The notes beneath the pieces were generated by a model. The model had not been told where the DNA came from, did no database searches, and saw only the letters and a list, made by a program, of their open reading frames with translations. Below, piece by piece: positions 1 to 64,000 of a stretch of 64,000 nucleotides of DNA. Numbering within the stretch: position 1 is the stretch's first letter; each line of letters starts with the position of its first letter. The stretch is taken from the sequence record PX880102.1, one strand, 5' to 3'. The stretch is from a phage. The position numbers and the translations under genes are program-made.

Positions 1-105
1 TTTTTGAGCTCGGAATTCTGGATTGCATCTAAAAAATTGATTTACGTGACCGTAATCACGTGTAGTATTACCTTCATTTTCATAAATAGTGTGAACAACA
101 AACAT
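1..105 (-). CDS. 5' end of a minus-strand gene running off the window edge (hypothetical, 30.x-cluster position)
   Basis: ATG at 103-105 overlaps the upstream stop (TAATG); 35 open codons to position 1. Confidence 0.35.
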   Translation of the reverse strand, partial: MFVVHTIYENEGNTTRDYGHVNQFFRCNPEFRAQK

Positions 106-941
106 TAGAATGCTCCTTGGAAAATATTATCACCACTAGTAGGTCTATTATACAAATACTCTATGCCACCGGGTTTAATATAGTTCCATGTCTGAAATGG
201 ATGTGTCTGATATGGATGATATAGATTATAAGGATTAAATCCAGGAGTTCTCCAGGTAGTGTTCCAAGGAAAAGAATCGTTTTTAACCATCTTCTCAATT
301 ACATCTTTTATAGCTTTTTCACTATCAAAACTTTCTTTATTTTCCTTCGGTGAAAAAAGCTTATTCTCTACATCATTCCATGTATAAACTCGCTGAGCAG
401 TTTTTGGAATATTGTCACGTTCCCCTCGAGCCATCCAATAAACAGGAACACTTAATATTTCACTCGCATGATCGCAGTGATGAGCGAGATCGTCGATATA
501 ACAAATTACGTTATATTTCTCTTTTGCCTTTTTGAACAACTCTTCTTTTGAAGAATCATGACCACACATCATTACTTCCGAGAAGGCACCAGGAAAAAGA
601 GCATTCAAATTAAATTGACGATTCAGCAGAGCGTCAATAGAATCACCCAATGCTGTAACAGCAACAAAATTATAATCTTCTTTTAATTTGTTAATTACAC
701 ACAGAGCATCTTTATACGGAGACAAGTAACGAATAAAATCTGAACGATTGTATTTTTCAATTAACTTGACACCAAGTTCTTCATCACAATTAAAGAGTTT
801 ACCAGGAGAAATAAATTTCTCATCCTGGATCATTTTTAAAATATGTTCTAACGGAAGATTATATTTCTGAGCAAAATAAGGAAGGCCTGATTGCCAGCTT
901 AAACATACTCCATCAATATCAGTTAAAATAGTAGGCTTCAT
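105..941 (-). CDS. hypothetical protein, possible HAD-like hydrolase (278 aa)
   Basis: ORF track; N-terminal DIDGV motif; ATGA coupling to neighbour. Confidence 0.6.
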   Translation of the reverse strand: MKPTILTDIDGVCLSWQSGLPYFAQKYNLPLEHILKMIQDEKFISPGKLFNCDEELGVKLIEKYNRSDFIRYLSPYKDALCVINKLKEDYNFVAVTALGDSIDALLNRQFNLNALFPGAFSEVMMCGHDSSKEELFKKAKEKYNVICYIDDLAHHCDHASEILSVPVYWMARGERDNIPKTAQRVYTWNDVENKLFSPKENKESFDSEKAIKDVIEKMVKNDSFPWNTTWRTPGFNPYNLYHPYQTHPFQTWNYIKPGGIEYLYNRPTSGDNIFQGAF

Positions 942-1402
942 AAAGAGTCTCTTAATAGGTTTAACACATCAATAAATTCAGCTTCGGTTAGTATTGTATC
1001 ATCTTTTGTTAGACCACTAGCCATGCTATGCTTCAAAACTTTTCCTTTCGAGGCTTGTAATGCATCACGAAAGCCCTTGTTTTGGATCGCTGCTTCAAAA
1101 TATGCATTTGTGTATAATTCTTTCCACGCCGGGGAGTATCTTGAAAATGGAACTCCAAGCCAGAAGAGGGTCCCACGGTCCTGAGCTCTAGCATAAGACC
1201 TTCCAGCTTGTTGGGCGGCAAGCCCGGATAACCCAAATATACGACGTTGTTGTTCAACGTTTTTCACCTTGCACCCTTGGAGGAATCCTTCAAGACCTCC
1301 AAATTGAATACCATCCATAACGAAAGGCCAATGGGCGAAATTACTTAATGCACATGATGGCCACCTAAAATTACTTCTAATCTCTAACTCAGACATTTTC
1401 AA
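938..1402 (-). CDS. YbiA/NADAR-like (DUF1768-like) protein, 154 aa
   Basis: SNFAHWPF...DG motif pattern recalled for YbiA-type domains; overlapping stop/start with flanking genes. Confidence 0.55.
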   Translation of the reverse strand: MKMSELEIRSNFRWPSCALSNFAHWPFVMDGIQFGGLEGFLQGCKVKNVEQQRRIFGLSGLAAQQAGRSYARAQDRGTLFWLGVPFSRYSPAWKELYTNAYFEAAIQNKGFRDALQASKGKVLKHSMASGLTKDDTILTEAEFIDVLNLLRDSL

Positions 1403-1595
1403 TGCTTATAATTTCAACATCAGCCCAATGACCATAGTTTGGTAGACGAAATTCAACTGGCCAGTCACTGCCTTTTTCTAATATAATAGACTTAACTTGT
1501 GGTTCTTCGTGTTCATCAGTATACGGATTTTTATCTGTTACTTTATATGTGACCTTAATGTACTGAATTCCAAAAATCTTATTAATTATATTCAT
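1389..1595 (-). CDS. hypothetical protein (68 aa)
   Basis: ORF track; translationally coupled in minus-strand operon. Confidence 0.5.
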   Translation of the reverse strand: MNIINKIFGIQYIKVTYKVTDKNPYTDEHEEPQVKSIILEKGSDWPVEFRLPNYGHWADVEIISIENV

Positions 1596-1789
1596 ACTAT
1601 TTCCTTTAATCCGTAGATAGGAGATAATTCATCGCCCATACGAAGGTCTTCATTTCCATCTACCCAAGAAACAATATAAGCCTTTTTTACTTGAACATCT
1701 CCCAATTTAAATGCGGGTAAAACCTTAGAAATTAATCCAGGTATACCAACTCCCTTTAATTCAACAGTTTGGCCTAAAAAGAATTTCAT
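1592..1789 (-). CDS. hypothetical protein (65 aa)
   Basis: ORF track; ATGA overlap. Confidence 0.5.
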   Translation of the reverse strand: MKFFLGQTVELKGVGIPGLISKVLPAFKLGDVQVKKAYIVSWVDGNEDLRMGDELSPIYGLKEIV

Positions 1790-2076
1790 TAGAACCTCAT
1801 CTGAAAACCATGTGATTTAACATTACCACCATTAATATCAGAACTATTAATTTCACGTGCAATTGAGGGATCAATGTCAATTTCGCCATTAAGTTTAATG
1901 ATAGACAAAGTATCACGCCCATTTACTGTGCGGAACTCTAAAGGACAAACCACATCAACGTAGTTTTTAATCGATTCACTGGTAGGCTGCAAATGAGCAG
2001 GAAGGTCTTTAGGTGCCTTTGAGAAAACCACTTCACAGAAATTTTTACGAGTATCAAAATAAGTAGTCATAAACAT
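1789..2076 (-). CDS. hypothetical protein (about 95 aa; start taken at the internal ATG after GAGGAAA)
   Basis: ORF track 1789..2127; longer start would read through an intergenic hairpin. Confidence 0.5.
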   Translation of the reverse strand: MFMTTYFDTRKNFCEVVFSKAPKDLPAHLQPTSESIKNYVDVVCPLEFRTVNGRDTLSIIKLNGEIDIDPSIAREINSSDINGGNVKSHGFQMRF

Positions 2077-2093
2077 AATATTTTCCTCAGTAA

Positions 2094-2107
2094 GGGGCCG
2101 AAGCCCC
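2094..2107 (-). other. intergenic GC hairpin immediately 5' of an RBS
   Basis: GGGGCTTCGGCCCC; no U-run on the minus strand. Confidence 0.4.
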
Positions 2108-2116
2108 TGTTTTATT

Positions 2117-2482
2117 TTAAATATCAAATTCGTTAAGAACTACATCAAAGATTGCTTCAAGATGCTCAGGTTTAGCTTTGTTAATCAGAATATGACGAAT
2201 CCAAGTTTTAACCAGAAGCTTGCGATTAGCACCATTCCAGCAAGGATGAGTCCCTAAATCGCGTCGACGGAAATCATCATCTAGAGCGACTTTAAAGTTG
2301 GAACCTTCCATCGTGATTGAAACCGTGATACCGTTTTCAAATCGCATATAAACGTAGTTAGGAGTCATATACTGTTCAATTTCGCATACTGATCCATTTT
2401 GATGTTTCCAAAGGCAAATAGTATCAATAGAACCTGCAATACCGTTAGAAACATATTTACGTTCAAAGTTGATGTAGTTCAT
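2117..2482 (-). CDS. hypothetical protein (121 aa)
   Basis: ORF track 2117..2548 trimmed; the first 22 codons are the early promoter/leader; GGAGAATAAAATG RBS. Confidence 0.55.
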   Translation of the reverse strand: MNYINFERKYVSNGIAGSIDTICLWKHQNGSVCEIEQYMTPNYVYMRFENGITVSITMEGSNFKVALDDDFRRRDLGTHPCWNGANRKLLVKTWIRHILINKAKPEHLEAIFDVVLNEFDI

Positions 2483-2514
2483 TTTATTCTCCAGATGTTT
2501 AATTGCGGTACAGG

Positions 2515-2548
2515 TATATAATATCATATCCTGTACCAAAGTAAACAA
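2515..2548 (-). promoter_or_regulatory. T4-type early promoter (GTTTAC -35, 17-18 nt, TATTAT -10)
   Basis: gtaaac at 2541-2546 on plus strand; -10 near 2518-2523. Confidence 0.5.
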
Positions 2549-2881
2549 TTATTTTACTACTTTCCAGTGCTGCATGTCAAGTTTACCAACTTTTTTCATC
2601 TTCTCAATTAAGCGTTCGGCGCGTTGGCGAGCTGTAACATAATACCATTCACCCAATTCATTTTGTTCAATTTTTCCAACGATTACTGTGTTCAATTCAT
2701 AAATCCAACCAGTAAAGAAATTATGAACTTGAATTGTAAAGGTGAAATCTGTTCCCATACCTTCTGTTGTTTCTACTTCAATAATATCACCTTCAACTGC
2801 CATTAAGAACCACATAGTTTCATCATATTTACCGTTGAAGCATTTAGTTTTAACTGCAGCGTTCAGATTAATCGTTTTCAT
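2549..2881 (-). CDS. hypothetical protein (110 aa)
   Basis: ORF track; early promoter and terminator immediately upstream. Confidence 0.55.
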   Translation of the reverse strand: MKTINLNAAVKTKCFNGKYDETMWFLMAVEGDIIEVETTEGMGTDFTFTIQVHNFFTGWIYELNTVIVGKIEQNELGEWYYVTARQRAERLIEKMKKVGKLDMQHWKVVK

Positions 2882-2904
2882 TTTATTCTCCTTTGTTTGT
2901 GTAA

Positions 2905-2940
2905 GATAATACTATCACAAAGGAACCATACTGTAAACAA
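2905..2940 (-). promoter_or_regulatory. T4-type early promoter
   Basis: GTTTAC (2933-2938 rc) and TAGTAT -10; directly after terminator. Confidence 0.5.
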
Positions 2941-2961
2941 CTTTGTGCAATCTTTGGAAAA

Positions 2962-2986
2962 TAAAAAAGGACTCCCGAAGGAGTCC
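2962..2986 (-). terminator. intrinsic terminator (GGACUCC-UUCG-GGAGUCC then U6)
   Basis: 7 bp GC-rich stem, tetraloop, T-run at 2963-2968. Confidence 0.7.
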
Positions 2987-2991
2987 TCAAC

Positions 2992-3168
2992 TTATGCTTT
3001 CTGCTTACCAAAACGAGAAGCATCATCTCGAAGAACCGCACGTGCTCGGCGCATGATCTTCTCAACAGTTTGATTGATACGAGAGTTCGACCCACGCTTG
3101 TAGCCAGCGCGTTTAGAATCACCAACTTTCTTTTCAACTGCTTTCTTTGCTTTAGCTTGTTTTGCCAT
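2992..3168 (-). CDS. small highly basic protein (58 aa, Lys/Arg-rich)
   Basis: ORF track 2992..3210 trimmed to ATG at 3166-3168. Confidence 0.45.
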   Translation of the reverse strand: MAKQAKAKKAVEKKVGDSKRAGYKRGSNSRINQTVEKIMRRARAVLRDDASRFGKQKA

Positions 3169-3456
3169 TATAAATTCTCTTTTAAATGAAAATGCAGGAC
3201 TTATTGGCATTGCCTGCGCAAGCCCTCAAGGGGAACATAGGTTTTTGAATATTTAACGACCAGGATAACCATAAACCCGTCATCATACACCAAGACTTAC
3301 ACAGATAACACTTTTCTGACGTATGATAGTAACATTCAAGAGGTACACCATAAAACTGCCGGGGTCTTAAAACTATAATGATTCGCAAATCATTAATCAG
3401 ACAGTTCGATGGCTCCTCGATTTTAGCTCACACTAAGGCAGTGAATCTCCAATAAA

Positions 3457-3705
3457 TTACTTCAGTGTTACCACAAAGTGACGAACTGCTTTTCGTGCAG
3501 CAGAAGCCAAAGGCTTAGCATATTTAAGTTCATCTTTTTCCTGAAGCTCAGCAGCTAATGCAGTTTGAGCAGGATTCAGATGTTTGAAATAACGCAGGAT
3601 TTCAAGAGCTTCGGCTTCAACATCAATAGATGCGCCATAGTTTTCGTGACCATTATTCCATGCGTTTCGTTGCAGTTCAAGAGCGTGTTGTAATTGTTTA
3701 ATCAT
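3457..3705 (-). CDS. rIII: lysis inhibition accessory protein rIII (82 aa)
   Basis: 82 aa; sequence and position next to gene 31 match T4 rIII. Confidence 0.8.
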   Translation of the reverse strand: MIKQLQHALELQRNAWNNGHENYGASIDVEAEALEILRYFKHLNPAQTALAAELQEKDELKYAKPLASAARKAVRHFVVTLK

Positions 3706-3844
3706 TTAAAAATTCTCGTTAGAGATTAAAACTCGGTAGTCACGTTCTTCTGAATTTCATCTTCTTTCGACAGATCTCTCAGTTGTAGACTACCACATAG
3801 AATTGTTCGGTTAACTTATTATTCCGACACCCAATTCATATTAT

Positions 3845-3852
3845 TATTTATA
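3845..3852 (-). promoter_or_regulatory. candidate late promoter TATAAATA (upstream of rIII)
   Basis: exact TATAAATA on minus strand immediately after gene 31 stop. Confidence 0.35.
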
Positions 3853-4188
3853 TCACTTATAAAGACACGGAATAGCTTTATAGTGACAAGTGACGAATTT
3901 TTGTTTAATTTCTTTTGGCTGCTTAAGACCCAGAGCTACAAAAGGATGCGGAACGTTTCGAATTTGACCAACTGGAAGAGAAGTCAAATCACCAACTTCG
4001 CAGAAACCTTCAGGAACATCAGGACCAACAGAGTGAACTACACACAGTTCAGGAACTTCACCTTGAACACGTTTACCGATAATAAGTCCTGATTCTGTAA
4101 CTTCTTCATCACCGGCTTGTGCAGGTTCAGAAACTAAAATAACATATTCACCGACAGCACGAATTGGTAGCTGTTGTACTTCAGACAT
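3853..4188 (-). CDS. 31: gp31 capsid-folding co-chaperonin (GroES analogue), 111 aa
   Basis: 111 aa, [21 protein letters not shown]... matches T4 gp31; position between rIII and cd. Confidence 0.85.
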
Positions 4189-4212
4189 CGTTTTTCCTTT
4201 TTGTTAACAGAT

Positions 4213-4245
4213 GAATTAATAATAACAAATAATTCTTAAAGCATT
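4213..4245 (-). promoter_or_regulatory. candidate MotA-dependent middle promoter for gene 31
   Basis: AATGCTTTA MotA-box-like element about 11 nt upstream of an AT-rich -10. Confidence 0.35.
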
Positions 4246-4553
4246 TATTTACCAATAAATTGGAGCAAATGCTCAACTTTCATACCATTAACGGAAATCA
4301 ATTTGTCAATAGAAAAACCTCGCCATGCACCAAGCTCAACATCAAATACTGGAATCATGTCAGTAGATTCTTTCCGAGTAGATTCAGTCAATTTACCAGT
4401 TTGCATGGTTGGCATAAAGTCCGCATCACGAGTGCCTTTCATAGTACGAATAGTACCATCAGACTTTTCAAAAACTACGTTTGAAACCCCCATGGACAAT
4501 TTAGTTTTCAAAATTTCACGAATTGCTACTTTTTGTTCAGTCGTCAGTTTCAT
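4245..4553 (-). CDS. hypothetical protein (102 aa)
   Basis: ORF track; synteny with T4 31.x. Confidence 0.55.
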   Translation of the reverse strand: MKLTTEQKVAIREILKTKLSMGVSNVVFEKSDGTIRTMKGTRDADFMPTMQTGKLTESTRKESTDMIPVFDVELGAWRGFSIDKLISVNGMKVEHLLQFIGK

Positions 4554-4790
4554 TTATTTACCTATTACAGTTTTAATATGAGTTGTTCCACGTTCTTTAA
4601 GAGTGGAAAGCAATTTTTGGCATTTTTCTAAATCAGATTTCCAACTATACGGCCTATCAATACTAGTCCAATCAGTTTTATAATACTGTTTCCATTTAGA
4701 GAAAAAATATTTCTTATACTCTACAGCAAATGAGATGTTCTCGTTGGAATAAGAACTAATTGCTGTGAGCTGTACCAAACGAAATTTCAT
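4554..4790 (-). CDS. hypothetical protein (78 aa)
   Basis: ORF track; abuts cd. Confidence 0.5.
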   Translation of the reverse strand: MKFRLVQLTAISSYSNENISFAVEYKKYFFSKWKQYYKTDWTSIDRPYSWKSDLEKCQKLLSTLKERGTTHIKTVIGK

Positions 4791-5371
4791 TATTCACCAC
4801 AGAATTCGTTGATATTTTCCCAGTTTAACTTATTCAAGTTTTTCTTAGGAACATTAAACACTTCAATACCTGCATTTCGCAGAATATCATCCCAGCCAGG
4901 TTTATTTTTATCGTATGTTTCGCAATAAACCAGCTTTTTAATTCCAGATTGAGCTATCGCTTTTGCACAATCTGGGCAAGGAGAAAGTGTTACATACATA
5001 GTAGCACCTTCAATTGAAGAACCGTTTCGTGCAGCAAACAAAATCGCATTTAGTTCAGCATGAATTTCATTTTTAGACGACCATTCAGAGTGAGCGCTAC
5101 GGTGTTCTTTCGCTAAGACAAAACGATCAGTTGAACCAAATGATACACATTCAGGCTTATGACCTTGAATGATAGTATGTTTAGGCTTATTCAGCAACCA
5201 TCCTTGCTCAGCAGCATAATCACAACAGTTCACACCCCCTGCGGGTGAACCATTATACCCAGTAGAAATAATACGTCCATTCTTTTCAATTACTGCTCCT
5301 ACCTTCCAGGAGCAACATTTTGATTCTTGTGATACTAAATATGCAATTTGAAGTACTGTACTCGCTTTCAT
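4790..5371 (-). CDS. cd: dCMP deaminase (193 aa)
   Basis: HAELNAI...SPCPDC zinc-deaminase motifs; size identical to T4 Cd. Confidence 0.9.
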   Translation of the reverse strand: MKASTVLQIAYLVSQESKCCSWKVGAVIEKNGRIISTGYNGSPAGGVNCCDYAAEQGWLLNKPKHTIIQGHKPECVSFGSTDRFVLAKEHRSAHSEWSSKNEIHAELNAILFAARNGSSIEGATMYVTLSPCPDCAKAIAQSGIKKLVYCETYDKNKPGWDDILRNAGIEVFNVPKKNLNKLNWENINEFCGE

Positions 5372-5706
5372 TTCATAATCACCAGATAAGCAGATTTAGC
5401 AGTTTCAACACGATAAATTTCGTGACGAAGTTTAGTTATACTTTTAATAACAGAACTAATTATATTCTGCCCATCTTTAAAGCGGTTTTTCTTGTCAATA
5501 AAAATTGCGCCAATCATCTTTTTGTGAAGCTCAACTGGATACTTCGTCACAATAATAGCATCATATACAGAAGGATGAATACTATTTACTAGAGTGTCAT
5601 TCATTAAAGTTATTCTAATGAACTGTGCCGTTTCAGAGTCAAGCGCTCTATGATCGCCAGTATCATTTTCAAGACAATTATCAATTATATCAGTTAAATT
5701 CATCAT
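5368..5706 (-). CDS. hypothetical protein (112 aa)
   Basis: ORF track; ATGA overlap with cd. Confidence 0.55.
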   Translation of the reverse strand: MMNLTDIIDNCLENDTGDHRALDSETAQFIRITLMNDTLVNSIHPSVYDAIIVTKYPVELHKKMIGAIFIDKKNRFKDGQNIISSVIKSITKLRHEIYRVETAKSAYLVIMK

Positions 5707-5939
5707 AGTACGCCATACACCCTTTGTGCTTCAACTAATCCATCAAAATCCAATTTGAGATGTGTTATTTGGTCACCATCACCTGGATTCACAATTACTA
5801 ATACTGAACGAGGAGTTTCGGTAATAACACGAACCGATGTTTCAGGAAATCGTTCAGAAACCTTATTTACCAATTCCTGAGCAAATAGTTTAACTTTTTC
5901 TTGGAATTCTTTGACAGTAATTGGTTTTTCACTTAGCAT
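5703..5939 (-). CDS. hypothetical protein (78 aa)
   Basis: ORF track. Confidence 0.5.
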   Translation of the reverse strand: MLSEKPITVKEFQEKVKLFAQELVNKVSERFPETSVRVITETPRSVLVIVNPGDGDQITHLKLDFDGLVEAQRVYGVL

Positions 5940-6463
5940 GTTGATCCCAGCTCCTTACTTTCAACGTTTTTGACTAATTTAACAGAAACTAATTCAGCAT
6001 CTTGTGTAATCATTACCGGGCCTTCTTCATACTCTTCAAGATATTCTAGAGCTTTCTTTTTAGCTTCTTCCTTCGTGTCAGTTTGAGCATAGATATAAAA
6101 CATGCAACCACCAGTAATACCTACTACTTTCCACTTAATTTCTTTATCAGTTTTAATTTCAAATTTACTGACAGAATCATCTTTTTGAACTTCTTCGAAA
6201 AAAGAATATTCTAACATATAAGCAATTGAAAATAGCGGGCTAACTTTATAGGATTCGCCCATTACATCAACAGCTTTATACCAGCGGTCATCAATTTCGC
6301 GTTTAATGCTAATAACATTTTTCGCAGGATCTATTTTTACTTTAAATGAATTTTCCCCAATAAACTGGGCAATTCGTTTATTAGCCCCGCAAGTTTCATT
6401 AAAAATATCTTTATATCCAGCTTTAAAGCGATAAACCTTATCTTCTTCAAACCATTCGCTCAT
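5933..6463 (-). CDS. hypothetical protein (176 aa)
   Basis: ORF track; early promoter upstream. Confidence 0.55.
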   Translation of the reverse strand: MSEWFEEDKVYRFKAGYKDIFNETCGANKRIAQFIGENSFKVKIDPAKNVISIKREIDDRWYKAVDVMGESYKVSPLFSIAYMLEYSFFEEVQKDDSVSKFEIKTDKEIKWKVVGITGGCMFYIYAQTDTKEEAKKKALEYLEEYEEGPVMITQDAELVSVKLVKNVESKELGSTC

Positions 6464-6492
6464 TTCAATTTCCTCATTTGTTTTGGTAGAGC

Positions 6493-6525
6493 TATAATAT
6501 CACAACTCTACCGTAAAGTAAACTA
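6493..6525 (-). promoter_or_regulatory. T4-type early promoter
   Basis: GTTTAC (6518-6523 rc), 17 nt, TATTAT. Confidence 0.5.
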
Positions 6526-6807
6526 TTAAATTGCTTTGAATTCTGCTGTCTGTGATTTAAAGCGAATATCGCCTTTGATGACTAGCTCAGCATCAAGACC
6601 GAATACGACAATGATATGCGCGGAACCTGGATACAGCGTAATTGCAATAGAATCCACTTGGTCTGGAAGCAAAGCGTTCAATACATGAGTCACTTGAGCG
6701 TGGATTCGAAGTTCAGCTGCATTATCAAGCTTTTCAAACATGTTATTAGCGATAATTTGGCTAAACACTACTTCTACGATTTTAGAATAAGTCGGAAACA
6801 TACTCAC
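6526..6807 (-). CDS. hypothetical protein (93 aa)
   Basis: ORF track. Confidence 0.5.
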   Translation of the reverse strand: MSMFPTYSKIVEVVFSQIIANNMFEKLDNAAELRIHAQVTHVLNALLPDQVDSIAITLYPGSAHIIVVFGLDAELVIKGDIRFKSQTAEFKAI

Positions 6808-6996
6808 CCCACATAATTTTCTTCAAGCCAATTAATAACATCCAACGCATTATCAAAAGTTGAACCATCTACTATGTCTTCTGTTTCATAATCAAGAATA
6901 TCTAAGTCTATTCTTCCATCAACAATAGGCCATAAACAAAATAGATATTTCTTTTCTTTTTCAATTTTATCGCAAAGTTGATAAATCTTTTCTATG

Positions 6997-7004
<8 letters not shown>
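6804..7004 (-). CDS. hypothetical protein (66 aa)
   Basis: ORF track; ATGA overlap. Confidence 0.5.
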
Positions 7005-8416
<1,412 letters not shown>

Positions 8417-8644
8417 TTATTTTTTCTCAACCAATGATTGAATATAATCATGGAGGTCTTTAGATGCTTTACCCCACTTATTTTGGTATTCATTTTTAAG
8501 ATTAGCACGTGATTGAGCTAATAAAACATCATTAGTTGGAGGTAAAGATTCTAATCGCTGAATCTGGCGTCCATAAATCATTGCAGCCATCTCGGATTCA
8601 TAAATCAATCCTTTGAGATGTTCAAATTGATGCCATGAAATCAT
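8417..8644 (-). CDS. hypothetical protein (75 aa)
   Basis: ORF track. Confidence 0.5.
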   Translation of the reverse strand: MISWHQFEHLKGLIYESEMAAMIYGRQIQRLESLPPTNDVLLAQSRANLKNEYQNKWGKASKDLHDYIQSLVEKK

Positions 8645-8940
8645 TTACATTTATCCTCTTTTAACTCTTGACGATAATAACATATCATAGTTTTCTGATC
8701 ATGTACATATCGTTTTACATCATTAAGCCAAATACGAAATTCCTGAGAATCTTCAAATGGCATACCGACCCAAGCTTTACCATCGATAACTTTAACTTGC
8801 CAAGATAGTTTAGCTTCGTCATATGACTTTATTTGTACAGGCCAATTAGGATGAACTGTTTCTTTCTTTACTTCTAGAGGCTTTGTCGAACAACCAACTA
8901 GAAGACCAATAGATAATATTACTGCTGATAGTTTAATCAT
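8641..8940 (-). CDS. putative lipoprotein (99 aa)
   Basis: signal peptide with lipobox LLVGC|S. Confidence 0.55.
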   Translation of the reverse strand: MIKLSAVILSIGLLVGCSTKPLEVKKETVHPNWPVQIKSYDEAKLSWQVKVIDGKAWVGMPFEDSQEFRIWLNDVKRYVHDQKTMICYYRQELKEDKCK

Positions 8941-9290
8941 TTAGAAAGGTCCTGGATGTCTTCTGCGAACTTGTTGAAGGAGTTGTTGATTTGTTTTTCA
9001 ACCAATCCTGGCTTATGAGCCACCACATCCGCCTTCTTTGCGTCTTTGCGCAGTTTTTCATTTTCACGCTCAATAGCAGCAATTGCCTCACGATTTTTAT
9101 TATTCATCGCATCAATATAATTATACTGAATTCGCAAATTATTTAATGCTAAGGCGTTTTCATTGGCTGTTTTTGTAATTTCAGTAACTGATGTTTCTAA
9201 TCTTTCTACCTTATTTTTTAAAATAATAGATGTTCCGCCAAATGCTATTACAAGTAATAGCAATCCAGCTGTAAAATTACTTACATGCAT
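8937..9290 (-). CDS. hypothetical membrane-anchored coiled-coil protein (117 aa)
   Basis: N-terminal hydrophobic helix then charged heptad-like region. Confidence 0.5.
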   Translation of the reverse strand: MHVSNFTAGLLLLVIAFGGTSIILKNKVERLETSVTEITKTANENALALNNLRIQYNYIDAMNNKNREAIAAIERENEKLRKDAKKADVVAHKPGLVEKQINNSFNKFAEDIQDLSK

Positions 9291-9787
9291 AAAGTTTTAA
9301 TAACCTCTATAATATCGTCTTGAGAAAGACCGTTAATTAAAATATGATGTTCCGCCGGAGATTTAGAAATTTTAAAGCATGCCGCAACATCTTCTGCCAT
9401 ATCCGATGCGCTACGATTTGGATTACTAATTCCAAGACGATGTTTTCCCGTTAAAGGATTAACGATGATATAGCATTTACAGTTGTTAATATGAACATTA
9501 GGTTGAGTCTGATTAATGAACACATCGCAATCATATTTCGCAAGCTGATTTTCTAAAAAGACTTTCATCTCCTCAACTGCATCAGGAAGCATATCACGGG
9601 CTTGCTCAAGACGACGATTTCGATATTCTTTAATGGTCGTTTTCCGCTTGACTTGTTTAGCTAAATCTTTCTTAAGATCGGTGATATATCCAACTCGACG
9701 ATTTCCTTTAAATACAGAAATCCCATCTGTAGTATCACCATATGCTTCAACGACCATCTCAGTAGTAATAAGCTGCAAATCCATCAT
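9281..9787 (-). CDS. alc: probable Alc (host transcription shutoff) by size and position
   Basis: about 167 aa, directly downstream of rnlA as in T4; no motif-level proof. Confidence 0.55.
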   Translation of the reverse strand: MMDLQLITTEMVVEAYGDTTDGISVFKGNRRVGYITDLKKDLAKQVKRKTTIKEYRNRRLEQARDMLPDAVEEMKVFLENQLAKYDCDVFINQTQPNVHINNCKCYIIVNPLTGKHRLGISNPNRSASDMAEDVAACFKISKSPAEHHILINGLSQDDIIEVIKTLCM

Positions 9788-9848
9788 AAAGTCCTCATGT
9801 TATGTCAGTAAGACTACTGTAACACAACACAAGGGACTTGTAAACAGC

Positions 9849-11436
<1,588 letters not shown>

Positions 11437-11463
11437 AATAAAATGGGCCTTGCGGCCCACTCC

Positions 11464-12642
11464 TTAAAAATATTTTTTAAAACTCATCATAACTTTATCA
11501 TCAACGTCATTATCAATCTGTGCTACAAGATAAGATGACAGTTCTACTTCTTGTGGCGCGGATTGAACATTATCAGAATTAAGATATTCACGAATCCAAG
11601 GATACGGATGTTTAACCGGAGCATCGGTAATTGGGCATGGAAGACCGCACTGTTTCATACGAGATACAGTTAAGTAATCAATAAAGCTCCACATGCTATT
11701 TGTATTTAATCCAGGAACATCGCCATCTTTAAATAAATGAACTGCCCAGTCTTTTTCTTGGCGGTTAACTTCCATGAAAATATCAACTGCTTCTTGTTCA
11801 CACTCTTGGGCGATTTTAACCCATTCATCACCATCAGTACCAAGTTGAAGTTGACGAATAATATATTGGGTGCCTTTAAGGTGAAGCTGCTCATCACGTG
11901 CAATGAACTTCATAATCTTAGCATTACCTTCCATGATTTCCATGTTCTTATGGAAGTTAAAGGTACATGCGAAAGATACATAAAAACGAATAGCTTCCAA
12001 TGCGTTGATTACGTGCAGGCAGAGGTAAAGAGATTTCATTAGCTCACGCTTCCAATATGTCTCATGCTCAATAGCATCTTCAATAACGTCTTCGTCTGCA
12101 TTAATTTCTTTTTGGTATTCGATATCAGCTTTAGCGTTTTCCCAATAACGAGTTTTAATCAGAACATCATCATAATAACGTCCAATGGATTCAGCACGTT
12201 TCATAATAGCTTCATCTAATACAATTTCATCAAATACCTTCGATGGATCAGTATAAAGATTTCGCATGATATGCGTATATGAACGGCTGTGAATAGTTTC
12301 ACTAAAAGTCCACGTAGCAACCCATGTATCAAGGCTTGGGTCTGAAATTAATGACATAAGTACAGCAGACGGCGCACGACCCTGAATGCTATCCAAAAGT
12401 GATTGATATTTCAGATTATTAGTAAAAATATTTTGCTGATACTGAGGAAGCTTATTAAACTGTGCAGCATCCATCATCAAGTTTACTTCTTCAGGACGCC
12501 AGAAAAATGATAATTGCTTTTCGGTCAAATCTTCAAAAACTTTATGGCGGTGAATATCATAACGCGCAATACCAAGACCTGAACCAAAAAACATAGGTTC
12601 TTTTAAAACATCAACTGGATTTGTATTAAAAACTGTGCTCAT
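11464..12642 (-). CDS. nrdB: ribonucleotide reductase small subunit (392 aa), uninterrupted
   Basis: diiron ligands (FSETIHSRSYTHI); continuous ORF, no intron. Confidence 0.9.
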   Translation of the reverse strand: MSTVFNTNPVDVLKEPMFFGSGLGIARYDIHRHKVFEDLTEKQLSFFWRPEEVNLMMDAAQFNKLPQYQQNIFTNNLKYQSLLDSIQGRAPSAVLMSLISDPSLDTWVATWTFSETIHSRSYTHIMRNLYTDPSKVFDEIVLDEAIMKRAESIGRYYDDVLIKTRYWENAKADIEYQKEINADEDVIEDAIEHETYWKRELMKSLYLCLHVINALEAIRFYVSFACTFNFHKNMEIMEGNAKIMKFIARDEQLHLKGTQYIIRQLQLGTDGDEWVKIAQECEQEAVDIFMEVNRQEKDWAVHLFKDGDVPGLNTNSMWSFIDYLTVSRMKQCGLPCPITDAPVKHPYPWIREYLNSDNVQSAPQEVELSSYLVAQIDNDVDDKVMMSFKKYF

Positions 12643-12693
12643 AAATTTTCCACTTAGTTAATAGATAGTGACTCGTCCATGAGTCAAATTATA

Positions 12694-14958
12694 TCATAAT
12701 TTACAGGATGAACAATCTTCAGCTTTTGGAGTTTCTATTTCATAATCATCAGTACCAGAACCATCACGGGTATTATGATAATAGAAATTTTTAATGCCAT
12801 AATACCATCCGTATAGCATGTCATCAATCATTATTGACATTGGAACCTTTCCTTTTGGAAAAATCTGCGGGTCATAGTATGTATTTGCTGAAGCTGATTG
12901 ACATACCCATTTCAGCATAATAGCTACCTGCGTAAGATAAGGTTTATTACCTTTCTTAGCTAATTTCCACGTATAATCATATAGGTCTATGTTATGCTCA
13001 ATATTGGGCACGACTTGATTAAAGGAACCCTCTTTTGATTCTTTAACAGAGACTGGTCCACGTGGAGGCTCGATACCGTTTGTACTGTTAGAAACTTGGG
13101 AAGATGACTCACATGGCATAAGTGCTGATAATGTGCTATTACGGATGCCAAAGAGCTTAAGGTCTTCCCGCAGCGCCGACCAGTCACAAACGTATTTTGG
13201 AGCTGCGATTTGGTCAATCTTTTTATTGTACCAGTCGATAGGTAATTCGCCTCGAGACCAACGAGTGTCTGAATAATATTCGCAAGGTCCTTTTTCTTTG
13301 GCGAGCTTAATGGATGCTTTAATGAGTCCATACTGTAATCTCTCAAATAGTTCATGTGTTAAATCGTTAGCATCTTCATAAGAAGCAAAGTTACTTGCCA
13401 GCCAAGCTGCATAGTTAGTAACACCTACGCCAAGGTTACGACGCTTTTTAGCTTTTTCTGCTTCAGGAACTGGATATCCTTGGTAATCCAAAAGATTATC
13501 AAGAGCACGAACTTGAACTTCTGCCAATTCATTAATTTTATCTTGGTCTTGCCAGTCAAAATTATCTAATACGAATGCAGAGAGAGTACACAATCCAATT
13601 TCAGCATCAGGACTATTCACATCATTTGTTGGAATAGCAATTTCACAGCACAAGTTACTCTGACGAATAGGTGCCTTTTCACGAATAAACGGAGTGTAGT
13701 TATTCGTATTATCAATGAACTGCACATAAATCCTTGCTGTTCCTGAACGTTCAGTCATGAGCAATTCAAATAGTTCACGAGCTTTAATACGCTTTTTACG
13801 AATATTAGGGTCTTTTTCTGCTGCTTCGTATAATTCACGGAAACGGTCTTGGTCTTTAAAATAAGAATAATAAAGCTCTCCACCCATTTCATGTGGACTG
13901 AACAAAGTAATGTAATCATTCTTTCCAAAACGTTCCATCATCAAATCATTCAGCTGAACACCATAATCCATATGACGAATGCGGTTTTCTTCTACGCCTT
14001 TGTTATTTTTCAAAACGAGAAGATTTTCAACTTCCAAATGCCAAATAGGATAATAAGCAGTAGCAGCGCCGCCACGAATTCCACCCTGTGAGCATGATTT
14101 AACTGCAGTCTGAAAATGTTTCCAAAAAGGAATAACACCGGTATGGCGTACTTCACCCATGCCAATCTTAGAACCTTCAGCACGAATCATACCAACGTTA
14201 ATACCAATTCCAGCGCGTTTAGAGATATATTCAACAATTGAAGCAGAAGCCTTATTGATAGACTTCAGTGAATCGCCTGCCTCAATAACAACACATGAAC
14301 TAAACTGTCGAGTCGGAGTACGACAACCAGCCATAATAGGAGTTGGCAATGAAATCTGTCGAGTAGATACTGCTTCATAAAAACGAATAACATGTTTTAA
14401 TCTATCAACAGGTTCATCTTGATGCAATGCCATTCCAATAGTCATAAATGCAAACTGTGGAGTTTCATAAATTTGACCAGTGGTTTTATCTTTAACTAGA
14501 TATTTTTCTTTTAATTGCATCGCCCCGGAATAAGTAAATTCCATATCCCGCTCGTGCTTAATTTTTGATTCTAAAAATGTAATTTCTTCTGCTGAATATT
14601 TTGACAGCAGTTCAGGGTCATATTTACCTTCATTTACACAGTAAGAAATATGGTCAATAAATGAACGTGGTTCATATTGTCCGTAAACATGCTTACGAAG
14701 AGCAAACATTAAACAGCGAGCGGCTACGTATTGATAATCAGGCTCTTCAACTGAAATAGAATTCGCAGCAGCCTTAATTACAATGGTTTGAATGTCATCA
14801 GTGGTCATTCCATCACGGAGATAAGATTTAATATTTTCATATAATTCATAAGGATCTACAGATGTTCCTTCAGCTGCCCAAGATAAAACTTTAATAATTT
14901 TTTGTGGGTCAAAGCTCTGAGAAACACCACTACTTTTGATAACATTAATTAATTGCAT
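12694..14958 (-). CDS. nrdA: ribonucleotide reductase large subunit (754 aa)
   Basis: 754 aa; active-site NLCCEI; C-terminal CSSCKL cysteine pair. Confidence 0.95.
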   Translation of the reverse strand: MQLINVIKSSGVSQSFDPQKIIKVLSWAAEGTSVDPYELYENIKSYLRDGMTTDDIQTIVIKAAANSISVEEPDYQYVAARCLMFALRKHVYGQYEPRSFIDHISYCVNEGKYDPELLSKYSAEEITFLESKIKHERDMEFTYSGAMQLKEKYLVKDKTTGQIYETPQFAFMTIGMALHQDEPVDRLKHVIRFYEAVSTRQISLPTPIMAGCRTPTRQFSSCVVIEAGDSLKSINKASASIVEYISKRAGIGINVGMIRAEGSKIGMGEVRHTGVIPFWKHFQTAVKSCSQGGIRGGAATAYYPIWHLEVENLLVLKNNKGVEENRIRHMDYGVQLNDLMMERFGKNDYITLFSPHEMGGELYYSYFKDQDRFRELYEAAEKDPNIRKKRIKARELFELLMTERSGTARIYVQFIDNTNNYTPFIREKAPIRQSNLCCEIAIPTNDVNSPDAEIGLCTLSAFVLDNFDWQDQDKINELAEVQVRALDNLLDYQGYPVPEAEKAKKRRNLGVGVTNYAAWLASNFASYEDANDLTHELFERLQYGLIKASIKLAKEKGPCEYYSDTRWSRGELPIDWYNKKIDQIAAPKYVCDWSALREDLKLFGIRNSTLSALMPCESSSQVSNSTNGIEPPRGPVSVKESKEGSFNQVVPNIEHNIDLYDYTWKLAKKGNKPYLTQVAIMLKWVCQSASANTYYDPQIFPKGKVPMSIMIDDMLYGWYYGIKNFYYHNTRDGSGTDDYEIETPKAEDCSSCKL

Positions 14959-15275
14959 AAGTCCTCAACTTGAAAATCGTCTTTAAACAATCGGTTAACT
15001 ATATGAGCTATTATATCACCATGACACGGCTTTGGTTTACATGTGCATCCTAGCCTCATTCCACGTAAAGGCTCTAAATGTGCTTTAGTTATTTCTCCGG
15101 ATTTAATTCGACGTATAAAATCTTTTTTGAATAATTCAATGGCAGCCTCCCGGCTGCCAGCATCTTTACCGACGTAATTTCCCCAAAATGTACCACGGTG
15201 AATATTAACATCAAAGTCGGATTTATATTTATTCACTACTCGGCATATACGGCCTGCGCGGTTGTAAGTGTTCAT
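14949..15275 (-). CDS. hypothetical protein with [12 protein letters not shown] motif (108 aa)
   Basis: ORF track; synteny with T4 nrdA.x. Confidence 0.5.
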
Positions 15276-15504
15276 ATTGTTCTTCCGTTAAAACAGTAAT
15301 ATCGTAGTAACAGTCAGAAGAAGTTTTAACTGTGGAAATTTTATTATCAAAATACTCACGAGTCATTTTATGAGTATAATATTTTTTGCCATAAATGATA
15401 ATAGGCTGATTTGGTCCTGGAACTTCTAACTCGCTTGGGTTAGGAAGTGTAAAAAGAACGGCACCAAAAGTATCTTTAAATCGTAAAATCATATATCCTC
15501 TCAA
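15229..15504 (-). CDS. hypothetical protein (91 aa)
   Basis: ORF track. Confidence 0.5.
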
Positions 15505-15515
15505 TTAAATTAAAA

Positions 15516-16376
15516 TTATACCGCCATCTTTCCTTTAATTGACGGATGAGATACATAGTTGTTAAGAACAAAATTATGAGGCTTTGCAAATTGACTCAAC
15601 CAAAATACCTGCGATTCTGTGTCCCATTCATCAAATTCATCTGGAAATTTTAATTGTAATTCGCATAAATCCATAGGTTCACGACGTAAAATTTCTTTAC
15701 ATTGTTCTACGTGATTCATATAGATATGAGTATTACCACCAGAAAATATCAAATCTCCAGGAATAAGATTACACATTTTAGCTACAATATGAACTAACGT
15801 AGCATATGATGCAATATTAAATGGAAGACCGAGGAAAACATCTACCGAACGTTGATACCACTGCAAATCTAAATAGCCATTACGCACATTAAACTGATAG
15901 AACATATGGCAAGGCGGTAATGCCATATATTTAAGTTCAGCTGGATTCCATGCAGAAACAATTTGACGCCTATCATTTGGCAATTTTTTAATACGATCAA
16001 CAACTTCTATAATTTGGTCTACACCGCCAAAATCACGCCATTGTTTTCCATAAATTGGACCAAGTTCACCGCTATGGTATCCTAAATCTTTTGCTTGATT
16101 TTCGTAATTTTCATCCCAAACTGTTTTGCCTTGGATTAACGAATCATGTTGAATTAATCGTAAATCATTGACATTTGTGCTTCCTGATAAAAACCATATT
16201 AGCTCAGCAATGCATGCATTCCAGGCGAGCTTTTTAGTTGTTACTGCAGGAAAGCCTTTAGTTAAATCCCAACGCAATTTAGTACCGAACAGAGCAATTG
16301 TTCCTGTGCCCGTTCGGTCATCGGTTTCATAGCCATTTTCAAAAATGTCTTTAATTAAATCTTGGTATTGTTTCAT
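15516..16376 (-). CDS. td: thymidylate synthase (286 aa), uninterrupted
   Basis: ThyA active site PPCHMFYQF; full-length continuous ORF. Confidence 0.95.
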   Translation of the reverse strand: MKQYQDLIKDIFENGYETDDRTGTGTIALFGTKLRWDLTKGFPAVTTKKLAWNACIAELIWFLSGSTNVNDLRLIQHDSLIQGKTVWDENYENQAKDLGYHSGELGPIYGKQWRDFGGVDQIIEVVDRIKKLPNDRRQIVSAWNPAELKYMALPPCHMFYQFNVRNGYLDLQWYQRSVDVFLGLPFNIASYATLVHIVAKMCNLIPGDLIFSGGNTHIYMNHVEQCKEILRREPMDLCELQLKFPDEFDEWDTESQVFWLSQFAKPHNFVLNNYVSHPSIKGKMAV

Positions 16377-16421
16377 TTAGTACCTTATATAAATTATAAT
16401 ACATTTTATGAAGCTAAATAA

Positions 16422-16769
16422 TCAATACGGTTTAGCATCAAATTTTCTCTCAATTTCAGGCGTGAAATATAATTCTTTACCACGTTTGGAAAAGCGACCA
16501 ATAATATGATAATTATTCTCATCAAACGTGATATTACCAATATCCATAGCTTTCAACCAAATATCAATATTTCTATCCAGTTTTATGTCAAAATTCCAAT
16601 ACGGAGAACTATTACCGAAAATACTGCAAGCGGATTCAGTGAAACAACTGCTATAAATCTTGTCTTTAGGAACTACTAATTGATAGACACCTTTAATAAA
16701 CTGAGGACCCTGCCACTTTGGCTGTTTCTCGTCTTTTTCTAATAGAATAGGGTAATAATTAAAATTCAT
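16422..16769 (-). CDS. hypothetical protein (115 aa) lying between frd and td
   Basis: ORF track; own short intergenic spacers on both sides. Confidence 0.55.
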   Translation of the reverse strand: MNFNYYPILLEKDEKQPKWQGPQFIKGVYQLVVPKDKIYSSCFTESACSIFGNSSPYWNFDIKLDRNIDIWLKAMDIGNITFDENNYHIIGRFSKRGKELYFTPEIERKFDAKPY

Positions 16770-16788
16770 ATTTCCGCCACGTGTTATT

Positions 16789-17611
<823 letters not shown>

Positions 17612-17627
<16 letters not shown>

Positions 17628-17971
17628 TGAAAAGGGTCATGAGCATATCCGCTAGCGTCAATCATTTTAACTAAAGTTACCATTCCTTTGTTAACTGCTT
17701 GTGCGATTTCATCAAAAACTTCGTCACTATCGTCGTAAAGGTCATTAAAAAATTCTAATACGTTCTTCTGAACTTTTAATTTACGGCCGACAATTTCGCC
17801 TACAGTAAATTCGTTTCCGCCAAATCCAGCGTAAAATGTAATTACACCCATTAACTGGCTTTCACGGGAATCTATGTCGTGTGATAAATTAATAAAAGCC
17901 GTCCCAGGCGCGGTTTTAAGTTGGCAACGAATTTTTACTTGGGTAATTCCAGTTATATGAATGTTAGACAT
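17612..17971 (-). CDS. hypothetical protein (119 aa)
   Basis: ORF track. Confidence 0.5.
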
Positions 17972-17981
17972 AATATTTTTC

Positions 17982-18224
17982 TCAAACAGACTTTTTCACA
18001 ATTTTCCAATCAGCTTTAAACTGATCAACATCAGAATGATAAATCCAGAATCCTGCGCTTTCTCCATCCTCATAAAGAGGGCATCTATCACATTCATCTT
18101 CCCATCCCATATCACGCAAAAGATGTTCAGCTTTTTCAACAAGTTCAGAATCTTTACCGATGATATTAAAATACCATTTACCTCTAACTTCTGAATCTTT
18201 AATACTCTGACGTTGTAATCTCAT
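17982..18224 (-). CDS. hypothetical protein (80 aa)
   Basis: ORF track; early promoter and leader upstream. Confidence 0.5.
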   Translation of the reverse strand: MRLQRQSIKDSEVRGKWYFNIIGKDSELVEKAEHLLRDMGWEDECDRCPLYEDGESAGFWIYHSDVDQFKADWKIVKKSV

Positions 18225-18247
18225 TTTATTCTCCTTAGTTGATAGGG

Positions 18248-18281
18248 TAATAGTATCACACTACTACCCTTCTGTAAACTA
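18248..18281 (-). promoter_or_regulatory. T4-type early promoter
   Basis: GTTTAC (18274-18279 rc), 18 nt, TACTAT. Confidence 0.5.
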
Positions 18282-18644
18282 CTTTTTGAAAGTTTTTCGC
18301 AAAAGTTCAATGATTTCGTCTACATTGTTTTCGTCAACAATGCAATGAATTTTTGTTACGCCAGAAACCTTGTCTTTGACTTCATCTTCTTCAGAAGTCG
18401 GTTCTTTATACTCACGAAAACAATGAAATTCGTCTTCGCAAACGTTAAAGTAAAAATGCTTTCCATTTGCGCATTCAATATGTTTTATTACTCTAAATCC
18501 ATCAGCAAAGAAAGCTTCTTTAACTTCAAACCATCCGCCATTTTCTTGAATAATTTTAACTATTGATGAATTAGAACGTGGGCGATAATTAATAAATGTA
18601 TCAATAAGTCTTGGAACAAGTTCATACTTTTTGCCAATATACAT
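18279..18644 (-). CDS. hypothetical protein (121 aa)
   Basis: ORF track. Confidence 0.5.
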   Translation of the reverse strand: MYIGKKYELVPRLIDTFINYRPRSNSSIVKIIQENGGWFEVKEAFFADGFRVIKHIECANGKHFYFNVCEDEFHCFREYKEPTSEEDEVKDKVSGVTKIHCIVDENNVDEIIELLRKTFKK

Positions 18645-18687
18645 TACGTTTTCCTCATTTTAACGGGCTGTAATAGCCCCTTGATAA

Positions 18688-18915
18688 TTATTGTTCAATC
18701 AATCCCATGTAAAATTCTGCGTCTTCAGAATCCATACCATCACAATATTCATTAGCCATAAAGCGGGTAAGGTCTTCAAGAGGACCTTCAATAACGATTT
18801 GAATACTCCAAAACTTAGAATCTTGCACACTTGTGATACTAAGTTCAGGATAACGATTACGAATAATTTCTTCAATGTATTCAAAATCAACGATGTCAAT
18901 ATCAACTTTAGCCAT
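18688..18915 (-). CDS. hypothetical acidic protein (75 aa)
   Basis: ORF track; first gene after the gene 32 terminator and promoter. Confidence 0.5.
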
Positions 18916-18954
18916 ATCATTTTCCTCTTTAATCGTCAGCAGTATTGCTGATAG

Positions 18955-18990
18955 TTGTATAGTACCACAGTTCTTATAGTATGTAAACCG
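18955..18990 (-). promoter_or_regulatory. T4-type early promoter
   Basis: full conserved module AAAATTTTTTCACAAAACGGTTTACAT...GTGGTACTATACAAC. Confidence 0.55.
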
Positions 18991-19011
18991 TTTTGTGAAA
19001 AAATTTTTAAA

Positions 19012-19038
19012 ATAAAAAAGGGGACCTCTAGGGTCCCC
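19012..19038 (-). terminator. intrinsic terminator downstream of gene 32
   Basis: GGGGACC/GGTCCCC stem plus U-run. Confidence 0.7.
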
Positions 19039-19060
19039 AATTAATTAGTAATATAATCTA

Positions 19061-19969
19061 TTAAAGGTCATTCAAAAGGTCATCCAGGTCCGTGTCATCA
19101 GCACTAGATGAACTGCCAGAGCTTGAGCTCATAAAATCATCTTCAGTTTTTGTATTGAAGTCATCAACATTGAATGCATCCAAATCATCAGCAACTTTAT
19201 CAGCTTTCTTAGCGGCAGTCGCTGCAGCACCACCCATAGCAGCAGTTCCCATAACTTGACTGAACTTAGTGCTCAGCTCTTCAAACGATTTGAATTTATC
19301 TTTAGAAGTCATTTCAGAAAGGTCAACCATTTGTTCGAACAGTTCTTTTTGGAAAGATTCATCGTCAATGTTTGGAATCGCAGATTGATTCAGGAATTTA
19401 GATTCGTCGTAGTTACTAAAACCAGAAACTTGTTTAACTTTCAGTACAAAGTTAGCACCTTCCCACGGACAAGTTACATCAACCGGAGTTTCACCCATTT
19501 CAACATCAACTGCAATCATTGCATTGATTTTATCCAAGATTTTCTTACCGAAACGGTATTTAAATACTTTACCTTCATTTTCTGGAGCAGCTGGGTCTTT
19601 TACTACAAGAATGTTAGCCCAGTAAGAAGTTTTACGTTTAACAAGACCATACTCTTTATTGTCAGTGTTGTACAAATCATTTTTACTGATGTACTGACAT
19701 ACTGGGCAAGAATCGTAATCACCGTGGGTAGATGAACAGTTTTCAATATACCATTTACCATTTTTCTTGAAACCGTGATTTACAAGAATTGCGAATGGTG
19801 CTTGTTCATCATTTTTAGACGGAAGAAAACGAATTACTGCTTGACCGTTACCCGCATTGTCGAGTTTCAGTTTCCACTCGCCTTTATCTTCAGAAGAAAA
19901 ACCACCTTTATTTCCAGCCAGTTTAGCCATTTGTGCAGCGAGTTCAGCAGTAGATTTACGTTTAAACAT
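19061..19969 (-). CDS. 32: gp32 single-stranded DNA binding protein (302 aa)
   Basis: near-identical to T4 gp32 as recalled: zinc site H..C..C..C, acidic Ser/Asp-rich C-terminal tail. Confidence 0.95.
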
Positions 19970-20045
19970 TTTTATTTCCTTTTTAATTTAATTAACAGTT
20001 GGTGCTATGACGATGTATGACCTCATAGCTGGTCAGTGAGATAAT
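19970..20045 (-). promoter_or_regulatory. gene 32 autoregulatory translational operator (pseudoknot plus unstructured A/U-rich gp32 binding tract)
   Basis: leader ...GCTATGAGGTCATACATCGTCATAGC...TTAATTAAATTAAAAAGGAAATAAAAATG matches the T4 operator as recalled. Confidence 0.7.
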
Positions 20046-20052
20046 TATAATC

Positions 20053-20060
20053 TATTTATA
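20053..20060 (-). promoter_or_regulatory. late promoter TATAAATA upstream of gene 32
   Basis: exact TATAAATA on minus strand. Confidence 0.5.
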
Positions 20061-20068
20061 ATAAGCAA

Positions 20069-20722
20069 TTAATACTTGCAAGATTTCACAGTTTCAATGA
20101 AAACACTTTTAGCTTTCTGCGAATCAATATTTAAAATTTTTCTATAAGCCTTTAACTTTATAGAATAATTATTCCAGACTAAATTATCAGTCTGTTCATC
20201 ATGTTTATCAATTATATTTAAAAACGAATCAAGCAAGATAAACGTCTCAAACGAAATTATATTCGATTGAAGTAGTTTAAAAATATAACTTGATTGAACT
20301 TTTGGATTATACTCAAAGATTTCTTTAAAAGCAGAAACTTCAACTTTTTTACTAAAATAATAAATGTTGCGAATATCTTCTTCAAACTTAAATTTAATTT
20401 GCTTTAAGCGTCCGATATATTCACGATAAAACACAAGTGCATCAGCGTCAGAGATGTCACCAATCCAAGCATCTTGGTTAGCAACCAGATTGCTTATAAA
20501 GATTAAAGCAAGTTCCTTTAATTTATATTTTTCTGATAACTTCTGGAAAAAATACTTATCCCTTCGCTTTTGATAAGCGGCATCAGACACCCGCATGCAC
20601 CAATTATACTTAATTACATCATACTTTCCATTCATATGCTGTTTTATCATTAAGTATAATTTATAAACTGATTTACCATCAATATATCTTTCACCACCAG
20701 CAGGCATGCGGAGTTTAATCAT
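20069..20722 (-). CDS. 59: gp59 helicase loader (217 aa)
   Basis: 217 aa; position between 32 and 33. Confidence 0.8.
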   Translation of the reverse strand: MIKLRMPAGGERYIDGKSVYKLYLMIKQHMNGKYDVIKYNWCMRVSDAAYQKRRDKYFFQKLSEKYKLKELALIFISNLVANQDAWIGDISDADALVFYREYIGRLKQIKFKFEEDIRNIYYFSKKVEVSAFKEIFEYNPKVQSSYIFKLLQSNIISFETFILLDSFLNIIDKHDEQTDNLVWNNYSIKLKAYRKILNIDSQKAKSVFIETVKSCKY

Positions 20723-21057
20723 AGTAGAAAATCTAATGTATTAGTTTTTTCACAACGAACAACAGAAGGACGTAAAAGATTTTCGTCAATAGCTTCTGAC
20801 TGAATTTTTTCAATTATACCCGAAGGAATAAATTTAGCAAATTGAGTTTCAGGAATAGAATTTTCTTCCAAGAATGCTGTTGTAGCTTCAAGATAACTCA
20901 TTCCAAACTCTTCTACCATTTTTTCAATAATAAATCCATTTTCTTGACGGTCAAGAAGCTTTGCAATTTCATCCTTTTCTTTCTTAATTGAAAGTTCTTT
21001 TTCTGAAAGACCGGTCTCATCGACCGGACGAATATCATTTAGAGAAAACTGTGTCAT
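20719..21057 (-). CDS. 33: gp33 late transcription co-activator (112 aa from MTQFS)
   Basis: size and position; ORF track 20719..21066 trimmed. Confidence 0.75.
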   Translation of the reverse strand: MTQFSLNDIRPVDETGLSEKELSIKKEKDEIAKLLDRQENGFIIEKMVEEFGMSYLEATTAFLEENSIPETQFAKFIPSGIIEKIQSEAIDENLLRPSVVRCEKTNTLDFLL

Positions 21058-21304
21058 AAAGTTCAACTACCTCTTCAGTTTCAGCTTCAAACACATCACG
21101 GTTATCTTTATGATACAAAGCTAACAGACGATTAAACATCTTGCCATCAACACCAAGTTCATCTTTGGCACGAATTCGAATATCTTTAATCAATTCATTA
21201 TAACCAGAAATTTTCAGTTTATGATCAGATGCTTCTTTAATAAATTTAGCCAAATCTTCGCCATGGATAGCTTCATCAAATTCAACCATTTCTTTTTTAG
21301 CCAT
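21035..21304 (-). CDS. dsbA: dsDNA-binding protein DsbA (89 aa)
   Basis: 89 aa; position between 33 and rnh. Confidence 0.75.
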   Translation of the reverse strand: MAKKEMVEFDEAIHGEDLAKFIKEASDHKLKISGYNELIKDIRIRAKDELGVDGKMFNRLLALYHKDNRDVFEAETEEVVELYDTVFSK

Positions 21305-21312
21305 TATTCACC

Positions 21313-22230
21313 TCAAAATTCATTAATGCTATTAGTTAATTTAGAAAGACCCGCTTTTACAAAATATGAATAAATTTTGCCACGCGGTGGTAATTTATAT
21401 GAATTATAATAATTCACAATGTTTGAAGCAATATTATCAGGAATATAATCAAAATCAATTAGAACTAAATTTTCTTTATAACGATTATATTCAGATTCTG
21501 TGAGAAGCACCTTAGCTTGATCACGGTCATTAGCAATAGCTTCGACAATAGATGTTTTCATTGAAGGAGTTCGTTCACCTTCAACTCTGGTAAACCAAAA
21601 GTCAGATCGTACTTTAACTGAAGCAACGTTATCCTTTTTGTCACCTTTAAGGATTTTAGTCATACAGTCAATTTCAGCAGAACCGCTTTTAATTTTAACC
21701 CATTTCTTGTGCATCGGTGACCATTGCTTAACATTTGGGTATTTATGAAGTTGAGTAAAGTCACCATCCGATGAAATGATTAAAATCTTATGTCCTTCTA
21801 AAGAGAACTTTTTAACAAGAACAGCAATATGGTCATCTGCTTCATACTTATCAATATCCATAACGATGTATGGCATATAAGCTTTCAGTTCATCTATAAC
21901 TTTATGACTGGATTCAAAATAACCTTCCCAGTCCCAAGTAGATTCTTCTCGTGCTTTTCCACGGTTTTTCTTATAATAATAAGCAAAATCACGACGCCAG
22001 TATCCAGATTTCGCGTTATCAATACACAGTACAATTTTAGTGTATCCAAGAGTTTTTGCTTTTTTGACATTAAACTTAATTGAGTTCAATATCAAATGAC
22101 GAACCATTGATAAATTAATTTTTTCTTTATCTGGAAAGTTTACCAAAGCAGTTGAAAGCGCAATCTGACTAAAGTCAATTAAGCAGATTCCTTCTTTGTA
22201 ATCTTCATCCAGCATCATTTCTAAATCCAT
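21313..22230 (-). CDS. rnh: RNase H, 5'-3' exonuclease (305 aa from MDLEMM)
   Basis: FEN-family acidic clusters; ORF track 21313..22245 trimmed. Confidence 0.9.
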   Translation of the reverse strand: MDLEMMLDEDYKEGICLIDFSQIALSTALVNFPDKEKINLSMVRHLILNSIKFNVKKAKTLGYTKIVLCIDNAKSGYWRRDFAYYYKKNRGKAREESTWDWEGYFESSHKVIDELKAYMPYIVMDIDKYEADDHIAVLVKKFSLEGHKILIISSDGDFTQLHKYPNVKQWSPMHKKWVKIKSGSAEIDCMTKILKGDKKDNVASVKVRSDFWFTRVEGERTPSMKTSIVEAIANDRDQAKVLLTESEYNRYKENLVLIDFDYIPDNIASNIVNYYNSYKLPPRGKIYSYFVKAGLSKLTNSINEF

Positions 22231-22259
22231 ATGAACCTCGTTCAATTAGTGAGATTTCT

Positions 22260-22289
22260 ATTATATACTATCAAAATCTTAAAGTAAAC
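22260..22289 (-). promoter_or_regulatory. early promoter for rnh
   Basis: GTTTAC (22284-22289 rc), 18 nt, TATAAT (22260-22265 rc). Confidence 0.5.
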
Positions 22290-22292
22290 AAG

Positions 22293-22300
22293 TATAAATA
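22293..22300 (+). promoter_or_regulatory. late promoter TATAAATA for gene 34
   Basis: exact TATAAATA 35 nt upstream of the gene 34 ATG; AGGAG RBS. Confidence 0.65.
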
Positions 22301-22334
22301 CTTATTATTGAAAACACAATAGGAGCCCGGGAGA

Positions 22335-25300
22335 ATGGCCGAGATTAAAAGAAAGTTCAGAGCAGAAGATGGTCTGGACGCAGGTGGCGATAAAATAATC
22401 AACGTAGCTTTAGCTGATCGTGCCGTAGGAACTGACGGTGTTAACGTTGATTACCTAATTCAAGAAAACACAGTTCAACAATACGATCCAACTCGTGGAT
22501 ATTTAAAAGATTTTGTAATCATTTATGATAACCGTTTTTGGGCTGCTATAAATGATATTCCAAAACCAGCGGGAGCTTTTAATAGCGTACGCTGGAGAGC
22601 ATTACGTACTGATGCTAATTGGACAACTGTTTCATCAGGACCTTATCAATTAAAGTCAGGTGAATCAATTTCAGTTAATACTGCAGCAGGAAATGATATC
22701 ACATTTACTTTGCCAACTTCTCCAATTGATGGAGATACTATCGTTCTTCAAGATATTGGTGGAAAACCCGGAGTTAACCAAGTTTTAATTGTAGCTCCAG
22801 TGCAAAGTATTGTAAACTTTAGAGGCGAACAAGTACGATCAGTACTAATGACCCATCCAAAATCACAGATAGTTTTAATTTTTAGTAATCGTCTGTGGCA
22901 AATGTATGTGGCTGATTATAGCAGAGAAGCGGTAGTTGTGACGCCAGCAAGTCTCTACCAGGCGCAGTCAAACGATTTTATCGTGCGCAGATTTACTTCT
23001 GCTGCACCGATAAATATTAAACTTCCAAGATTTGCTAATCATGGCGATATTATTAATTTCGTTGATTTAGATAAATTAAATCCTCTTTATCATACAATTG
23101 TTACTACATATGATGAAACTACATCAGTACAAGAAGATGGAACTCATTCCATTGAAGGCCGTACATCTATTGATGGTTTCTTGATGTATGATGATAATGA
23201 GAAATTATGGAGATTATTTGACGGGGATAGTAAAGCACGTTTACGCATTATAACAACTAATTCTAATATTCGTCCAAACGAAGAAGTTATGGTATTTGGT
23301 GCGAATAATGGAACAACCCAAACAATTGAACTTCAGCTTCCGACTGATATTTCTGTTGGTGATACTGTCAAAATTTCCATGAATTACATGAGAAAAGGAC
23401 AAACAGTTAAAATCAAAGCTGCAGGTGAAGATAAAATTGCTTCTTCAGTTCAATTGCTGCAATTCCCAAAACGTTCAGAATATCCACCTGAAGCTGAATG
23501 GGTGACTGTTCAAGAATTAGTTTTTAACGGTGAAACTAATTATGTTCCAGTTTTACAACTTGCTTATATCGAAGATTCTGACGGAAAATACTGGGTTGTA
23601 CAGCAAAACGTTCCAACTGTAGAAAGAGTTGATTCTTTAAATGATTCTACTAGAGCAAGATTAGGCGTGATTGCTTTAGCTACACAAGCTCAAGCTAACG
23701 TCGATTTAGAAAATTCTCCACAAAAAGAATTAGCAATTACTCCAGAAACATTAGCTAACCGTACTGCTACAGAAACTCGTAGAGGTATCGCAAGAATAGC
23801 AACCACTGCTCAAGTGAACCAGGACACTACATTCTCTTTTGCTGATGATATTATCATCACTCCTAAAAAGCTGAATGAAAGAACAGCTACTGAAACTCGC
23901 AGAGGTGTTGCTGAAATTGCTACGCAGCAAGAAACTAATGCAGGAACCGATGATACTACAATCATCACTCCTAAAAAGCTTCAAGCTCGCCAAGGTTCTG
24001 AATCATTATCTGGTATTGTAACTTTTGTATCTACTGCAGGTGCTACTCCAGCTTCTAGCCGTGAATTAAATGGTACGAATGTTTATAATAAAAACACCAA
24101 TAATTTAGTTGTTTCACCTAAAGCTTTAGATCAGTATAAAGCTACTCCAACACAGCAAGGTGCGGTAATTTTAGCAGTTGAAAGTGAAGTAATTGCTGGA
24201 CAAAGTCAGGAAGGATGGGCAAATGCTGTTGTAACGCCAGAAACGTTACATAAAAAGACATCAACTGATGGAAGAATTGGTTTAATTGAAATTGCTACGC
24301 AAAGTGAAGTTAATACAGGAACTGATTATACACGTGCAGTCACTCCTAAAACTTTAAATGACCGTAGAGCAACTGAAAGTTTAAGTGGTATAGCTGAAAT
24401 TGCTACACAAGTTGAATTCGACGCAGGCGTCGACGATACTCGTATCTCTACACCATTAAAAATTAAAACTAGATTTAATAGTACTGATCGTACTTCTGTT
24501 GTTGCTCTATCTGGATTAGTTGAATCAGGAACTCTCTGGGACCATTATACCCTTAATATTCTTGAAGCAAATGAGACACAGCGTGGTACACTTCGTGTAG
24601 CTACACAGGTTGAAGCTGCTGCAGGAACATTAGATAATGTTTTAATAACTCCTAAAAAGCTTTTAGGTACTAAATCTACTGAAGCGCAAGAAGGTGTTAT
24701 TAAAGTTGCAACTCAGTCTGAAACTGTGGCTGGAACGTCAGCAAATACTGCTGTATCTCCAAAAAATTTAAAATGGATTGTGCAGAGTGAACCTACCTGG
24801 GCAGCTACTACTACAGTAAGAGGCTTTGTTAAAACTTCATCTGGTTCAATTACATTTGTCGGTAATGATACAGTCGGTTCTACCCAAGATTTAGAACTGT
24901 ATGAGAAAAATAGCTATGCAGTATCACCATACGAATTAAACCGTGTATTAGCAAATTATTTACCGTTAAAAGCAAAAGCTGCTGATAGTAATTTATTGGA
25001 TAGTCTAGATTCATCTCAGTTCATTCGTAGGGACATTGCGCAGACGGTTAATGGTTCACTAACCTTAACCCAACAAACGAATCTGAGTGCCCCTCTTGTA
25101 TCATCTAGTACTGCTACGTTTGGTGGATCAGTTTCGGCAAATAGTACACTAACTATTTCTAATACTGATAGAACAGCAACTCGTCTGATTTTTGAGAAAG
25201 GATCTCAAACTGGAACGAACCCGGCTCAAACGATGACAGTCAGCGTGTGGGGGAATCAATTTAGTGGGGAATCAAACACAACACGTTCTACCGTATTTGA

Positions 25301-26207
25301 AGTTAGTGATGAAACATCTTATCACTTTTATTCTCAACGCGATAAAGATGGTAATATAGCATTTAGCATTAATGGTACTGTAATGCCAATAAATGTGAAT
25401 GCTTTAGGAACATTGAATGCAAATGGTGTAGCAACATTTGGTAATTCAGTCACTGCAAGTGGTGAAATTATTTCTCGAAGCGCAAATGCTTTCCGTGCTA
25501 TTAACGGAAATTATGGTTTTATTGTTCGCAATGACGGGTCAGTAACGAATTTTATGCTTACTGCATCGGGCGATCAGACTGGTGGATTTAATGGATTACG
25601 TCCATTAACTATTAATAATGCATCTGGTCAAGTAACGATTGGTGAAAGCTTAATCATTGCCAAAGGTGCTACTATAAATTCAGGCGGTTTAACTGTTAAC
25701 TCGAGAATTCGTTCTCAGGGCACTAAAACATCTGACTTATATACCCGTGTGCCGACATCTGATACTGTAGGATTCTGGTCAATTGACATTAATGATTCAG
25801 CTACTTATAACCAGTTCCCGGGTTATTTTGAAATGGTTGAAAAAACTAATGAAGTGACTGGACTTCCATACTTAGAACGTGGCGAAGAGGTTAAATCTCC
25901 TGGTACATTGACTCAGTTTGGTAACACACTTGATTCGCTTTACCAAGATTGGATTACTTATCCAACTACCCCAGAAGCTCGCACCACTCGCTGGACACGC
26001 ACATGGCAGAAAACCAAAAATTCTTGGTCAAGTTTTGTTCAGGTATTTGATGGAGGTAACCCTCCTCAGCCATCTGATATTGGTGCTTTACCATCTGATA
26101 ATGCTATAATGGGGAATCTTACTATTCGTGATTTCTTACGAATTGGTAATGTTCGCATTATTCCTGACCCAGTGAATAAAACGGTTAAATTTGAATGGGT
26201 TGAATAA
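22335..26207 (+). CDS. 34: gp34 long tail fibre proximal subunit (1290 aa)
   Basis: size; repeated ITPKKL...ATETRRG fibre motifs; late promoter upstream. Confidence 0.9.
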   Translation: MAEIKRKFRAEDGLDAGGDKIINVALADRAVGTDGVNVDYLIQENTVQQYDPTRGYLKDFVIIYDNRFWAAINDIPKPAGAFNSVRWRALRTDANWTTVSSGPYQLKSGESISVNTAAGNDITFTLPTSPIDGDTIVLQDIGGKPGVNQVLIVAPVQSIVNFRGEQVRSVLMTHPKSQIVLIFSNRLWQMYVADYSREAVVVTPASLYQAQSNDFIVRRFTSAAPINIKLPRFANHGDIINFVDLDKLNPLYHTIVTTYDETTSVQEDGTHSIEGRTSIDGFLMYDDNEKLWRLFDGDSKARLRIITTNSNIRPNEEVMVFGANNGTTQTIELQLPTDISVGDTVKISMNYMRKGQTVKIKAAGEDKIASSVQLLQFPKRSEYPPEAEWVTVQELVFNGETNYVPVLQLAYIEDSDGKYWVVQQNVPTVERVDSLNDSTRARLGVIALATQAQANVDLENSPQKELAITPETLANRTATETRRGIARIATTAQVNQDTTFSFADDIIITPKKLNERTATETRRGVAEIATQQETNAGTDDTTIITPKKLQARQGSESLSGIVTFVSTAGATPASSRELNGTNVYNKNTNNLVVSPKALDQYKATPTQQGAVILAVESEVIAGQSQEGWANAVVTPETLHKKTSTDGRIGLIEIATQSEVNTGTDYTRAVTPKTLNDRRATESLSGIAEIATQVEFDAGVDDTRISTPLKIKTRFNSTDRTSVVALSGLVESGTLWDHYTLNILEANETQRGTLRVATQVEAAAGTLDNVLITPKKLLGTKSTEAQEGVIKVATQSETVAGTSANTAVSPKNLKWIVQSEPTWAATTTVRGFVKTSSGSITFVGNDTVGSTQDLELYEKNSYAVSPYELNRVLANYLPLKAKAADSNLLDSLDSSQFIRRDIAQTVNGSLTLTQQTNLSAPLVSSSTATFGGSVSANSTLTISNTDRTATRLIFEKGSQTGTNPAQTMTVSVWGNQFSGESNTTRSTVFEVSDETSYHFYSQRDKDGNIAFSINGTVMPINVNALGTLNANGVATFGNSVTASGEIISRSANAFRAINGNYGFIVRNDGSVTNFMLTASGDQTGGFNGLRPLTINNASGQVTIGESLIIAKGATINSGGLTVNSRIRSQGTKTSDLYTRVPTSDTVGFWSIDINDSATYNQFPGYFEMVEKTNEVTGLPYLERGEEVKSPGTLTQFGNTLDSLYQDWITYPTTPEARTTRWTRTWQKTKNSWSSFVQVFDGGNPPQPSDIGALPSDNAIMGNLTIRDFLRIGNVRIIPDPVNKTVKFEWVE

Positions 26208-26215
26208 GAGGTATT

Positions 26216-27331
26216 ATGGAAAAATTTATGGCAGAGTTTGGACAAGGATATGTCCAAACGCCATTTTTATCGGAAAGTAATTCAGTAAGATATAAAATAA
26301 GTATAGCGGGTTCTTGCCCGCTTTCTACTGCAGGACCATACGTCAAATTTCAGGATAATCTTGTTGGAAGCCAAACATTTAGCGCAGGTCTTCATTTAAG
26401 AGTTTTTGACCCTTCTACAGGAGCATTAGTTGATAGTAAGTCATATGCTTTTTCAACTTCAAATGATACTACATCAGCTGCTTTTGTTAGTTTCATGAAT
26501 TCTTTGGCGAATAACAGACTTGTTGCTATATTAACTAGCGGAAAGGTTAATTTTCCTCCTGAAGTAGTATCTTGGTTAAGAGCAGCAGGAACGTCTGCTT
26601 TTCCATCTGATTCTTTATTGTCAAGATTTGACGTATCATATGCTGCCTTTTATACTTCTTCCAAAGGAGCTATTGCATTAGAACATGTTAAACTAAGTAA
26701 TAGAAAAAGCACAGATGACTATCAAACTATTTTAGATGTTGTATTTGACAGTTTAGAAGACGTTGGAGCTACGGGATTTCCTAAAAGAACATATGAAAGC
26801 GTGGAGCAATTTATGTCAGCAGTCGGTGGAACTAATAACGAAATTGCACGTTTACCAACTTCATCCGCAATAAGTAAACTCTCTGATTATAATTTAATTC
26901 CTGGCGATGTTCTTTATCTTAAAGCGCAGTTATATGCTGATGCAGATTTACTTGCGCTTGGAACTACAAATATATCTATCCGTTTTTATGATGAATCGAA
27001 TGGATATATTTCTTCAACACATGCCGAGTTTACTGGTCAAGCTGGGTCATGGGAATTAAAGGAAGACTATGTAGTTATTCCAGAAAATGCAGTAGGATTT
27101 ACGATATATGCACAAAGAACTGCGCAAGCAGGTCAAGGTGGCATGAGAAATTTAAGCTTTTCTGAAGTATCAAGAAATGGAGGAATTTCAAAACCTGCTG
27201 AATTTGGCGTCAATGGTATTCGAGTTAATTATGTCTGTGAATCTGCTTCACCTCCGGATATAATGGTACTTCCTACACAAGCATCGTCTAAAACTGGTAA
27301 AGTGTTTGGACAAGAATTTAGAGAAGTTTAA
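26216..27331 (+). CDS. 35: gp35 long tail fibre hinge protein (371 aa)
   Basis: size and order 34-35-36-37. Confidence 0.85.
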   Translation: MEKFMAEFGQGYVQTPFLSESNSVRYKISIAGSCPLSTAGPYVKFQDNLVGSQTFSAGLHLRVFDPSTGALVDSKSYAFSTSNDTTSAAFVSFMNSLANNRLVAILTSGKVNFPPEVVSWLRAAGTSAFPSDSLLSRFDVSYAAFYTSSKGAIALEHVKLSNRKSTDDYQTILDVVFDSLEDVGATGFPKRTYESVEQFMSAVGGTNNEIARLPTSSAISKLSDYNLIPGDVLYLKAQLYADADLLALGTTNISIRFYDESNGYISSTHAEFTGQAGSWELKEDYVVIPENAVGFTIYAQRTAQAGQGGMRNLSFSEVSRNGGISKPAEFGVNGIRVNYVCESASPPDIMVLPTQASSKTGKVFGQEFREV

Positions 27332-27336
27332 ATTGA

Positions 27337-27359
27337 GGGAGCCTTCGGGTTCCCTTTTT
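27337..27359 (+). terminator. intrinsic terminator after gene 35
   Basis: GGGAGCC-UUCG-GGUUCCC hairpin plus UUUUU. Confidence 0.65.
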
Positions 27360-27362
27360 CTT

Positions 27363-27370
27363 TATAAATA
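27363..27370 (+). promoter_or_regulatory. late promoter TATAAATA for genes 36-37-38
   Basis: exact TATAAATA 24 nt upstream of the gene 36 ATG. Confidence 0.65.
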
Positions 27371-27393
27371 CTATTAAAATAAAGGGGCATACA

Positions 27394-28050
27394 ATGGCTG
27401 ATTTAAAAGTAGGTTCAACAACTGGAGGCTCTGTCATTTGGCATCAAGGAAATTTTCCATTGAATCCAGCCGGTGACGATGTACTCTATAAATCATTTAA
27501 AATATATTCAGAATATAATAAGCCACAAGCTGCCGATAACGATTTCGTTTCTAAAGCTAATGGCGGTACGTATTTAAATAAAGTAATTTTTAATAAAGGA
27601 ATGACTGTTCCTGGCGCAGGGTCAGGTGATAATGGTATTTTTGCTGGTCCTGGTGATAGTGCCACGTATGATACTACAAATATGGATATTGTTTCGTGGT
27701 ATGGTATTGGTTTTAAATCATCACAAGGAACAGCAGGTAGAACTGTAGTAATTAACACGCGAAATGGAGATATTAGCTCAAAGGGTGTAATTGAAGCATC
27801 ACAAATCCGTGTAACTTCGTTATCACCAGTAAATAATTATGACCTTACGCGGAAAGATTATGTTGATGGAGCAATAAATATTGTTACAGCAAACGCAAAC
27901 TCTAGGGTATTACGCTCTGGAGACACTATGACAGGAAATTTAACTGCGCCAAACCTTTTTTCACAGAATCCTGCATCTCAACCCTCGCATGTTCCACGAT
28001 TTGACCAAATTGTTATTAAGGATTCTGTTCAAGATTTCGGCTATTATTAA
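27394..28050 (+). CDS. 36: gp36 long tail fibre distal connector (218 aa)
   Basis: size and order; own late promoter. Confidence 0.85.
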   Translation: MADLKVGSTTGGSVIWHQGNFPLNPAGDDVLYKSFKIYSEYNKPQAADNDFVSKANGGTYLNKVIFNKGMTVPGAGSGDNGIFAGPGDSATYDTTNMDIVSWYGIGFKSSQGTAGRTVVINTRNGDISSKGVIEASQIRVTSLSPVNNYDLTRKDYVDGAINIVTANANSRVLRSGDTMTGNLTAPNLFSQNPASQPSHVPRFDQIVIKDSVQDFGYY

Positions 28051-28058
28051 GAGGACTT

Positions 28059-31000
28059 ATGGCTACTTTAAAACAAATACAATTTAAAAGAAGCAAAACT
28101 GCAGGAGCACGTCCTGCCGCTTCAGTATTAGCCGAAGGTGAATTGGCTATAAACTTAAAAGACCGTGTACTTTTTACTAAAGATGACCAAGGAAATATTA
28201 TTGATCTGGGTTTTGCTAAAGGCGGTAGTATTGACGGGAATGTTATTCATACAGGCAATTATAACCAAACTGGCGATTATACTTTAAATGGTGTCTTCAC
28301 TCAGACTGGTAATTTTAATTTAACTGGTATTGCTCGAGTAACTCGCGATATTATTGCCGCTGGGCAGATTATGACTGAAGGCGGAGAACTTATTACAAAA
28401 AGTTCAGGTACAGCGCATGTTCGTTTTTTCGATAACAATAGTCGCGAACGCGGAATCATTTATGCCCCGGCTAATGATGGTTTAACTACACAAGTACTTA
28501 ATATCAGGGTTCAAGACTACGCCGCTGGTAGCGAAAGCACTTATGCATTTTCAGGCAGTGGACTATTTACTTCACCTGAAGTATCAGCATGGAAATCTAT
28601 TTCGTCTCCACAAATTCTAACCAACAAAGTCATTACTAATAATAAATCTACGGGTGATTATGACATCTATTCGATGGCAGACAATGTTCCATTGTCTGAA
28701 AGCACTACTGCTATTAATCATCTTCGTGTCATGCGTAATGCCGTTGGTTCTAGTATTTTCCATGAAGTTAAAGATAATGATGGAATAACTTGGTATGCAG
28801 GTGATGGACTTGACACCTATCTTTGGTCATTTACTTGGAGCGGCGGAATTAAATCGAGTCACTCAATTTCTATTGGTTTAACACCTGGTAATAAAGATTA
28901 TTCAATATTAGGACCATCTAGTATTGCTTTAGGAGATAATGATACTGGATTTAAATGGCATCAAGATGGATATTATTTTAGCGTTAATAATGGAACAAAA
29001 ACGTTTTTATTTAGTCCTAGCGAAACAACTAGCCTAAGAAAATTTGTAGCTGGATATTCTACTAACGGAACCGATTTAACTACTCCTCCAACTGAAAACT
29101 ATGCATTAGCCACTGTTGTTACTTACCATGATAATAACGCATACGGCGACGGTCAAACTCTTTTAGGATATTATCAAGGCGGTAACTATCATCATTATTT
29201 CCGCGGTAAAGGTACTACAAACATTAATACTCACGGCGGTTTGTTAGTTACTCCTGGTAATATTGACGTTATTGGTGGTTCTGTTAATATCGATGGTAGA
29301 AATAATAATTCAATTTTAATGTTTAAAGGCTATACCATGGGTCAAAGCTCCGTTGATAACATGTATATAGCTGTTTGGGGAAATACTTTTACTAATCCAA
29401 GTGAAGGCACCCGTAAAAATGTCATGGAAATTTCTGATGATATTGGATGGATGCATTATATTCAACGAACAACTGCAGGTAAAGTCGAATCGGTTCTAAA
29501 CGGCACCCAGATTGTTAATGAAAACTTGACCGTAGTAAAAAATGCTACATTTGATGGTACAATCAGCGCAGCAGGTGAAATTTCATCTGGGGCTGTGAAT
29601 GCGCTTCGTATTTGGAACGCAGATTATGGAGCTATTTTTAGACGTTCAGAAGGCAGTCTTCATATTATTCCAACTGCTTACGGTGAAGGTAAATATGGCG
29701 ATATCGGTCCACTTCGCCCGTTTAGTATGGCTTTAGATACCGGTAAAGTTACTATTCCAGATTTACAATCAAGTTACAATACGTTTGCTGCTAACGGCTA
29801 TATTAAATTTGTTGGTCATGGAGCGGGTGCCGGCGGTTATGACATTCAATATGCTCAAGCGGCTCCTATTTTCCAGGAAATTGATGATGATGCTGTAAGC
29901 AAATATTATCCTATTGTTAAACAGAAGTTTTTAAATGGTAAAGCCGTTTGGTCTTTAGGTACTGAAATTAATTCGGGTACATTCGTTATTCATCATCTGA
30001 AAGAAGATGGTTCACAAGGCCATACGTCTCGTTTTAATCAAGACGGTACTGTTAACTTCCCAGATAACGTTTCTGTCGGCGGCGGTGAAGCTACTATTGC
30101 TCGCAATGGTAATATCTGGTCTGATATCTGGAAAACGTTTACTTTAGCAGGCGACGTAACTAATATTCGCGATGCAATAGCTACTCGTGTTGCTAAAGAA
30201 GGTGATACGATGACCGGTAGGTTGACTTTATCTGCTGGAAATGATGCCCTTGTTTTAACTGCAGGCACGGGCGCTTCATCGCACATCCGTAGTGATGTAG
30301 GTGGTACAAATAATTGGTTTATAGGCAAAGGCGGCGGCGACAATGGTCTAAGTTTTTACAGTTACATTACACAAGGCGGTGTGAACATAACAAATAACGG
30401 CGAAATAGCGCTTTCTCCTCAAGGACAAGGAGCGTTTAATTTTAATAGAGACCGCCTTCATATAAACGGTACACAATGGACCGCACACCAGGCTGGCGAT
30501 TGGGGAAATCAATGGCGCCAGGAAGCTCCTGTATTTGTGGATTTTGGTAATGTCGGTAATGATAGTTATTATCCTATTATTAAAGGAAAATCTGGTATTA
30601 CTAATGAAGGGTATATATCTGGTGTAGATTTTGGTATGCGACGCATTCCTAATAACTGGGCACAAGGTATTATTCGTGTAGGTAATCAGGAAAACGGTTC
30701 CGACCCACAAGCTATCTTCGAATTCCACCATAATGGAAACATGTGCGTTCCTGACATGGTTAAAGCTGGAGTAAGAATATCAGCCGGTGGAGGTGACCCT
30801 GTATGGACAGGCGCATGTGTTGTTATTGGTGATAATGACACCGGATTAGTTCATGGTGGTGACGGCCGAATCAATATGGTTGCCAATGGTATACATATTG
30901 CAAACTGGGGAGCAGGCTATCAATCTCATCCTGGGCTTTGGGATTCAACCGGTGCTTTTTGGACAGAAGTTGGAAGAGCTATCGTTTCTCATGGGCATCT

Positions 31001-31388
31001 CGTTCAGGCAAATGATAGTTATTCAACGTTTGTCCGTGATGTTTATGTCCGTTCTGATATTCGTGTTAAAAAAGACCTTGTTAAATTTGAAAATGCTTCT
31101 GAGAAGCTTTCAAAAATTAATGGTTACACTTATATGCAGAAGCGAGGCCTAGATGAAGAAGGTAATCAAAAATGGGAACCTAATGCCGGTTTAATTGCCC
31201 AAGAAGTTCAAGCTATTTTACCTGAATTAGTTGAAGGCGATCAGGATAGTGAAGCTTTACTTCGTTTGAACTATAACGGTGTAATTGGTTTAAATACAGC
31301 TGCAATCAATGAGCATACTGCAGAAATTGCAGAACTTAAATCAGAAATTGAAGAACTTAAAGCATTAGTTAAATCATTGTTAAAATAA
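28059..31388 (+). CDS. 37: gp37 long tail fibre distal subunit (1109 aa) with C-terminal intramolecular chaperone domain
   Basis: size and order; C-terminal SDIRVKKD motif followed by a coiled-coil tail. Confidence 0.9.
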
Positions 31389-31393
31389 TAAGA

Positions 31394-31407
31394 GGGGCTT
31401 CGGCCCC
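31394..31407 (+). other. GC stem-loop between genes 37 and 38
   Basis: GGGGC-UUCG-GCCCC hairpin directly before the gp38 RBS; no U-run. Confidence 0.5.
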
Positions 31408-31419
31408 TTGGAGGTTTAT

Positions 31420-32196
31420 ATGGCAGTAACAGGACCGTGGGTAGGATCGTCTGCAGTAGTTAATACAGGACAAAATTGGATGGGTGGTGCCGCGCAGAGA
31501 TTGAGAATGGGAATTCCGTTTTGGATGAGTAATATGATAGGTAGATCTGTTGAAATAATTCACACGCTTGGAGCAGACCATAACTTCAATGGTCAATGGT
31601 TCCGAGATAGATGTTTTGAGGCAGGTAGTGCACCTATAGTGTTTAATATCACTGGAGATTTAGTATCATATTCTAAAGATGTTCCTTTATTCTTCATGTA
31701 TGGAGATACACCGAATGAATATGTTCAGTTGAATATACACGGCGTAACGATGTATGGACGTGGCGGTAATGGCGGTAGCAATAGTCCTGGTTCAGCTGGA
31801 GGTCATTGTATTCAAAACGATATTGGTGGGAGACTAAGAATTAATAATGGCGGAGCTATTGCTGGAGGTGGCGGCGGTGGCGGTGGCGGATATTATTCTC
31901 CTTTTTCACAAATGAGATTGACTTTTGGAGGTGGCGGCGGGCGTCCGTTTGGCGCACCGGGCGGATCTATTGATATGCAATCAGGAGCAACTGCTGGTAC
32001 TATTTCTGCGCCTGGCGCAGGGTCCGTGAACGGTATCTATAGCGGCGGTGGCGGTGGCGAAGTTGGCTCCGCAGGAGGTAGATGTAATATTCGTGGTCAA
32101 GGATATGAATACGATGGCGGAGCTGCTGGTTATGCCGTCATAGGGTCTACACCGACATGGCAAAACGTTGGAGCAATATATGGTCCAAGAGTATAA
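31420..32196 (+). CDS. 38: gp38 T2-type receptor-recognising adhesin with glycine-rich motifs (258 aa)
   Basis: MAVTGPW start 5 nt after GGAGG; poly-Gly blocks separated by variable segments; ORF track start 31408 rejected. Confidence 0.9.
31864..31890 (+). repeat. GGN codon simple repeat (poly-Gly block) inside gene 38
   Basis: ggtggcggcggtggcggtggcgga. Confidence 0.6.
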
Positions 32197-32226
32197 TTTG
32201 AATAAATATCCTTAAAAGGAGGGTCT

Positions 32227-32883
32227 ATGGCAGCACCTAGAATATCATTTTCGCCCTCTGATATTCTGTTGGGTGTTCTAGATCGCTTGTTCAAAGATAA
32301 CGCTACCGGGAAAGTTCTTGCTTCCCGGGTAGCTGTCGTAATTCTTTTATTTATGATGGCGATTGTTTGGTATAGGGGAGATAGTTTCTTTGAGTACTAT
32401 AAGCAATCAAAGTATGAAACATACAGTGAAATTATTGAAAAGGAAAGAAATGCACGCTTTGAATCTGTCGCCCTGGAACAACTCCAGATAGTTCATATAT
32501 CATCTGAGGCAGACTTTAGTGCGGTGTATTCTTTCCGCCCTAAAAACTTAAACTATTTTGTCGATATTATAGCATACGAAGGAAGATTACCTTCGACAAT
32601 AACAGAAAAATCACTTGGAGGATATCCTGTTGATAAAACTATGGATGAATATGCAGTTCATTTAAATGGACGTCATTATTATTCTGACTCAAAATTTGCT
32701 TTTTTACCAACTAAAAAGCCTACTCCCGAAATAAACTACATGTACAGTTGTCCATATTTCAATTTGGATAATATCTATGCTGGAACGATAACCATGTACT
32801 GGTATAGAAATGATCATATAAGTAATGACCGCCTTGAATCAATATGTGCTCAGGCGGCCAGAATATTAGGAAGGGCTAAATAA
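32227..32883 (+). CDS. t: holin T (218 aa)
   Basis: 218 aa; single N-terminal TM segment and large periplasmic domain; position after gene 38. Confidence 0.85.
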   Translation: MAAPRISFSPSDILLGVLDRLFKDNATGKVLASRVAVVILLFMMAIVWYRGDSFFEYYKQSKYETYSEIIEKERNARFESVALEQLQIVHISSEADFSAVYSFRPKNLNYFVDIIAYEGRLPSTITEKSLGGYPVDKTMDEYAVHLNGRHYYSDSKFAFLPTKKPTPEINYMYSCPYFNLDNIYAGTITMYWYRNDHISNDRLESICAQAARILGRAK

Positions 32884-33156
32884 TTATTTGTTCGTATACA
32901 TCTCTAGATATCGATATACACCCTCAAAACCCTCGTTGAATTCGTCGATGAGGGTTTTCTTATCTTCTTGAGTTAATTCAGAAACAATTTTACGGAATGA
33001 ATTCTGATTTAATTTTCTACCTTCATGCGTTACTCCAATCTCATTCAGAAATGCAATAAAATTAGCACGATTCTCAACAATATCTTCTCTGGAAAATTTA
33101 ATCAAAATAGACGCAACAGTAATAATTTCACGAACTGTATCAATATTTTTATTCAT
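32884..33156 (-). CDS. asiA: anti-sigma70 factor AsiA (90 aa)
   Basis: MNKNIDTVREIITVASILIKFSREDIVENRANF... matches T4 AsiA. Confidence 0.9.
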   Translation of the reverse strand: MNKNIDTVREIITVASILIKFSREDIVENRANFIAFLNEIGVTHEGRKLNQNSFRKIVSELTQEDKKTLIDEFNEGFEGVYRYLEMYTNK

Positions 33157-33185
33157 TAACTATACCACTCAATTAGTTGACTTTA

Positions 33186-33219
33186 CTATAATATCATCAG
33201 ACGTTTGATTTGTAAACTG
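33186..33219 (-). promoter_or_regulatory. early promoter for asiA
   Basis: GTTTAC (33212-33217 rc), 18 nt, TATTAT. Confidence 0.5.
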
Positions 33220-33317
33220 GTCTGTGGTATTTTCTTCAAAAATTTTTTCTACGAATTCCTTGAACGACTTACGTTCCTGAGCTGCATTATGCTCGATTAC
33301 TTTTTCAAGATTATGAC

Positions 33318-33596
33318 TCATTCGAAATAATCTTCAATTTCATAATCATGGACATAAATCATTATAGTTTTTAATACATCATCAATACTTTTTCCTGGAG
33401 CTGGAATTACGTAAAAATATCCCGCCTTTGAATTATCTTTATAAGTTCCAACCAAGAAATCATTATTCTCGAGATGTAGTTCTTCAACTAATTCATTAAC
33501 AATTGAGTGGTATAAATTTGGTAGTAACTTGTATAGCTTTTCTAGAATATCAATTTTGATTGTGTATTGAACCACAGACTGAGAATCAATAATCAT
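33318..33596 (-). CDS. arn: probable Arn anti-restriction (McrBC inhibitor) protein (92 aa)
   Basis: 92 aa acidic protein directly upstream of asiA as in T4. Confidence 0.65.
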   Translation of the reverse strand: MIIDSQSVVQYTIKIDILEKLYKLLPNLYHSIVNELVEELHLENNDFLVGTYKDNSKAGYFYVIPAPGKSIDDVLKTIMIYVHDYEIEDYFE

Positions 33597-33679
33597 AGAC
33601 CTTCCCCTTATGTTTCTGTTTGCGATTAGATTCTTTAAACGCTTTCTTCTTATCTTTATGGACAGAAGCTTTATTAAAA

Positions 33680-33898
33680 TTATGTTTTGCGACTAAATTG
33701 TTCATAGTGCTGAATTACCTCTCTCAAACATTTGCATGTGAATGAAAACTTTTTAGCTACACCACATTCAAATATATGTTCTCTTAAATCACATGTGTCA
33801 GTATATCCCATCTCAACAATAAAATGCCGTATTAGATTTTTATCTTTATCATTGAGAGAATTAAAATAATCGGATTTTGAATTAATTTCCCTGGCCAA
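33680..33898 (-). CDS. hypothetical Cys-containing protein (72 aa)
   Basis: ORF track. Confidence 0.45.
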   Translation of the reverse strand: MAREINSKSDYFNSLNDKDKNLIRHFIVEMGYTDTCDLREHIFECGVAKKFSFTCKCLREVIQHYEQFSRKT

Positions 33899-34178
33899 AT
33901 TGAATCACCTTCAGTTGACGTTTTAGTTCTTTTATCATTTCTTCGTTCATCGCAATATAAAGATCTCGTAAAGCAGGTTTTAACATTCCATTTACTGGAG
34001 AACTAAATGGACATACATAATCTTTTCCTACGAGCTTTTTGGTGAATTCCATATTACAGAACTGAAATGCCGGTTCATTGGCATAAATTCCCCAATTAGT
34101 TGACATCATTTTATTGGCATATTCCAGTGCCTGGATTTGATTCATAATTCCATCAATTTGAAACTTTTTAATATTCAT
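33882..34178 (-). CDS. hypothetical protein (98 aa)
   Basis: ORF track. Confidence 0.5.
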   Translation of the reverse strand: MNIKKFQIDGIMNQIQALEYANKMMSTNWGIYANEPAFQFCNMEFTKKLVGKDYVCPFSSPVNGMLKPALRDLYIAMNEEMIKELKRQLKVIQFGQGN

Positions 34179-34639
34179 TAGTAAAGGTCCTCAGAGTAAA
34201 GTTCTTTTTCACTACCACCGCGTTCAATACGTACTTGACCAGCGTAAGTTGCAATAATCATTGCTTCTTCACGTGTCCAATAATTACTATATTGGTCAAT
34301 AAACCCTTGGTCATCATCACAAACTTGTTGAGTAACTAATTGAGGTTTAACTACATCTAAAACTTCTGCCATATCTTTAGAATAATGACGAGCACCCGTA
34401 ATAACAAGAGTTCGTCCATCTTTTAATTTAAAACGATTAGCTGCGCAAACAATTCGTCGTTGATATTTTTGGTTTTCGTCCCAATACGCAGTCTGCCAAC
34501 AGATTTCAGGAACTTCTGCAAGAATATCTTCTTCTGTGCATTTATAACCATGCGCTTTAAATTTTTCAACAAGACTTTCTGGAGTTTCACGAGATAAAGG
34601 CACATTCAGCATTTTTAAACGATTAATAAATGGGTTCAT
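34178..34639 (-). CDS. hypothetical protein (153 aa)
   Basis: ORF track; ATGA coupling. Confidence 0.55.
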
Positions 34640-34965
34640 TTAAACCATCCTTTAATACGCTGCCACAAAGTTTTCTGTTGAGCTTTATTAACACCAATTG
34701 AACGAATAACTGGTTGAGATTCCTGGAATTCTTTATAATCGGCAAGGTAAATTTCGTAAGCTGCATCAGTAAATGAACTTATCGCTGCCATAAAATTATT
34801 GCGAATACCTACTGGAGCATCTTTACTTTCACGAATAATCATGTATTTACCAGTCTTAATCTTTACGATAGTTCCAAGATAAGCTCCGTGGTACCAAATA
34901 TCCCAACCCTCTTGAGTAGGTTCTGCGCAACGACGAAGTTCATTAACAATTTCTAACTTGTTCAT
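34636..34965 (-). CDS. hypothetical protein (109 aa)
   Basis: ORF track. Confidence 0.5.
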
Positions 34966-34975
34966 TATTTATTCC

Positions 34976-35611
34976 TCACAGTTCAGATGCTACAGTGATT
35001 ACTGCTTCAATGTTTTCTGCCGAACGTTTAATGTCAAGATACACATTACCGTTTTTAGCGATTTTACATGACATTCCGATGTCAGTAAATTTCTGAATAT
35101 GATGTTCCATCATTTTGTATCCAAAAATTCGCATATTTCCATTGTTGTTAATTTCAAAATTGCGAATTCCGTGAGTGCGTTTTTCTAAAATAGCGAGATA
35201 GTTACTGCGATAAGTTTCAACCTTTTTAAGAACAAATCCATTTTCATCTAAAAGTTTTAACATGAGGTCTTTATCTTCTTCCATATCGGAAGTAATCTCA
35301 CGAGCTTTACGAGTTGCTCGTTTTTTCAGTAGTTCCGGAGCATTTTCCTGTGCGTATAAAGTTGCTGCATTTGAAATAATATCCTGAGCTTCACCTGTAA
35401 TGATTAACCCATCACCAGATTTCTCCACTAGGCCTTTTTTGATCAATACCCCAATATTACTATTAACTACTGCGTTACCTAAATCTGGATGCACCTCACG
35501 AACTTCTGCAGCTGTAATGAAATCTTTCTTAGCAATGGTAATTAAAATCGCAGCAGTTTTTTCATTCAGAACATCGTTAGAAGCTTTGATGATGTAAGTT
35601 ACTTTAGACAT
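34976..35611 (-). CDS. motA: middle transcription activator MotA (211 aa)
   Basis: 211 aa; position next to gene 52; early promoter and terminator upstream. Confidence 0.85.
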   Translation of the reverse strand: MSKVTYIIKASNDVLNEKTAAILITIAKKDFITAAEVREVHPDLGNAVVNSNIGVLIKKGLVEKSGDGLIITGEAQDIISNAATLYAQENAPELLKKRATRKAREITSDMEEDKDLMLKLLDENGFVLKKVETYRSNYLAILEKRTHGIRNFEINNNGNMRIFGYKMMEHHIQKFTDIGMSCKIAKNGNVYLDIKRSAENIEAVITVASEL

Positions 35612-35649
35612 TTTCTAATCTCCGTAATTCTGTATCAGTAGTTGATAGT

Positions 35650-35685
35650 TGTATAATACCACAGTATGCTTTGGTTGTAAACCGT
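35650..35685 (-). promoter_or_regulatory. early promoter for motA
   Basis: full conserved module with GTTTAC (35677-35682 rc) and GGTATTATAC. Confidence 0.55.
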
Positions 35686-35701
35686 TTTGTGAAAAAATTT
35701 T

Positions 35702-35732
35702 AAAATAAAAAAGGGAGAGCCTCGGCTCTCCC
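35702..35732 (-). terminator. intrinsic terminator
   Basis: GGGAGAGCC-GAG-GCUCUCCC hairpin plus U-run. Confidence 0.7.
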
Positions 35733-35737
35733 TAAAA

Positions 35738-35887
35738 TTACTGCATGACTGTGATAACTGTCATGATAACACGTTGAATTCCAAACGCAAGAAGACCTCC
35801 TGCTACGGCTGGAACAACACCTAAACCCGCCAGTAAAATGCTACCGGATACTAATGCAGCGCTTGTAATACCTATGAATGGACTCAT
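35738..35887 (-). CDS. small hydrophobic membrane peptide (49 aa)
   Basis: found by manual translation (under 60 aa); ATGA overlap with gene 52 stop; MSPFIGITSAALVSGSILLAGLGVV... Confidence 0.45.
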   Translation of the reverse strand: MSPFIGITSAALVSGSILLAGLGVVPAVAGGLLAFGIQRVIMTVITVMQ

Positions 35888-37212
35888 TTGATTTCCTCTA
35901 AATCTTTGGTGTATTCTGTAACTACATCAGTAGTTTTCCAATATTCGTTTTCTTCTTTCTTAGCTTTAGCTTCTTCAGCAAGTTTCTTTGCTTCATCAGA
36001 AGTCATATGAAAAATATTCATACCAACTAGTTTATCAACATAAGAAGAATACATATCAATTTTAGAAAGTTCTTCAGTCAGTTCTTTACGAGTTTTACCC
36101 TGCACGACGATTTCACCTGAAATTACTTTCTTAATGAAATGCGCCTTGGCAAAGGCTAAACGAAAAGCTGATTCAGTTTCTTTGATTTTGTTGTCAATTC
36201 GTTTTTGGACATAAGTTTTACGAACTTCAACAAAGTCTTTAATTAAATCAACTACGTTATCGTAAACTTGTAGTTTTCCTTTCTCATTAATAACCGTAAT
36301 ATTCTGAGAACGACGCTCAATCAACCCGAAGTCTTTCATAATTTTCGCGTGACGTTCTTCTTCGTTATCGCTCAAAGCGTATTCTTTGCGGAATTTAACT
36401 TTAAAGCCAAAACCATGCTCACCACAAGCATCATCCCATGTAATGAAGCCTTTATCTTCAAGTGGGTCTAAGATTTTACTCACATAAGTTTCACGATCAT
36501 ACTTATACGGAATCTCAGTGATATGCATTTGAGTTCGTGAAGTAAACTTATATGTTCCACGAATTTCATATTGCCCATCAATTTCAACGACTTCACCACG
36601 AAATTCTGGGAATTCTACCTTTGGTTTAGTTACTTTCTTTCCTTGAAGAGCTTGCAGTACAGCTTTCTTAACAGAAGAAACGCTATGAGGAAGAATGTAA
36701 GTTGCATAACCAGTTGCAATACCGGAAACGCCATTAAGAAGAACAGTAGGAATAATAGGCAAATAGAAAGCAGGCGGAATGTGTTCTTTATCTTGATGTA
36801 CTGGAGCATATTCAGTATCTTTATATACGTTATAGAAATTTTTACTTACACGAGCAAAAATATAACGACTTGCCGCTGCCTTTTGGACAGTACGAGAACC
36901 AAAGTTTCCTTGACCATCTAACAAAGGAAAGTTATTATTCCAAGTGTTAGCCATCAAAGCCCCCGCATCTTGTGCAGAGTTTTCGCCATGGTGATATCCA
37001 AGGTCAGCTACACCACCTGCAATAGAAGCAAGTTTGTGAAACTTATCTTTATTTCCTCGTGCCAAATCAAGAGCTCGAGCAATAACAAATCGTTGGACTG
37101 GCTTAAATCCGTCAATCATATTTGGGATAGCACGATTTTCAACCGTGTACATAGCATAAGCCAATGCTTCATTATCAATGATACTTTTTAAATCGCGATT
37201 ATTCAGTTGCAT
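35884..37212 (-). CDS. 52: gp52 DNA topoisomerase II medium subunit (442 aa)
   Basis: 442 aa; GyrA-like breakage-reunion domain; position. Confidence 0.9.
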   Translation of the reverse strand: MQLNNRDLKSIIDNEALAYAMYTVENRAIPNMIDGFKPVQRFVIARALDLARGNKDKFHKLASIAGGVADLGYHHGENSAQDAGALMANTWNNNFPLLDGQGNFGSRTVQKAAASRYIFARVSKNFYNVYKDTEYAPVHQDKEHIPPAFYLPIIPTVLLNGVSGIATGYATYILPHSVSSVKKAVLQALQGKKVTKPKVEFPEFRGEVVEIDGQYEIRGTYKFTSRTQMHITEIPYKYDRETYVSKILDPLEDKGFITWDDACGEHGFGFKVKFRKEYALSDNEEERHAKIMKDFGLIERRSQNITVINEKGKLQVYDNVVDLIKDFVEVRKTYVQKRIDNKIKETESAFRLAFAKAHFIKKVISGEIVVQGKTRKELTEELSKIDMYSSYVDKLVGMNIFHMTSDEAKKLAEEAKAKKEENEYWKTTDVVTEYTKDLEEIK

Positions 37213-37216
37213 AAAT

Positions 37217-37357
37217 TTACCATACTAGTGAATGTAGTGCCATAATAACATCAGAAATGAAAAGCACGACTTGAATTAATCCGAACATTACTCCATAATA
37301 TAGTGCTACCAATAAAGTAGCAAGGGCTAATGAATAGCCCAAGATTTTCTTAATCAT
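37217..37357 (-). CDS. small membrane peptide (46 aa)
   Basis: manual translation; overlaps ac stop; T4 52.1 position. Confidence 0.4.
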   Translation of the reverse strand: MIKKILGYSLALATLLVALYYGVMFGLIQVVLFISDVIMALHSLVW

Positions 37358-37508
37358 TAGTAGATAACAACACAAATGTTAAATATGCACACATACCCTG
37401 AGCTAAAGCTTGCGAAAACACACTGCTGGCATCAATACAGATAGTTAAAACACATGCTACTATCCAACAAATAAATGAAATAACTCCTAATAATTTTGCG
37501 ATATTCAT
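37350..37508 (-). CDS. ac: probable Ac (acriflavine sensitivity) small membrane protein (52 aa)
   Basis: manual translation; size and position between 52 and stp. Confidence 0.5.
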   Translation of the reverse strand: MNIAKLLGVISFICWIVACVLTICIDASSVFSQALAQGMCAYLTFVLLSTND

Positions 37509-37515
37509 ATTTTCC

Positions 37516-37596
37516 TCACTGGCGTCCGAAGACGCCTTTGATTTTAAGATTGTTACGATAAAACTGCATCACATGTTCGTTATGGAAATTACTCAT
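37516..37596 (-). CDS. stp: Stp peptide (26 aa)
   Basis: manual translation [26 protein letters not shown]; start overlaps ndd stop (TAATG). Confidence 0.85.
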
Positions 37597-38054
37597 TAAT
37601 ATGCCTGTAAAACAAATTTAAAGTTATCAGCCAACATACGGTTCATTTCTTCAAGCGTTTGATACTCAGAATGATGGTTACGAGTAAACGCTAAAGCTAA
37701 CTGTCCTTTTCCAAATCCTGTCGTCAGAGGTTTCATCTTAGAAGCAGGCAGATAAAATACTGTGTATGGAACATTATTATTTGCAATAGTACGCGCAAGT
37801 TGAGACCGGCGTTGACGAATATGACTTAGAACTGCGCTGAATCCTTGCTTAGAACGTTGATTACCTACATAAAATCGTGCAGACACGCATGGATTACTAA
37901 ATGGACGACCATCTAATTTACTCACTAAAAAGTAAAATCCAGGTTTAGATAAAATGTCTTTATGTGGAGTTCCCAAAAACCACTCACCGCCCTTGATTGT
38001 ACCAATAACAGTAGCGCCCGCATTATTCAGATCAGTAACAGTCATATATTTCAT
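37596..38054 (-). CDS. ndd: nucleoid disruption protein Ndd (about 152 aa from MKYMTVTDL)
   Basis: ORF track 37596..38102 trimmed; size and position. Confidence 0.75.
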
Positions 38055-38114
38055 ATTAATTTCCTCTAAATTATTTTCTACTCCAAGGCCGCATGAATAC
38101 ACGCGGCCATTAAA

Positions 38115-38330
38115 TTAATCGTCGCAGTCGACGCTCAATTCCCAAAACTCTTCTACGGTATAAGTTTCAGTATCATTTTCAATACAGAAACGTTCATTAC
38201 TGTTATTTGCTAAAGTAGCGTTAACTGTCATTTTCTCGCTGGTGCTCTTAAGAGGTGAAATACGAATTAACTGATCACCGTTATCTAAACAGAAAATTTC
38301 ACCAACTTTTACATCTTTAAAGATTTTCAT
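38115..38330 (-). CDS. hypothetical protein (71 aa)
   Basis: ORF track; GAGGTGA RBS. Confidence 0.5.
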   Translation of the reverse strand: MKIFKDVKVGEIFCLDNGDQLIRISPLKSTSEKMTVNATLANNSNERFCIENDTETYTVEEFWELSVDCDD

Positions 38331-38338
38331 AATTCACC

Positions 38339-38449
38339 TCAAGGAGTATAAAATCCGAATGCAGTTGTTGACCATCCCATCCAATATGGGAAATTTGCAC
38401 CAATGTAAAACATAAGAATATAAAACCAACCGCTCAGTAAATTCATCAT
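38339..38449 (-). CDS. hydrophobic micro-protein (36 aa)
   Basis: manual translation; ATGA overlap with upstream gene. Confidence 0.35.
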   Translation of the reverse strand: MMNLLSGWFYILMFYIGANFPYWMGWSTTAFGFYTP

Positions 38450-38664
38450 TTTACACCATTCCAAATTGTTTCAACTACGGATTTTAAACCATTTTGATGA
38501 ATATCCATTCCGACTACCGCCATCAAATAGATTCCAACTACAACTGAACCTAAGGCAAAAATCAGCATGAAAATGAATAAAGCCGGAAAAATATTATCGA
38601 AAAACCATTCAATAAATGTAAAAGCACTGCGTTTACGCTTCATATTTTCCTCACATAAATCCAA
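38446..38664 (-). CDS. small membrane protein (72 aa)
   Basis: ORF track; hydrophobic core. Confidence 0.5.
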   Translation of the reverse strand: MDLCEENMKRKRSAFTFIEWFFDNIFPALFIFMLIFALGSVVVGIYLMAVVGMDIHQNGLKSVVETIWNGVK

Positions 38665-38764
38665 AGTAAACGTTTAATACATCAATCATTAAAACGATTG
38701 GGAATATACTCAAAACTATTAGTATTATAACTACATTCCATATAGCTTTAATAATCTTTTTCAT
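38651..38764 (-). CDS. hydrophobic micro-protein (37 aa)
   Basis: ORF track 38651..38860 trimmed; upstream codons are promoter leader. Confidence 0.4.
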   Translation of the reverse strand: MKKIIKAIWNVVIILIVLSIFPIVLMIDVLNVYFGFM

Positions 38765-38789
38765 TTTCTGTTCCTCCGTAGTTGATAGA

Positions 38790-38825
38790 GTAATAATACC
38801 ACAGAGGAACAGTCTTGTAAACAAC
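38790..38825 (-). promoter_or_regulatory. T4-type early promoter
   Basis: GTTTAC (38817-38822 rc), 18 nt, TATTAT; conserved CAACTACGGAGG leader. Confidence 0.5.
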
Positions 38826-38828
38826 TTT

Positions 38829-38927
38829 TTAAAAATATTCGTAATAAATGTGAATACCAATCACTACTGCCGAAACTTGTGCAACCCACCACGCACAAGC
38901 AATAAGTACAGAATTAAAAATTTTCAT
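38829..38927 (-). CDS. hydrophobic micro-protein (32 aa)
   Basis: manual translation; ATGA overlap with upstream micro-ORF. Confidence 0.35.
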   Translation of the reverse strand: MKIFNSVLIACAWWVAQVSAVVIGIHIYYEYF

Positions 38928-39010
38928 AATAACCTCATCACAAAAGTAAATGTTAAACAAATTACTGGAATACTAATTAACCAAACAAAACACCACCATA
39001 GTGAACTCAT
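38924..39010 (-). CDS. hydrophobic micro-protein (28 aa)
   Basis: manual translation; ATGA overlaps at both ends. Confidence 0.35.
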   Translation of the reverse strand: MSSLWWCFVWLISIPVICLTFTFVMRLL

Positions 39011-39270
39011 AGCTCAATCTCAGCGATTTTCATTTCATTACTATTAATAGCCGCTTTAAGACTATCTGAAAGAATTACATTCCAATGGTCATTCATATGA
39101 CCACTAACTAAGTGTGTAATTTCTTCAGGAGTTGAAAAATAAGGCGTATCAGACTCCCAATGCGATAGTCCCAAGCGAGTATAAATCATACCTTCATCAT
39201 CGCTAGAATATTCAACTGACACAAACTCATCAGTTATTTTATGTTTAGCATAATAAAATTTAAATTTCAT
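39007..39270 (-). CDS. hypothetical protein (87 aa)
   Basis: ORF track 39007..39363 trimmed to ATG after GGAGG leader. Confidence 0.5.
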   Translation of the reverse strand: MKFKFYYAKHKITDEFVSVEYSSDDEGMIYTRLGLSHWESDTPYFSTPEEITHLVSGHMNDHWNVILSDSLKAAINSNEMKIAEIEL

Positions 39271-39295
39271 TTTCTGTTCCTCCGTAGTTGATAGT

Positions 39296-39330
39296 TGTAT
39301 AGTACCACGGTCCTTGTGGTATGTAAACCG
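39296..39330 (-). promoter_or_regulatory. T4-type early promoter
   Basis: GTTTAC (39323-39328 rc), 18 nt, TACTAT; conserved leader. Confidence 0.5.
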
Positions 39331-39344
39331 TTTTGTGAAAATTT

Positions 39345-39902
39345 TTAAATGGAAAGATACCATCCGTTGTAGTTGCTTTTTCTTACAACCTTACGAAGGT
39401 CTTCTCTATCACCGATGAACTTCGGAGTGTACTGGATGACACCTGGATGAATTTCTTTAGTGTTGAATATAATTATACAGTCCGCGACTTGATGATTTAG
39501 AATGGGCCCTAGATTTATTCCAGAACCATATGGATACTCTCCGCTGCATCCCGTTGTTACCGAAATCCAACGCGAGTCAGTTTGATGTGTCTTAACTTCT
39601 ACACGGAGCCCACAGTATTTTGGATGTGCTAAAACATCCCATGCATACGTGTACGGATCATCGACATCTTCTTGGCCTTTATTGACATATCCGCTTAGCC
39701 AATCTGCCACCACATACTCGGCATACACTGCGATACGGCATCTTTCGATAACTTCTGCCTTATCCTGATTTGGGTTTTGTTTTAAAGAGTATCTCGCAGT
39801 ATCAGCAATTTTGACCTTCATTTCACTGGTCAAATCACTGTTCGATAGGGTAAATGTCGGAATCTGAAATAGTCTCTGTAACCCCGGATTCGTTTTCTGC
39901 AT
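39345..39902 (-). CDS. denB: probable endonuclease IV (185 aa)
   Basis: 185 aa as T4 DenB; position upstream of the ndd-side micro-ORFs. Confidence 0.55.
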   Translation of the reverse strand: MQKTNPGLQRLFQIPTFTLSNSDLTSEMKVKIADTARYSLKQNPNQDKAEVIERCRIAVYAEYVVADWLSGYVNKGQEDVDDPYTYAWDVLAHPKYCGLRVEVKTHQTDSRWISVTTGCSGEYPYGSGINLGPILNHQVADCIIIFNTKEIHPGVIQYTPKFIGDREDLRKVVRKSNYNGWYLSI

Positions 39903-40164
39903 TTAGACTTTCCTTTTTACCGCTGAGATAAGCGTTATATACTTTAAGAGTACCATAATAAATTCGGTCATTTTCATCTAAAGACTCGAGGTCAAGTTCA
40001 TCGAGCTCCTTTTTATCCATGACTATAACATCATTACAGTAAAGAAACCCAAGTTTTTCGTGACCAAACTCAAATTTATTACAGTACACAATATTAGCGT
40101 GATGATTTCCGTGCAGTTTAATCTCTTTTATGTCGGAATCGCCGATATTCATACAATAAATCAT
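39835..40164 (-). CDS. hypothetical acidic protein (109 aa)
   Basis: ORF track; 68 nt overlap with denB start leaves one of the two starts uncertain. Confidence 0.45.
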   Translation of the reverse strand: MIYCMNIGDSDIKEIKLHGNHHANIVYCNKFEFGHEKLGFLYCNDVIVMDKKELDELDLESLDENDRIYYGTLKVYNAYLSGKKESLNAENESGVTETISDSDIYPIEQ

Positions 40165-40171
40165 AATTTTT

Positions 40172-40196
40172 CCTTAAAACAAAAGGGCCGAAGCCC
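40172..40196 (-). terminator. intrinsic terminator
   Basis: GGGCUUCGGCCC hairpin plus UUUUGUUUU. Confidence 0.55.
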
Positions 40197-40202
40197 TTTA
40201 TT

Positions 40203-40397
40203 TTACTTGAATTGTGCAATTCTTTTCTCTAGACATTCAGCATAAGATTTCATTGAGATGAACTGTGAAAGCAGCAGTTCTTGCTCAACTGTACTAACCG
40301 TTAGAAACTTCGTGCTTTCTAAAAATTTGCTCAGTGCATTAATTTTGAGCATTAATTGATCGTATTCTTCTTTTACTCGTGCTTGATAACCTAACAT
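40203..40397 (-). CDS. hypothetical protein (64 aa)
   Basis: ORF track; AAGGAAAATTATG RBS. Confidence 0.5.
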   Translation of the reverse strand: MLGYQARVKEEYDQLMLKINALSKFLESTKFLTVSTVEQELLLSQFISMKSYAECLEKRIAQFK

Positions 40398-40425
40398 AAT
40401 TTTCCTTAGTTAAGGGCCGAAGCCC

Positions 40426-41364
40426 TTATTTAAATTGTTCAGTAACGTCTTCAACTACTTCATATTGACAGGTACGCATTTTAGCATCGTTGTAATCAAT
40501 CGGAATTGATACTACATCACGCGGATGCACTTTAACTTTTACAACTCTACTGGTTGAACTACCAAAGTGACGAATATAAGATTTAGAACACACATGCAGA
40601 CCACGAGAACAAGTTTGTGTATCATCGTCATTCACACGAGTACGTGGCATTTTAACTACTTTACCAGGACTGTTATCAAAAGTATTTGAATGGCAGTCAA
40701 AGTAATTGCTGCGAACTACTTTCCAAGCATAGAAGTAGCCATCTTCTGTAATTTCAATATCGTTTGCTACCAAGAAATCAAAGAGTCGAGATACCGCTTT
40801 CTGGCTTGGGTTTTCCAGCAGATTTTCCAAGAACGGAAAATAAAATTCAAAGTTTTCGCCTTTTTCCATCGAATCAAGAATACGATCAACCAAACCAGAC
40901 CGCAATTCAATATTTTGATAGAACAAGCTTCCACCTTCAATTCGAACATCGCCGGAAATATATTTTTCAACAGCGCGACGAACATTAATTTTTTGTGCCG
41001 CTTCTTCTAACTTATCTGCTACGAGCAGATTAAGAATTTCCTGGAAGTTTGAATGAGTATTAGGTGTTGCATTATAAGTTACACCATCAACAGTAATCGA
41101 AATGAATTTTTTAGATGCATTCCAAATAATGTCAGATTTAGCAACTGGAGCAATAACTGCATCGCTATTAACTTTAACTGTAATATCACCGCTAATAGTA
41201 ATTTTAGAGTGTTTAGCTTCTTCAGCATTTTTCAAAACACGACGGATTGTATCAACCGATACACCTTGCCAATCAGCCAATTCCTGCTGAGTATAATTAC
41301 CGCTTGAATACAGTTTAACAATTTCAGCTTGTTCGTTTTTGGTCAGGCATTTAATATTGTACAT
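40426..41364 (-). CDS. rIIB: rIIB protein (312 aa)
   Basis: 312 aa; directly downstream of rIIA. Confidence 0.85.
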   Translation of the reverse strand: MYNIKCLTKNEQAEIVKLYSSGNYTQQELADWQGVSVDTIRRVLKNAEEAKHSKITISGDITVKVNSDAVIAPVAKSDIIWNASKKFISITVDGVTYNATPNTHSNFQEILNLLVADKLEEAAQKINVRRAVEKYISGDVRIEGGSLFYQNIELRSGLVDRILDSMEKGENFEFYFPFLENLLENPSQKAVSRLFDFLVANDIEITEDGYFYAWKVVRSNYFDCHSNTFDNSPGKVVKMPRTRVNDDDTQTCSRGLHVCSKSYIRHFGSSTSRVVKVKVHPRDVVSIPIDYNDAKMRTCQYEVVEDVTEQFK

Positions 41365-41375
41365 AATTTTCCTTA

Positions 41376-43553
41376 TTAGGCCGCAAGGGCCTTCATAGTT
41401 TTAGCGATTTGGGAGACTTCATCATCGCTTAAAGAGCTGCGATAACCGATGAAGTCGGAAACAATACGGAATTTCTTGGTAAACTCAGCAACCATTTTAT
41501 CACTGTTTTTTGAAGCATTATTTGATAATACATCAAAAAGATTAGTTACTGTCCAGATGTCATGACCGATGGTATCTTTTCCACCATTAAAATATACACC
41601 ACGCAGTGAACTAACTATATTAGCGAGTCGTGTATATTCTTCAGAAACTTCATCGGTACTGAAGTACTTCATCATAAAATCTAGTTCAGGATGCTTGATA
41701 ATTTTATCAATATATCGTTGAGCTGAACTTGAATAACCTACATACTTATCATAATCTACAGCATCAAAAGCATCTACATATAAATCACGCAAAGCTTCAA
41801 AAATACATTGGCACTGACCAAGCTCTTTTACCTTTTTCTGCAAAAGCGGACGAATAACATAAAATTCATTAATGCCAATAAGATTAGCCATACGAATCAA
41901 AATATTCATAGATGGATGACAAAGCGATGTAGTACCATCCATAGAGAAAATATCAGAACGATGCATGTACGCTACATAACCAGTAATTTCATCTGCTTCT
42001 GATGTAAGTGTAAATAGTTCCTCTTTTTCCCATCGCCCATCTTTAATTTCAAACTTAAATGCTGTAGCAGCTTTAGGACGAGGAGCTTTACTTTTAACTG
42101 CCTTCGGAATATAACTTTTAACTAAAGCTTCAATTTCTGACAAATAATGAATGTTAACTTCATCACTTTCAAACATTGCCATAATATCAGGGAGTAAATC
42201 AATCTGCGATTCTACTTCCGGATTAATAAACAAAAGACGCTCATTATGATGAATATTCAAAGTGTTATTAAATTCTTTATCATCTAACGCATGCGCTAAT
42301 CCACGGACAATATTAACGCGATTTTTAATATTATCAATAACGATATTAATTTTTGTTGTATTAATACCGAACAGACGATAACTTGATGCAACGGCTGAAG
42401 TTTCATGACTTTGCTTAATGCGTTTCAGTCGAGGGTCAAGATTTACTTCATACACAACTCCTGCATTGCATAGCTTACTATCTGGTTCAAACATGCTTTG
42501 CATCTTCTTATATGACAGATTTTTAGTCGTAAATTTGACTGAATTACTAATCATATAATCTCGAGCAGAATATCCCATCTTCATCAATTCACGGTATGTA
42601 TGACGAGGAGATGTAGATTCTTTAAATCGTTTTACATCTTCATTGAATGCCTTCTCACTAAGCTCTTTAACACGCTCAATAATATTTTTACGAGTACGAT
42701 CATCTAGTGAAAGAGCTTCGCGTGATGGAGCAATATCAAGTGAACCCATTGGAAACTTAATGTAATTCACTTCATTACGGATGCTTAACCAGTTACGGTC
42801 TCTAATAACACCATCGATAGGATAAACAATACCACCGTAGATAGCATATAATCCACCACGATCTGGCCAGTATCTTTCTGGATTTACACCGTAATAATCA
42901 TCAAAATCCGGAAAATAATCAATTTCGCGGTCAAGACCATTAATGATAGCTAAATCTTTGAATGGTCGCATGATATAAGAAACTTCATAAGCAAAGTTTC
43001 TAAAGTCTTTTTCTTCAACTGGAACTACGATTTCAATACCAGTTTTATCATCTGGACCCATTTCTTTCACGAATGTAGGTTTAATTTGTGGACCATCGCC
43101 ATCCATGTAAGCTACATAACCACGAATTTCACCTTTATGATACGAAGTAATACTAAATGTATCAGTATAACTAAACGGAGATTTAGAACCTAAACCAAAT
43201 CCGCCAATGAAATCGTTAGATTCGGCTTTAGATGAACTGAAATATGAATTATACAAACCAGAAGAATTATCATCACCTTGAATATCAAAATCACTCATAC
43301 CCGGACCAAAATCTCGGCAAACAAATCGTGGATCTAAACGTCCAGGAACTTGAATGATAAATTTTTCAGGATTTCCATTGAGAGCATGGGCATCAATCAT
43401 GTTGGTAATCAATTCACGGACTACTGCGCGAATCTTGTTTGTGTACAAATCAGATGATAGAATTTTAAATACTTTAGGAGATGCTGTGATGCTAAATGCT
43501 TTTGATTTAGAACCATTACCAAGAATTGTTTCTTTTTCAGTGGTGATAATCAT
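41376..43553 (-). CDS. rIIA: rIIA protein (725 aa), GHKL-type ATPase fold at N-terminus
   Basis: 725 aa; N-terminal [10 protein letters not shown] Bergerat-fold motif. Confidence 0.9.
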
Positions 43554-43563
43554 AATTTCCTCA

Positions 43564-43767
43564 TTAATTCATATTACGCTTAATAACTTCAGCAACTTCT
43601 AGTAGTTCGTCTTTAGTTGCGGTGTCGGATTGAATTTTATCTCTAATATCTTTAAAGCGGTTTTTAAATTCTTCGGCTTCTCCCATATCGAAAAAGCGTT
43701 GAATGATTCTATATTCTCGATGAACTGCTTTATCAAAAAGTTCTAAATTTACTTTATATGATTTCAT
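43564..43767 (-). CDS. hypothetical protein (67 aa)
   Basis: ORF track; early promoter with perfect TATAAT upstream. Confidence 0.55.
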
Positions 43768-43789
43768 TCCAATATCCTCATTTGCCCAA

Positions 43790-43824
43790 TTAATTATACC
43801 ACATCCTTGTGGTAAAGTAAACTA
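43790..43824 (-). promoter_or_regulatory. T4-type early promoter with consensus TATAAT
   Basis: GTTTAC (43817-43822 rc), 18 nt, TATAAT (43793-43798 rc). Confidence 0.55.
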
Positions 43825-45642
43825 CTGGCTCATCCATTCTTTACGAAGGTCAGCATTATCTCCCATGAGCATTTCAAAAAGCTCTTTCCAGTTCTCAGGA
43901 AGTTTAACAACATCATATACTGGGTTTTGAATCATCTCACGATATTCAGATTTTTCCAAAGAGCCAAGTCCCTTAATATAACGGATGCTATGTTTAGGTA
44001 GAGCATCTTTGGCACTCTCATATTCAGCGACTGTATAAAACCATTCTTGTTTTTTACCGACCTGAGCGATGATTACAGGAGTTTTGACAAAGCGAATTCT
44101 TCCTTGTTCAAACAGTTCTGGCCAATTACTAAAAAATCCGAGCAGAGAAGGATAAATGCTTCCTAAACCATCATGGTCAGCATCAGTCATAATAGCAATA
44201 TTATGATAATTCAAGTTTTCGGCTTTTTCACCGAGAACTAATCCCGTGATTGCGCAAATATCAAACAGTTCTTTGTTTTTAAGCATATCAGCATATGACA
44301 TACCCCAACTGTTGAGAACTTTACCACGCAATGGATAACCACCGTGAAGTTCTTTATCACGAACATCAATAAGATATCCGATAGCAGAATCACCCTCAGT
44401 CAAGAAAAGAGTAGTGTCAGCATCTTTACCACAAAGATTCGCTTTGATATGTTTATGAACCTTAGCTTTAGAAGCCTTTTTAGCTGCTTTAGTTTCTGCT
44501 GCTTTTTCTGCCGCTAATTTACGGGCCAAAGCAGCTTCAATAATCGGCATTAAAATTGCTTCATTATTTAGAATAGCGCGTGAAATCTTTTTAGCATCAA
44601 GCTGAATATGACTACGAATTTCACCAAAAGGAGAAGTAAGTCGTTCTTTAGTTTGAGAATCAAATCGCATGTTTTTCATATCACGAACAAACATAACGAT
44701 AGTCAAACATTCTTTGACACGTGCTTTAGTTACATCAATTTTGAACTTACGTTTGATTTGTGGAATAAGGTCTTCACAAATATCATCCATAACACAGTCA
44801 ATGTGATGGCCACCATTCTTAGTGTGAATGTTATTCACATAAGTTAATTGACGAAATCCATCCGGTGAACGACCAACAGCAATAGAACAATTTTCTTGTT
44901 CTTGAACAATAGCATGTTCATCATACTGTCGTGCATATTTCTTAAAATTGCCCTGAACCTTTTTACCATTAAAGGTAAATTGAATATCAGGATAAACAAC
45001 AGCAAGTGTCTGGAGACGATCTAGTGTAATGTCAAGATAAACTTGGGACAGCTCATTAGTTTCAAATGACATAAAATCTGGAATGAAAGTAACACGAGTT
45101 CCTTTCCATTTTCCAGGAATAGTTTCCCAGGATTTATTTTCCATGCCATTTGAACAACGAACTACAATATTATTTTGACCATCGCCAGTTTCACCGACAA
45201 ACATCACAGAAAAAATGTTAGTTAAACTAGAACCAACACCATTCATACCACCGGTGACACGTTCTTTATCATCACCGAAGTTACCACCTGCTTTTGGAAT
45301 AGTCCAGGCGGCAACAGGACCAGGAATTTCTTCACCAGTAGGTGTTTTAACCATCGCTTGTGGAATACCGCGACCGTTATCTTCAACTGTTACTTGATTG
45401 TTTTTAATAGTAACATTAATTTTATTCGCGAATTTAAACTTAGTACGAATACCTTCATCTACTGAGTTATCGATAATTTCATCAATAAGCTTAACAAGAC
45501 CAGGTACATACTGAACACTTTCCCATTTACCAAACAGAAAGCGCTCATGCATTTCATTAGCAGAAGAACCAATGTACATGCCGCTACGCTTTTTGATATG
45601 TTCAATATCGCTCAGAATTTTAATTTCATTCTTAATCATCAC
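43822..45642 (-). CDS. 39: gp39 DNA topoisomerase II large (ATPase) subunit, unsplit 606 aa form
   Basis: GyrB-like ATPase plus TOPRIM in a single ORF. Confidence 0.9.
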   Translation of the reverse strand: MMIKNEIKILSDIEHIKKRSGMYIGSSANEMHERFLFGKWESVQYVPGLVKLIDEIIDNSVDEGIRTKFKFANKINVTIKNNQVTVEDNGRGIPQAMVKTPTGEEIPGPVAAWTIPKAGGNFGDDKERVTGGMNGVGSSLTNIFSVMFVGETGDGQNNIVVRCSNGMENKSWETIPGKWKGTRVTFIPDFMSFETNELSQVYLDITLDRLQTLAVVYPDIQFTFNGKKVQGNFKKYARQYDEHAIVQEQENCSIAVGRSPDGFRQLTYVNNIHTKNGGHHIDCVMDDICEDLIPQIKRKFKIDVTKARVKECLTIVMFVRDMKNMRFDSQTKERLTSPFGEIRSHIQLDAKKISRAILNNEAILMPIIEAALARKLAAEKAAETKAAKKASKAKVHKHIKANLCGKDADTTLFLTEGDSAIGYLIDVRDKELHGGYPLRGKVLNSWGMSYADMLKNKELFDICAITGLVLGEKAENLNYHNIAIMTDADHDGLGSIYPSLLGFFSNWPELFEQGRIRFVKTPVIIAQVGKKQEWFYTVAEYESAKDALPKHSIRYIKGLGSLEKSEYREMIQNPVYDVVKLPENWKELFEMLMGDNADLRKEWMSQ

Positions 45643-45691
45643 TTATCCTCGTTTGGTTTCGGGAATATTATACTCCGGCATTCATAAAGCT

Positions 45692-45709
45692 AAAGGCCCG
45701 AAGGCCTTT
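45692..45709 (-). other. GC hairpin between lipoprotein gene and gene 39
   Basis: AAAGGCCTTCGGGCCTTT palindrome. Confidence 0.4.
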
Positions 45710-45978
45710 TATTTAAAACGAATAGTTGAATCCTTAAAGAACAGCCCAGAACATACTGTTCCTTCTACTTTCTGCCCGGTAGGTCCAACAGCACGAAATC
45801 CAGTATGTTGGAAATCATTTTCAGAGCAACCGAACCAGTTATATCCAGTGATTTCAATATTCGTAAAACCACTTGATGATAAAATTTTAGTTGCATTATC
45901 AGCATCAGTACATCCTACTAAAGATACTGCTAATACTAATGCTGCGATAGAACGATTAACATATTTCATAATTTTCAC
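45709..45978 (-). CDS. putative lipoprotein (89 aa)
   Basis: signal peptide with lipobox SLVGC|T. Confidence 0.55.
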   Translation of the reverse strand: MKIMKYVNRSIAALVLAVSLVGCTDADNATKILSSSGFTNIEITGYNWFGCSENDFQHTGFRAVGPTGQKVEGTVCSGLFFKDSTIRFK

Positions 45979-46349
45979 TTAAATTTAATGGCTTGAAGGA
46001 GACTAATAATTCTCAAACGGCTTCTTTCATCTTTAACTGTAAAAGAAAGAGGGTCGCCAGATTTCATGGTAATAGTGCATTCAAAATCAAAATCTTCAGT
46101 GACTTCTTCGAAGAAGTCAAATTCTTCATCATAAATTAGAACACTACTTTGCAGACTGTGAAGAGTTTTTCCAGCATTTCTGCTAACTGCTGTACTAATC
46201 ATTGTAACATTATGACCTTTCATATCTTCAACGATAAATTCACTAGTCAATATTACAGCATTAATAGAACTATTCCTATTACTAGCAGAAAGTAGAAATT
46301 TCTTTTCTTCGCCTTCGCGAATACGATACTTCTTACCAATTTTAAACAT
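45975..46349 (-). CDS. hypothetical protein (124 aa)
   Basis: ORF track; ATGA coupling. Confidence 0.5.
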   Translation of the reverse strand: MFKIGKKYRIREGEEKKFLLSASNRNSSINAVILTSEFIVEDMKGHNVTMISTAVSRNAGKTLHSLQSSVLIYDEEFDFFEEVTEDFDFECTITMKSGDPLSFTVKDERSRLRIISLLQAIKFK

Positions 46350-46351
46350 AA

Positions 46352-46528
46352 TTACCCTTTAAGTAAATCGTAAAATCCACCATTCACATGCTTAGGAGCA
46401 GAAGGCCGACGAGTAGACAAACGATGACATTTAGGACAAACATCATTTTCTCGTTCAGAAATCTTTTTAATTTTTTCATATTCATGCCCGCAATCTTCGG
46501 ATTGGCATGTATAATCATACATTGGCAT
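46352..46528 (-). CDS. FmdB-like zinc-ribbon protein (58 aa)
   Basis: manual translation MPMYDYTCQSEDCGHEYE...CPKCH; two CxxC pairs. Confidence 0.55.
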   Translation of the reverse strand: MPMYDYTCQSEDCGHEYEKIKKISERENDVCPKCHRLSTRRPSAPKHVNGGFYDLLKG

Positions 46529-46530
46529 AA

Positions 46531-46956
46531 TTATTCCTTAAAATGGGCTTTCAGCATCTGATACAAAGACCACGCCTGTTCATTATTTTCAATAGTAACT
46601 TTCATGACCGGGAATTCTGTGAAATCTTCTATCTGTTCTTGCTCTTTCTCTTCCTGCTCTTGCTCTTCGGCTGCCTGGTATGGATTTTCCACTTCATCAA
46701 AGAACACAGCTTCGCTCGTTGAAAGCCAGATAAAATCTTCATCCAAAATATCTTTACCAGAAGATAACGCCAATTTTCCACTAGATGTCACAAGTTTAGT
46801 AGGACGACCAAGATAGTCAATATCTGTAACTCTAAAAGGTTCCATACCAAGACGACGTGCATAAATTCCGTTTTCAGTATGGTCCTTGATAAAATCTTCT
46901 TGAGCTTGTTTATTTTTAAATTGATACCATTTATTAACTTCAAATTTAATAGCCAT
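46531..46956 (-). CDS. hypothetical acidic protein (141 aa; possibly the T4 goF equivalent)
   Basis: ORF track; Glu/Gln-rich linker. Confidence 0.5.
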
Positions 46957-47171
46957 TAATAAGTTTCCTTCCAGTAAGTTGTGCCATCTTCAGTAATTTC
47001 ACGAAACACACCATAAATTGGTTGTTTATCACCAACCTTTTCATACACATAAACCGAAGTCAAGTGAGTAAACTTAACAGTATGTTCCTTTTGAACTACT
47101 ACCAAATCTGGATCGAATAATACATCTTCAAATTCGTCATTAGTGCAGTTCTGAACAATTTTACGTTTCAT
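46956..47171 (-). CDS. hypothetical protein (71 aa; possibly the T4 cef equivalent)
   Basis: ORF track. Confidence 0.45.
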
Positions 47172-47184
47172 TACAATTTCCTCA

Positions 47185-47466
47185 TTAATTGAACAGTGGA
47201 GCGATGCGTTTCAGAAGAGTAGCAGCACCTTTGGCGAATTTTACATCATGAAAAACAGTTTCTTCTTCTGTTACAACACGAGCTTTAATGTTTTCACAAT
47301 CCCAATTTTTGCGAACAATCTTCAAAAGCTGCAGTAAATCTTTACATTCAGCAATATCGATAACACATCCACGAGAATCTTCCATTATCGCACGATAACC
47401 GTAAGCCATACCATAATCGTTGAAAGATTGTTCGATGATAATTAAGTTTTCCATTTTATTCTCCAA
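47185..47466 (-). CDS. hypothetical protein (93 aa)
   Basis: ORF track. Confidence 0.5.
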   Translation of the reverse strand: MENKMENLIIIEQSFNDYGMAYGYRAIMEDSRGCVIDIAECKDLLQLLKIVRKNWDCENIKARVVTEEETVFHDVKFAKGAATLLKRIAPLFN

Positions 47467-47480
47467 GTTGTTTTCTGTAT

Positions 47481-47519
47481 CAGTAGTTGATATTGATATA
47501 GTACCATAATCAACTACTG
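47481..47519 (-). promoter_or_regulatory. variant early-promoter region carrying an 11 bp perfect inverted repeat around the -10
   Basis: cagtagttgat (47481-47491) and atcaactactg (47509-47519) flank GGTACTATAT. Confidence 0.4.
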
Positions 47520-47551
47520 ATGTATATAGTTTTATGAAAAAATTTTAAACT

Positions 47552-48040
47552 TTATGCATAAAGAGCTTTGCTATAGTGTTTAATCCAGCTTTCAGGAATG
47601 ACTTTGTATGTTCCTAAAAATACCACATTATACAGCTTAACACCGTCTTCTACCCACTGATCGGTAATGTATGCGCACATAGCACGAGTATAAACAGCCA
47701 CACCATCATCTTTGATAAATTTAAATTCACAAGGAGCAATGAACTTAATAGCCTGACCGAGTTTCCACTTAAAGTCTACACCTACATGCGAAGTATCAAT
47801 CGTTTCAATTCCTTTAGCAGGAACAGCTTTCAAAAACGCAGACTCAAGAAATTTCGCACGAACATAGCCAAACTGAGGTTTAGACTTTCCATCTTTAGGA
47901 ATGATACGCACTTTTACTTCAGAATCTTCATCTTTAACGCCATGTTTAAGCTGAATGCTTACAATTTCAACCAATTTTCCTGCTGCTTTAGAGCGGGATT
48001 TATCAGATACACGAGCTAATTCACCAATATTAATAATCAT
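47552..48040 (-). CDS. motB: probable MotB (162 aa)
   Basis: size and position as T4 MotB; C-terminus shares a motif with the next gene. Confidence 0.5.
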   Translation of the reverse strand: MIINIGELARVSDKSRSKAAGKLVEIVSIQLKHGVKDEDSEVKVRIIPKDGKSKPQFGYVRAKFLESAFLKAVPAKGIETIDTSHVGVDFKWKLGQAIKFIAPCEFKFIKDDGVAVYTRAMCAYITDQWVEDGVKLYNVVFLGTYKVIPESWIKHYSKALYA

Positions 48041-48116
48041 AGTTATCTCTCACTTGTTAAAAAGATTTTATACTCCACAGGACCATTATACTCTGGTCCC
48101 AAGAGTTTGTAAACTA

Positions 48117-48659
48117 TTAATTCAAAATAGCTACCACTGCACTACGAGGTACTACACTAAAATCACCCGCATGAACAACGTTCAGAAGTTCAACACCATC
48201 TTCAATCCACTGGTCTGTTACCCAACCACAGACCGAAATAAATGGGGTCTTGATAGCTACAGCACGAGTTAGAAGGTCAGTAGGATCGCATTCTTGGAAG
48301 AGGATAAGCTCTGCTTCAAAGACTATAGTTTTAATTACTTCATCATTATCTAAGCGTTGTGCTCGAATCACGTAAGCTTTATTCTTATCATGCCAATTAC
48401 TTTTTGAAAAACTTTTAACCACAAACTCGCCTTCACCCAAAACACTGGTCAATGCTTTATAACCCAAACTTAGTTCAGTAGTTTTAATTTCAGTTTCAAC
48501 CAGTTTGTAGGTTTTGCCAATTTCGATGGTCCGAGCAGTCATAAAAGTTTCCTTAATTTCTAATGGTTTAACAAGAGTGCCGTACATGCTTGCTATATCC
48601 ATATCAAATATTTTATCTATAGGATTTGGGGTGTATTCAGGATTATAATTAAATTTCAT
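48117..48659 (-). CDS. MotB-paralogous hypothetical protein (180 aa)
   Basis: C-terminal VTDQWIEDGVELLNVV resembles ITDQWVEDGVKLYNVV in 47552..48040. Confidence 0.5.
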   Translation of the reverse strand: MKFNYNPEYTPNPIDKIFDMDIASMYGTLVKPLEIKETFMTARTIEIGKTYKLVETEIKTTELSLGYKALTSVLGEGEFVVKSFSKSNWHDKNKAYVIRAQRLDNDEVIKTIVFEAELILFQECDPTDLLTRAVAIKTPFISVCGWVTDQWIEDGVELLNVVHAGDFSVVPRSAVVAILN

Positions 48660-48661
48660 AA

Positions 48662-49165
48662 TTATCTCATTTCAATAAAATCTACAAGTTCAGCATGGGA
48701 TTTGCGGAACATTACTTGATGCCCGCCAATGATAACTTGGTCATCTGGCACTTCGTATACAGCAAGATAAAATCCTTTAGAAGATAATTCTTCACGCTCT
48801 TCTCGTGTGAACCATCTCATCATATCATATTCACTAGCGAAAGCAAAATGATACAATGCAATAAACCATCCTGGAATATGATATTCTACGCCTACATATT
48901 CTTCTTTCTCAAATTTAGTATTAATTGCTATATTAGCATTTTTAACTAATAATTTGTCTTCGCGTGGAAGAGGAATTCTTTTGTTATCATTACTATGATG
49001 CATAAAATTAGGTCTATCATAACCTACGTGTAATAACCACTCTTCGCTCCATGAATCTATTATACTCCTGTATGGCGTTATTTGAACACAAAGATTTCGA
49101 CGTATTGTTATAGCATCTTCACAATTAAGAATACTAAAAGATGATTCAACACGATAAATTTTCAT
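48662..49165 (-). CDS. hypothetical protein (167 aa from MKIYRV)
   Basis: ORF track 48662..49204 trimmed; upstream codons are promoter leader. Confidence 0.5.
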   Translation of the reverse strand: MKIYRVESSFSILNCEDAITIRRNLCVQITPYRSIIDSWSEEWLLHVGYDRPNFMHHSNDNKRIPLPREDKLLVKNANIAINTKFEKEEYVGVEYHIPGWFIALYHFAFASEYDMMRWFTREEREELSSKGFYLAVYEVPDDQVIIGGHQVMFRKSHAELVDFIEMR

Positions 49166-49189
49166 TTTATTATCCTCAGTAGCTATGGT

Positions 49190-49225
49190 GTTATAGTACC
49201 ACAACTAACCGAGGAAGTAAACAAC
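49190..49225 (-). promoter_or_regulatory. T4-type early promoter
   Basis: GTTTAC (49217-49222 rc), 18 nt, TACTAT. Confidence 0.5.
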
Positions 49226-49228
49226 TTT

Positions 49229-49912
49229 TTATCGTTTGGTTGGAAGAGATAGAGGATCGCACTCTTCCTCTGACGGAGCATCTTCAAGACCCATAGCATA
49301 TCGCAAAGCATACTTCATCATCAGGATGTCTTTCGCACAATCATGAATAGAATCATGCGCAACGAATCCGTCTAAAGTTCCCTTTGGAAGAGGACATGTG
49401 GTCATATCACGAACAAGCAGAAGTGCTTCAATTCTGGTACGAATATCACGCTGATTCCAGAATTTACATGGTTCTAACTTAAATGTATCAAGCTCATTCT
49501 CAGAAACGCCGTTAAAACGTTGAATATCGCGAATGAGATCAACTAAAATTGGAAAATCAAACGACATTCCACGGCACCAGCCTTGAGATTTCCAAGGATC
49601 GATGTTATGTGCATTGATGTAATCATTAAATTTTGCAATACCATCGATAGTGCTTACATCTTCATCCGATGGTGCAATATTTTTTCGAGCTTCAGGAGAT
49701 TGATTTTTCCACCATTCGATAGTGCTTTTAGTAAAAAGACGATGTCCTTTTTGGCTTTTTAAATCAAACTTGATTTTAATGCCGCGTGAAACTAATTCAT
49801 CAAATGTTTCAACTACTTCTGGATTAGGGTCAAAGGCAATAACAGCCAAATCAATAACAGCTGCCTTTTCACCGCTTCCCATTGTTTCAAAATCTATAAT
49901 AAAATCAAACAT
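49229..49912 (-). CDS. dexA: exonuclease A, DEDD-family 3'-5' exonuclease (227 aa)
   Basis: 227 aa; N-terminal DFETMG acidic motif. Confidence 0.85.
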   Translation of the reverse strand: MFDFIIDFETMGSGEKAAVIDLAVIAFDPNPEVVETFDELVSRGIKIKFDLKSQKGHRLFTKSTIEWWKNQSPEARKNIAPSDEDVSTIDGIAKFNDYINAHNIDPWKSQGWCRGMSFDFPILVDLIRDIQRFNGVSENELDTFKLEPCKFWNQRDIRTRIEALLLVRDMTTCPLPKGTLDGFVAHDSIHDCAKDILMMKYALRYAMGLEDAPSEEECDPLSLPTKR

Positions 49913-50187
49913 TAAATTTTCCTCGCTAAATCGCGAATTTGACCTACAGTATAATCTTGGATATAAACTTTATTAATGGGCTCATCAATAAATTTTGCCA
50001 TAGATTCAATATCTTTTTGTATCTCTTCAAGACTGTATACTATCTTTAAAGCTTTTTCGCGAATAGTAACATTATCAGGTCCTGGATTTTCTTGAATGAC
50101 AGCTTTAACATTTGTCATAAGAGATTTAAACTGCTGCAAACTTAATTCAATCATTAATAACCGCCTTATAAAGATGGCTAATTTCAC
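49912..50187 (-). CDS. hypothetical protein (91 aa)
   Basis: ORF track; paralogous pattern with neighbours. Confidence 0.45.
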   Translation of the reverse strand: MKLAIFIRRLLMIELSLQQFKSLMTNVKAVIQENPGPDNVTIREKALKIVYSLEEIQKDIESMAKFIDEPINKVYIQDYTVGQIRDLARKI

Positions 50188-50407
50188 CTAAAACATAATC
50201 ACTGATTGTAACAGTTTTCACTTCACCGCAAAAGAATTCTAATGCAATCAAATCTCGTTCAATTTCTTCCAATTGAAGCATTAACTTGCCTGATTCAATT
50301 TTCACGTTTTTGCGATTTTTACTATAAGCTATTTCATAAATTTCGCTCACTTTATCTTGAAGCAGATAAAACTGGTCTTTAGTTATTTCCACGAATAGCT
50401 TCCTCAA
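50147..50407 (-). CDS. hypothetical protein (86 aa)
   Basis: ORF track. Confidence 0.45.
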   Translation of the reverse strand: MRKLFVEITKDQFYLLQDKVSEIYEIAYSKNRKNVKIESGKLMLQLEEIERDLIALEFFCGEVKTVTISDYVLGEISHLYKAVIND

Positions 50408-50639
50408 ATTTAATCAGCAGCTTACAGACACTTTCATCTAGCGTAATTACCGTGTCTGTATTACTGTGATATGATTGTTTTTCAATTCGTTTAATTGCTA
50501 GTATAGTATCACTTATAAGATTAAGCTTATAAAGGAGCTCAGCTCCTGTTACCATAACACTGAGGTTATCTTGCTTATCAGTATGCTTCTTTATACCATC
50601 TATTAGACGATTTAAATATTTTGAATTGATGTTAATCAT
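50379..50639 (-). CDS. hypothetical protein (86 aa)
   Basis: ORF track. Confidence 0.45.
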   Translation of the reverse strand: MININSKYLNRLIDGIKKHTDKQDNLSVMVTGAELLYKLNLISDTILAIKRIEKQSYHSNTDTVITLDESVCKLLIKFEEAIRGNN

Positions 50640-50645
50640 ATATCC

Positions 50646-51965
50646 TCACACATAAAACACATCATAACGACCACGAGTGACACCAACATAAAGAAGCTGC
50701 TGAGCCAATTCAGCATCTGCATAATGAATACAAGGCGTATAGATGAAAGCACGGTCTACAGACATGCCCTGAGCTTTATGGAATGTTGATGCAGGAAGTG
50801 CTTTCACTTTACTAAACTGTGATTTAGCATCCCAAAAATCACTCCACGGAGCTTTTCCACCTTTATTCCAATTTTTATACGTTTCTGCCGTTTTACCTAA
50901 AAATAAGTTAAACTTATACAGCTCTTCATCAGATGAAATTATTTTAATCTTTTCACGATAATATTCATCATCGCCGTAAGTTTCTACTGTTAAATCCCAA
51001 TGACGAATTAGATATTCTCCAGAAACACCACGAGCTTTAACAAATGTTGATGTATACTCTGCTTCTATAATACGAACTAATTGTCCATTATTAAAAATAA
51101 TTTCTGACACAGGCTTTCCATCAATTTTATATGTTTTAATTAATGGTTCCTGCATTACAATAATTTCACCAACGATAAAATCTTTATCAGTTTCAAAAAT
51201 CTTTTTGCGAATAATGCTATTTAACTTGTCGACAGATTTATTCGTAAATGCCATTACGCGATTTTCAAACAAATCATCTAATGATTTTACGATTGAAAAA
51301 TAATTTACCATAAAATCGCGTAAAGCGGTATCACCAGTAAATCCACGTACTCCGTGCCCGTCAACAACTTTATCATAAATCCACTTACCGTTGCGAACAT
51401 CAGTAGCTACATCAATAATAGGAGCATTACTGCGTTTAACTTCAGTGAGTTCACACTGATAAAAATCTTTATGCGTAAAGAATGGACTGATATAAGCAGT
51501 GTTTTCTCCTGGGTCAACAGGTCTAATTTGCTTATTATCGCCTATTCCAATTATAGTACACCACGGCGGGATAGTTGAAAGCAGAATTTTAAATAGCTTT
51601 CTATCATACATTGACACTTCGTCGCAGATTAATACTCTGCATTTAGCTAAATCCGGTACTTCTTTTTGTTCAAAAAGAACGTTTTCTTCATATGTTACCG
51701 GGTTAATTTTGAGAATACTGTGAATAGTACTCGCTTCTTTCCCTGACAGTTTAGAAAGAATCTTTTTAGCTGCATGTGTAGGAGCTGCCAAAATGATACC
51801 AGTTTCGCCCGTAGATATTAAAGCTTCAATGATGAACTTAGTAAGAGTAGTCTTACCAGTACCAGCAGGTCCATTAATAGTTACATGATGTTTCTTTTCT
51901 TTAATAGCCCTCATAACGATGTTAAAGGCATTTTTTTGACCTTCGGTCAAATCATCAAATGTCAT
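50646..51965 (-). CDS. dda: Dda DNA helicase, SF1 (439 aa)
   Basis: Walker A GPAGTGKTT; 439 aa. Confidence 0.9.
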   Translation of the reverse strand: MTFDDLTEGQKNAFNIVMRAIKEKKHHVTINGPAGTGKTTLTKFIIEALISTGETGIILAAPTHAAKKILSKLSGKEASTIHSILKINPVTYEENVLFEQKEVPDLAKCRVLICDEVSMYDRKLFKILLSTIPPWCTIIGIGDNKQIRPVDPGENTAYISPFFTHKDFYQCELTEVKRSNAPIIDVATDVRNGKWIYDKVVDGHGVRGFTGDTALRDFMVNYFSIVKSLDDLFENRVMAFTNKSVDKLNSIIRKKIFETDKDFIVGEIIVMQEPLIKTYKIDGKPVSEIIFNNGQLVRIIEAEYTSTFVKARGVSGEYLIRHWDLTVETYGDDEYYREKIKIISSDEELYKFNLFLGKTAETYKNWNKGGKAPWSDFWDAKSQFSKVKALPASTFHKAQGMSVDRAFIYTPCIHYADAELAQQLLYVGVTRGRYDVFYV

Positions 51966-52273
51966 CGTAAATTCCCTGCAATTGGTATACTAACAATACG
52001 CCCAGTATCTAAAATTCGCCGATATAATCTTTGTGTGTCTACATCAGGCTTAACGTGTTTAACTTCTATTTTATTAAACCAAAACTTGCGTGGAGTTTCA
52101 ACTAATCTTGGAATTCCCATACCTAAAGCTAGTCGATACTGCTCTTTAAGAGTGGTAAATACTCTATCAGCAATCTCCCTTTCAAAAAATACAGCAGGAC
52201 GATGTTCATCAAGAGGAACAGGCACCGCAAATCCATCTTTATCTCTATACACTATCGCATATACATAAACCAT
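51962..52273 (-). CDS. hypothetical protein (103 aa)
   Basis: ORF track; ATGA overlap with dda. Confidence 0.5.
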   Translation of the reverse strand: MVYVYAIVYRDKDGFAVPVPLDEHRPAVFFEREIADRVFTTLKEQYRLALGMGIPRLVETPRKFWFNKIEVKHVKPDVDTQRLYRRILDTGRIVSIPIAGNLR

Positions 52274-52274
52274 A

Positions 52275-53030
52275 TTATCCTCGGATAAGTTTAAAAATTG
52301 AACAATTCAGCGGGTATCCTCTTTTCAGTTTAAGTTTATCAATAAAAGACAAGTTTTGATACCGCTCTACACCTTGAATAATTTTATCACACATATCATA
52401 TTGCATTTCTGCTTCTGACAACTTTTTCACAATTTTCCAATCCGAGCCTTTAAGAAGAACGTTCAATTTAACAACTTCAGCGCCTTCTGCTATGCGAGAA
52501 CCATCAATACGAGCTTTAAGTGCTATAATCGTTAGCTTAACGTCAGAAGTTTGTTTTGATTTAGAAAGCTGAGAAATGTGCTCAATTCGGTTTTCACGTT
52601 TTTTCTGTATAGCTTTAATTTGATTATAAGTCTTTTTGATTTTAGCCCATTTCTTTTCATCTAAATTTAATTTATGAACTTTTTTCGCAGATGAACGACC
52701 AATTCGCAAAGCAAATAAATCACGCTTTTCAATCAACTCTTCTAAAGTATAATCAGAACGAAATGTATTATACTTTTTCTTTACTGCAATAACGTTCCCT
52801 TTAATGTATCCAACGTTATTATCAAAACGTTCTAATGATAATTTCTCTCCTTCAATACGATTATCAAAAGGTTCTCCTGAATAGGCACAAACTTTTTGAT
52901 CTAAAATGTTCTTAATGTAATTGAAGTCTAAGTTAAAATCTTTAGAACGTCTTTTTGCAGATGCCTGAGTGTGCTCTAAACGACGTTTAATTTTACGAAT
53001 TTGATTATTAGACATATTATGCAGTTTCAT
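52275..53030 (-). CDS. hypothetical basic protein (251 aa; possibly the T4 Srd equivalent)
   Basis: ORF track; early promoter upstream; position between dda and modA. Confidence 0.5.
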   Translation of the reverse strand: MKLHNMSNNQIRKIKRRLEHTQASAKRRSKDFNLDFNYIKNILDQKVCAYSGEPFDNRIEGEKLSLERFDNNVGYIKGNVIAVKKKYNTFRSDYTLEELIEKRDLFALRIGRSSAKKVHKLNLDEKKWAKIKKTYNQIKAIQKKRENRIEHISQLSKSKQTSDVKLTIIALKARIDGSRIAEGAEVVKLNVLLKGSDWKIVKKLSEAEMQYDMCDKIIQGVERYQNLSFIDKLKLKRGYPLNCSIFKLIRG

Positions 53031-53062
53031 ATTTTTCTCACATCTTACGGACGGTTGACTAC

Positions 53063-53097
53063 TATACTATAACATTTTTACCTTAGCTTGTAAACAA
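53063..53097 (-). promoter_or_regulatory. T4-type early promoter
   Basis: GTTTAC (53090-53095 rc), 18 nt, TATAGT. Confidence 0.5.
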
Positions 53098-53152
53098 CTT
53101 TATGCAAAAATGCTTTAAAAATTTCATGGTATAATGAATCTAAGTCCTTCCA

Positions 53153-53755
53153 TTATAGATTAAATCCTTCAAAATCAAGAGTATAGATAGTGTATGTTGA
53201 ATACTTTTTATACTCATATCTATCTGCAATTCTAAATACACTTCCAGCTGGTATCATTACTTCTTGTTCATCTGAAACTAATTCCATATTACGATAACGA
53301 TGGCTATCCGGAAACTTAAAGTTTGGATTGTATTCTTTACAGCGTAGAGCTTTTATAGCATACTCCTGGAAATTGAATACCATAGGAGCTTTGAATTCAA
53401 AAATAACCTGTGTGTTATACTCTAAACCAGAAGCAAAATGTAGAGCTATATTTTTATCATATGAAGCTGATACGACTTTATCAAATGTAATAATATCAAT
53501 TCCTTGATTTAACACCTGCTTAGTCTCAGCTGGAACACCTCTCCAAAGAGGTTTATCGTTTGGAACCAAACGAGATTTGATTATTTCATTTAACCAAGTA
53601 TGGTCATCTGGTTTGTTGGTAATACAATGAATTAAAAGTTCAATTTCAGATAAATTAAACCCTTCAGAAAGTAATTCTTCACGAATAGAAGCACGCACCG
53701 ATGCATCCATTGATTTTATTTTAAAATCTTTTAGTTGCATTACTGAGTATTTCAT
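53153..53755 (-). CDS. modA: ADP-ribosyltransferase ModA (200 aa)
   Basis: 200 aa; paralog of adjacent gene; Arg/Ser/Glu-type ART motif pattern (LWRGV...). Confidence 0.75.
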   Translation of the reverse strand: MKYSVMQLKDFKIKSMDASVRASIREELLSEGFNLSEIELLIHCITNKPDDHTWLNEIIKSRLVPNDKPLWRGVPAETKQVLNQGIDIITFDKVVSASYDKNIALHFASGLEYNTQVIFEFKAPMVFNFQEYAIKALRCKEYNPNFKFPDSHRYRNMELVSDEQEVMIPAGSVFRIADRYEYKKYSTYTIYTLDFEGFNL

Positions 53756-54375
53756 TCAACTACCTCAATATCATAAACTTTAAATGTTCCAAATGAATCG
53801 TGTAATTTTTCTTTTGAAATAGAAGTTATTCTATACTTTCCAATTGGAATCATCCATTCTTGTTCACGCACAATCATCATTAAGTTATCAGTACGCTCTG
53901 AATCTAACCCATCAGTATCTTCATATGTATACTTAAACTCAGTATTAGGAGAAGAAAGTATAATATCGCTGATATGGTCAGAGTAATTAAAAGCTTTATC
54001 AGTTTTTAAGCGAAGTATTGTTTCAGTGAAATATTCAGCATAAGAAAAAGAACACGCTGTATGCAAACTAGTAGTAAATGAATCTACCCTGTTCGTTGAA
54101 AACACTTCTCCAACTTGTAAATCTTTAATGAGTTCTTTTGTCGATTTTGATATACCACGATATAATTGATAAGGCGATTTAGTTAAATGCTTTTTAATGA
54201 TTTTATTCAACTGTCTGTGAAGAGCTTCATTCTTTTTGGCTTCCATACATTGCCAAAGAATTGACTGTTCAAAGTCAGTAAATTTTTCACAGACCTTTTT
54301 ATACATATCATATTGAAAATCAACGCTTTCGGCTTTTATAGATAACTGTTCAACATCTGCAAGATTAATAATCAT
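53752..54375 (-). CDS. modB: ADP-ribosyltransferase ModB (207 aa)
   Basis: 207 aa; LYRGIS motif; ATGA overlap with modA. Confidence 0.75.
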   Translation of the reverse strand: MIINLADVEQLSIKAESVDFQYDMYKKVCEKFTDFEQSILWQCMEAKKNEALHRQLNKIIKKHLTKSPYQLYRGISKSTKELIKDLQVGEVFSTNRVDSFTTSLHTACSFSYAEYFTETILRLKTDKAFNYSDHISDIILSSPNTEFKYTYEDTDGLDSERTDNLMMIVREQEWMIPIGKYRITSISKEKLHDSFGTFKVYDIEVVE

Positions 54376-54399
54376 GATAGCCTCCGTATACTTCAGAAG

Positions 54400-54433
54400 C
54401 TATCATATCATCGTTAGAAAGGAAAGTAAACAA
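54400..54433 (-). promoter_or_regulatory. T4-type early promoter upstream of modB
   Basis: GTTTAC (54426-54431 rc), 18 nt, TATGAT. Confidence 0.45.
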
Positions 54434-54442
54434 CTTTTTGAA

Positions 54443-54625
54443 TTATTTTGCCCAGGGAGCCCAAGGCGGAGGGTCAAGATGGTATGAAGCTAGTTCTTCT
54501 AGAAGAGCATCTGGGGCTTCAATTCCATAATTCTGTAATACTATACGGTACTCTTTCTTATAATCACTAGAATCATTCTGGATATTCGTAGAATGATTAT
54601 CTTCTAACATCTCAAATAAATCCAT
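54443..54625 (-). CDS. hypothetical acidic protein (60 aa)
   Basis: ORF track. Confidence 0.4.
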   Translation of the reverse strand: MDLFEMLEDNHSTNIQNDSSDYKKEYRIVLQNYGIEAPDALLEELASYHLDPPPWAPWAK

Positions 54626-54633
54626 ACTAATTC

Positions 54634-55104
54634 CTAGCGATAAAAACCAAATTGACGATTAGCTTCAATAATCTTTCTTTCTTCTTCGGACATTCTCCAG
54701 CGTAGTCCAACATCAAAATGAGCCCAGACCATCTTAACAAATGCATTTATATCCTTAATATCTTCAATAATGAATGTTTTACTTTTAGAAGATTGACTCG
54801 CTAATTTAACTTTATCGTCTTCAAACAGGTCAAAAAGACTATATTCATGAGCTCTTTTATAGCCTTTAATAGTTAAAGCTTCGGAAGAAGAAAACGGCGA
54901 ATCAGTATTCTGCAAAATATCTTCAGTATGCTTTATAATTAGAATAACATTTTCTGGATATTTTCTTTCTTTTATATCTTTAATTAAAATATCCGGATTT
55001 TCTGCTAAAGGAATAATTAATGAGCACTTTTTATCAAGTGTATTTACTGATTTACCTTCTTTAGACATAAATTCTATTGAATAATGTTTTGCTACTTCAA
55101 TCAT
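54634..55104 (-). CDS. hypothetical protein (156 aa)
   Basis: ORF track. Confidence 0.5.
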
Positions 55105-55257
55105 GTGATTTCCTTTTGCCTACTAATGGACCGTCAGGAATTTTATTTTCCTGAATGTATTTCTCATTTTCTTCCATCATTTTACTGCCAATTTTAAGAA
55201 GCAAATCCATTGCTTCATTTGCTTTAGCCTTGGCCTCTTCCAGCGTCATATCTTTGT

Positions 55258-55461
55258 TCATGATTTATCACCATAGATGTCTCTCATCAATTTAAGCGCT
55301 GAGCGTTCTAATTTCTTTTCTTTCTCAGCACTAATCATTGATTTCATCCATTCTTCTGATTCGTTCTGCATTTCTTTATTTGCTTGTTCAACCCAACCAT
55401 CATCAATATACATTGAGTTTGGTCTATTAAACCATTCAAGAATCTTCTTGAGAGCTTTCAT
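55258..55461 (-). CDS. hypothetical protein (67 aa)
   Basis: ORF track. Confidence 0.45.
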
Positions 55462-55933
55462 TTATTTTACCTAAAACAATAGTATGGACACCGTCAAATT
55501 TATGAATTTTTAGCAAATTAGGATTTAAATTATTCCATAAAGAGGTAATAAAATATGATAGCGCACTTTCGTCCGTAATTATAAATTTATTTCCCTTATC
55601 AATTTTCCAGTCATATATTGAATCATATGAATAGAAGGATAACGGTTTATTGTTATAGTATGCTTCAGCAACATCAATATAGTTAGATTTAGTAAATGCT
55701 TGAATTGCCATAAATGGAGAATTTTGTACAGTTTCAATAATTCCGATCTTTTTAAGTTTTATTTCAACATCTTCTGGAACTGGCATTGAAATAAAATCTT
55801 CTACTAGATACATGTTATTGTCATATCTTTTATCAATCATTACTGCTACGGTAATTGGAACATCCTTGACAAACGCCATACTAATACTATTGATAGACAT
55901 TTCAAACAAAATTGCTTCCATAATTTTCCTCAA
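55436..55933 (-). CDS. hypothetical protein (165 aa)
   Basis: ORF track. Confidence 0.5.
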
Positions 55934-56271
55934 TCACAAGATGTAGATGAACAACTAGAATCACAAGAACTTCCACATGAATCACCTGCCCATACATGAA
56001 CAGGAACATTAGTATCATATGAATCAGAACTAGACTGTGTATTCTGTGCATTAGATGATGTAGTAGGTGTTGACCAGCGCCAAGGATTTTTATAATATTC
56101 TTGGGCTTCTTCATAAGTCATAGTAACTGCTTCTACTGTTCCATCTCCCATATAAACATATTCAACTACAGTTAAAGGAAGATAGTCATTTGAAATAGGA
56201 ACTACACCTTCTCCGGGAGTTGTAGAGAAAAAATCTGTAAAGAAATTTTTAAACCAATTAAAGATAAACAT
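55930..56271 (-). CDS. hypothetical protein with C-terminal Cys/Ser-rich tail (113 aa)
   Basis: ORF track; tail [17 protein letters not shown]. Confidence 0.5.
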
Positions 56272-56477
56272 TACAAAAAGCCTCTTTTGAATTCGACTTG
56301 TTTATCGCCATAATCATATCGAATCTCTGCGTTAAATTCAACAGAACCATCTGCGTACATCATAAATGAATGCACAACAACTTCTGTAGACCATGGTTGC
56401 AATTCATATTTCTTCATTACATGCCGTGAAATGATAATATCTAAATCTTCATTTGGTTTAATCCAACGATTTAACAT
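56271..56477 (-). CDS. hypothetical protein (68 aa)
   Basis: ORF track; early promoter upstream. Confidence 0.5.
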   Translation of the reverse strand: MLNRWIKPNEDLDIIISRHVMKKYELQPWSTEVVVHSFMMYADGSVEFNAEIRYDYGDKQVEFKRGFL

Positions 56478-56499
56478 AGTGCTCTCCTCTATAAGATAA

Positions 56500-56535
56500 T
56501 TCTATTATACCATACTCATTTTGGAAAGTAAACCG
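56500..56535 (-). promoter_or_regulatory. T4-type early promoter
   Basis: GTTTAC (56528-56533 rc), 18 nt, TATAAT. Confidence 0.5.
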
Positions 56536-56542
56536 GTAAAAT

Positions 56543-56567
56543 GAAAAAAGGACTCCCGAAGGAGTCC
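56543..56567 (-). terminator. intrinsic terminator downstream of soc
   Basis: hairpin identical to the one at 2962..2986 plus U6. Confidence 0.7.
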
Positions 56568-56575
56568 TTGAATTA

Positions 56576-56812
56576 TTAACCACCTATTTCTGTGGGTGTA
56601 AACATTGCAGCATTCTTAGTTTTCCAGTCAGCTGCATCAGAAACTACAGTAGAATATGCCGCCTTTTCAGAAGGAAAGGTCTGATAATGAGAATCTGCAA
56701 TACGATGCTCGTTAGAATAAATTTCAAACGGAACAGAAACTTCCATACCTTTAACTTCTTTGCCTTCACCTGCTGGATGAGTAAAGGTCTTGATGTTAAC
56801 GAAACCACCCAT
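56576..56812 (-). CDS. soc: small outer capsid protein Soc (78 aa)
   Basis: VNIKTF...HYQTFPSEKAAYSTV matches T4 Soc; TATAAATA late promoter upstream. Confidence 0.8.
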   Translation of the reverse strand: MGGFVNIKTFTHPAGEGKEVKGMEVSVPFEIYSNEHRIADSHYQTFPSEKAAYSTVVSDAADWKTKNAAMFTPTEIGG

Positions 56813-56842
56813 AATAAACTCCTTTATTGTTTAATTACAGGT

Positions 56843-56850
56843 GTATTTAT
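56843..56850 (-). promoter_or_regulatory. late promoter TATAAATA for soc
   Basis: exact TATAAATA on minus strand about 30 nt upstream of the soc ATG. Confidence 0.6.
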
Positions 56851-56993
56851 AACTTACAATTTAGCGGCTTTCCAGAGTTGTTCAATAATCTCTTGGTCTA
56901 TTTCTTTAGTTATTTCATTACGTAATAAAGCAGTAAGGGCTTTCGCCCTTTTCTTATTCAACTTTTTGAGTTGGCGTTTATTTAAACGGGACA

Positions 56994-57512
56994 TTAATAA
57001 CCTCGGTCTTGACGTGCGAAATTTTCAGCATTTTTCAGATAATAAAGTTTAAAGATTTCTTCCGCTGTAAGACCAAGACCCTGGAACATATTCAGAACGA
57101 AATGAAGAATATCAATCATTTCAAATTTAATTTCTAACTGGTCTTGTGGAGACAAATCAGTAATCAGAGTTTCACGACGTTCACCATGCTGCGACTTCCA
57201 AGGTTTCCATACAGCAGATGCGTCTTTTTCACCATTACTCATACCACCAAGAGAAGTCAGAAGTTCACGGAATTCATCGTCAATATAATCTTTCTGATTA
57301 CGCAACCAATCAACAACTTCACCGGCAGTAGCTAAGTCATCAGGATGACGATTATATTCAGGTTTATCTTTAGCTAAACGAACCTGCAAAGATTTCTGCA
57401 TATCAAGCATTACCTGCAGCGGGTCTTTTTCATCGCCGAGAATATCCCAATATTCATTTTGAGCTTTATCAGCGCCTTCAATCAGTTGTGAACATTCGTT
57501 AAAGTAAGCCAT
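56994..57512 (-). CDS. 56: gp56 dCTPase/dUTPase, MazG-like (172 aa from MAYFNE)
   Basis: ORF track 56994..57605 trimmed; MotA-box middle promoter upstream. Confidence 0.8.
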   Translation of the reverse strand: MAYFNECSQLIEGADKAQNEYWDILGDEKDPLQVMLDMQKSLQVRLAKDKPEYNRHPDDLATAGEVVDWLRNQKDYIDDEFRELLTSLGGMSNGEKDASAVWKPWKSQHGERRETLITDLSPQDQLEIKFEMIDILHFVLNMFQGLGLTAEEIFKLYYLKNAENFARQDRGY

Positions 57513-57546
57513 TATTTTTCCTTTCAATTCATGGGTTAGTAGATTA

Positions 57547-57572
57547 ATTATACAATAAATATATAAAGCAAT
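57547..57572 (-). promoter_or_regulatory. MotA-box middle promoter for gene 56
   Basis: ATTGCTTTA box (57564-57572 rc), 11 nt, TATAAT (57547-57552 rc). Confidence 0.5.
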
Positions 57573-57583
57573 AAGGAGGACAT

Positions 57584-57784
57584 ATGGTACAAAAATTAAT
57601 GGCACTTGTTAATGCCATCAAAGGTAATAAGAAACGTATAGCTTTTACTATTTCTGCTATGGTAGGAATTTTACTCTGGAACTTTATTTTATCACCAATT
57701 GCAATTGCGCATGGTGTTAATATTCCAGTAGTTACTCTTGATACATTCGTAGATCTAGCATTTGCTTTAGTTGGGTTGATTTAA
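57584..57784 (+). CDS. possible small membrane protein (66 aa), only plus-strand ORF in this minus block
   Basis: AAGGAGGA 4-5 nt before ATG; two hydrophobic segments; lies in the 56-61 intergenic space; could be chance. Confidence 0.35.
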   Translation: MVQKLMALVNAIKGNKKRIAFTISAMVGILLWNFILSPIAIAHGVNIPVVTLDTFVDLAFALVGLI

Positions 57785-58809
57785 ATCTTAGCATATTTAG
57801 ATAGCCGCATTTTAGCCATCAACCCCTGGGCAATATTATTTTTCATATATTCCATAATTTGTTCAGGGGTTGCACCTTCCTTTCTAATCATATCATTAAC
57901 ATCTTTAGATTTCCAGGGAGATTTATCCCAAAACATAACCCTTTCTCCTGCATCAACTAATTTAGTCATTCGTTTGATAGTGTCAGGGTGACGAGGTTCA
58001 TTATCTAAAACCCACACTCGTCTATCTTTAAATGGAACAATTTCTAGGTCTAATTGACCACCCGTAATAGCTATACCATTTTCAATAAAAAGTGAATCTA
58101 TAGGTCCTTCTAGAACATATACATCGCCATCTTTAACTCGTTCGACTCCATAGATTTTTGTTGCCTCAGGATAAGCTTTAATGGTGATATATTTTTGAGG
58201 AGCATTTTTCTTTAATGCACGCCCTTGAAACGACTCGGCTTTTCCGTTAGCATTATAAATTGGAATAACAAGACGAGGCTCAGGTATTTCCTTTTTATAT
58301 GTTCCCGGTGCTATGCTATTAACCAATTTAGGCCATTCGGTTGTAAACCAAAGATATTTCCATTTATCCTTTGGAATACAACGAGCTTTTACGTATTTTA
58401 TAATTGGATGGTCTTCCGCCAGTTTATCTAATCTAACACATGACGGAAGAGATTTAATTATTTTCTTCTCAGGTTGTTTAGGAAGTTCTTTAGGTTTTTC
58501 TACTGGACGACTTTTACCTTTTTCTTTTCTTATTTCAAAGATATACTCACGATATAAATCAGGTTCAAACTCCTTTAAATATATTCCGATTGGTGCGTGA
58601 TAGTTACAGTTATAACAATGAATATTTCCTTCATTATTATCACCATAATACCATCCACGAGCTTTATTCTGGTCGGTTTTTGAATCTCCACAAACGGGGC
58701 ATCTAAACCGCAATTTAAAAGTTGAACTATTATTTACTTGTGTGAATTTAGGTAAATGAGCCAATGCACGATACGCAAACTCATTATCAATCCAAGGTAT
58801 TGATGACAT
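57781..58809 (-). CDS. 61: gp61 DNA primase (342 aa)
   Basis: N-terminal zinc ribbon CPVCGDSK...CYNC; TOPRIM; 342 aa. Confidence 0.9.
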   Translation of the reverse strand: MSSIPWIDNEFAYRALAHLPKFTQVNNSSTFKLRFRCPVCGDSKTDQNKARGWYYGDNNEGNIHCYNCNYHAPIGIYLKEFEPDLYREYIFEIRKEKGKSRPVEKPKELPKQPEKKIIKSLPSCVRLDKLAEDHPIIKYVKARCIPKDKWKYLWFTTEWPKLVNSIAPGTYKKEIPEPRLVIPIYNANGKAESFQGRALKKNAPQKYITIKAYPEATKIYGVERVKDGDVYVLEGPIDSLFIENGIAITGGQLDLEIVPFKDRRVWVLDNEPRHPDTIKRMTKLVDAGERVMFWDKSPWKSKDVNDMIRKEGATPEQIMEYMKNNIAQGLMAKMRLSKYAKI

Positions 58810-58811
58810 TT

Positions 58812-58976
58812 TTACTCTTCTTTTTCTTTAGATTCCTCTTTTTTCTTTTTAGGAATCTGTTCAGGACCTTTATTTACTACAGCACCTGATGTTGTTCCAG
58901 TAGAGATATTTTCAGGATTACCACCTGAATCTCCAGCAACCATATCTTCTTTAATAAATTCTTTATATGTTTTCAT
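58812..58976 (-). CDS. small Lys/Glu-rich protein (54 aa)
   Basis: manual translation; TAATATG coupling. Confidence 0.35.
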   Translation of the reverse strand: MKTYKEFIKEDMVAGDSGGNPENISTGTTSGAVVNKGPEQIPKKKKEESKEKEE

Positions 58977-59020
58977 ATTAACCTCTATTCATAAAAGCAT
59001 TAAAAATTTGGTCATCAATC
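58974..59020 (-). repeat. direct repeat copy A (about 47 bp, roughly 92 percent identical to copy B)
   Basis: catattaacctctattcataaaagcattaaaaatttggtcatcaatcga. Confidence 0.7.
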
Positions 59021-59334
59021 GATGGAATAGCAACTTTTTCTGCATCATTTAGCAAATCATTAATTTCATCAGATAGCATAACACATGTACCTTTATTTCC
59101 TGTAATTGTTACTGCACAATTACGAACGTTTTCTTTATTAAATTTTAGGTTAATATTTTCGTAATGAAAATCCTTTAATGCTGAATATATTTTTAAAATA
59201 AAATTGTCTTTTACTACAATAAACCCAACCTCACTATTAAAACGTGGTTCATGGAAACTGTAATAAACCTTTTCATCTATAAAATCGTATGAAATTTTTT
59301 CCATTTTTAAATATGAAAATTCAGAACTATACAT
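58978..59334 (-). CDS. hypothetical protein, single-domain paralog of the adjacent 213 aa gene (118 aa)
   Basis: shares the VKDN core and an identical C-terminal IDDQIFNAFMN(R/K)G tail with 59336..59977. Confidence 0.55.
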   Translation of the reverse strand: MYSSEFSYLKMEKISYDFIDEKVYYSFHEPRFNSEVGFIVVKDNFILKIYSALKDFHYENINLKFNKENVRNCAVTITGNKGTCVMLSDEINDLLNDAEKVAIPSIDDQIFNAFMNRG

Positions 59335-59378
59335 ATTAACCTTTATTCATAAAAGCATTAAAAATTTGATCGTCAATA
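59332..59378 (-). repeat. direct repeat copy B
   Basis: catattaacctttattcataaaagcattaaaaatttgatcgtcaataga. Confidence 0.7.
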
Positions 59379-59977
59379 GAAACTTTTACTTTAGGATGTT
59401 CTTCAAACGGTAATTCATATCCACATATTACAATTTTGTGATCGATACCAAAATACACAGAAGCAATATGATTAATATTATTTTCAGTGAAATCTAAATC
59501 AACATCAATATCTTTTTGACTAACGCTCAAAGGATAATTAATACGAATAATTCGATTATCTTTAACAAAGATTCCACCGACATACTCTGTGTTGCGTTTA
59601 AAGTTTACACGTTTCCTAAATGAAAAATATTCAGGTTCTTTATGAGCCCGACTCATAGGACACAATGAGTAGCTAGAATAAGAGATGTCAAATCCTACAC
59701 CTTCAATATGAGCCAACGTGTCATGATTAAACCAATTATAATCATATGCCAAATCCATTATATTGTAATATGTGAAAGGCACCGGATTAACATCATATAT
59801 TGTACCTTTAAAATCTGCCCAGGCAACGATTTCATTATCTTTAACAATTACAAAAATTGTGCCAATAAGATATCCACGGTTATTTTCATCAGGCGTTATA
59901 TTATAACATTGCGCATCAGGAAATTTACCGTATTTAAACGGTGGATTTTTGTGCATATAATAAATCATATTATTCAC
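59336..59977 (-). CDS. hypothetical two-repeat protein (213 aa) at the T4 61.2 position
   Basis: two internal VKDN-core repeats; tail shared with 58978..59334. Confidence 0.55.
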   Translation of the reverse strand: MNNMIYYMHKNPPFKYGKFPDAQCYNITPDENNRGYLIGTIFVIVKDNEIVAWADFKGTIYDVNPVPFTYYNIMDLAYDYNWFNHDTLAHIEGVGFDISYSSYSLCPMSRAHKEPEYFSFRKRVNFKRNTEYVGGIFVKDNRIIRINYPLSVSQKDIDVDLDFTENNINHIASVYFGIDHKIVICGYELPFEEHPKVKVSIDDQIFNAFMNKG

Positions 59978-60263
59978 CTGTGATTTCGGTTACGATATCT
60001 TTGTTATCAAAATTAGGGTCACAATACAAAACATAGTTATACTGCATCACACCACCTGATTTAAGCTGTTTTTGTACTTCAACTTTCATATTGGGACGAT
60101 CACGCTCAACGATATTCATAATATCCGCTTCAATTTGAGTTTCAACTTCAGTCTGATCTGCAGTCATAGACCATTCACACAAATCTTTATCATAACCTGC
60201 CATAGCAGGCTGAGCAGCACAAGAAGCTAAAGCAAAAATTGCAGCAAAGATAAATTTTTTCAT
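59970..60263 (-). CDS. sp: probable Spackle periplasmic superinfection-exclusion protein (97 aa)
   Basis: 97 aa; cleavable signal peptide ...AQPAMA|G; position between 61 and 41. Confidence 0.6.
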   Translation of the reverse strand: MKKFIFAAIFALASCAAQPAMAGYDKDLCEWSMTADQTEVETQIEADIMNIVERDRPNMKVEVQKQLKSGGVMQYNYVLYCDPNFDNKDIVTEITGE

Positions 60264-60323
60264 GATAATCTCCTCAGTAGTTTATGTTTATATAGTATCT
60301 CAATTTCCAACAAAAGTAAACAG

Positions 60324-60635
60324 CTATTTTAAAACTTCTGCATAATCACATGTTACAAACTGTTTCTCTAACTTGACGATTTTACGAAAATACCTTTTAC
60401 ACTGACGAATCTGTCGCTTCGTAGGACGTACAGCAAACTTAATAAATTCCACTCGACCAAATGGAGGACTTTCTTCTGCTGGAATATCTAGCACCAATTC
60501 CCACGTATCTGCAATAAGTGCTTTGAATTGCGTATTTTTCCTGACGTTATACGGAGTAGGTTTAAATAAAACAATATGCATATTATCCTCGGCAATCCAC
60601 TTCGCACACTTTCTTGTCATCAATGAAAGCTTCAA
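60324..60635 (-). CDS. hypothetical basic protein (103 aa)
   Basis: ORF track. Confidence 0.5.
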   Translation of the reverse strand: MKLSLMTRKCAKWIAEDNMHIVLFKPTPYNVRKNTQFKALIADTWELVLDIPAEESPPFGRVEFIKFAVRPTKRQIRQCKRYFRKIVKLEKQFVTCDYAEVLK

Positions 60636-60765
60636 CTAATGCTTTATTAACTTCAGCATATTGAGTAGTAGCCCATTGAACGTCATCTTTCATCATTGTG
60701 GTTTCTTTAGTAAACATGCTTTCATTCTTAAACCACCCCATAAAAACTACCTTTACCAATTCCAT
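60583..60765 (-). CDS. dmd: probable Dmd antitoxin (60 aa)
   Basis: 60 aa; immediately downstream of gene 41 with own early promoter, as in T4. Confidence 0.65.
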   Translation of the reverse strand: MELVKVVFMGWFKNESMFTKETTMMKDDVQWATTQYAEVNKALVEAFIDDKKVCEVDCRG

Positions 60766-60791
60766 AACAATCTCCTCATTTAACCAACAAG

Positions 60792-60826
60792 ACTACTATA
60801 CCATAGTCTTGTCAGCTTGTAAACTA
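60792..60826 (-). promoter_or_regulatory. T4-type early promoter upstream of dmd
   Basis: GTTTAC (60819-60824 rc) overlapping gene 41 stop, 18 nt, TATAGT. Confidence 0.5.
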
Positions 60827-62251
60827 AAATTTTAATTCATTTGCCAAAGCATCTAACTGAGCTCGAGCTGATTCGTTTCTTTGATAGCGATTCTGTTCAG
60901 CCTGAATCTGCTGTGAACCTGCTACTTCACTCACTTCGGTTGGAGTAGAATCTTGTTCAATTTCTACCCATTTTTGATTTCCTTTTTGAACACCCATCAA
61001 AAACTTATTCCACTTATTCTTATCACCATATCGTGATTTGATTTGCTTAATGAGTTGTTGTTCAGCAGCTGCTAGCTCCTCGGTTTCAATGACCGCAAGC
61101 ATAAAATCAGCTGTTGCTGGAAGACCAGCAGATTCTGCAATATCGCTCATGTTAACATCGGAAGAGTCCCAAGCTTGTTTACCGACCTGTGCTGCAGTCC
61201 AAAGAACAGTTTCTGTTTCAACAGCCAGAGCACGTAATTCCTCTGCAATAGCTTTAACAGTTGTGTAACTATTTTCTGAATAAACTCTAATGCGGCAAGA
61301 TTTACAAATACCTAGATAGTCGACAATAATGATTGTTGGAACAAAATTCTTTTTGAGCTTCAATTCATTCAAGAGAGACCTGAATGTGTTAGCGTCTGCT
61401 CCACCAGTAGGATATTGCTTAACGATTAAACGACCGAGAGTAGATTTCTCACGCCATTTTTCCATTTTTCCTTTATACTCGGCATAAGAAATATGTCCAT
61501 CATCAATATCGTCAAGAGAAACATCGAGCATGTTAGCATCAATACGTTTAGCACAGACTTCTTCTGCCATTTCCATGGAGATATAAAGAACGTTATGACC
61601 AAGCTGCAAATAATCTGCTGCTAATGAACAAAGTCCTAATGATTTACCAACGTTAACGCCAGCCATTAAAACGTTCAGTGTTCCAGTCTCAGCTCCGCCT
61701 TTAGTAATTTTGTTTAGAATTCTGAGTTTAAATGGAACCTTACGAGCTTTATTCATATAAGATAGCCAACGCGCTTCATAGTCATCCATCCAATCATGAC
61801 CAACGTAGCTATCAAATGAAATTGATAATGCTTGGCGCATGATGTCAGGAATAGCACCTACATCTGGCATTTTCTTATTTCGTTTTTCCGGAGGAAGCTC
61901 AGCATTAGTTTGAATTTCGATTATTTTAGACGTAGCATTAAACATCGCCCTTTGCTGAACATATTTTTCTGTTTCTTTTACTAACCAGCTGTGGTCTTCT
62001 GGAGAATCAGTCAGTTTTGAAATAAGTGTTTTTACACCAGAATATTCTGTTTCAGTAAATGAACTATTTTCTAATGCAACATTTAACGCATTAATAGATG
62101 GAACGCTATGATACTCGTTGACATGAGATTTAATTAATTTGAATGTATTTTTAGCTGGACCACTTTCAAAATATTCTGAATCCATATATGGCCAAACTTT
62201 TGAAAAATAAGCTTGATCAAATATAAGATGAGAAAGAATAATTTCTACCAC
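60824..62251 (-). CDS. 41: gp41 replicative DNA helicase, DnaB-like (475 aa), GTG start
   Basis: MVEIILSHLIFDQ N-terminus; Walker A GVNVGKS; AAGGAG RBS 5 nt before GTG. Confidence 0.95.
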   Translation of the reverse strand: MVEIILSHLIFDQAYFSKVWPYMDSEYFESGPAKNTFKLIKSHVNEYHSVPSINALNVALENSSFTETEYSGVKTLISKLTDSPEDHSWLVKETEKYVQQRAMFNATSKIIEIQTNAELPPEKRNKKMPDVGAIPDIMRQALSISFDSYVGHDWMDDYEARWLSYMNKARKVPFKLRILNKITKGGAETGTLNVLMAGVNVGKSLGLCSLAADYLQLGHNVLYISMEMAEEVCAKRIDANMLDVSLDDIDDGHISYAEYKGKMEKWREKSTLGRLIVKQYPTGGADANTFRSLLNELKLKKNFVPTIIIVDYLGICKSCRIRVYSENSYTTVKAIAEELRALAVETETVLWTAAQVGKQAWDSSDVNMSDIAESAGLPATADFMLAVIETEELAAAEQQLIKQIKSRYGDKNKWNKFLMGVQKGNQKWVEIEQDSTPTEVSEVAGSQQIQAEQNRYQRNESARAQLDALANELKF

Positions 62252-62260
62252 ACTTACTCC

Positions 62261-62617
62261 TTAAAAGAATTTAAATTTTTTCTTTGACCTTTTATTAAAT
62301 GCATCTTGTAGTTGCATTGTAATACATTTTTCTACATGAGGAGCTAACTCAGCTTTTCTTTCTTGGTCAAGAACAGCAAAGTCCATTACAACCTTTCCAT
62401 TAACCCAATCTAATTTTGTTACATACACAATGTGTGTAGAACCATCTTCTAGTTTAATGACAATCTCCTGGATAACATTTTCCATGGCAGATTTAATTAT
62501 CTTAAGAGATTCATTAAAAAGACGTTCTTTTCTTTCTTCTTCCCCCTCCGAAGAGGGGGATTCATCGATAATTTCTAAATCTAAATCATCTTTACTCATT
62601 AAATTCTTCCATATCAC
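62261..62617 (-). CDS. 40: probable gp40 head assembly factor (118 aa)
   Basis: position between uvsX and 41; size. Confidence 0.55.
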   Translation of the reverse strand: MIWKNLMSKDDLDLEIIDESPSSEGEEERKERLFNESLKIIKSAMENVIQEIVIKLEDGSTHIVYVTKLDWVNGKVVMDFAVLDQERKAELAPHVEKCITMQLQDAFNKRSKKKFKFF

Positions 62618-63773
62618 TTAACTGCTCGAGGTCAGTTTCTAAATCAGCTGCTGATTTACTTTTACTTTCTGGGGATTTAAATTTTTCAACCTTTGAGTTA
62701 ATCAATTCATCAACTTCAGCTTCAACAATTTCATTACTATCAATAGCACCTAACTGATAAGCACGTTTAATAGCATCTCGGAATGGTTGATGCTTAAATA
62801 AAGGACCCCAGAATGTAGTGCAGTTAGTATCTTTTGCACGCCAAGATTTTTCTTCGCGAATCATCTCACCGGTTTCTTCGTCAAGAAATTCACGAGCATA
62901 CCAACCATTTTTAGGTTTTACTACAAATCCTAATTCTAGGGCCATATCTAACAATCCAGAATAAGGATCGATACCACCGTCAAATTTAACATCAATAAAG
63001 AATTTACTTTTTTCTTTAACAGTACGAGATTTTTCTACATTTAGAACAAATTGATACCCCTGAAGATCAGAACCATCTTTAATCTGACGCTTACCGATAA
63101 TGAATACAGTATCAGCCGAATACATTACGCCTGTACCACCTGTCATCACGGTTTTACTAAACATTTCAATTGTTTCAATTGTATGGTTAACCGCAACGCA
63201 TGGAATATTTTTAATGCTAAAGTAAGGAGTAACAATACGGAATAATGACTTCAGCGATTTAGCACGAGTCATATCTGCCACAGATTTTTCATTCAAGGCA
63301 TCTTCCGTTTCTTTCTTAGAAGCCATATTACCGATTGAGTCGATGAATACAATAACTTTTTCACCACGCTCAATAGCTTCAAGCTGGTTCACCATATCAA
63401 TTTTCAGCTGTTCAACTGACTGGATTGGCGTATGAATTACTCGTTCCGGGTCAACTCCCATGGATCGCAAATAAGCTGGAGTAATACCAAATTCGCTATC
63501 ATAGAATAGACAAACCGCGTCAGGATATTTGTTCAAATATGCCGCAACCATAGTCAAAGACATATTTGATTTAAAGTGTTTAGAAGGCCCTGCGAAAATA
63601 GTTAAACCAGACTGCATACCGCCATCAATCGCACCAGAAATAGCAATATTAAGCATTGGGATTTTTGTACGGATTACATCCTTTTCATTAAAGAATTTAG
63701 ATGTAGTCAGTTCAGCAGTCATTTTAGAAGTGGAAGCTTTAATCAAACGGGATTTTAAATCTGCAATAGACAT
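62592..63773 (-). CDS. uvsX: UvsX recombinase, RecA-like (393 aa)
   Basis: RecA fold motifs; size; position. Confidence 0.95.
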   Translation of the reverse strand: MSIADLKSRLIKASTSKMTAELTTSKFFNEKDVIRTKIPMLNIAISGAIDGGMQSGLTIFAGPSKHFKSNMSLTMVAAYLNKYPDAVCLFYDSEFGITPAYLRSMGVDPERVIHTPIQSVEQLKIDMVNQLEAIERGEKVIVFIDSIGNMASKKETEDALNEKSVADMTRAKSLKSLFRIVTPYFSIKNIPCVAVNHTIETIEMFSKTVMTGGTGVMYSADTVFIIGKRQIKDGSDLQGYQFVLNVEKSRTVKEKSKFFIDVKFDGGIDPYSGLLDMALELGFVVKPKNGWYAREFLDEETGEMIREEKSWRAKDTNCTTFWGPLFKHQPFRDAIKRAYQLGAIDSNEIVEAEVDELINSKVEKFKSPESKSKSAADLETDLEQLSDMEEFNE

Positions 63774-63850
63774 TCATTTTTTCCATAGGCATCATTATAT
63801 TTTCCTCACTGGTTAAAGATAGAGTAATTATAACACAATAAATTTAGGCA

Positions 63851-64000
63851 TTAATCAACTGCTATTGGATGAATAGCATTAAACTTATGAAATGCTTCTG
63901 ATTTTTCTTTACGCGAAACGCACATGCGAAGAACCTTTAGTGGTTCATCTTCTTCACCCAACGATTTTCGTTTTTCAATATTAGAAGTTTTCCAACGAGC
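63851..64000 (-). CDS. 3' end of a gene upstream of uvsX running off the window (T4 has a glucosyltransferase here)
   Basis: 50 open codons ending at TAA 63851-63853. Confidence 0.4.
   Translation of the reverse strand, partial: ARWKTSNIEKRKSLGEEDEPLKVLRMCVSRKEKSEAFHKFNAIHPIAVD

Follow-up and report, generated by a model that had tools for sequence, protein, structure and literature searches.

Background

Bioinformatic studies had earlier grouped the gp30.3 proteins as the phage clade within the NADAR superfamily, and are cited by Schuller et al. 2023 (PMC11543638) and by a 2024 paper in Toxins (PMC11125620). According to the latter, a recombinant NADAR of phage T4 cleaves ADP-ribose from DNA when it is linked to guanosine but not when it is linked to thymidine, and the protein fails to rescue E. 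coli from DarT1 (PMC11125620). The construct is described in Methods 4.2 of that paper as 'E. coli T4 phage NADAR (gp30.3; residues 1-208)', against 152 aa in the T4 reference record. Possible reasons are an origin in a different phage and a mistake in the residue numbers.

Johannesman et al. 2025 (PMC11825919) used recombination into RB69 to map the DarTG1 resistance of T2 and T4 to gene 30.3, which they renamed adfN. [quoted passage not shown] The RB69 allele has lost the C-terminal helix of the protein through a one-base insertion (frameshift), and is defective and DarTG1-sensitive. AdfN-T4 carrying E36A, K43A or an RB69-like truncation is impaired, with partial in vivo activity kept by E36A and K43A. 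Purified AdfN strips ADP-ribose from DarT1-modified DNA and the E36A protein does not; the same study reports no two-hybrid interaction between AdfN and DarT1 and no effect on DarTG2 (PMC11825919). In a transposon screen of T4, insertions in 30.3/adfN are lost on the DarTG1 host only (bioRxiv 10.1101/2025.11.20.689424). As published, T-even phages need gp30.3/AdfN to resist DarTG1, and it suffices for that resistance. Full activity of AdfN-T4 is nevertheless confined to T-even infection, and its authors postulate an additional phage factor; non-T-even phages are helped weakly, and uninfected cells are not rescued from DarT1.

The active site has been described in comparable detail. In NADAR proteins a Glu and a Lys on the first core helix contact the distal ribose and the adenine of ADP-ribose, and E36 and K43 of AdfN-T4 were chosen for mutation from the ADP-ribose contacts E43 and K50 of the Phytophthora nicotianae enzyme (PnNADAR). 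A second catalytic residue, in or after the last strand, is Glu in the YbiA family, Asp in the DarT1-linked NADARs and His in phage gp30.3 (PMC11125620, PMC11543638). The T4 enzyme, with His in place of the second acid, is still active both in vitro and in vivo.

Genome context and the 30.3 gene

The window, the whole stretch of 64,000 nucleotides of phage DNA analysed here, is part of a Tequatrovirus (T4-like) genome. Over its first 3.5 kb it matches 946 phage records, with ~97% identity to the best of them, and the gene order 30.2, 30.3, 30.4 ... 30.9, rIII, 31, 31.1, 31.2, cd agrees with phage T4. The sequence-only reading had placed the gene in the 30.x accessory cluster, and its neighbours are indeed 30.2 and 30.4, the T4 arrangement. 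At 53153..54375 on the minus strand are adjacent ORFs of 200 and 207 aa that resemble modA/modB in size and synteny only. These modA/modB-sized ORFs, together with an rIIA-sized ORF at 41376..43553, indicate that the window crosses the T4 map origin. The features around 30.3 are as follows:

938..1396, minus strand: adfN (gene 30.3) coding sequence, 152 aa with the stop codon at 938..940; predicted NADAR-fold DNA ADP-ribosylglycohydrolase of the phage gp30.3 clade
1397..1402, minus strand: two further codons, TTG AAA, that the sequence-only reading counted in its coordinates; probably untranslated
105..941, minus strand: gene 30.2, downstream neighbour, 278 aa (ORF and T4 synteny)
1389..1595, minus strand: gene 30.4, upstream neighbour (ORF and T4 synteny; phrog_2042, unknown function)

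The ORF listing, which takes the first possible start, gives a frame of 154 aa from a TTG at 1402 to 938 on the minus strand. This frame had been reported as a gene of 154 aa at 938-1402; the ORF and its strand are confirmed, and the start is not. In T4 the homologous gene is annotated with 459 nt (152 aa) and an ATG start that corresponds to window position 1396. Because of this annotation, and because the published numbering of E36 and K43 fits the ATG only, the start is placed at ATG 1396 and not at TTG 1402, so the best coordinates for gene 30.3 are 938..1396. This ATG overlaps the stop codon of 30.4 (ATGTCTGA, 1396..1389), and the start of 30.2 in turn overlaps the stop codon of 30.3 (ATGA, 941..938). 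Such start/stop overlaps are the tight packing usual for the T4 early-gene cluster. A scan of positions 1..4300 for promoters and terminators yields 14 sites, against 14.7 expected from shuffled sequence.

The gene is real and constrained. Its product matches PF08010 (Phage_30_3) over profile positions 1-138 of 138 with 233.5 bits (cutoff 36, E 7.7e-70). By tblastn gp30.3 is present in 1511 phage records, near full length in 1504 of them, and the hosts of these phages include Escherichia, Klebsiella, Aeromonas, Acinetobacter, Vibrio and others; a profile search of a protein collection finds >6000 relatives. Comparison of the 30.3 frame with related alleles gives dN/dS of 0.05-0.12 at dS up to about 1, which is strong purifying selection on this frame. 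This ratio and the conservation across the family rule out a chance frame, and also rule out 30.3', the overlapping ORF annotated in T4, as the real gene instead of 30.3.

The 30.3' frame itself lies at 1033..1257 on the minus strand, in the +2 frame inside 30.3, and has 76 codons. Where T4 has its ATG start, the window has ACG, which leaves N46 of 30.3 unchanged, and a TTG follows one codon later. Among relatives of 84-99% identity all but one keep the frame open; of the three checked at 42-47%, two (L017 and L018) have it closed. Two frameshifted 30.3 alleles (P0014 and P0015) lie partly in the 30.3' frame and have a PF11097 match.

Relationship to T4 gp30.3 and variation among alleles

The window protein is identical to T4 gp30.3 (NP_049816) at 150 of 152 positions. 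The two differences are Q22H and I125M; H22 and M125 are both present among other members of the family, and both changes are inferred to be neutral in the window allele. The protein is 100% identical to one of phage vB_EcoM_Shinka that is deposited as 'NADAR domain containing protein', and in Shinka this gene adjoins a 'putative phosphatase' (30.2). The window allele is full length and aligns with T4 from end to end, and the RB69-type frameshift is absent.

Several alleles in public collections are truncated, fused or frameshifted (P0012-P0015, P0019, P0022). One fused allele joins the N-terminus of gp30.7 to gp30.3 from about residue 72 onward, and another joins the N-terminus of gp30.8 to the C-terminal third of gp30.3. 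E36 and K43 are missing from all of the defective alleles except P0014, which is frameshifted after about residue 80. These alleles point to frequent deletions in the 30.x cluster and to natural loss of adfN, as in RB69.

Other members of the family are longer or occur in other settings. Proteins of 286-301 aa (P0050, P0061, P0069, P0077, P0098, P0101) belong to the gp30.3 family, and the phrog_652 profile has 296 positions, of which the T4 protein covers 126-272 only. Their length and that of the profile indicate that part of the family carries an N-terminal extension of ~125 residues. Some members are found on long contigs labelled as bacterial MAGs (Bacteroides, Limnocylindrales). In Klebsiella phage Roth20 (PQ657793.1; L083, 2501..2950) a full-length homologue with 41.6% identity lies within a cluster of tRNA genes and away from any 30.x-like setting. 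It is labelled 'anti-CBASS protein acb1', which looks like a misannotation.

Assignment to the NADAR fold

The sequence-only reading had recognised a YbiA/NADAR-like pattern, SNFAHWPF...DG...GLEGF, in the protein. The pattern is present as S18-N19-F20-A21-H22-W23-P24-F25, D28-G29 and G34-L35-E36-G37-F38 in the 152-aa numbering. The comparison with PF08719 that had been proposed as a check fails in its direct form: the window protein has no match to this family even at E up to 1, and the only significant Pfam family is PF08010. NCBIfam gives no match for the protein, a single-sequence phmmer search of PDB sequences finds no NADAR and only a chance match (E 0.62), and the PHROGs match is to phrog_652, 'unknown function'. 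The direct Pfam scan misses the link because Pfam keeps the phage clade as a separate family, PF08010. The same split from PF08719 accounts for the 'hypothetical protein' label that automated pipelines still give to gp30.3 in most of the deposited phage records listed.

Comparisons at the level of the family recover the relationship. PF08719 is matched individually by 17 of 40 gp30.3 family members, at a best E of 2.8e-7. When the family is searched as a profile, E. coli YbiA (2b3w) is the top PDB sequence, with E 0.054 for a profile of 10 sequences and E 0.0024 for one of 40. When the family profile is aligned by hhalign with the YbiA sequence of the MG1655 record, the probability is 94.5% and E is 8e-8; the 136 aligned columns span almost the full length of both proteins. 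In the reverse direction YbiA matches PF08010, weakly. The AlphaFold2 model of gp30.3, built from the 40-sequence alignment, has a pLDDT of 94.2 and a pTM of 0.89, and Foldseek retrieves YbiA with gp30.3 at E 1e-5.

The hhalign and Foldseek results and the relatives that match PF08719 bear out the YbiA/NADAR assignment. Absence of any profile hit to NADAR/YbiA had been named as grounds for giving it up; the direct PF08719 match is absent, and a family-level profile match is present. The case has some methodological value, in that information from the family recovers the NADAR link where a direct Pfam scan fails.

Active-site residues and features of the clade

The residues implicated in catalysis and the C-terminal helix are located as follows:

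1289..1291, minus strand: Glu36, codon GAA, catalytic glutamate, equivalent to YbiA E48 (HMMER and hhalign) and PnNADAR E43
1268..1270, minus strand: Lys43, codon AAG, ADP-ribose-contacting lysine, equivalent to YbiA K55 (HMMER and hhalign) and PnNADAR K50
1028..1030, minus strand: His123, codon CAT, clade-defining histidine, directly after the last beta-strand, 120-122 (model)
944..985, minus strand: C-terminal helix, residues 138-151 (AlphaFold2 model), intact here

E36 and H123 do not vary among the 40 aligned family members, and H123 is likewise fixed in a second family alignment; conservation of K43 in the 40 sequences is 90% or more. Conserved catalytic acids had been expected for a NADAR enzyme. 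The first is in place, as E36 is invariant and aligns with YbiA E48, and the second acidic residue is replaced in this clade by H123. The register against YbiA is uncertain by one residue, since the hhalign sequence alignment pairs H123 with the His next after the YbiA Glu. The same alignment gives gp30.3 no counterpart of the YbiA loop ENDAYWGDGG. The gp30.3 clade also has a TILT motif in which T134 and T137 do not vary, and in the model it has an extra hairpin relative to YbiA at residues 76-85.

Neighbouring genes and a second anti-DarT1 factor

The product of the downstream gene, gp30.2, has HAD-phosphatase-like motifs (D8xD10G, T96, K132/K140, D150-D151) that are invariant in homologues of 44-74% identity, and a weak PHROG match to polynucleotide kinase. 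It has no Pfam or NCBIfam match, and a search of PDB sequences returns only a chance match with the single sequence (E 1.4) and none with a 6-sequence profile. A HAD-like assignment is suggested by the conservation of the motifs, the weak PHROG match and the 'putative phosphatase' label in Shinka only. Several relatives of gp30.2, of 211-229 aa, are without the C-terminal ~80 residues.

Gene 30.2 is adjacent to 30.3, or within about 1.5 kb of it, in T4-like phages down to 42-49% identity. A search for partners compared 13 window neighbours by tblastn with 80 viral loci that carry a gp30.3 homologue. Gene 30.2 is found in 20 of the 80, the same count as for the unrelated syntenic genes 31 and cd, and the loci that bear it are T4-like contexts in all cases but one (L039, a weak match of 26%). 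Divergent gp30.3 homologues have no 30.2 nearby, and de novo clustering of the neighbours in 66 divergent loci gives no family in more than 7 loci. Since 30.2 is no better linked to 30.3 than 31 or cd, synteny yields no candidate for a T-even cofactor beyond the ordinary T4 gene order. The overlap of its start with 30.3, its HAD-like motifs and its proximity to 30.3 in T4-like phages would fit gp30.2 as the postulated T-even factor, forming with AdfN a two-enzyme repair module for ADP-ribosylated DNA, but this is unlikely.

T4 gene 61.2 (adfA), which has also been reported as an anti-DarT1 factor, has a homologue at 59336..59977 on the minus strand, with 73% identity to T4 gp61.2. The start equivalent to that of T4 is at ~59968, and divergence is much greater in the N-terminal 60 residues than elsewhere. 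The protein keeps the His in NINHIAS, which by residue count is the histidine reported to be necessary for DarT1 neutralisation.

Proposed function and alternatives

The sequence at 938..1396 is very probably the adfN gene of a T4-like phage, and its product a minimal ADP-ribosylglycohydrolase of the NADAR/YbiA fold that counters DarTG1. Removal of ADP-ribose from guanine and a role against DarT-type defence had both been put forward in the sequence-only reading, and both have been demonstrated experimentally for T4 gp30.3 (AdfN), the protein that differs from the window protein at only two positions. The activity, the DarTG1 phenotype and the guanine specificity are carried over to the window allele from this 99%-identical protein, and we infer that they apply to it.

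On infection of a DarTG1 host, DarT1 would be released or activated and would ADP-ribosylate guanines in the phage DNA, blocking replication. AdfN would then hydrolyse the N-glycosidic bond between guanine and ADP-ribose, giving back a template that can be replicated. It would do so enzymatically, like the host DarG1 antitoxin, and not by binding the toxin, so that AdfN may be regarded as an orphan antitoxin of an enzymatic (type IV-like) kind carried by the phage. The active site would be formed by Glu36 and Lys43 on the first core helix and by His123 after the last strand. Thymine-linked ADP-ribose, as produced by DarT2, would not be a substrate. The picture of a free-standing hydrolase is incomplete, as AdfN-T4 does not rescue uninfected cells and gives weak help to non-T-even phages.

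Three other readings of the protein can be considered. YbiA of E. coli (RefSeq 'N-glycosidase YbiA') has the same fold and N-terminal motif, YbiA-like NADARs have a reported role in riboflavin metabolism, and a dCMP deaminase gene is present in the same region of the genome. These points would fit a housekeeping N-glycosidase of the YbiA type that acts not on DNA but on small molecules (e.g. reactive riboflavin-pathway intermediates or a nucleotide-like metabolite) and tunes the nucleotide metabolism of host or phage. However, the last-strand Glu of the YbiA subfamily is His in gp30.3, and the published phylogeny sets the gp30.3 clade nearest to the DarT1-associated NADARs, not to the YbiA group. 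Moreover, the sole phenotypes found are specific to DarTG1 and the purified protein acts on ADP-ribosylated DNA, so such a role is very unlikely. Nucleotide metabolism had also been named as an alternative in the sequence-only reading, and finds no support.

It is likewise highly improbable that AdfN mainly removes off-target ADP-ribose left on phage nucleic acids by the phage enzymes Alt, ModA and ModB, with the effect on DarT1 as a by-product. T4-like phages do have three ADP-ribosyltransferases, T4 alt is ~3 kb from 30.3, and the window has the modA/modB-sized ORFs at 53153..54375; the requirement for T-even infection could also be read in this way. But adfN is non-essential on hosts free of DarTG1, where no fitness cost is reported, and the literature covered holds no activity of Alt or the Mod enzymes on guanine in DNA. 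Divergent gp30.3 homologues, in addition, occur without any conserved neighbour. Finally, it is scarcely credible that AdfN disarms DarT1 chiefly through binding or sequestration, whether of the toxin or of its DNA substrate, with catalysis dispensable: E36A and K43A do still rescue partially in vivo and enzymatic activity is reportedly dispensable for another phage NADAR, but association of AdfN with DarT1 is absent in the bacterial two-hybrid, the catalytic mutants are clearly impaired with E36A failing to de-ADP-ribosylate in vitro, and the catalytic residues are invariant across the family.

The reading as an anti-DarTG1 hydrolase adds no new biology, as the adfN gene of the window and its function are already known. 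The placement in the NADAR superfamily was made more than a decade ago, de-ADP-ribosylation was reported in 2024, and the gene was identified as the main anti-DarTG1 factor of T-even phages in 2025, which the transposon screen confirms. The gain is one of annotation: with an intact adfN that has all of the catalytic residues and the C-terminal helix, this phage is predicted to be DarTG1-resistant. It also has the homologue of adfA (61.2).

Comparison with known systems

E. coli YbiA (PDB 2B3W), of the YbiA subfamily of PF08719, has about 17-23% identity to the window protein. It has a Glu on the last strand and the loop ENDAYWGDGG, whereas the window protein has His123, shared by all 40 family members, no aligned loop, and the extra hairpin at 76-85. 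The ybiA gene is chromosomal, located between rhlE and dinG, and does not protect against DarT1. The Phytophthora nicotianae NADAR (PDB 8BAU, a complex with ADP-ribose) is a eukaryotic, stand-alone protein with 19% identity, and it has Glu125 where the phage protein has His.

DarG1 (the BC4488 family; G. lovleyi 8BAT and E. coli C7) is the antitoxin counterpart. It has 219 aa, including an N-terminal extension of the fold, whereas the window protein has 152 aa and is without the extension. The catalytic Asp of DarG1 is His in the window protein. DarG1 adjoins DarT1, while the window gene is flanked by 30.2 and 30.4-30.6 with no match to an ART domain, and the phage protein cannot replace DarG1 in uninfected cells.

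Closer in kind are the other phage proteins. AdfN-Bas32 (T5-like), AdfN-Bas60 (Vequintavirinae), AdfM/Tk.4 (T4) and AdfN are all orphan antitoxin-like hydrolases of phages that reverse DNA ADP-ribosylation by DarT. AdfM/Tk.4 differs in its macrodomain fold and acts against the thymine-modifying DarT2 (DarTG2), and AdfN-Bas32 and AdfN-Bas60 belong to other NADAR clades and work without the T-even context. The closest system is T4 gp30.3 itself, AdfN (anti-DarT factor NADAR; PF08010), which agrees with the window gene in its length, its start/stop overlaps and its place between 30.2 and 30.4. The two proteins have in common E36, K43, H123 and an intact C-terminal helix.

Follow-up and report, generated by a model that had tools for sequence, protein, structure and literature searches.

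td.1, a constrained small gene between frd and td in most Tequatrovirus phages, and its absence from T4

In phage T4 (NC_000866), the genes for dihydrofolate reductase, frd (145109–145690), and thymidylate synthase, td (end at 145112), share a 4-nt ATGA overlap of stop and start codon, so that the junction is empty; the original prediction stated this arrangement correctly. Small reading frames among the conserved genes of nucleotide metabolism are known from T4 itself. Its free-standing homing genes (mobE between nrdA and nrdB, and seg) are short cassettes at such positions; they are present in some T-even phages and absent from others, and they show signs of having been transferred between phages. 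td.1, the gene treated here, is like them in these respects. The T4 frd–nrd cluster also contains the small ORFs frd.1 (DUF5417), nrdA.1 (DUF4326), nrdA.2 (DUF5496), and a DUF7247 ORF, which are conserved and interleaved with genes of dNTP synthesis. As with td.1, the occurrence of some of them varies between phages, but their sequences are unrelated to td.1, which has no Pfam family. The PeSL cassettes of the hyperplastic regions of T4-type phages, which Arbiol and coworkers are said to have described in 2010, reportedly consist of an ORF flanked by an early promoter and a stem-loop.

The closest described relative is the T6 gene itself, as the T6 record AY262134 (protein ABI48938) already names an ORF td.1 at this position. 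It shares 97% nucleotide identity with the gene analyzed here, differs at 1 of 115 residues, and has the same frd–td position and the same spacers; there is no difference of substance, and the two are the same gene. In the records of RB14 and RB32, it is called RB32ORF229c. The ORF is hence already known as td.1; its annotation goes back nearly two decades, and hundreds of sequenced phages have it. Nothing relevant emerged from literature searches for td.1, RB32ORF229c, and PHROG 1928, and a paper on mobE that uses the T6 record does not discuss td.1.

The gene td.1 and its surroundings

The analyzed window comprises 64,000 nucleotides (PX880102.1) and is a segment of a Tequatrovirus (T4-like) genome, in which the gene block of interest lies on the minus strand. 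This block includes nrdA (12694–14958), nrdA.1 (14949–15275), nrdA.2 (15229–15504), an uninterrupted td of 286 aa (15516–16376, start codon 16374–16376), and frd of 193 aa (16789–17370, stop codon 16789–16791). The 202-aa frd ORF of the mechanical list begins at an upstream in-frame ATG, and the 193-aa form is colinear with T4 Frd, from which it differs at 6 of 193 residues (95% nucleotide identity). The gap of 412 nt between td and frd (16377–16788) holds, as predicted, an ORF of 348 nt (TGA stop included) that encodes 115 aa and has its own spacers. According to ORF listing and sequence, td.1 extends from an ATG start to this stop over 16422–16769. It is separated from frd by 19 nt (16770–16788, AATAACACGTGGCGGAAAT, as read from the sequence) and from td by 45 nt (16377–16421, based on sequence and alignments). 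In a local blastn comparison with T4, positions 16380–16780 of the window had no counterpart.

td.1 is a genuine protein-coding gene under strong purifying selection. The 17 longest ORFs in the window served to train a codon model, with which the in-frame score of td.1 was +0.25 bits per codon, close to td (+0.30) and frd (+0.29), and the five other frames of the region, including the antisense ones, scored between −0.47 and −1.49. Pairwise dN/dS values among seven td.1 alleles (window, T2, T6, ime09, ZN18, and two Mosigvirus copies) were 0.01–0.07, and the comparison of the window with phage Shf125875 revealed 26 synonymous and 10 non-synonymous changes. The td genes of T2, ime09, and ZN18 were left out of such comparisons, as possible introns or divergent 3' ends made ungapped comparison unreliable. 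Homologues of td.1 at 24–66% identity exist. These distant homologues, the codon usage, the dN/dS values, and the conserved motifs and confidently predicted fold described below together establish td.1 as a real gene. The original prediction was to be given up if coding-type codon usage and conservation were lacking, and both are present. That the ORF is open merely by chance in AT-rich intergenic sequence and gives no product, as the lack of a known domain and the unannotated ORF in the T2 record LC348380 could suggest, is as good as refuted by the same comparative data.

With respect to expression, the frd–td.1 spacer contains a weak Shine-Dalgarno-like GGCGGA 3 nt ahead of the ATG, and the td.1–td spacer contains the td Shine-Dalgarno sequence AAGG, a TATAAT hexamer (16393–16398), the heptamer AGCTTCA (16409–16415), and one 9/12 sigma-70-like match found in a promoter scan. 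Across the region, sigma-70-like matches were not more frequent than in shuffled sequences, as judged with a simple consensus that does not model T4 middle and late promoters. No terminator-like hairpin was found in the region, and the RNA structure of the td.1–td spacer was not significant (z −1.2). With promoter matches at chance level, no such hairpin, and this z value, td.1 lacks the flanks of a PeSL cassette. As neither a terminator nor a convincing promoter was detected in the spacers, td.1 is presumably co-transcribed with frd and td. By eye, AGCTTCA together with TAnnnT may resemble a MotA-dependent middle promoter, and any promoter role of the td.1–td spacer is putative.

The window also differs from T4 at neighboring sites. 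td has neither a group I intron nor I-TevI here; the T4 segment 143547–144563 (1017 bp) is missing, with the junction at 15827/15828. The presence of td.1 does not track this intron: both occur in T6, the intron alone in T4, and td.1 without a td intron in T2 and the window, and Escherichia phage vB_EcoM-fFiEco06 combines the intron with the 68-aa allele described below. The nrdB–nrdA gap (12643–12697) measures about 55 bp versus 700 bp in T4 (139720–140419), where nrdB.1 and the homing endonuclease gene mobE are found; mobE is absent between nrdB and nrdA in the window. A second block that is absent from T4 is located between frd and frd.1 (17387–17913), with an 85-aa ORF that has no Pfam match (17373–17627, minus strand) and a 119-aa DUF7247 ORF (17615–17971, minus strand). 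A similar additional ORF upstream of frd was seen in T2 and ime09.

Distribution of td.1 and alleles of the frd–td junction

The td.1 protein matched PHROG 1928 with residues 4–111 (E 3.1e-36), a family labeled 'unknown function'. The identical 115-aa protein was found on 80 public contigs, and every named member of the 154-member cluster at 90% is a 'hypothetical protein'. Elsewhere in GenBank, the labels of td.1 conflict: the gene appears as 'putative homing endonuclease' (BASEL and some Klebsiella phages), as 'putative dihydrofolate reductase', and as 'putative glucose-1-phosphate adenylyltransferase', and it is unannotated in LC348380. Our tests support none of these functional labels, which should not be propagated.

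By blastn, td.1 was detected at 89% or higher nucleotide identity in 363 phage records, with T2, T6, RB3, RB10, RB14, RB32, RB51, and RB68 among the carriers. With tblastn, another 219 records with less than 60% identity were obtained; these are from T4-like phages that infect Klebsiella, Enterobacter, Edwardsiella, Erwinia, Citrobacter, Serratia, Salmonella, and Proteus. An exhaustive profile search of 1.84 billion representative proteins retrieved just 44 clusters, all phage-restricted and nearly all consisting of stand-alone proteins of 95–148 aa. No second td.1-like gene was found elsewhere in the window.

The T4 junction sequence matched 515 records, which fall into three types. Records of the td.1 type gave a split match spanning about 717 bp, those of a second type, which carries a 68-aa ORF, a split match spanning about 507 bp, and those of the T4 type a contiguous match of 301 bp. 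Within Tequatrovirus, td.1 accounts for about 70% (about 360 of about 515) and the 68-aa ORF for about 27% (about 137). The empty junction makes up a few per cent, corresponding by subtraction to about 15–25 records, several of which are T4 itself. These figures were estimated from searches that overlap, and laboratory T4 enters them with duplicate records. T4 therefore has the rare allele, and the occurrence of td.1 in the phage studied here is ordinary, as most T4-like phages carry the gene and T4 is the exception. The view of an 'extra', unusual ORF was accordingly not supported, since its presence is the majority state in the genus. Of the proposed finding that most T4-like phages including T4 have the ORF, the part on most phages held and the part on T4 did not.

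The 68-aa ORF belongs to PHROG 9550 ('unknown function') and is present at 95% or higher nucleotide identity in 137 records. It is located at 454–660 of our sequence L012 (vB_EcoM-fFiEco06) and at 3173–3379, 3148–3354, and 2806–3018 of L003, L007, and L010, respectively, and its stop and start codons overlap with td and frd. With 60–79% identity across genera, it is much more conserved than td.1. In Tequatrovirus, it replaces td.1, whereas it sits together with td.1 homologues in other genera. The frd stop in the window (16784–16792) is still in an ATGA context and is followed by AAATAA, which gives a vestigial two-codon frame, ATG AAA TAA, similar to ATG AAA CAA at the start of td. This ATG is also the start codon of the 68-aa allele (ATGAGCAATAAA), so that all three alleles share the junction.

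History of the junction

An alignment of the frd–td junction across T-even genomes, which had been suggested with the original prediction, was carried out with the window, T6, and T4, as well as with RB69 and two Mosigvirus genomes. It shows the T4 overlap and an indel bounded by the 12-bp direct repeat TAAATGAAAyAA. The first copy (TAAATGAAATAA, 16784–16795, minus strand) spans the frd stop codon with its retained ATGA, and the second (TAAATGAAACAA, 16368–16379, minus strand) spans the td start codon. The copies are 416 bp apart, T4 corresponds to the window minus one copy and everything in between, and a blastn map accordingly places T4 145101–145115 on the window twice. The T4 overlap would most simply be explained by loss through recombination or slippage between the 12-bp repeats, as such a deletion would recreate the ATGA overlap exactly. 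Insertion through the same microhomology would fit the short repeat equally.

The same frd–td gap is occupied by td.1 family members in metagenomic contigs and in at least ten genera of T4-like phages. Nine records of phages outside Tequatrovirus have the td.1 homologue directly after frd, mostly with overlapping stop and start codons; positions directly after frd or before td were found in Kanagawavirus, Jiaodavirus, Roskildevirus, Moonvirus, Winklervirus, Gelderlandvirus, Muldoonvirus, and others. The codon overlaps suggest that td.1 is often translationally coupled to frd and td in these phages. In other genera, a second ORF of about 115–124 aa often comes after td.1, and the 68-aa ORF sometimes lies between it and td. 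According to hhalign (probability 99.2%, E 1e-19), the second ORF is a td.1 paralogue, and both groups match PHROG 1928, as do distant family members. The closest relatives outside the genus are on two metagenomic contigs with a td.1 of 63–66% identity. One of them (L019) has the full array of frd, td.1, paralogue, a 69-aa ORF, and td, and the other (L020) has frd, td.1, and the paralogue and then ends. Three remoter members (to E 1e-4) lie between a DHFR gene and td, or upstream of td at a contig end. The frd/td location thus holds in the window, T6, nine other genera, two Mosigvirus genomes, and all five metagenomic contigs sampled, and td.1 appears from these genomes to be a small, phage-restricted family locked to one locus.

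td.1 has also moved between phages, as two Mosigvirus genomes show. In phages SF and Shf125875, td.1 shows 90% nucleotide identity to the window (dS 0.53–0.60), and their td genes are only 75–76% identical (dS 1.78–1.9); the frd of SF has 65% identity. The frd stop overlaps the td.1 start (ATGA) in SF, where the 19-nt spacer is gone, and about 30 nt of the td.1–td spacer are missing in the Mosigvirus copies. A cassette of Tequatrovirus type thus sits in a Mosigvirus genome background, so that these two phages acquired td.1 by recombination, a route by which the cassette moves between phages. Shf125875 (L013, 1236–1853) has a Tequatrovirus-like frd with 87% nucleotide identity to the window, versus 65% for SF, and its frame of 618 nt continues beyond the usual frd stop into td.1. 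Both features point to a mosaic recombinant junction in this phage.

We regard td.1 as a probable old resident of the frd–td gap, whose fullest known array is frd, td.1, paralogue, 68-aa ORF, and td. As the nearest relatives outside the genus hold td.1, the paralogue, and the 68-aa ORF together, the T4 state is most likely a loss, and the identity gradient (97, 66, 47, 43, and about 30%) together with the synteny argues for td.1 being ancestral here. A complication for a simple loss is the empty ATGA overlap that is found not only in T4 but also in RB69 of the genus Mosigvirus, which means that two losses or a transfer of the empty allele would be needed. This shared overlap could instead be ancestral for the Tequatrovirus/Mosigvirus clade, with td.1 inserted later from a remoter T4-like phage. 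Such an order of events would agree with the clearly acquired td.1 copies of Mosigvirus and with the 7- to 12-bp repeat (AAATGAA), which suits microhomology-mediated insertion no less than deletion. However, empty alleles constitute only a few per cent of the records, the closest outgroup contigs (63–66%) and all other sampled genera have the family at this site, and the identity gradient resembles vertical divergence. A late insertion is therefore quite unlikely in our view, whereas the identity of td.1 and its evolutionary account, with ancestral residence and loss in T4, have a high probability on the basis of these comparisons.

The td.1 product and its possible roles

Scans of the td.1 protein and 12 family members against Pfam, NCBIfam, and PADLOC gave no match, which bears out the initial impression of a protein without recognizable motif. 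AlphaFold2 predicted the structure with a pLDDT of 81 and a pTM of 0.78 from 10 sequences, and with a pLDDT of 89.8 and a pTM of 0.82 from 46 sequences; the pLDDT values of the five models in the latter run were all 88.6–89.8. The predicted fold comprises strands at residues 6–12, 27–34, 38–40, 48–50, and 62–64, a helix at 68–76, and strands at 80–82, 86–96, and 99–104, so that td.1 is confidently predicted to be a small, neutral-to-basic protein of mixed beta/alpha fold. Foldseek searches with the model of pLDDT 81 found no significant match to solved structures, and the sub-threshold matches were mostly OB folds. The order of elements in the model (three strands, a helix, and two long strands) is like that of OB-fold proteins such as SSB, RPA, PriB, and CspA, and the neutral-to-basic charge likewise resembles OB-fold nucleic-acid-binding proteins. 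We treat this model-based resemblance as a lead only. The pI was 6.6–9.6 in 18 of 19 family members (5.2 in one paralogue), so that the family does not consist of acidic DNA mimics. The motifs Q(K/P)KW, HG(I/V)Y, and (I/L)GRFxKxGxxxxFxP are shared across 12 to 46 homologues, with invariant W19, G91, K95, and G97 and nearly invariant G27, Y29, F93, and F102; this conservation pattern is mostly structural and not catalytic.

Some apparent similarities were rejected. A marginal match to the ABC ATPase TagH in a PDB profile search (E 0.012) aligns with the signature and Walker B segment of an alpha/beta ATPase, which is incompatible with the predicted fold, and is attributed to chance, as are matches to dynein in the PDB profile search. 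The segment 'GVYQL...IYS' looks like GIY-(10)-YIG by eye, but its second Tyr is not conserved, hhalign with I-TevI gave a probability of 0.7%, and no GIY-YIG structure was matched.

The polymorphism of the cassette has to be considered with respect to two further explanations. A new kind of homing endonuclease, encoded by a free-standing selfish element that cuts the empty frd/td junction and copies itself in, would agree with the label in GenBank records of BASEL and Klebsiella phages, with the precise placement between two conserved genes, with the sporadic occurrence in Tequatrovirus and Mosigvirus, and with a cassette that is more alike between genera than its flanks; moreover, T4 has such elements nearby (mobE, I-TevI, and I-TevIII). 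However, neither a homing endonuclease motif or domain (GIY-YIG, HNH, LAGLIDADG, or PD-(D/E)XK) nor a nuclease fold was found in td.1, and similarity to I-TevI is lacking. No group I intron or intron-ORF remnant was detected at td.1 in an Rfam scan of 15000–18500, in which the sole match with E values allowed up to 1 was a spurious lncRNA (19.5 bits). This is in line with the original statement that the ORF does not look like a remnant of an intron or homing endonuclease. Unlike the T4 homing genes, td.1 is also much smaller, is fixed at one locus across many genera, and combines a long vertical residence and tandem paralogues with strong purifying selection, so that we consider a homing function very unlikely. 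An accessory gene for host interaction or counter-defence, with alleles shaped by host selection and a merely historical position between frd and td, would equally account for the greater similarity of the cassette than of its flanks between genera, and in addition for presence/absence and allele replacement within one genus. A precedent is provided by the polymorphic ip loci of T-even phages, which encode specific anti-restriction proteins (PMC12373910). td.1 is furthermore small, dispensable, without enzymatic motif, and phage-restricted (44 clusters among 1.84 billion proteins). Counter-defence genes are more often found in hypervariable islands and evolve fast, and td.1 differs from this habit, as it is under very strong purifying selection and its locus is fixed across many genera with differing hosts. 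PADLOC, whose library covers defence and not anti-defence proteins, gave no match, and literature searches found no experimental link. On balance, a role in host interaction or counter-defence, the main alternative to the function favored below, is conceivable and rather doubtful.

The presence of T4, RB69, and phages with the 68-aa allele, all of which do without td.1, indicates that the gene is dispensable, and this would apply under laboratory conditions. A function in the thymidylate/folate module is suggested by the invariant position of td.1, the start/stop overlaps that often link it to frd and td, and the strong constraint on its sequence; td.1 may be a non-enzymatic binding or adaptor protein for Frd, Td, or the dNTP-synthesis complex. 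Gene order is weak evidence for such a link, since T4-like genomes are broadly colinear. We propose this small, dispensable, non-enzymatic binding protein that serves the Frd/Td module tentatively, as a possibility that falls clearly short of an even chance. That PHROG 1928 is a structurally new family at the DHFR–thymidylate synthase junction that physically couples or regulates the phage thymidylate cycle is unlikely at present. The combined explanation of td.1 as an old gap resident that was lost in T4, moves between phages, and acts as a binding protein of the Frd/Td module has, as a whole, slightly better than even prospects of being correct.

As a discovery, the ORF matters little. The textbook ATGA overlap between frd and td in T4 represents a rare state, which is probably derived and would be explained by a 12-bp repeat. 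The frd–td gap is a polymorphic site with three alleles, and its fullest form contains three genes. Being strongly constrained, locus-locked, and confidently predicted in its fold, with no known relatives, td.1 is a reasonable target for functional work. If PHROG 1928 indeed couples or regulates the thymidylate cycle, it could, for example, join Frd and Td as an adaptor within the dNTP-synthesis complex or inhibit the corresponding host proteins, and td.1, the 68-aa ORF, and the empty junction would represent alternative solutions tuned to host metabolism.

Follow-up and report, generated by a model that had tools for sequence, protein, structure and literature searches.

A predicted adhesin-capped long tail fibre tip combining an S16-like gp37 with T6-like gp38 receptor loops in a Tequatrovirus

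Host recognition by the long tail fibre begins with a reversible step, which is determined by the gp37 tip and gp38, and the adhesin-capped association of these two has been described in the gp37(3)-gp38 complex of phage S16 (PDB 6F45; Dunne et al. 2018). In this phage, gp37 autocleaves at DLNVS^SDRRIKK, freeing 113 residues and exposing the docking surface of gp38 (PMC7917993), and tryptophans of the N-terminal part of gp38 have a role in its docking to the gp37 tip (PMC6851490). The receptors recognised by such adhesins are diverse: gp38 of PP01 binds OmpC (PMC12892980), the adhesin of T2 uses FadL/OmpF, and Tsx is used by RB27 and T6-like phages. The T6-type combination of four hypervariable segments (HVS) is found in nearly all Tsx adhesins and is the criterion of the Tsx-type subgroup (PMC3157838). 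Single substitutions in the hypervariable loops alter specificity, as known from PST compared with T6: three loop residues differ between them and recognition of OmpA was gained (PMC3157838). Infection by FL23/FL44 is tsx-dependent (PMC12032242), as is that by RB27 and T6 (PMC3157838), and both gp37 and gp38 of phage G10400 were reported as S16-like (Korf et al. 2019).

The window analysed here, a 64,000-nucleotide stretch of phage DNA (sequence record PX880102.1), carries at positions 28059-32196 a pair of genes which very probably encode the adhesin-capped (T2/T6/S16-type) distal tip of a Tequatrovirus long tail fibre, with a self-cleaving gp37, a gp38 adhesin and Tsx as predicted receptor. 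According to the open reading frames and Pfam matches, the fibre module follows the order 34-35-36-37-38-t. Gene 36 (27394..28050, plus strand) encodes the 218-aa distal-half connector of the long tail fibre (Phage_T4_gp36, E 1.5e-28). Gene 37, which is intact (28059..31388, plus strand), encodes the distal subunit precursor of 1109 aa and 119.6 kDa. Gene 38 (31420..32196, plus strand), likewise intact, lies directly downstream of it and upstream of the holin gene t (32227..32883, plus strand; Phage_holin_T, E 3.8e-116), the downstream boundary of the module. As a block of about 7 kb, the fibre module appears to have recently moved between Tequatrovirus backbones.

The gp38 frame is given in the ORF list as 31408-32196, with 262 aa counted from a TTG. 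This start was dropped in favour of the ATG at 31420 (258 aa), also annotated as the start in G10400, RB27, FL23 and T6, because the TTG directly abuts the 3' arm of a hairpin and because the Shine-Dalgarno sequence (GGAGG, 31410..31414, plus strand), located 5 nt upstream of the ATG, serves the latter. The intercistronic hairpin (GGGGC-UUCG-GCCCC, 31394..31407, plus strand) immediately follows the tandem stop codons of gene 37, and its stem is present in the MFE structure of its 46-nt context (-14.1 kcal/mol). It is labelled “putative terminator” in the G10400 annotation; as it is followed by no U-run, it would probably act in mRNA stability or processing rather than as a terminator. Upstream of the locus, the T4-type late promoter consensus TATAAATA occurs in the intergenic region 24 nt before gene 36 (27363..27370, plus strand), and a second copy at 22293 just precedes gene 34. 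Scanning the window gave 6 matches where about 10 were expected by chance, hence no excess, so that only these two sites just upstream of genes 34 and 36 were considered meaningful. From its position and the known biology of T4 late promoters, the copy at 27363 probably starts a late 36-37-38(-t) transcript. Within gene 37, two ORFs on the minus strand (101 and 127 aa) were taken as chance ORFs because they have no annotated counterpart in G10400, RB27, T6 and FL23.

The product of gene 38, predicted to be a monomeric receptor-recognising adhesin, matches the Pfam families GP38 (PF05268; E 1.2e-70, 238.2 bits for a cut-off of 25) and Gp38_N (PF21721; E 1.5e-21, 76.6 bits, same cut-off), as well as two solved adhesin structures, the PP01 gp38 receptor-binding domain (9v85, E 1e-81) and S16 gp38 (6f45_D, E 1e-51). 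Matches of this strength, like those of gp37 given below, greatly exceed what chance would produce. The protein is 100% identical to gp38 of G10400 and 4E10. Its N-terminal attachment domain (Gp38_N; residues 1-40, 31420..31539, plus strand) contains W7, W20 and W35, invariant in all six phages aligned, and, like that of S16, has no counterpart of the 2-residue insertion “VP” found in T2 and T6. The glycine-rich domain (residues ~113-258, 31756..32193, plus strand) is predicted to form a polyglycine-II sandwich bearing a T6/RB27-type loop set. Glycine accounts for 24% of the whole protein and 34% of residues 108-258, with runs at 149-157 (G9), 170-174 (G5) and 209-213 (G5), and the alignments delineate hypervariable loops at ~158-169, 183-208 and 214-232, alternating with conserved glycine-rich motifs. 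The first-pass annotation, which had announced an adhesin of about 258 aa with several poly-Gly blocks separated by variable segments, is thus borne out for this protein.

The hypervariable segments of gp38 share 81-92% identity with those of T6, versus 0-45% with those of T2, and are 100% identical to those of RB27 except for Y229S; the window phage has therefore the T6-type set. Its gp38 also displays 94% identity with that of FL23/FL44. Given the T6/RB27 loop set of this gp38, the nucleoside channel Tsx is predicted as receptor, and gp38 of the window phage most likely binds E. coli Tsx, as far as its sequence tells. Once the adhesin type is known, the receptor (Tsx), the probable routes to resistance (loss of tsx) and the compatibility of parts in fibre engineering become predictable. 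Residue 229, in the last hypervariable loop, is a Ser in RB27, FL23 and T6, and among the compared phages only G10400 and 4E10 share the Tyr of the window phage; since loop substitutions can switch specificity, Tsx is a strong prediction and not a certainty. A receptor other than Tsx or additional to it (e.g. OmpA, OmpC or LPS), recognised through the same architecture owing to Y229 or to the positions at which gp38 departs from T6 (163, 185, 192, 197, 200, 208 and 211), appears unlikely. The gain of OmpA recognition by PST through three loop changes speaks for it, together with the phylogenetic proximity of type-1 OmpA adhesins to Tsx adhesins (PMC12032242) and the fact that none of RB27, FL23 and T6, the Tsx users tested, has Y229. 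However, all receptor-domain residues but 229 are those of the Tsx user RB27, the positions of the PST switch (Q167, M168 and G208 in T6) are unchanged here (Q164, M165 and G205), and this HVS set is the one that nearly all Tsx adhesins carry (PMC3157838). There is, at most, a slight chance that Y229 shifts or broadens recognition, for example towards another porin or allelic variants of Tsx, which would make of this fibre module a natural host-range variant.

An intramolecular chaperone (IMC) / Peptidase_S74 domain was delineated at the C-terminus of gp37 (residues 999-1109, 31053..31385, plus strand; 111 aa, 12.4 kDa), with a match to PF13884 over residues 999-1058 (E 1.1e-12, 48.4 bits, above the gathering threshold of 22). 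It starts with the SDIRVKKD motif (999-1006), which includes the predicted nucleophile Ser999 (codon 31053-31055, plus strand) and Lys1004 (codon 31068-31070, plus strand), its partner in the Ser-x4-Lys motif; S999, D1000, R1002 and K1004 are invariant in the six aligned phages (window phage, RB27, FL23, S16, T6 and T2). A phmmer search with the 111-aa domain alone retrieved residues 93-204 of S16 6f45_A (E 4e-32) and a marginal MYRF match, and nothing else. A profile built from the six phages matched the MYRF ICA (7dc3, 4.9e-10), the tail fibre 8jov (1.4e-6) and the GA-1 neck-appendage IMC (3gud, 0.0027), the last two being beyond the reach of the single-domain search, and aligned the Ser constituting residue 1 of the 3gud chain with Ser999. 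The domain ends in a long amphipathic C-terminal helix; in a single-sequence AlphaFold2 model of residues 981-1109, which is poor (mean pLDDT 52.6) and does not independently confirm the fold, only the last ~25 residues, which form this helix, are confident. The chaperone nature, the length of 1109 aa and the helical tail proposed in the first-pass annotation agree with these results, and the SDIRVKKD motif on which it relied is indeed present, although its position is 111 residues short of the C-terminus rather than at the extreme end.

By alignment with S16, the cleavage site of gp37 reads DVYVR998^S999DIRVKK, and an autocleavage that would separate R998 from S999 is predicted to free residues 999-1109. 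A point that speaks against this reading is Arg998 itself, just N-terminal to the predicted cut, where S16 has a Ser; T2, T6, RB27 and FL23 have an Arg there as well. As cleavage is predicted from homology, the S74-like domain could conceivably stay on the mature fibre, whether because no cut takes place or because the cut piece does not detach, gp38 being then bound elsewhere. We regard this as very improbable. The gp37 of T2 reportedly undergoes C-terminal proteolytic processing (Drexler, Riede and Henning 1986, J Mol Biol 191:267). Moreover, both residues of the Ser-x4-Lys dyad are in place and do not vary among the aligned phages, and the docking surface of gp38 in S16 arises by removal of the IMC (PMC7917993), which also argues for a cleaved gp37.

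In the preferred reading of a self-cleaving gp37, the docking surface of gp38 is predicted to be displayed, after cleavage, by the segment preceding the chaperone. This S16-type beta-helical tip (residues 918-998, 30810..31052, plus strand) aligns with residues 25-92 of 6f45_A and ends with ...FVRDVYVR998; it shows 41% identity with S16 versus 9-21% with T6 and T2, and residues 918-1109 as a whole match 6f45_A with an E-value of 1.5e-43. The protein is identical to gp37 of G10400 at 1101 of its 1109 positions. At its other extremity, residues 1-60 share 75-100% identity with gp37 of T4, T2, T6, S16 and FL23. Residues 417-567 (29307..29759, plus strand) constitute a Gp34_trimer-type domain, homologous to the C-terminal trimerisation domain of gp34 (Pfam E 6.7e-8) and also matching PDB 4uxe/5nxf/5nxh/9x3r (E ~1e-16). 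Self-BLAST of gp37 revealed no internal repeats at E<1e-3; residues ~600-650 and ~812-911 align to one and the same region of T4 gp37, the second weakly (E 0.033). A T4-type arrangement, with the C-terminus of gp37 as a receptor-binding needle and gp38 as an assembly chaperone outside the virion, would fit the gene order, which is that of T4, and the T4 gp37 homology over residues 1-646 (35% identity), but it is refuted almost beyond doubt, since the alignments revealed neither homology to the T4 (His-x-His) needle tip past residue ~646 of gp37 nor similarity of gp38 to the 183-aa T4 gp38 (best E 1.9), as the first-pass annotation had anticipated, and since gp37 and gp38 each have a match in the adhesin-capped complex of S16 (6f45).

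Judged on sequence identities, the locus is a mosaic, with receptor loops of gp38 that are T6-like and a tip and chaperone of gp37 that are S16-like (41-57% identity to S16 versus 9-40% to T2/T6). Its initial designation as “T2/T6-like” consequently holds for the gp38 loops with regard to T6 (gp38 86% identical) and fails with regard to T2 (49%), and the gp37 tip and chaperone are of the S16/RB27 type.

The following assembly can be proposed for the adhesin-capped tip. Genes 36-37-38 would be transcribed late, probably from the TATAAATA promoter at 27363, and gp37 would first be made as a precursor of 1109 residues. Its last 111 residues would act as an intramolecular chaperone, trimerising and templating the folding of the preceding beta-helical tip, before removing themselves through the Ser999/Lys1004 dyad by a cut between Arg998 and Ser999. 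On the triangular gp37 tip bared by this cleavage, one gp38 monomer would dock by W7, W20 and W35 of its N-terminal helical domain, leading us to infer a 3:1 gp37:gp38 stoichiometry. The C-terminal half of gp38, folded as a polyglycine-II sandwich, would then present the hypervariable loops to the host receptor, predicted to be Tsx from their T6/RB27-type set.

The underlying biology being established, the value of this analysis lies in a correct annotation rather than in a discovery. For the long tail fibre tip of a T4-like coliphage, the arrangement is ordinary and already described, as the same S16-like conclusion was published for the locus of G10400 (vB_EcoM_G10400, MK327937; Korf et al. 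2019), the DNA of which is 99.7% identical over 28059-32196. The eight substitutions between the two gp37 all lie upstream of residue 919, the last ones at 915 and 918, and both proteins are identical from 919 to the C-terminus. The flanking genome of G10400 is only ~95-98% identical to the window, which indicates that the window corresponds to a different isolate sharing the fibre module. Two further close phages are 4E10 and 121/2022-2B. RB27 (KM607000) comes with 91% identity over the gp37 tip and IMC and 98% over gp38, in which five substitutions were found (G22S, G23S, I32T, I46V and Y229S), only Y229S being in the receptor domain.

The Tsx adhesin of T6 is 86% identical to gp38 of the window phage overall and 81-100% over the glycine-rich motifs and hypervariable loops, whereas in gp37 the tip and IMC of T6 are unrelated or weakly related (9% and 25-33%), from which it follows that the two phages have different types of gp37/gp38 interface. 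T2 has in common with the window the adhesin-capped architecture and the S74 motif of gp37, but differs in gp38 (49% identity, loops 0-45%) and in the gp37 tip (21%), so that a different receptor is expected. The gp38 receptor-binding domain of PP01 (9V85) represents the best PDB match (E 1e-81) and is almost identical over residues ~37-150, a stretch that spans the beta-helix together with the initial glycine-rich motifs, while its hypervariable loops differ past ~158. A gp37 tip of the S16/RB27 type requires a gp38 whose N-terminus fits it, as the incompatibility between T2 and PP01 demonstrates (PMC12892980). The S74 chaperone domains of endosialidase type (3GUD, 7DC3) share with the window the Ser-x4-Lys motif at the start of the domain and the C-terminal helix, with a low identity outside the motif and with another upstream passenger, a T-even fibre tip in the window instead of a tailspike or a transcription factor. 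Lastly, the S16 gp37(3)-gp38 complex has the architecture predicted for the locus described here. The gp37 of S16, whose shaft is much shorter (749 versus 1109 aa for the whole protein), shares 41% identity in the tip and 55-57% in the IMC, with an aligned cleavage motif, and its gp38 belongs to the same fold family (E 1e-51) and keeps the three docking tryptophans, with loops that are unrelated (8-23% identity).

The late genes form one plus-strand run from gp34 to holin T in the six-frame ORF list of the window: gp34 (22335-26207, 1290 aa; Pfam Gp34_2nd and Gp34_trimer), gp35 (26216-27331, 371 aa, assigned by position), gp36 (27394-28050, 218 aa; Pfam Phage_T4_gp36), gp37 (28059-31388, 1109 aa), gp38 (31408/31420-32196, 262 or 258 aa depending on the start) and holin T (32227-32883, 218 aa; Pfam Phage_holin_T, E 4e-116). 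The bounds of 28059-32196 set for the fibre tip by the first-pass annotation agree exactly with this list. The junction of genes 37 and 38 reads TAA TAA GA GGGGC-TTCG-GCCCC TT GGAGG TTTAT ATG, an order in which the Shine-Dalgarno sequence serves the ATG of gene 38 at 31420, giving a product of 258 aa; this start is annotated identically in Escherichia phage vB_EcoM_G10400 (MK327937), RB27, FL23 and T6. The perfect GGGGC-UUCG-GCCCC tetraloop hairpin at 31394-31407, between the double stop of gene 37 and this Shine-Dalgarno sequence, is labelled “putative terminator” in G10400; no U-run follows it, and its 46-nt context has a z-score of -1.3. It is presumably akin to the C(UUCG)G hairpins classically found between T4 genes as stability elements. 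The late-promoter consensus TATAAATA occurs on the plus strand immediately upstream of gene 34 (22293-22300) and of gene 36 (27363-27370), its total across the window being not above chance.

The holin of G10400 (10622-11314 in L006, the sequence of that phage) is annotated from a start 36 nt farther upstream, giving a 693-nt gene overlapping the end of gene 38; the t gene has its standard 657 nt in T4, T6, RB27, FL23 and the window, and the longer form is probably an annotation artefact. In gp35, residues 58-123 match the Pfam family ILEI/FAM3 “interleukin-like EMT inducer” (E 4.8e-8, 33.8 bits; cut-off 27), an unexpected fold assignment for the hinge connector, or fibre knee, protein.

A T4-type tip is refuted by both proteins. 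The alignment with T4 gp37 is confined to residues 1-646 (35% identity) and contains no match to the T4 needle tip, and gp38 shows no similarity to the 183-aa T4 gp38 (best E 1.9). Neither of the two outcomes that would have spoken against the T2-type organisation first proposed for this locus was found. The gp38 protein matches Pfam GP38 (E 1.2e-70) and Gp38_N (E 1.5e-21), the solved receptor-binding domain of PP01 gp38 (9v85, PMC12892980; E 1e-81) and S16 gp38 (6f45_D, E 1e-51). Three tryptophans of S16 gp38 plug into the gp37 tip (PMC6851490), and the docking tryptophans W7, W20 and W35 are present and invariant in the gp38 alignment. Glycine makes up 24% of the protein, with runs G9, G5 and G5, and in its C-terminal half conserved glycine-rich motifs alternate with hypervariable segments, as expected and as the initial description of poly-Gly blocks had it.

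The C-terminus of gp37 was proposed to be a self-cleaving chaperone domain; several comparisons bear out the chaperone assignment and predict the self-cleavage. The SDIRVKKD motif (residues 999-1006) opens the last 111 residues of the protein; residues 999-1058 score 48.4 bits against Pfam Peptidase_S74 (“Chaperone of endosialidase”; curated cut-off 22), and the solved S16 gp37 tip construct 6f45_A is matched by residues 918-1109 (E 1.5e-43) and by the last 111 residues alone (E 4e-32). In a C-terminal alignment of six phages (A4: window, RB27, FL23, S16, T6 and T2), S999, D1000, R1002 and K1004 are invariant in all six, the rest falling to about 30% identity between types. An HHpred-style search of all PDB chains with the six-phage profile, the check proposed in the first-pass annotation, came out positive, its relevant hits being the MYRF intramolecular-chaperone autoprocessing domain (7dc3, E 4.9e-10), the tail fibre 8jov (E 1.4e-6) and the GA-1 neck-appendage chaperone domain (3gud, E 2.7e-3), whose crystallised chain begins with the Ser aligned to Ser999. 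According to Dunne et al. 2018 as relayed in PMC7917993, S16 gp37 autocleaves at DLNVS^SDRRIKK, which frees 113 residues and uncovers the surface where gp38 docks. The aligned site at which the window gp37 would be cleaved is DVYVR998^S999DIRVKK, with predicted products of 998 residues (mature form, 107.3 kDa) and 12.4 kDa (released fragment). From the single sequence of residues 981-1109, AlphaFold2 gave a poor model (mean pLDDT 52.6).

Upstream, residues 1-60 are the conserved N-terminus common to all T-even gp37 proteins, and residues 417-567 (29307-29759) form a homologue of the trimerisation domain at the gp34 C-terminus (Pfam Gp34_trimer; PDB 4uxe/5nxf, E ~1e-16), a domain found in both the proximal and the distal half-fibre. 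A “YYPI(V/I)K” motif recurs in two segments, at about 600-650 (29850-30000) and 812-911 (30490-30790), both matching T4 gp37 at about 686-786, the second weakly (E 0.033). This pairing hints at an ancient internal duplication; self-BLAST of gp37 found no internal repeat at E<1e-3. The G+C content rises to 0.426 at 30001-32000 over a background of about 0.35, with a strongly positive GC skew (+0.21), in a stretch overlapping gp38 and the gp37 tip, both rich in Gly (GGN codons).

Segment-wise identities show the locus to be a mosaic: its receptor head is of the T6 type and its gp37-gp38 interface of the S16/RB27 type. Over its whole length gp38 is 98% identical to RB27, 86% to T6, 51% to S16 and 49% to T2, and its hypervariable segments are 81-92% identical to T6, 8-23% to S16 and 0-45% to T2, differing from RB27 only by Y229S. 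The N-terminal attachment domain (1-40) is 62% identical to S16, 58% to T6 and 48% to T2, and RB27 differs there at G22S, G23S and I32T only. The gp37 tip (918-998) is 41% identical to S16, 21% to T2 and 9% to T6, and the chaperone domain (999-1109) 55-57%, 20-40% and 25-33%, respectively; tip and chaperone domain combined (918-1109) are 91% identical to RB27. The earlier label “T2/T6-like” narrows to T6-like for the receptor head and does not extend to the interface. The interface type matters, since PP01 gp38 failed to complement a T2 gene-38 deletion until given the T2 N-terminus (PMC12892980).

The receptor predicted from these comparisons, with fairly high confidence, is the nucleoside channel Tsx. 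RB27 gp38 differs at G22S, G23S, I32T, I46V and Y229S, only the last lying inside the receptor domain, and Tsx is the receptor that Trojet et al. 2011 (PMC3157838) report for RB27 and the other T6-like adhesins; FL23 and FL44, whose gp38 is 94% identical, no longer infect a delta-tsx host (PMC12032242); and the three positions giving PST its added OmpA recognition, T6 Q167, M168 and G208 (PMC3157838), are unchanged as Q164, M165 and G205. The prediction stops short of certainty because single loop substitutions can shift specificity (PMC3157838) and Y229 lies in the receptor domain.

At least 80% of the 4.1-kb locus is covered in 123 phage records. In G10400 it is 99.7% identical in DNA, with 1101 of 1109 gp37 residues and all 258 gp38 residues identical. 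Binned identity delimits a block of about 99-100% at ~25000-32000, from the gp34 C-terminus through gp38, with flanks 91-98% identical to G10400; the upstream 22 kb reach at most 96% identity to other Tequatroviruses such as REP2. This suggests that a fibre module of about 7 kb was exchanged recently. Korf et al. 2019 (PMC6563267) already predicted the G10400 gp37 C-terminus and gp38 to be S16-like (gp37/gp38, 6F45). The adhesin-capped gp37/gp38 tip is thus a correct and already known finding, its architecture, chaperone domain, cleavage site, polyglycine sandwich and Tsx-type loop set all being in the literature, and the identity pattern is one well known from T-even phages, which swap fibre modules horizontally.

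Follow-up and report, generated by a model that had tools for sequence, protein, structure and literature searches.

The seven small open reading frames (ORFs) between denB and ndd in this phage are very probably part of the hyperplastic ndd-denB region of a T-even genome, expressed as two immediate-early units. The stretch analysed, 64,000 nucleotides of record PX880102.1 and called the window here, is Tequatrovirus DNA with 98.6% identity to phage EPIMRB01. Judged by its sequence matches, the cluster is ordinary and already known, consisting of T4 ndd.1-ndd.6 plus ORF268 of phage PST. The region has been published as a hotspot of promoter-cassette shuffling, and the cluster itself adds nothing new. 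What is new is confined to an RNA hairpin, which seems to link the translation of ndd.4 to its own promoter. The first-pass annotation had described a single translationally coupled chain, and we replace this with two promoter-headed units. Unit 1, starting at promoter P1, would comprise the 87-aa protein, ndd.6 and ndd.5. Unit 2, starting at promoter P2, would comprise ndd.4, the 65-aa DUF7248 protein, ndd.2 and ndd.1, and would probably continue into ndd. Each unit would begin with a strong early promoter of the T4 type, followed by a short leader with a GGAGG ribosome-binding site. The features of the locus are listed in Table 1.

Table 1. Features of the ndd-denB interval, with coordinates in the window
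Feature	Coordinates	Strand	Remarks
Early promoter P1 (GTTTAC ... GTGGTACTAT)	39299..39328	-	Between denB and the 87-aa gene
P1 leader (CTATCAACTACGGAGGAACAGAAAATGAAA)	39265..39294	-	30-nt exact copy of the P2 leader; holds GGAGG and the ATG of the 87-aa gene
87-aa acidic soluble protein	39007..39270	-	phrog_2390; phage PST ORF268
28-aa hydrophobic peptide, T4 ndd.6	38924..39010	-	Probably ATGA-coupled to the 87-aa gene
32-aa hydrophobic peptide, T4 ndd.5	38829..38927	-	ATGA overlap with ndd.6; probable coupling
Early promoter P2 (GTTTAC ... GTGGTATTAT)	38793..38822	-	Between ndd.5 and ndd.4
Predicted promoter-spanning RNA hairpin	38768..38812	-	15 bp, z -4.46
37-aa single-pass membrane candidate, T4 ndd.4	38651..38764	-	ATG adjoins the ribosome-binding site
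65-aa candidate membrane protein, T4 ndd.3 + ndd.2a	38446..38643	-	DUF7248, phrog_2401
36-aa aromatic-rich peptide, T4 ndd.2	38339..38449	-	Probably ATGA-coupled to the 65-aa gene
71-aa acidic soluble protein, T4 ndd.1	38115..38330	-	GAGGTG Shine-Dalgarno
9-bp G+C-rich stem-loop, ndd.1/ndd interval	38087..38108	-	z -3.3; no U-tract behind

All seven ORFs proposed at first pass, of 87, 28, 32, 37, 65, 36 and 71 aa in order of transcription, were present at their expected limits. They fill 38115-39270 on the minus strand and each starts with ATG. The suggested synteny with T4 ndd.1-ndd.6 was borne out. The cluster is collinear with T4 166101-166996, with the same strand and gene order from ndd to denB, and the position between these two genes is common to the window and T4 (NC_000866 / AF158101). 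Six of the ORFs have T4 counterparts (ndd.6, ndd.5, ndd.4, ndd.3 + ndd.2a, ndd.2 and ndd.1), and the T4 products are 94-100% identical to the window proteins when ndd.2a and ndd.3 are taken together. The T4 annotation describes the ndd.1-ndd.6 products as predicted membrane or periplasmic proteins. Every one of the seven matched a PHROG profile over its full length (phrog_2390, 8851, 5011, 3098, 2401, 4135 and 2183), with E-values from 1e-17 to 1e-45. A Pfam search of the seven ORFs returned no match besides DUF7248, found for the 65-aa protein at 71.9 bits (cut-off 27).

The substitution patterns show that all seven products come from real genes under purifying selection. The ratio pN/pS was 0.06-0.12 in six of the seven ORFs (87-aa gene, 0.11; ndd.6, 0.12; ndd.5, 0.09; 65-aa gene, 0.09; ndd.2, 0.06; ndd.1, 0.09). 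The neighbours denB and ndd gave similar values (0.04 and 0.08), and shifted frames gave 0.7 or more. For ndd.4 the ratio was 0.33 within Tequatrovirus, a value from only 7 variable sites. Variation in the ORFs was concentrated at third codon positions, and the frames were intact in 15-25 sampled relatives. Homologues of the 87-aa gene, ndd.6, ndd.4 and ndd.1 were found in other genera, where peptide motifs are 44-61% identical. Those of ndd.6 share the motif W..W.LSIP.IC in Mosigvirus, Gaprivervirus and other genera, those of ndd.1 have 43-52% identity in Mosigvirus and Gaprivervirus, and ndd.4 matched 597 phage records, with the motifs KAIWN and LSIFPIV.MID kept across genera. The first-pass annotation had allowed that the frames might lack conservation among relatives; low pN/pS compared to the shifted frames points the other way. 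One could still take the ORFs for random open frames of the AT-rich early region, with a function left to the promoters and the larger genes alone, given that the ORFs are tiny (28-37 aa), are omitted from many GenBank annotations and compete with many overlapping alternatives in the ORF listing. We give this explanation almost no credence. It is already contradicted by the pN/pS values and third-position variation, by the intact frames, by the motifs in other genera and by start-stop junctions that have been kept.

The expectation that standard gene callers would miss these genes was partly right. Many GenBank records leave out several of the small ORFs, since five of seven are annotated in EPIMRB01, four in phage 107 and three in SP21535, but the T4 reference annotates all of its own and each of the seven has a PHROG family. 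PST carries ndd.5 and ndd.6, both left out of its annotation. The first-pass annotation was correct that the ORF listing extends two ORFs through the leader, as versions of 69 aa and 118 aa reading ...LSTTEEQKM are listed. Long forms also occur in public records (SH7, 120 aa; IME537, 118 aa; and, at 119 aa, the representative of a cluster of 186 members). We consider these N-terminal extensions spurious because a promoter lies inside each, a strong GGAGG is found 8 nt upstream of the short start, and homologues from other genera begin at the same Met. In T4, a C-to-T change in the leader has produced a further ATG upstream, and the annotated ndd.4 of 42 aa starts there. In the window, the start of ndd.4 is the ATG beside the ribosome-binding site, not the T4-specific one upstream. 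By this comparison of starts, the annotated N-termini of T4 ndd.4 and of many 87-aa gene copies in databases lie too far upstream. In the T4 reference, a 1-nt deletion splits the 65-aa gene into ndd.3 and ndd.2a, whereas the gene is intact in the window and in T4 records other than the reference. Read from these alignments, T4 ndd.2a and ndd.3 are one 65-aa gene. The single ndd.2a/ndd.3 gene, the over-extended starts and PST ndd.5 and ndd.6 are useful corrections to existing annotation.

The T4 early consensus GTTTAC-N-GTGGTAYTAT has 5 matches in the window compared to 0 expected. Both promoters also fit the TTTACW-N17-TAYWAT pattern of promoter-early stem-loop (PeSL) cassettes, with TTTACA-17-TACTAT at P1 and TTTACA-17-TATTAT at P2, and both have an A/T run upstream and GGAGG 8 nt 5' of an ATG. 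The two early promoters that the first-pass annotation had placed inside the array are real, but only P2 lies inside it; P1 is just beyond its end. P1 was kept in all sampled Tequatroviruses. The sequence CAACTACGGAGG occurs exactly 2 times in the window compared to 0.04 expected, and it belongs to a 30-nt exact direct repeat with copies 506 nt apart. The leader had been called conserved. It is indeed identical at P1 and P2 here, but this identity is restricted to the present lineage: among the sampled loci, only the window and EPIMRB01 have a P1 leader variant identical to that of P2, and other Tequatroviruses have two further leader variants at the upstream promoter.

The nearest published counterparts are ORF268/ORF269 of Yersinia phage PST and the PeSL cassettes (Arbiol 2010, PMC2839356; Comeau 2014, PMC4122927 Fig. 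6A), for which PMC4122927 uses the ndd-denB locus as an example. The window resembles these cases in that cassettes of an early promoter and a ribosome-binding site flank variable genes, and in that gains and losses between close relatives map to the cassettes. It differs in lacking ORF269, a 68-aa gene of PST, slur04 and CE1. Four gene-content states were found in the P1 slot among relatives. The 87-aa gene is missing from T4 through an in-frame deletion that spares its last 8 codons; this remnant, MKI(A/V)EIEL, is what T4 and EP01 keep of the lost gene, and it still has the ATGA overlap with ndd.6. Where the gene is present, it has two alleles with 52% identity within flanks that are ~97% identical. 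Comparison of these relatives shows that the promoter cassettes double as recombination sites, which would explain the gain, loss and replacement of P1-slot genes. Since PST has ndd.5 and ndd.6, the published 'exchange' is in fact an insertion/deletion.

The ATGA overlaps thought to link the whole series occur at three of the six junctions (87->28, 28->32 and 65->36). At the others, a 64-nt spacer bearing a promoter separates the 32-aa and 37-aa ORFs, and gaps of 7 nt and 8 nt are found at 37->65 and 36->71. The ATGA overlaps and the ribosome-binding sites are conserved in relatives. The ribosome-binding sites of ndd.6 and ndd.2 are weak, and these two genes are probably translated by stop-start coupling at ATGA; ndd.5 has a GAGG Shine-Dalgarno, and the start codon of ndd.2 is polymorphic among relatives. 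Such overlaps, together with the T4 remnant of 8 codons that would still couple into ndd.6, could suggest that the small ORFs are uORF-like translational relays, where the act of translating and not the peptide controls ndd.1 and ndd. This is very unlikely, since amino acids and not frames alone have been kept across genera (the ndd.4 and ndd.6 motifs given above), pN/pS is low, and ndd.1, the 65-aa gene and ndd.5 have good ribosome-binding sites of their own.

The predicted hairpin at P2 has the promoter spacer as its 5' arm (38798-38812) and the leader, including the ndd.4 GGAGG, as its 3' arm (38768-38782). Its loop contains the -10 element together with the presumed site of transcription start. 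In RNA initiated upstream, the stem covers ACUACGGAGGAACAG. The transcript predicted to start at P2 has a folding energy of 0 kcal/mol. According to this folding model, read-through RNA should be translationally silent for ndd.4 and P2-initiated RNA should be open. Three differences in T4 fall in the stem and all of them preserve pairing. The ndd.4 homologues in five Tevenvirinae genera have the same hairpin layout with different arm sequences, and the layout is present in Gaprivervirus, Dhakavirus, Kanagawavirus and Mosugukvirus. Because MAFFT misaligned the Gaprivervirus promoter region, the energies of cognate and non-cognate duplexes were compared instead of counting pairs. Duplexes between promoter and ribosome-binding site had a mean of -17.4 kcal/mol for cognate arms compared to -9.2 kcal/mol for non-cognate arms, and only 1 of 720 permutations reached the observed duplex total; this covariation represents about four independent lineages, as the Gaprivervirus and Dhakavirus arms are similar. 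A weak version of the hairpin was found in L010 (-8.9 kcal/mol). The version at P1 has 7 bp only, which leaves unit 1 outside the gating idea. There was no significant stem upstream of the -35 element at P1 or P2, and an Rfam search of 37500-40500 gave no credible match.

Another possible explanation is that the P2 hairpin is a cassette element with no gating role, such as a recombination site, a stabiliser or processing site of RNA 3' ends or an attenuator of P1 transcripts. PeSL cassettes by definition hold a stem-loop, these stem-loops have been proposed as terminators and recombination sites (PMC2839356, PMC4122927), and gene gains and losses map to the cassettes. Also, the window early promoters at 2546 and 18279 have hairpins that stop short of the ribosome-binding site. 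We consider this explanation rather unlikely for P2. The stem is no intrinsic terminator, since no U-tract follows it. In 5 of 5 genera the ribosome-binding site itself lies within the 3' arm, despite the differing arm sequences. Finally, published PeSL stem-loops sit upstream of the promoter and not across it (PMC4122927), whereas the P2 stem extends across the spacer, the -10 element and the leader, with the ribosome-binding site among its paired bases.

A gate on ndd.4 would have precedents in T4, where hairpins sequester the ribosome-binding sites of e, soc, 49 and I-TevI (PMC3014915). As in those genes, the P2 ribosome-binding site is predicted to be paired in RNA from upstream promoters, and the internal promoter is predicted to give RNA without the 5' arm that is open for translation. 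The internal promoter is late in those genes but early (sigma-70) at P2 and, therefore, the putative gate would not delay translation but limit it to the first minutes. We propose that, in RNA reading through from P1, the ndd.4 ribosome-binding site would be paired with the P2 spacer, so that ndd.4 would be translated only from P2-started RNA, in a brief early-promoter burst. RegB cleaves GGAG in early ribosome-binding sites (PMC3014915), and such cleavage in both leaders would sharpen the shut-off. If the hairpin does gate ndd.4, a classic regulatory idea from T4 late genes extends to early cassettes, with a simple way to test why the microproteins must be made only briefly. More tentatively, hairpins between untranscribed promoter DNA and the downstream ribosome-binding site might be a general insulator of T-even early cassettes and ndd.4 a pan-Tevenvirinae membrane microprotein with a specific host target. 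If the insulator reading is true, translation of a cassette would be tied to its own promoter and silent on read-through RNA, membrane microproteins would be confined to the first minutes and cassettes could be shuffled without polar effects.

Most of the products had been described as hydrophobic or aromatic, which is true of five of the seven; the 87-aa and 71-aa proteins are acidic and soluble. Using a ~19-residue Kyte-Doolittle window above 1.6 as the membrane criterion, a transmembrane segment was predicted for four of the seven (best 19-residue values: ndd.6, 2.33; ndd.5, 2.18; ndd.4, 3.06; 65-aa protein, 2.71), while ndd.2 stayed below the threshold at 1.17. By this measure, the 28-, 32-, 37- and 65-aa products are clear single-pass membrane candidates. 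The ndd.2 product is 33% aromatic and has zero charged residues. A lipoprotein signal in ndd.5 (LIAC, residues 8-11) was considered and rejected, as the Cys is too near the N-terminus and the 'mature' part is itself hydrophobic. The AlphaFold2 model of the 87-aa protein has a pLDDT of 93; comparing its fold with the PDB gave no match, and PDB-chain sequence searches with the 87-aa and 71-aa proteins gave nothing significant.

Imm, Sp, Ac, Stp and RI, characterised small membrane proteins and peptides of T4, are hydrophobic or peptide-sized, early and dispensable on laboratory hosts, as the ndd peptides appear to be, and some characterised T4 small early genes (ac and stp) adjoin the cluster. 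The five proteins have no sequence similarity to the seven products in PHROG or Pfam. To our knowledge, no phenotype has been attributed to ndd.1-ndd.6. With low certainty, we suggest that, in the first minutes of infection, the peptides may insert into the inner membrane of the host and affect envelope or membrane functions there, and that they may be dispensable on laboratory hosts. The membrane peptides could also be specific effectors that act in counter-defence, in superinfection exclusion or as a stimulator of phosphatidylglycerol synthesis after infection. They are hydrophobic, appear to be early and dispensable, and lie in a variable region beside stp, ac and ndd. Phage with the sa-delta-9 deletion, which spans this region, are viable and no longer stimulate phospholipid synthesis upon infection, and the rII-delta-DD2 deletion likewise has no lipid-synthesis effect (PMC6071114). 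The phospholipid effect is also lost in a strain with dCTPase, EndoIV and Alc mutations (PMC6071114). The link is ambiguous, as denB, ndd, ac and stp are missing from the deletion phages as well and the dCTPase/EndoIV/Alc mutant lacks the effect too. The sa-delta-9 phenotype was therefore dropped as a functional lead, since the deletion and mutant data do not single out the ORFs. We regard a specific effector role as possible but doubtful. Loss of denB or of other deleted genes could cause the lipid phenotype, and PHROG, Pfam and PDB-chain searches gave no homology to characterised proteins. In sequence or fold, no similarity was found to characterised superinfection-exclusion, holin/antiholin or anti-defence families. 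In the literature library searched, neither the ndd.x names nor the DUF or PHROG identifiers nor T4 ribosome profiling led to functional data or to an assigned function. The roles suggested at first pass (superinfection exclusion, lysis timing, counter-defence) thus found neither support nor contradiction in any tool result or paper.

Two further features were observed beside the cluster. In the window, ac is at 37350-37508 and stp at 37516-37596. The stem-loop between ndd.1 and ndd is conserved in T4.

The 1.4 kb around the feature shares 98.6% identity with Escherichia phage EPIMRB01 and matches 505 phage records, nearly all Tequatrovirus. Its minus-strand gene order is that of T4: gene 52, 52.1, ac, stp, ndd, small ORFs, denB, denB.1, rIIB. 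All seven small ORFs proposed between ndd and denB by the first-pass annotation were found, each ATG-initiated and exactly at the limits it gave. They were said to form a chain linked by ATGA overlaps, which holds for three of the six junctions (87→28, 28→32 and 65→36 aa) but not for the others, which are a 64-nt promoter-bearing spacer and gaps of 7 and 8 nt. Most of the products are hydrophobic or aromatic, as had been described. Four have a best 19-residue Kyte-Doolittle window of 2.2-3.1, and the 36-aa product is 33% aromatic with zero charged residues; the remaining two, of 87 and 71 aa, are acidic, soluble proteins.

Features of the ndd-denB locus and of related elements in the window (pN/pS from 15-25 Tequatrovirus copies per ORF)
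Feature	Position	Strand	Start	pN/pS
87-aa ORF	39007-39270	-	ATG	0.11
28-aa ORF (ndd.6)	38924-39010	-	ATG	0.12
32-aa ORF (ndd.5)	38829-38927	-	ATG	0.09
37-aa ORF (ndd.4)	38651-38764	-	ATG	0.33 (just 7 variable sites)
65-aa ORF (ndd.3 + ndd.2a)	38446-38643	-	ATG	0.09
36-aa ORF (ndd.2)	38339-38449	-	ATG	0.06
71-aa ORF (ndd.1)	38115-38330	-	ATG	0.09
ndd (neighbour)				0.08
denB (neighbour), 185-aa model	39345-39902			0.04
Shifted frames of same DNA				≥0.7
Early promoter P1	39299-39328
Early promoter P2	38793-38822
ndd.4 hairpin, P2 spacer arm	38798-38812
ndd.4 hairpin, leader arm	38768-38782
Stem-loop between ndd.1 and ndd	38087-38108	-
109-aa ORF	39835-40164	-
denB.1	40203-40397
Terminator-like hairpins	40182-40199, 40411-40428
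Hairpin downstream of dexA	49150-49235	-
Early promoter of that hairpin	49193-49222

The seven genes are real, but they are already known. Alignment to T4 and its annotation confirmed the expected synteny with ndd.1-ndd.6, and all seven ORFs match a PHROG family over their full length. The suggestion that standard callers would miss them was therefore too strong, although ndd.5 and ndd.6 are indeed intact yet unannotated in phage PST (L036 1335-1516). The 65-aa ORF corresponds to two T4 genes because a 1-nt deletion just after the start codon (ATGAA-CGT) interrupts it in the T4 reference (L001, NC_000866, 3433-3629). It is intact in RB59 and two further T4 records (KJ477685 and OZ209057), 494 of the 495 phage records with a match span 80% or more of the query in one place, and the unbroken protein has a Pfam match, DUF7248. 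The T4 annotation gives ndd.4 five extra codons, since a C-to-T change in the leader, the short stretch between promoter and start codon, makes an ATG within the ribosome-binding site. The 87-aa gene, missing from T4, is ORF268 of Yersinia phage PST and occurs in 667 phage records, including Mosigvirus (~65% identity) and Dhakavirus/Gaprivervirus (~30%).

A lack of reading-frame conservation, which would have spoken against these ORFs, was looked for and not seen, since pN/pS is low and homologues occur across genera. Third codon positions hold most of the variation among the Tequatrovirus copies. Homologues in other genera share the motif W..W.LSIP.IC for ndd.6 and KAIWN...LSIFPIV.MID for ndd.4. 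The latter gene is the most widespread (597 records), and in Mosugukvirus it is the sole ORF between denB and ndd. The start of ndd.2 varies (38444-38449; sampled loci L005, L006, L021 and L030) among ATGATG, ATAATG, ATGATA and ATAATA, and EP01 has a canonical start codon at neither position. The first-pass observations were largely right and their interpretation partly supported.

No functional hint was found for the seven products in PHROG, Pfam, Rfam or literature searches, nor for the 87-aa and 71-aa proteins among PDB chains, and PMC6071114 assigns no function to the ndd.x products. Phage carrying the deletion sa-delta-9 (52.1 to denB inclusive) are viable and no longer stimulate phospholipid synthesis upon infection, but the deletion takes out further genes as well, and data from other mutants point to another cause (PMC6071114). 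The 87-aa protein is confidently modeled as a beta-sheet and two helices (pLDDT 93), and a comparison with solved structures gave no significant match. Our best guess, from their composition, timing and neighbourhood in the genome, is that the products may be early inner-membrane modulators.

Both early promoters reported within the array are supported by matches to the T4 early-promoter consensus, of which the window holds five vs none expected; P1 lies just beyond the end given for the array. CAACTACGGAGG occurs exactly twice in the window, inside a 30-nt exact direct repeat with copies 506 nt apart. The mechanical ORF list does run two ORFs through the leader, giving the spurious N-terminal extension ...LSTTEEQKM. 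Public annotations are often over-extended likewise, with versions of 118-120 aa and a 119-aa cluster representative for 186 sequences.

A promoter-spanning hairpin at ndd.4, missed in the first pass, is a modest addition. In RNA reading through from P1, the P2 spacer CUGUUCCUCUGUGGU is predicted to pair with ACUACGGAGGAACAG in the leader, forming a 15-bp stem (z -4.46) that would bury the ndd.4 ribosome-binding site. RNA initiated at P2 does not contain the 5' arm and should, by prediction, have no structure. T4 has three differences in the stem and keeps pairing at 3/3. The same layout, with its own early promoter, is found at the ndd.4 homologues of Gaprivervirus TH22, Dhakavirus Bp7, Kanagawavirus CIP9 and Mosugukvirus PM2, but the arm sequences differ. 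Cognate duplexes between promoter and ribosome-binding site average -17.4 kcal/mol vs -9.2 for non-cognate ones, and across 720 permutations the true pairing alone reaches the observed total, with just ~4 lineages independent. The hairpins of T4 e, soc, 49 and I-TevI follow the same logic (PMC3014915), except that the internal promoter here is early. The GGAG of the leaders also matches the motif at which the RegB nuclease cuts (PMC3014915). No earlier description of the ndd.4 hairpin was found in the literature searched.

Similar pairing recurs in the window. In five of its 12 early-promoter cassettes (promoters at 2938, 6523, 38822, 49222 and 56533), at least 9 of the 19 bases in the ribosome-binding-site window pair with untranscribed promoter sequence. 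The strongest case besides ndd.4 lies downstream of dexA (MFE -32.1 kcal/mol, z -6.8), where the promoter spacer pairs with the GAGGA ribosome-binding site of a 167-aa ORF. Promoters at 2546 and 18279 have strong hairpins round the -10 element that stop short of the ribosome-binding site. The stem-loop between ndd.1 and ndd (9 bp, G+C-rich, z -3.3, no U-tract 3') is conserved in T4 and may serve in RNA stability or processing.

The slot behind P1 has at least four gene-content states among relatives. The window carries just the 87-aa gene there, PST, slur04 and CE1 carry a 68-aa gene as well, EP01 has the 68-aa gene without the 87-aa one, and T4 and RB59 have neither. T4 and EP01 lost the 87-aa gene by an in-frame deletion between AAATGAAA (codons 1-2) and its repeat (codons 80-81), leaving an 8-codon ORF, MKI(A/V)EIEL, that keeps the ATGA overlap with ndd.6. 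The ribosome-binding site of ndd.6 is weak and the gene probably depends on translational coupling, which the remnant ORF fits. Two alleles of the 87-aa gene exist within Tequatrovirus and are just ~52% identical (L011, L014, L015, L018, L025 and L028 compared with the window), vs ~97% for flanking genes (denB and ndd.6, 96-100%). This divergence suggests that the cassette was replaced or that selection is diversifying. Three variants of the P1 leader occur, and the one identical to the P2 leader is confined, among sampled loci, to the window and EPIMRB01. P1-like sequence stands at P2 in some phages, a sign of exchange between the two cassettes. The variation of slot and leader fits the published PeSL (promoter-early stem-loop) model of promoter-cassette-mediated shuffling, which has the ndd-denB locus among its examples (PMC4122927 Fig. 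6A). That account has ndd.4/.5 exchanged for ORF268/269. Since PST has ndd.5 and ndd.6, the event is better called an insertion/deletion of ORF268/269.

On the denB side, a 109-aa ORF (Pfam DUF7418, phrog_2237) lies between denB.1 and denB; T4 is without it but retains its last 26 codons. The ORF shares 68 nt with the 185-aa model of denB, and many records give denB as 158 aa from an internal Met (MKVKIAD...), so the denB start is ambiguous. On either side of denB.1 (Pfam crAss001_48-related) lies a terminator-like hairpin; the two are nearly identical, share the core AAGGGCCGAAGCCCTT and are similar to the GGGC...GCCC stem-loops considered in connection with PeSLs and with T4 deletion endpoints.

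Follow-up and report, generated by a model that had tools for sequence, protein, structure and literature searches.

A Small Conserved Gene for a Predicted Membrane Protein between Genes 56 and 61 of T4-Like Phages

Organization of the 56-61 interval

The window analyzed here, a 64,000-nucleotide (nt) stretch of phage DNA (record PX880102.1), is a segment of a Tequatrovirus (T4-like) genome. Over positions 57300 to 58000, it is 100% identical to the records of Escherichia phage vB_EcoM-UFV05, UFV06, UFV09, UFV10, and UFV11 and 97 to 99% identical to wV7, AR1, RB32, RB51, and RB68. Its identity to UFV09 changes from segment to segment (93.5% over positions 1 to 1360, 96.8% over 41365 to 48235, and 98.5% over 49134 to 64000), which is a mosaic pattern typical of Tequatrovirus recombination. 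Near the locus described below, the minus strand carries a very basic 46-amino-acid (aa) open reading frame (ORF) at 56854 to 56994, between soc and gene 56, where T4 has the homing endonuclease gene segF; the equivalent ORF in wV7 is labeled a hypothetical protein. Farther to the right on the same strand, two adjacent ORFs of 118 and 213 aa (58978 to 59334 and 59336 to 59977) both resemble 61.2 and share the end SIDDQIFNAFMN[RK]G, which suggests that a segment was duplicated in tandem; only one 61.2 exists in T4.

Positions 57513 to 57784 make up the entire gap between genes 56 and 61, since position 57513 directly follows the gene 56 start codon (Table 1). A first-pass annotation, made from the sequence without database searches, had singled out in this gap a plus-strand ORF of 66 aa as the sole convincing one within a block of minus-strand genes, preceded by a strong Shine-Dalgarno sequence and overlapping convergently with the gene 61 stop, and all of these observations hold. 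Every other plus-strand ORF of at least 60 aa between 33 and 64 kb lies inside a larger minus-strand gene, and GGAGG or GGAG stands at the place equivalent to the Shine-Dalgarno sequence in all orthologues examined. The 4-nt overlap of the stops recurs in Mosig-, Karam-, Gelderland-, Dhaka- (WG01), and Marfavirus; in Jiaodavirus, Dhakavirus NC-G, and Gaprivervirus, a GC hairpin lies between the ORF and the primase gene. In T6 (NC_054907; positions 2501 to 2701 of the extracted locus), ATT replaces the ATG, and the protein is annotated from Met6 with 61 aa. Plus-strand RNA structure near the start codon of the window ORF was not significant (z of -0.6). An open frame of 66 codons would arise by chance with a P of about 0.011 at the base composition of the window, and the main argument for a real gene is conservation rather than this probability.

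The opposite strand of the gap is occupied as well. The MotA-box promoter for gene 56, which the earlier reading had placed on the same DNA, is present there as a pattern, and the equivalent promoter of RB69 has been predicted (Pm:16038; Nolan 2006, PMC1524935). A terminator-like hairpin followed by a T-run is found 160 nt past the gene 61 stop and inside codons 1 to 13 of the ORF, with the hairpin itself covering codons 5 to 13. This structure is specific to Tequatrovirus and absent from the Mosig-, Gapriver-, and Karamvirus loci. Read along the minus strand, the order is therefore gene 61, a 3' untranslated region, the terminator, the middle promoter, and gene 56, with the plus-strand gene threaded through these elements.

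Table 1. Coordinates of genes and sequence features at the 56-61 interval of the window, with the loci of a second subtype in related phages
Feature	Position	Strand	Remarks
Gene 56 (dCTPase/dUTPase)	56994-57512	-	Left neighbor
MotA-box middle promoter pattern, gene 56	57547-57571	-	TTGCTTTA at 57571-57564, 11-nt spacer, TATAAT at 57552-57547
AATAAATA, putative gp55-type late promoter	57554-57561	+	7/8 match to consensus TATAAATA
Shine-Dalgarno sequence AAGGAGGA	57573-57580	+	3 nt 5' of ATG
Coding sequence of the 66-aa protein (PHROG 2024)	57584-57784	+	ATG start, 66 codons
Residues 1-18, basic N-terminal segment	57584-57637	+	Net charge +5; predicted cytoplasmic (positive-inside rule)
Terminator-like hairpin and T-run	57586-57621 (hairpin 57621-57596)	-	dG -13.7 kcal/mol, z -3.5
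Residues 19-42 (about), single predicted transmembrane helix	57638-57709	+	W32-N33-F34...P38 near outer end
Residues 43-66, tail	57710-57781	+	Predicted periplasmic; HG...P...L(D/E) motif; short hydrophobic/amphipathic helix 52-63
TTAA palindrome, overlapping stops	57781-57784	both	ORF stop TAA, 57782-57784 (+); gene 61 stop, 57781-57783 (-)
Gene 61 (DNA primase)	57781-58809	-	Right, convergent neighbor
Second-subtype loci	NC-G 1260-1680; WG01 701-901; Marfa 701-901		Extracted-locus coordinates

Family, conservation, and the accessory gene dam

The predicted protein matches PHROG 2024, a family labeled "unknown function," with an E value of 1.5e-31 over residues 2 to 66 against profile positions 1 to 65. 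Besides this full-length profile match, the window ORF has the position of the family, convergent with gene 61 and divergent from gene 56, and its conserved core, which consists of a K/R cluster, the transmembrane helix, WN[FYL]xxxP, xG, P, and [LMF][DE]. The orthologues RB69ORF029w (RB69) and RB32ORF030w (RB32) belong to the same family and occupy the same opposite-strand position between genes 56 and 61, and we found no difference between them and the window ORF. Sequence searches of Pfam, NCBIfam, and the PDB with the window protein gave no relative, and a BFVD fold search returned family members only. A word-indexed protein search recovered close relatives only, and profile and exhaustive searches widened the family within T4-like phages only. 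Run exhaustively against 1.8 billion representative proteins, the profile gave nine matches, of which the full-length ones have the family motif and a match to PHROG 2024. All phage matches, those of the tblastn searches included, have Enterobacterales hosts.

Conservation in related phages, which the first-pass annotation had proposed as a check on its ORF, proved extensive. The ORF was matched by tblastn in 693 phage records, with coverage of at least 80% in 687 of them, and more subtypes are present in 183 and 107 records. About 500 of the 693 have at least 90% protein identity (Tequatrovirus, T4 and T6 included), and 190 fall below 60%. The window protein is 100% identical to RB68_032 and to the wV7 protein, and diverged copies with 28 to 65% identity occur in Mosig-, Gapriver-, Dhaka-, Karam-, Gelderland-, Jiaoda-, and Marfavirus. 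The frame is kept open at 63 to 69 codons in at least eight genera. At all loci read, the ORF lies beside primase gene 61 on the opposite strand, and gene 56 is on its other side in every one but Marfa. The arrangement in which the ORF is convergent with the primase gene and divergent from gene 56 is found in T4, wV7, and T6 of Tequatrovirus and in JK42, phiC120, and RB69 of Mosigvirus, and identically in Karamvirus, Gelderlandvirus, Jiaodavirus, and Dhakavirus; the unannotated record of Gaprivervirus TH40 has matching flanks by sequence. Marfavirus keeps the convergence with the primase gene and has an unnamed hypothetical gene as the left neighbor.

Substitution patterns were compared by the Nei-Gojobori method. 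For pairs with unsaturated dS, the dN/dS ratios are 0.12 for the window versus T4, 0.10 for the window versus locus L017, 0.16 for JK42 versus C120, and 0.13 for both CkP1 versus Melville and JK42 versus NC-G. One Gaprivervirus pair departs from this pattern, with a ratio of 0.56. Variable sites at codon positions 1, 2, and 3 number 6, 2, and 13 within Tequatrovirus, 22, 6, and 40 within Mosigvirus plus Dhakavirus, and 8, 8, and 30 between Karamvirus and Gelderlandvirus, with a less clear distribution in Gaprivervirus (13, 4, and 10). By these comparisons, the ORF is a genuine gene, conserved and kept by purifying selection in no fewer than eight genera of T4-like phages, and the earlier caution that it might be fortuitous did not survive them.

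A second, diverged subtype (MG[ST]IFYQIWKL...WNLLVVP...) sits in the same slot of WG01 and Marfa, where it is the sole subtype. Dhakavirus NC-G has both subtypes in tandem behind one CATAAATA, and the first copy is frameshifted.

The gene has been annotated since RB69, as RB69ORF029w, is listed as RB32ORF030w in RB32, and appears as "hypothetical protein" in hundreds of records; the occasional automatic labels "holin" and "putative head morphogenesis protein" are without support. The T4 reference NC_000866 gives no annotation for the ORF, which runs from 17738 to 17938 on its plus strand: dam ends at 17625, gene 61 begins at 17935, and no feature is given between them. The ORF is likewise missing from the classic T4 record K03113, and no NCBI protein accession exists for the T4 allele within a collection of 15 billion proteins. 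De novo gene calling does recover the ORF from a recent T4 assembly (OZ209023, 17724 to 17924). Our literature search found no paper on this gene, which databases list as a hypothetical-protein family and which is overlooked in the T4 reference annotation.

The first-pass annotation had described the ORF as standing where dam should be, on the premise that T4 carries dam, together with gene 69 and oriA, between genes 56 and 61. According to NC_000866, dam is indeed there; segF (formerly gene 69) is found between soc and gene 56, and the annotated oriA falls within the gene 56 sequence. Since T4 carries both genes, in the order 56, dam, ORF (plus strand), 61, the ORF does not take the place of dam, and we rejected it as a dam replacement. 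Instead, an insertion of about 880 bp on the left side of the putative ORF promoter brings in dam, an accessory cassette encoded on the strand opposite the ORF. T4 dam DNA occurs in 184 phage records, compared with about 500 Tequatrovirus records with the ORF (roughly a third), and dam is absent at the locus from T6, wV7, RB32-type phages, and the window. The earlier reading was correct on this last point, as no DPPY motif was found among window ORFs of at least 100 aa and tblastn with T4 Dam gave a best E value of 3.1 in the window. A full-genome search for a Dam homolog had also been suggested. Positions 1 to 126 kb of UFV09, which together with the span of the window make up a whole genome, gave a best E value of 1.8 with T4 Dam. 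UFV09 is 100% identical over the 701-bp query, and because it is 93 to 98% identical to the window elsewhere, for the window's own phage we infer the genome-wide absence of dam from this relative. The missing dam is ordinary accessory-gene variation, unrelated to the ORF.

Putative late promoter and predicted membrane topology

The only recognizable plus-strand signal in the 71-nt gap upstream of the ORF is AATAAATA, with its core ATAAATA at 57555 to 57561 and the motif 22 nt 5' of the ATG; no sigma-70-like plus-strand promoter was found in this gap. The T4 late-promoter consensus TATAAATA corresponds to positions -13 to -6, and transcription is predicted to start at about position 57567, giving a 17-nt leader that contains the Shine-Dalgarno sequence. 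Across the window, ATAAATA occurs 15 times versus 36.6 +/- 6.3 expected from shuffles, a roughly 2.4-fold under-representation that suggests genome-wide counter-selection of spurious late promoters. The early region from 35 to 64 kb has two such sites only, one before soc and one before the ORF. Elsewhere, the same AATAAATA variant is found 18 nt 5' of holin gene t, and the full consensus TATAAATA is found 5' of a 1290-aa tail-fiber gene (presumably gene 34).

The closest parallel in the window is soc, likewise a short gene in the early block with a late-promoter motif and a short leader (a full TATAAATA, 31 nt 5' of its ATG). Unlike the ORF, soc is a minus-strand gene, and its product decorates the capsid. 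They also differ in that late expression is experimentally established for soc, whereas for the window ORF we infer it from the motif. The soc late promoter of RB69 has been predicted as Pl:15279 (Nolan 2006, PMC1524935).

A matching core lies 10 to 24 nt 5' of the ATG in T4 and in Mosig-, Gapriver-, Jiaoda-, Dhaka-, and Marfavirus, among adjacent bases that are unalignable. The motif reads GATAAATA in T4, AATAAATA in Mosigvirus (RB69 included) and WG01, CATAAATA in Gaprivervirus, Jiaodavirus, and NC-G, and a perfect TATAAATA in Marfa; Karam- and Gelderlandvirus have ATTAAATA only. In T4-like phages, conservation of the T at -13 is poor (Nolan et al. 2006, PMC1524935), and a T4 dRNA-seq report gives a TAAAT core (10.1101/2024.04.04.588121). 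When T4 is compared with the window, similarity resumes at the motif, immediately to the right of the dam insertion; in NC_000866, ATAAATA begins 28 nt before the ORF start, and a transcript would be predicted to start near position 17722. Other observations count against a late promoter. A hidden Markov model (HMM) scan of RB69 listed 31 late promoters, that of soc included and none before RB69ORF029w (Nolan et al. 2006, PMC1524935, Additional File 5), but RB69 does have AATAAATA 21 nt before this gene (positions 3530 to 3562 of the extracted locus). In addition, the window motif falls within the spacer of the middle promoter that serves gene 56 on the minus strand, which could itself explain some of the local conservation of the motif; the two stand in a different register in T4, Mosigvirus, and Gaprivervirus. 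On this comparative evidence, the ORF is probably expressed late from AATAAATA.

An AlphaFold2 model built on a 20-sequence alignment has helices at residues 2 to 13, 16 to 42, and 52 to 63, with a mean pLDDT of 74. The net charge is +5 before the hydrophobic core and -2 after it, and by the positive-inside rule the N terminus would lie on the cytoplasmic side, with the last 24 or so residues being periplasmic. The first-pass annotation had predicted two transmembrane segments and called for a topology prediction. We find one bilayer-long hydrophobic segment of about 24 residues (approximately 19 to 42), which is the one confident transmembrane helix and falls in the AlphaFold2 helix at 16 to 42, and a second hydrophobic run of 9 to 12 residues that contains or is flanked by Asp/Glu. 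The favored reading is therefore of a protein that crosses the membrane once, N-in/C-out, and ends in a short, conserved periplasmic tail.

A helical hairpin that crosses the membrane twice and leaves both ends in the cytoplasm would account for the high mean hydropathy of residues 47 to 66 in Tequatrovirus (IPVVTLDTFVDLAFALVGLI). We consider this topology decidedly unlikely, as two Asp fall within that stretch, the second run in the Karam-, Gelderland-, and Jiaodavirus orthologues is a charged, amphipathic, LPPIPLEKAIQFIMIGEF-like sequence, the AlphaFold2 helix there has only 12 residues, and the published RB69 prediction gives RB69ORF029w a single transmembrane segment at residues 21 to 41 (Nolan 2006, PMC1524935).

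Conservation within the single-pass protein is uneven. Invariant positions in the 20-sequence alignment are W32, N33, F34, P38, G44, and P48, followed by L/M-D/E, and distant orthologues keep W, N, P38, G44, and P48, with F34 changed to Y or L. These residues are grouped around the outer end of the helix and along the tail, a distribution suggestive of a specific contact on the periplasmic side of the inner membrane.

Proposed function and competing explanations

We favor, with good confidence, a model in which the ORF, a gene conserved among T4-like phages of enterobacteria, specifies a late-expressed inner-membrane microprotein of 66 residues. RNA polymerase carrying gp55 would start at AATAAATA late in infection, and the 17-nt leader with its strong Shine-Dalgarno sequence would direct translation of the ORF. 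The product would then keep its basic N terminus in the cytoplasm, cross the inner membrane with residues 19 to 42 or thereabouts, and expose its last 24 or so residues to the periplasm. Because the WNF..P and HG..P..L-D/E residues are concentrated at the outer face of the inner membrane, it is there that the product would probably bind a larger phage or host envelope protein, and it is this clustering of conserved residues at the outer end that leads us to a microprotein with a larger partner. AcrZ, MgtS, CydX, and KdpF are bacterial membrane microproteins that modulate larger membrane proteins. The ORF protein is like them in its size class, its single transmembrane helix, and its conservation in or near that helix; it differs in having no homology to them, and the comparison is an analogy for how it may work only.

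For such a protein, the timing and inhibition of lysis would be the likeliest late processes, or else some other function at the envelope. A lysis-related role is a speculative guess from timing and location, and we regard it as unlikely. We give little credence to the more far-reaching proposal of a late gene overlooked in T4 and all of its enterobacterial relatives, the microprotein of which would be a missing late-envelope component, such as a modulator of lysis inhibition by holin T and antiholin RI or of a different step facing the periplasm. The ORF protein would share with T and RI the N-in, single-transmembrane, C-out topology, and its putative late promoter is of the type found at gene t (AATAAATA). 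In contrast, it has no sequence similarity to either protein, and T and RI have large periplasmic domains (T, 218 aa) where the ORF protein would have about 24 periplasmic residues.

A few automatic annotations, such as those of OE5505 and KP1079, would make the product itself a holin or pinholin-like lysis protein. It is small, membrane spanning, and apparently late, and distant relatives have weak matches to holin profiles (phrog_11161 holin, E = 0.012; GTA_holin_3TM, E = 0.1). However, these matches are far below threshold and involve hydrophobic stretches only, and the window protein has no holin match in Pfam, NCBIfam, the PDB, or PHROG. It also has one transmembrane segment and lacks the charged, hydrophilic cytoplasmic C-terminal tail that holins typically have, ending instead in ...DLAFALVGLI (hydrophobic, net charge -2), and a T4-type holin T is already encoded at 32227 to 32883. 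We therefore find it very unlikely that this gene encodes a holin.

Alternatively, the main product could be the late plus-strand RNA, acting antisense to primase gene 61 in its late shut-off, with the ORF being secondary. The ORF is convergent with gene 61, and their stops overlap. Since no plus-strand intrinsic terminator was found in positions 57780 to 61000, a late transcript would read antisense through gene 61, and the T4 dRNA-seq report counts 22 antisense transcription start sites in that phage (10.1101/2024.04.04.588121). Selection on the protein sequence stands against this explanation, which we consider highly improbable. Moreover, the GC-rich hairpins that intervene in Jiaodavirus, Dhakavirus NC-G, and Gaprivervirus mean that antisense read-through is not a conserved feature, and given these terminator hairpins in three genera we rejected the idea that the locus serves mainly for a conserved antisense control of gene 61; antisense control of the primase in the window's phage itself is conceivable.

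A fortuitous ORF, in DNA kept for signals on the minus strand (the middle promoter serving gene 56, and the 3' untranslated region of gene 61 with its terminator), would fit the presence of the hairpin and MotA-box promoter in the interval and the fact that the ORF was never called in the T4 reference annotation or classic T4 records, but this explanation is essentially excluded by the sequence comparisons, in that the frame stays open across genera despite the protein divergence, third-position variation dominates with dN/dS ratios of 0.10 to 0.16, the protein is distributed more widely than the Tequatrovirus-specific hairpin, and the conserved residues form a coherent membrane-protein pattern.

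T4 is among the best-annotated phages, yet a gene conserved in at least eight related genera is missing from its reference annotation. T4 omics and knockout studies based on the reference annotation therefore lack the gene as well, and adding it is a small, concrete annotation correction. The locus is also a reminder that dam is an accessory cassette in Tequatrovirus and not a fixed landmark. If the microprotein were the missing late-envelope component considered above, a knockout would show a clear lysis-timing or fitness phenotype. More generally, a small, putatively late membrane protein with a conserved periplasmic motif is a testable candidate for late envelope functions in these phages.
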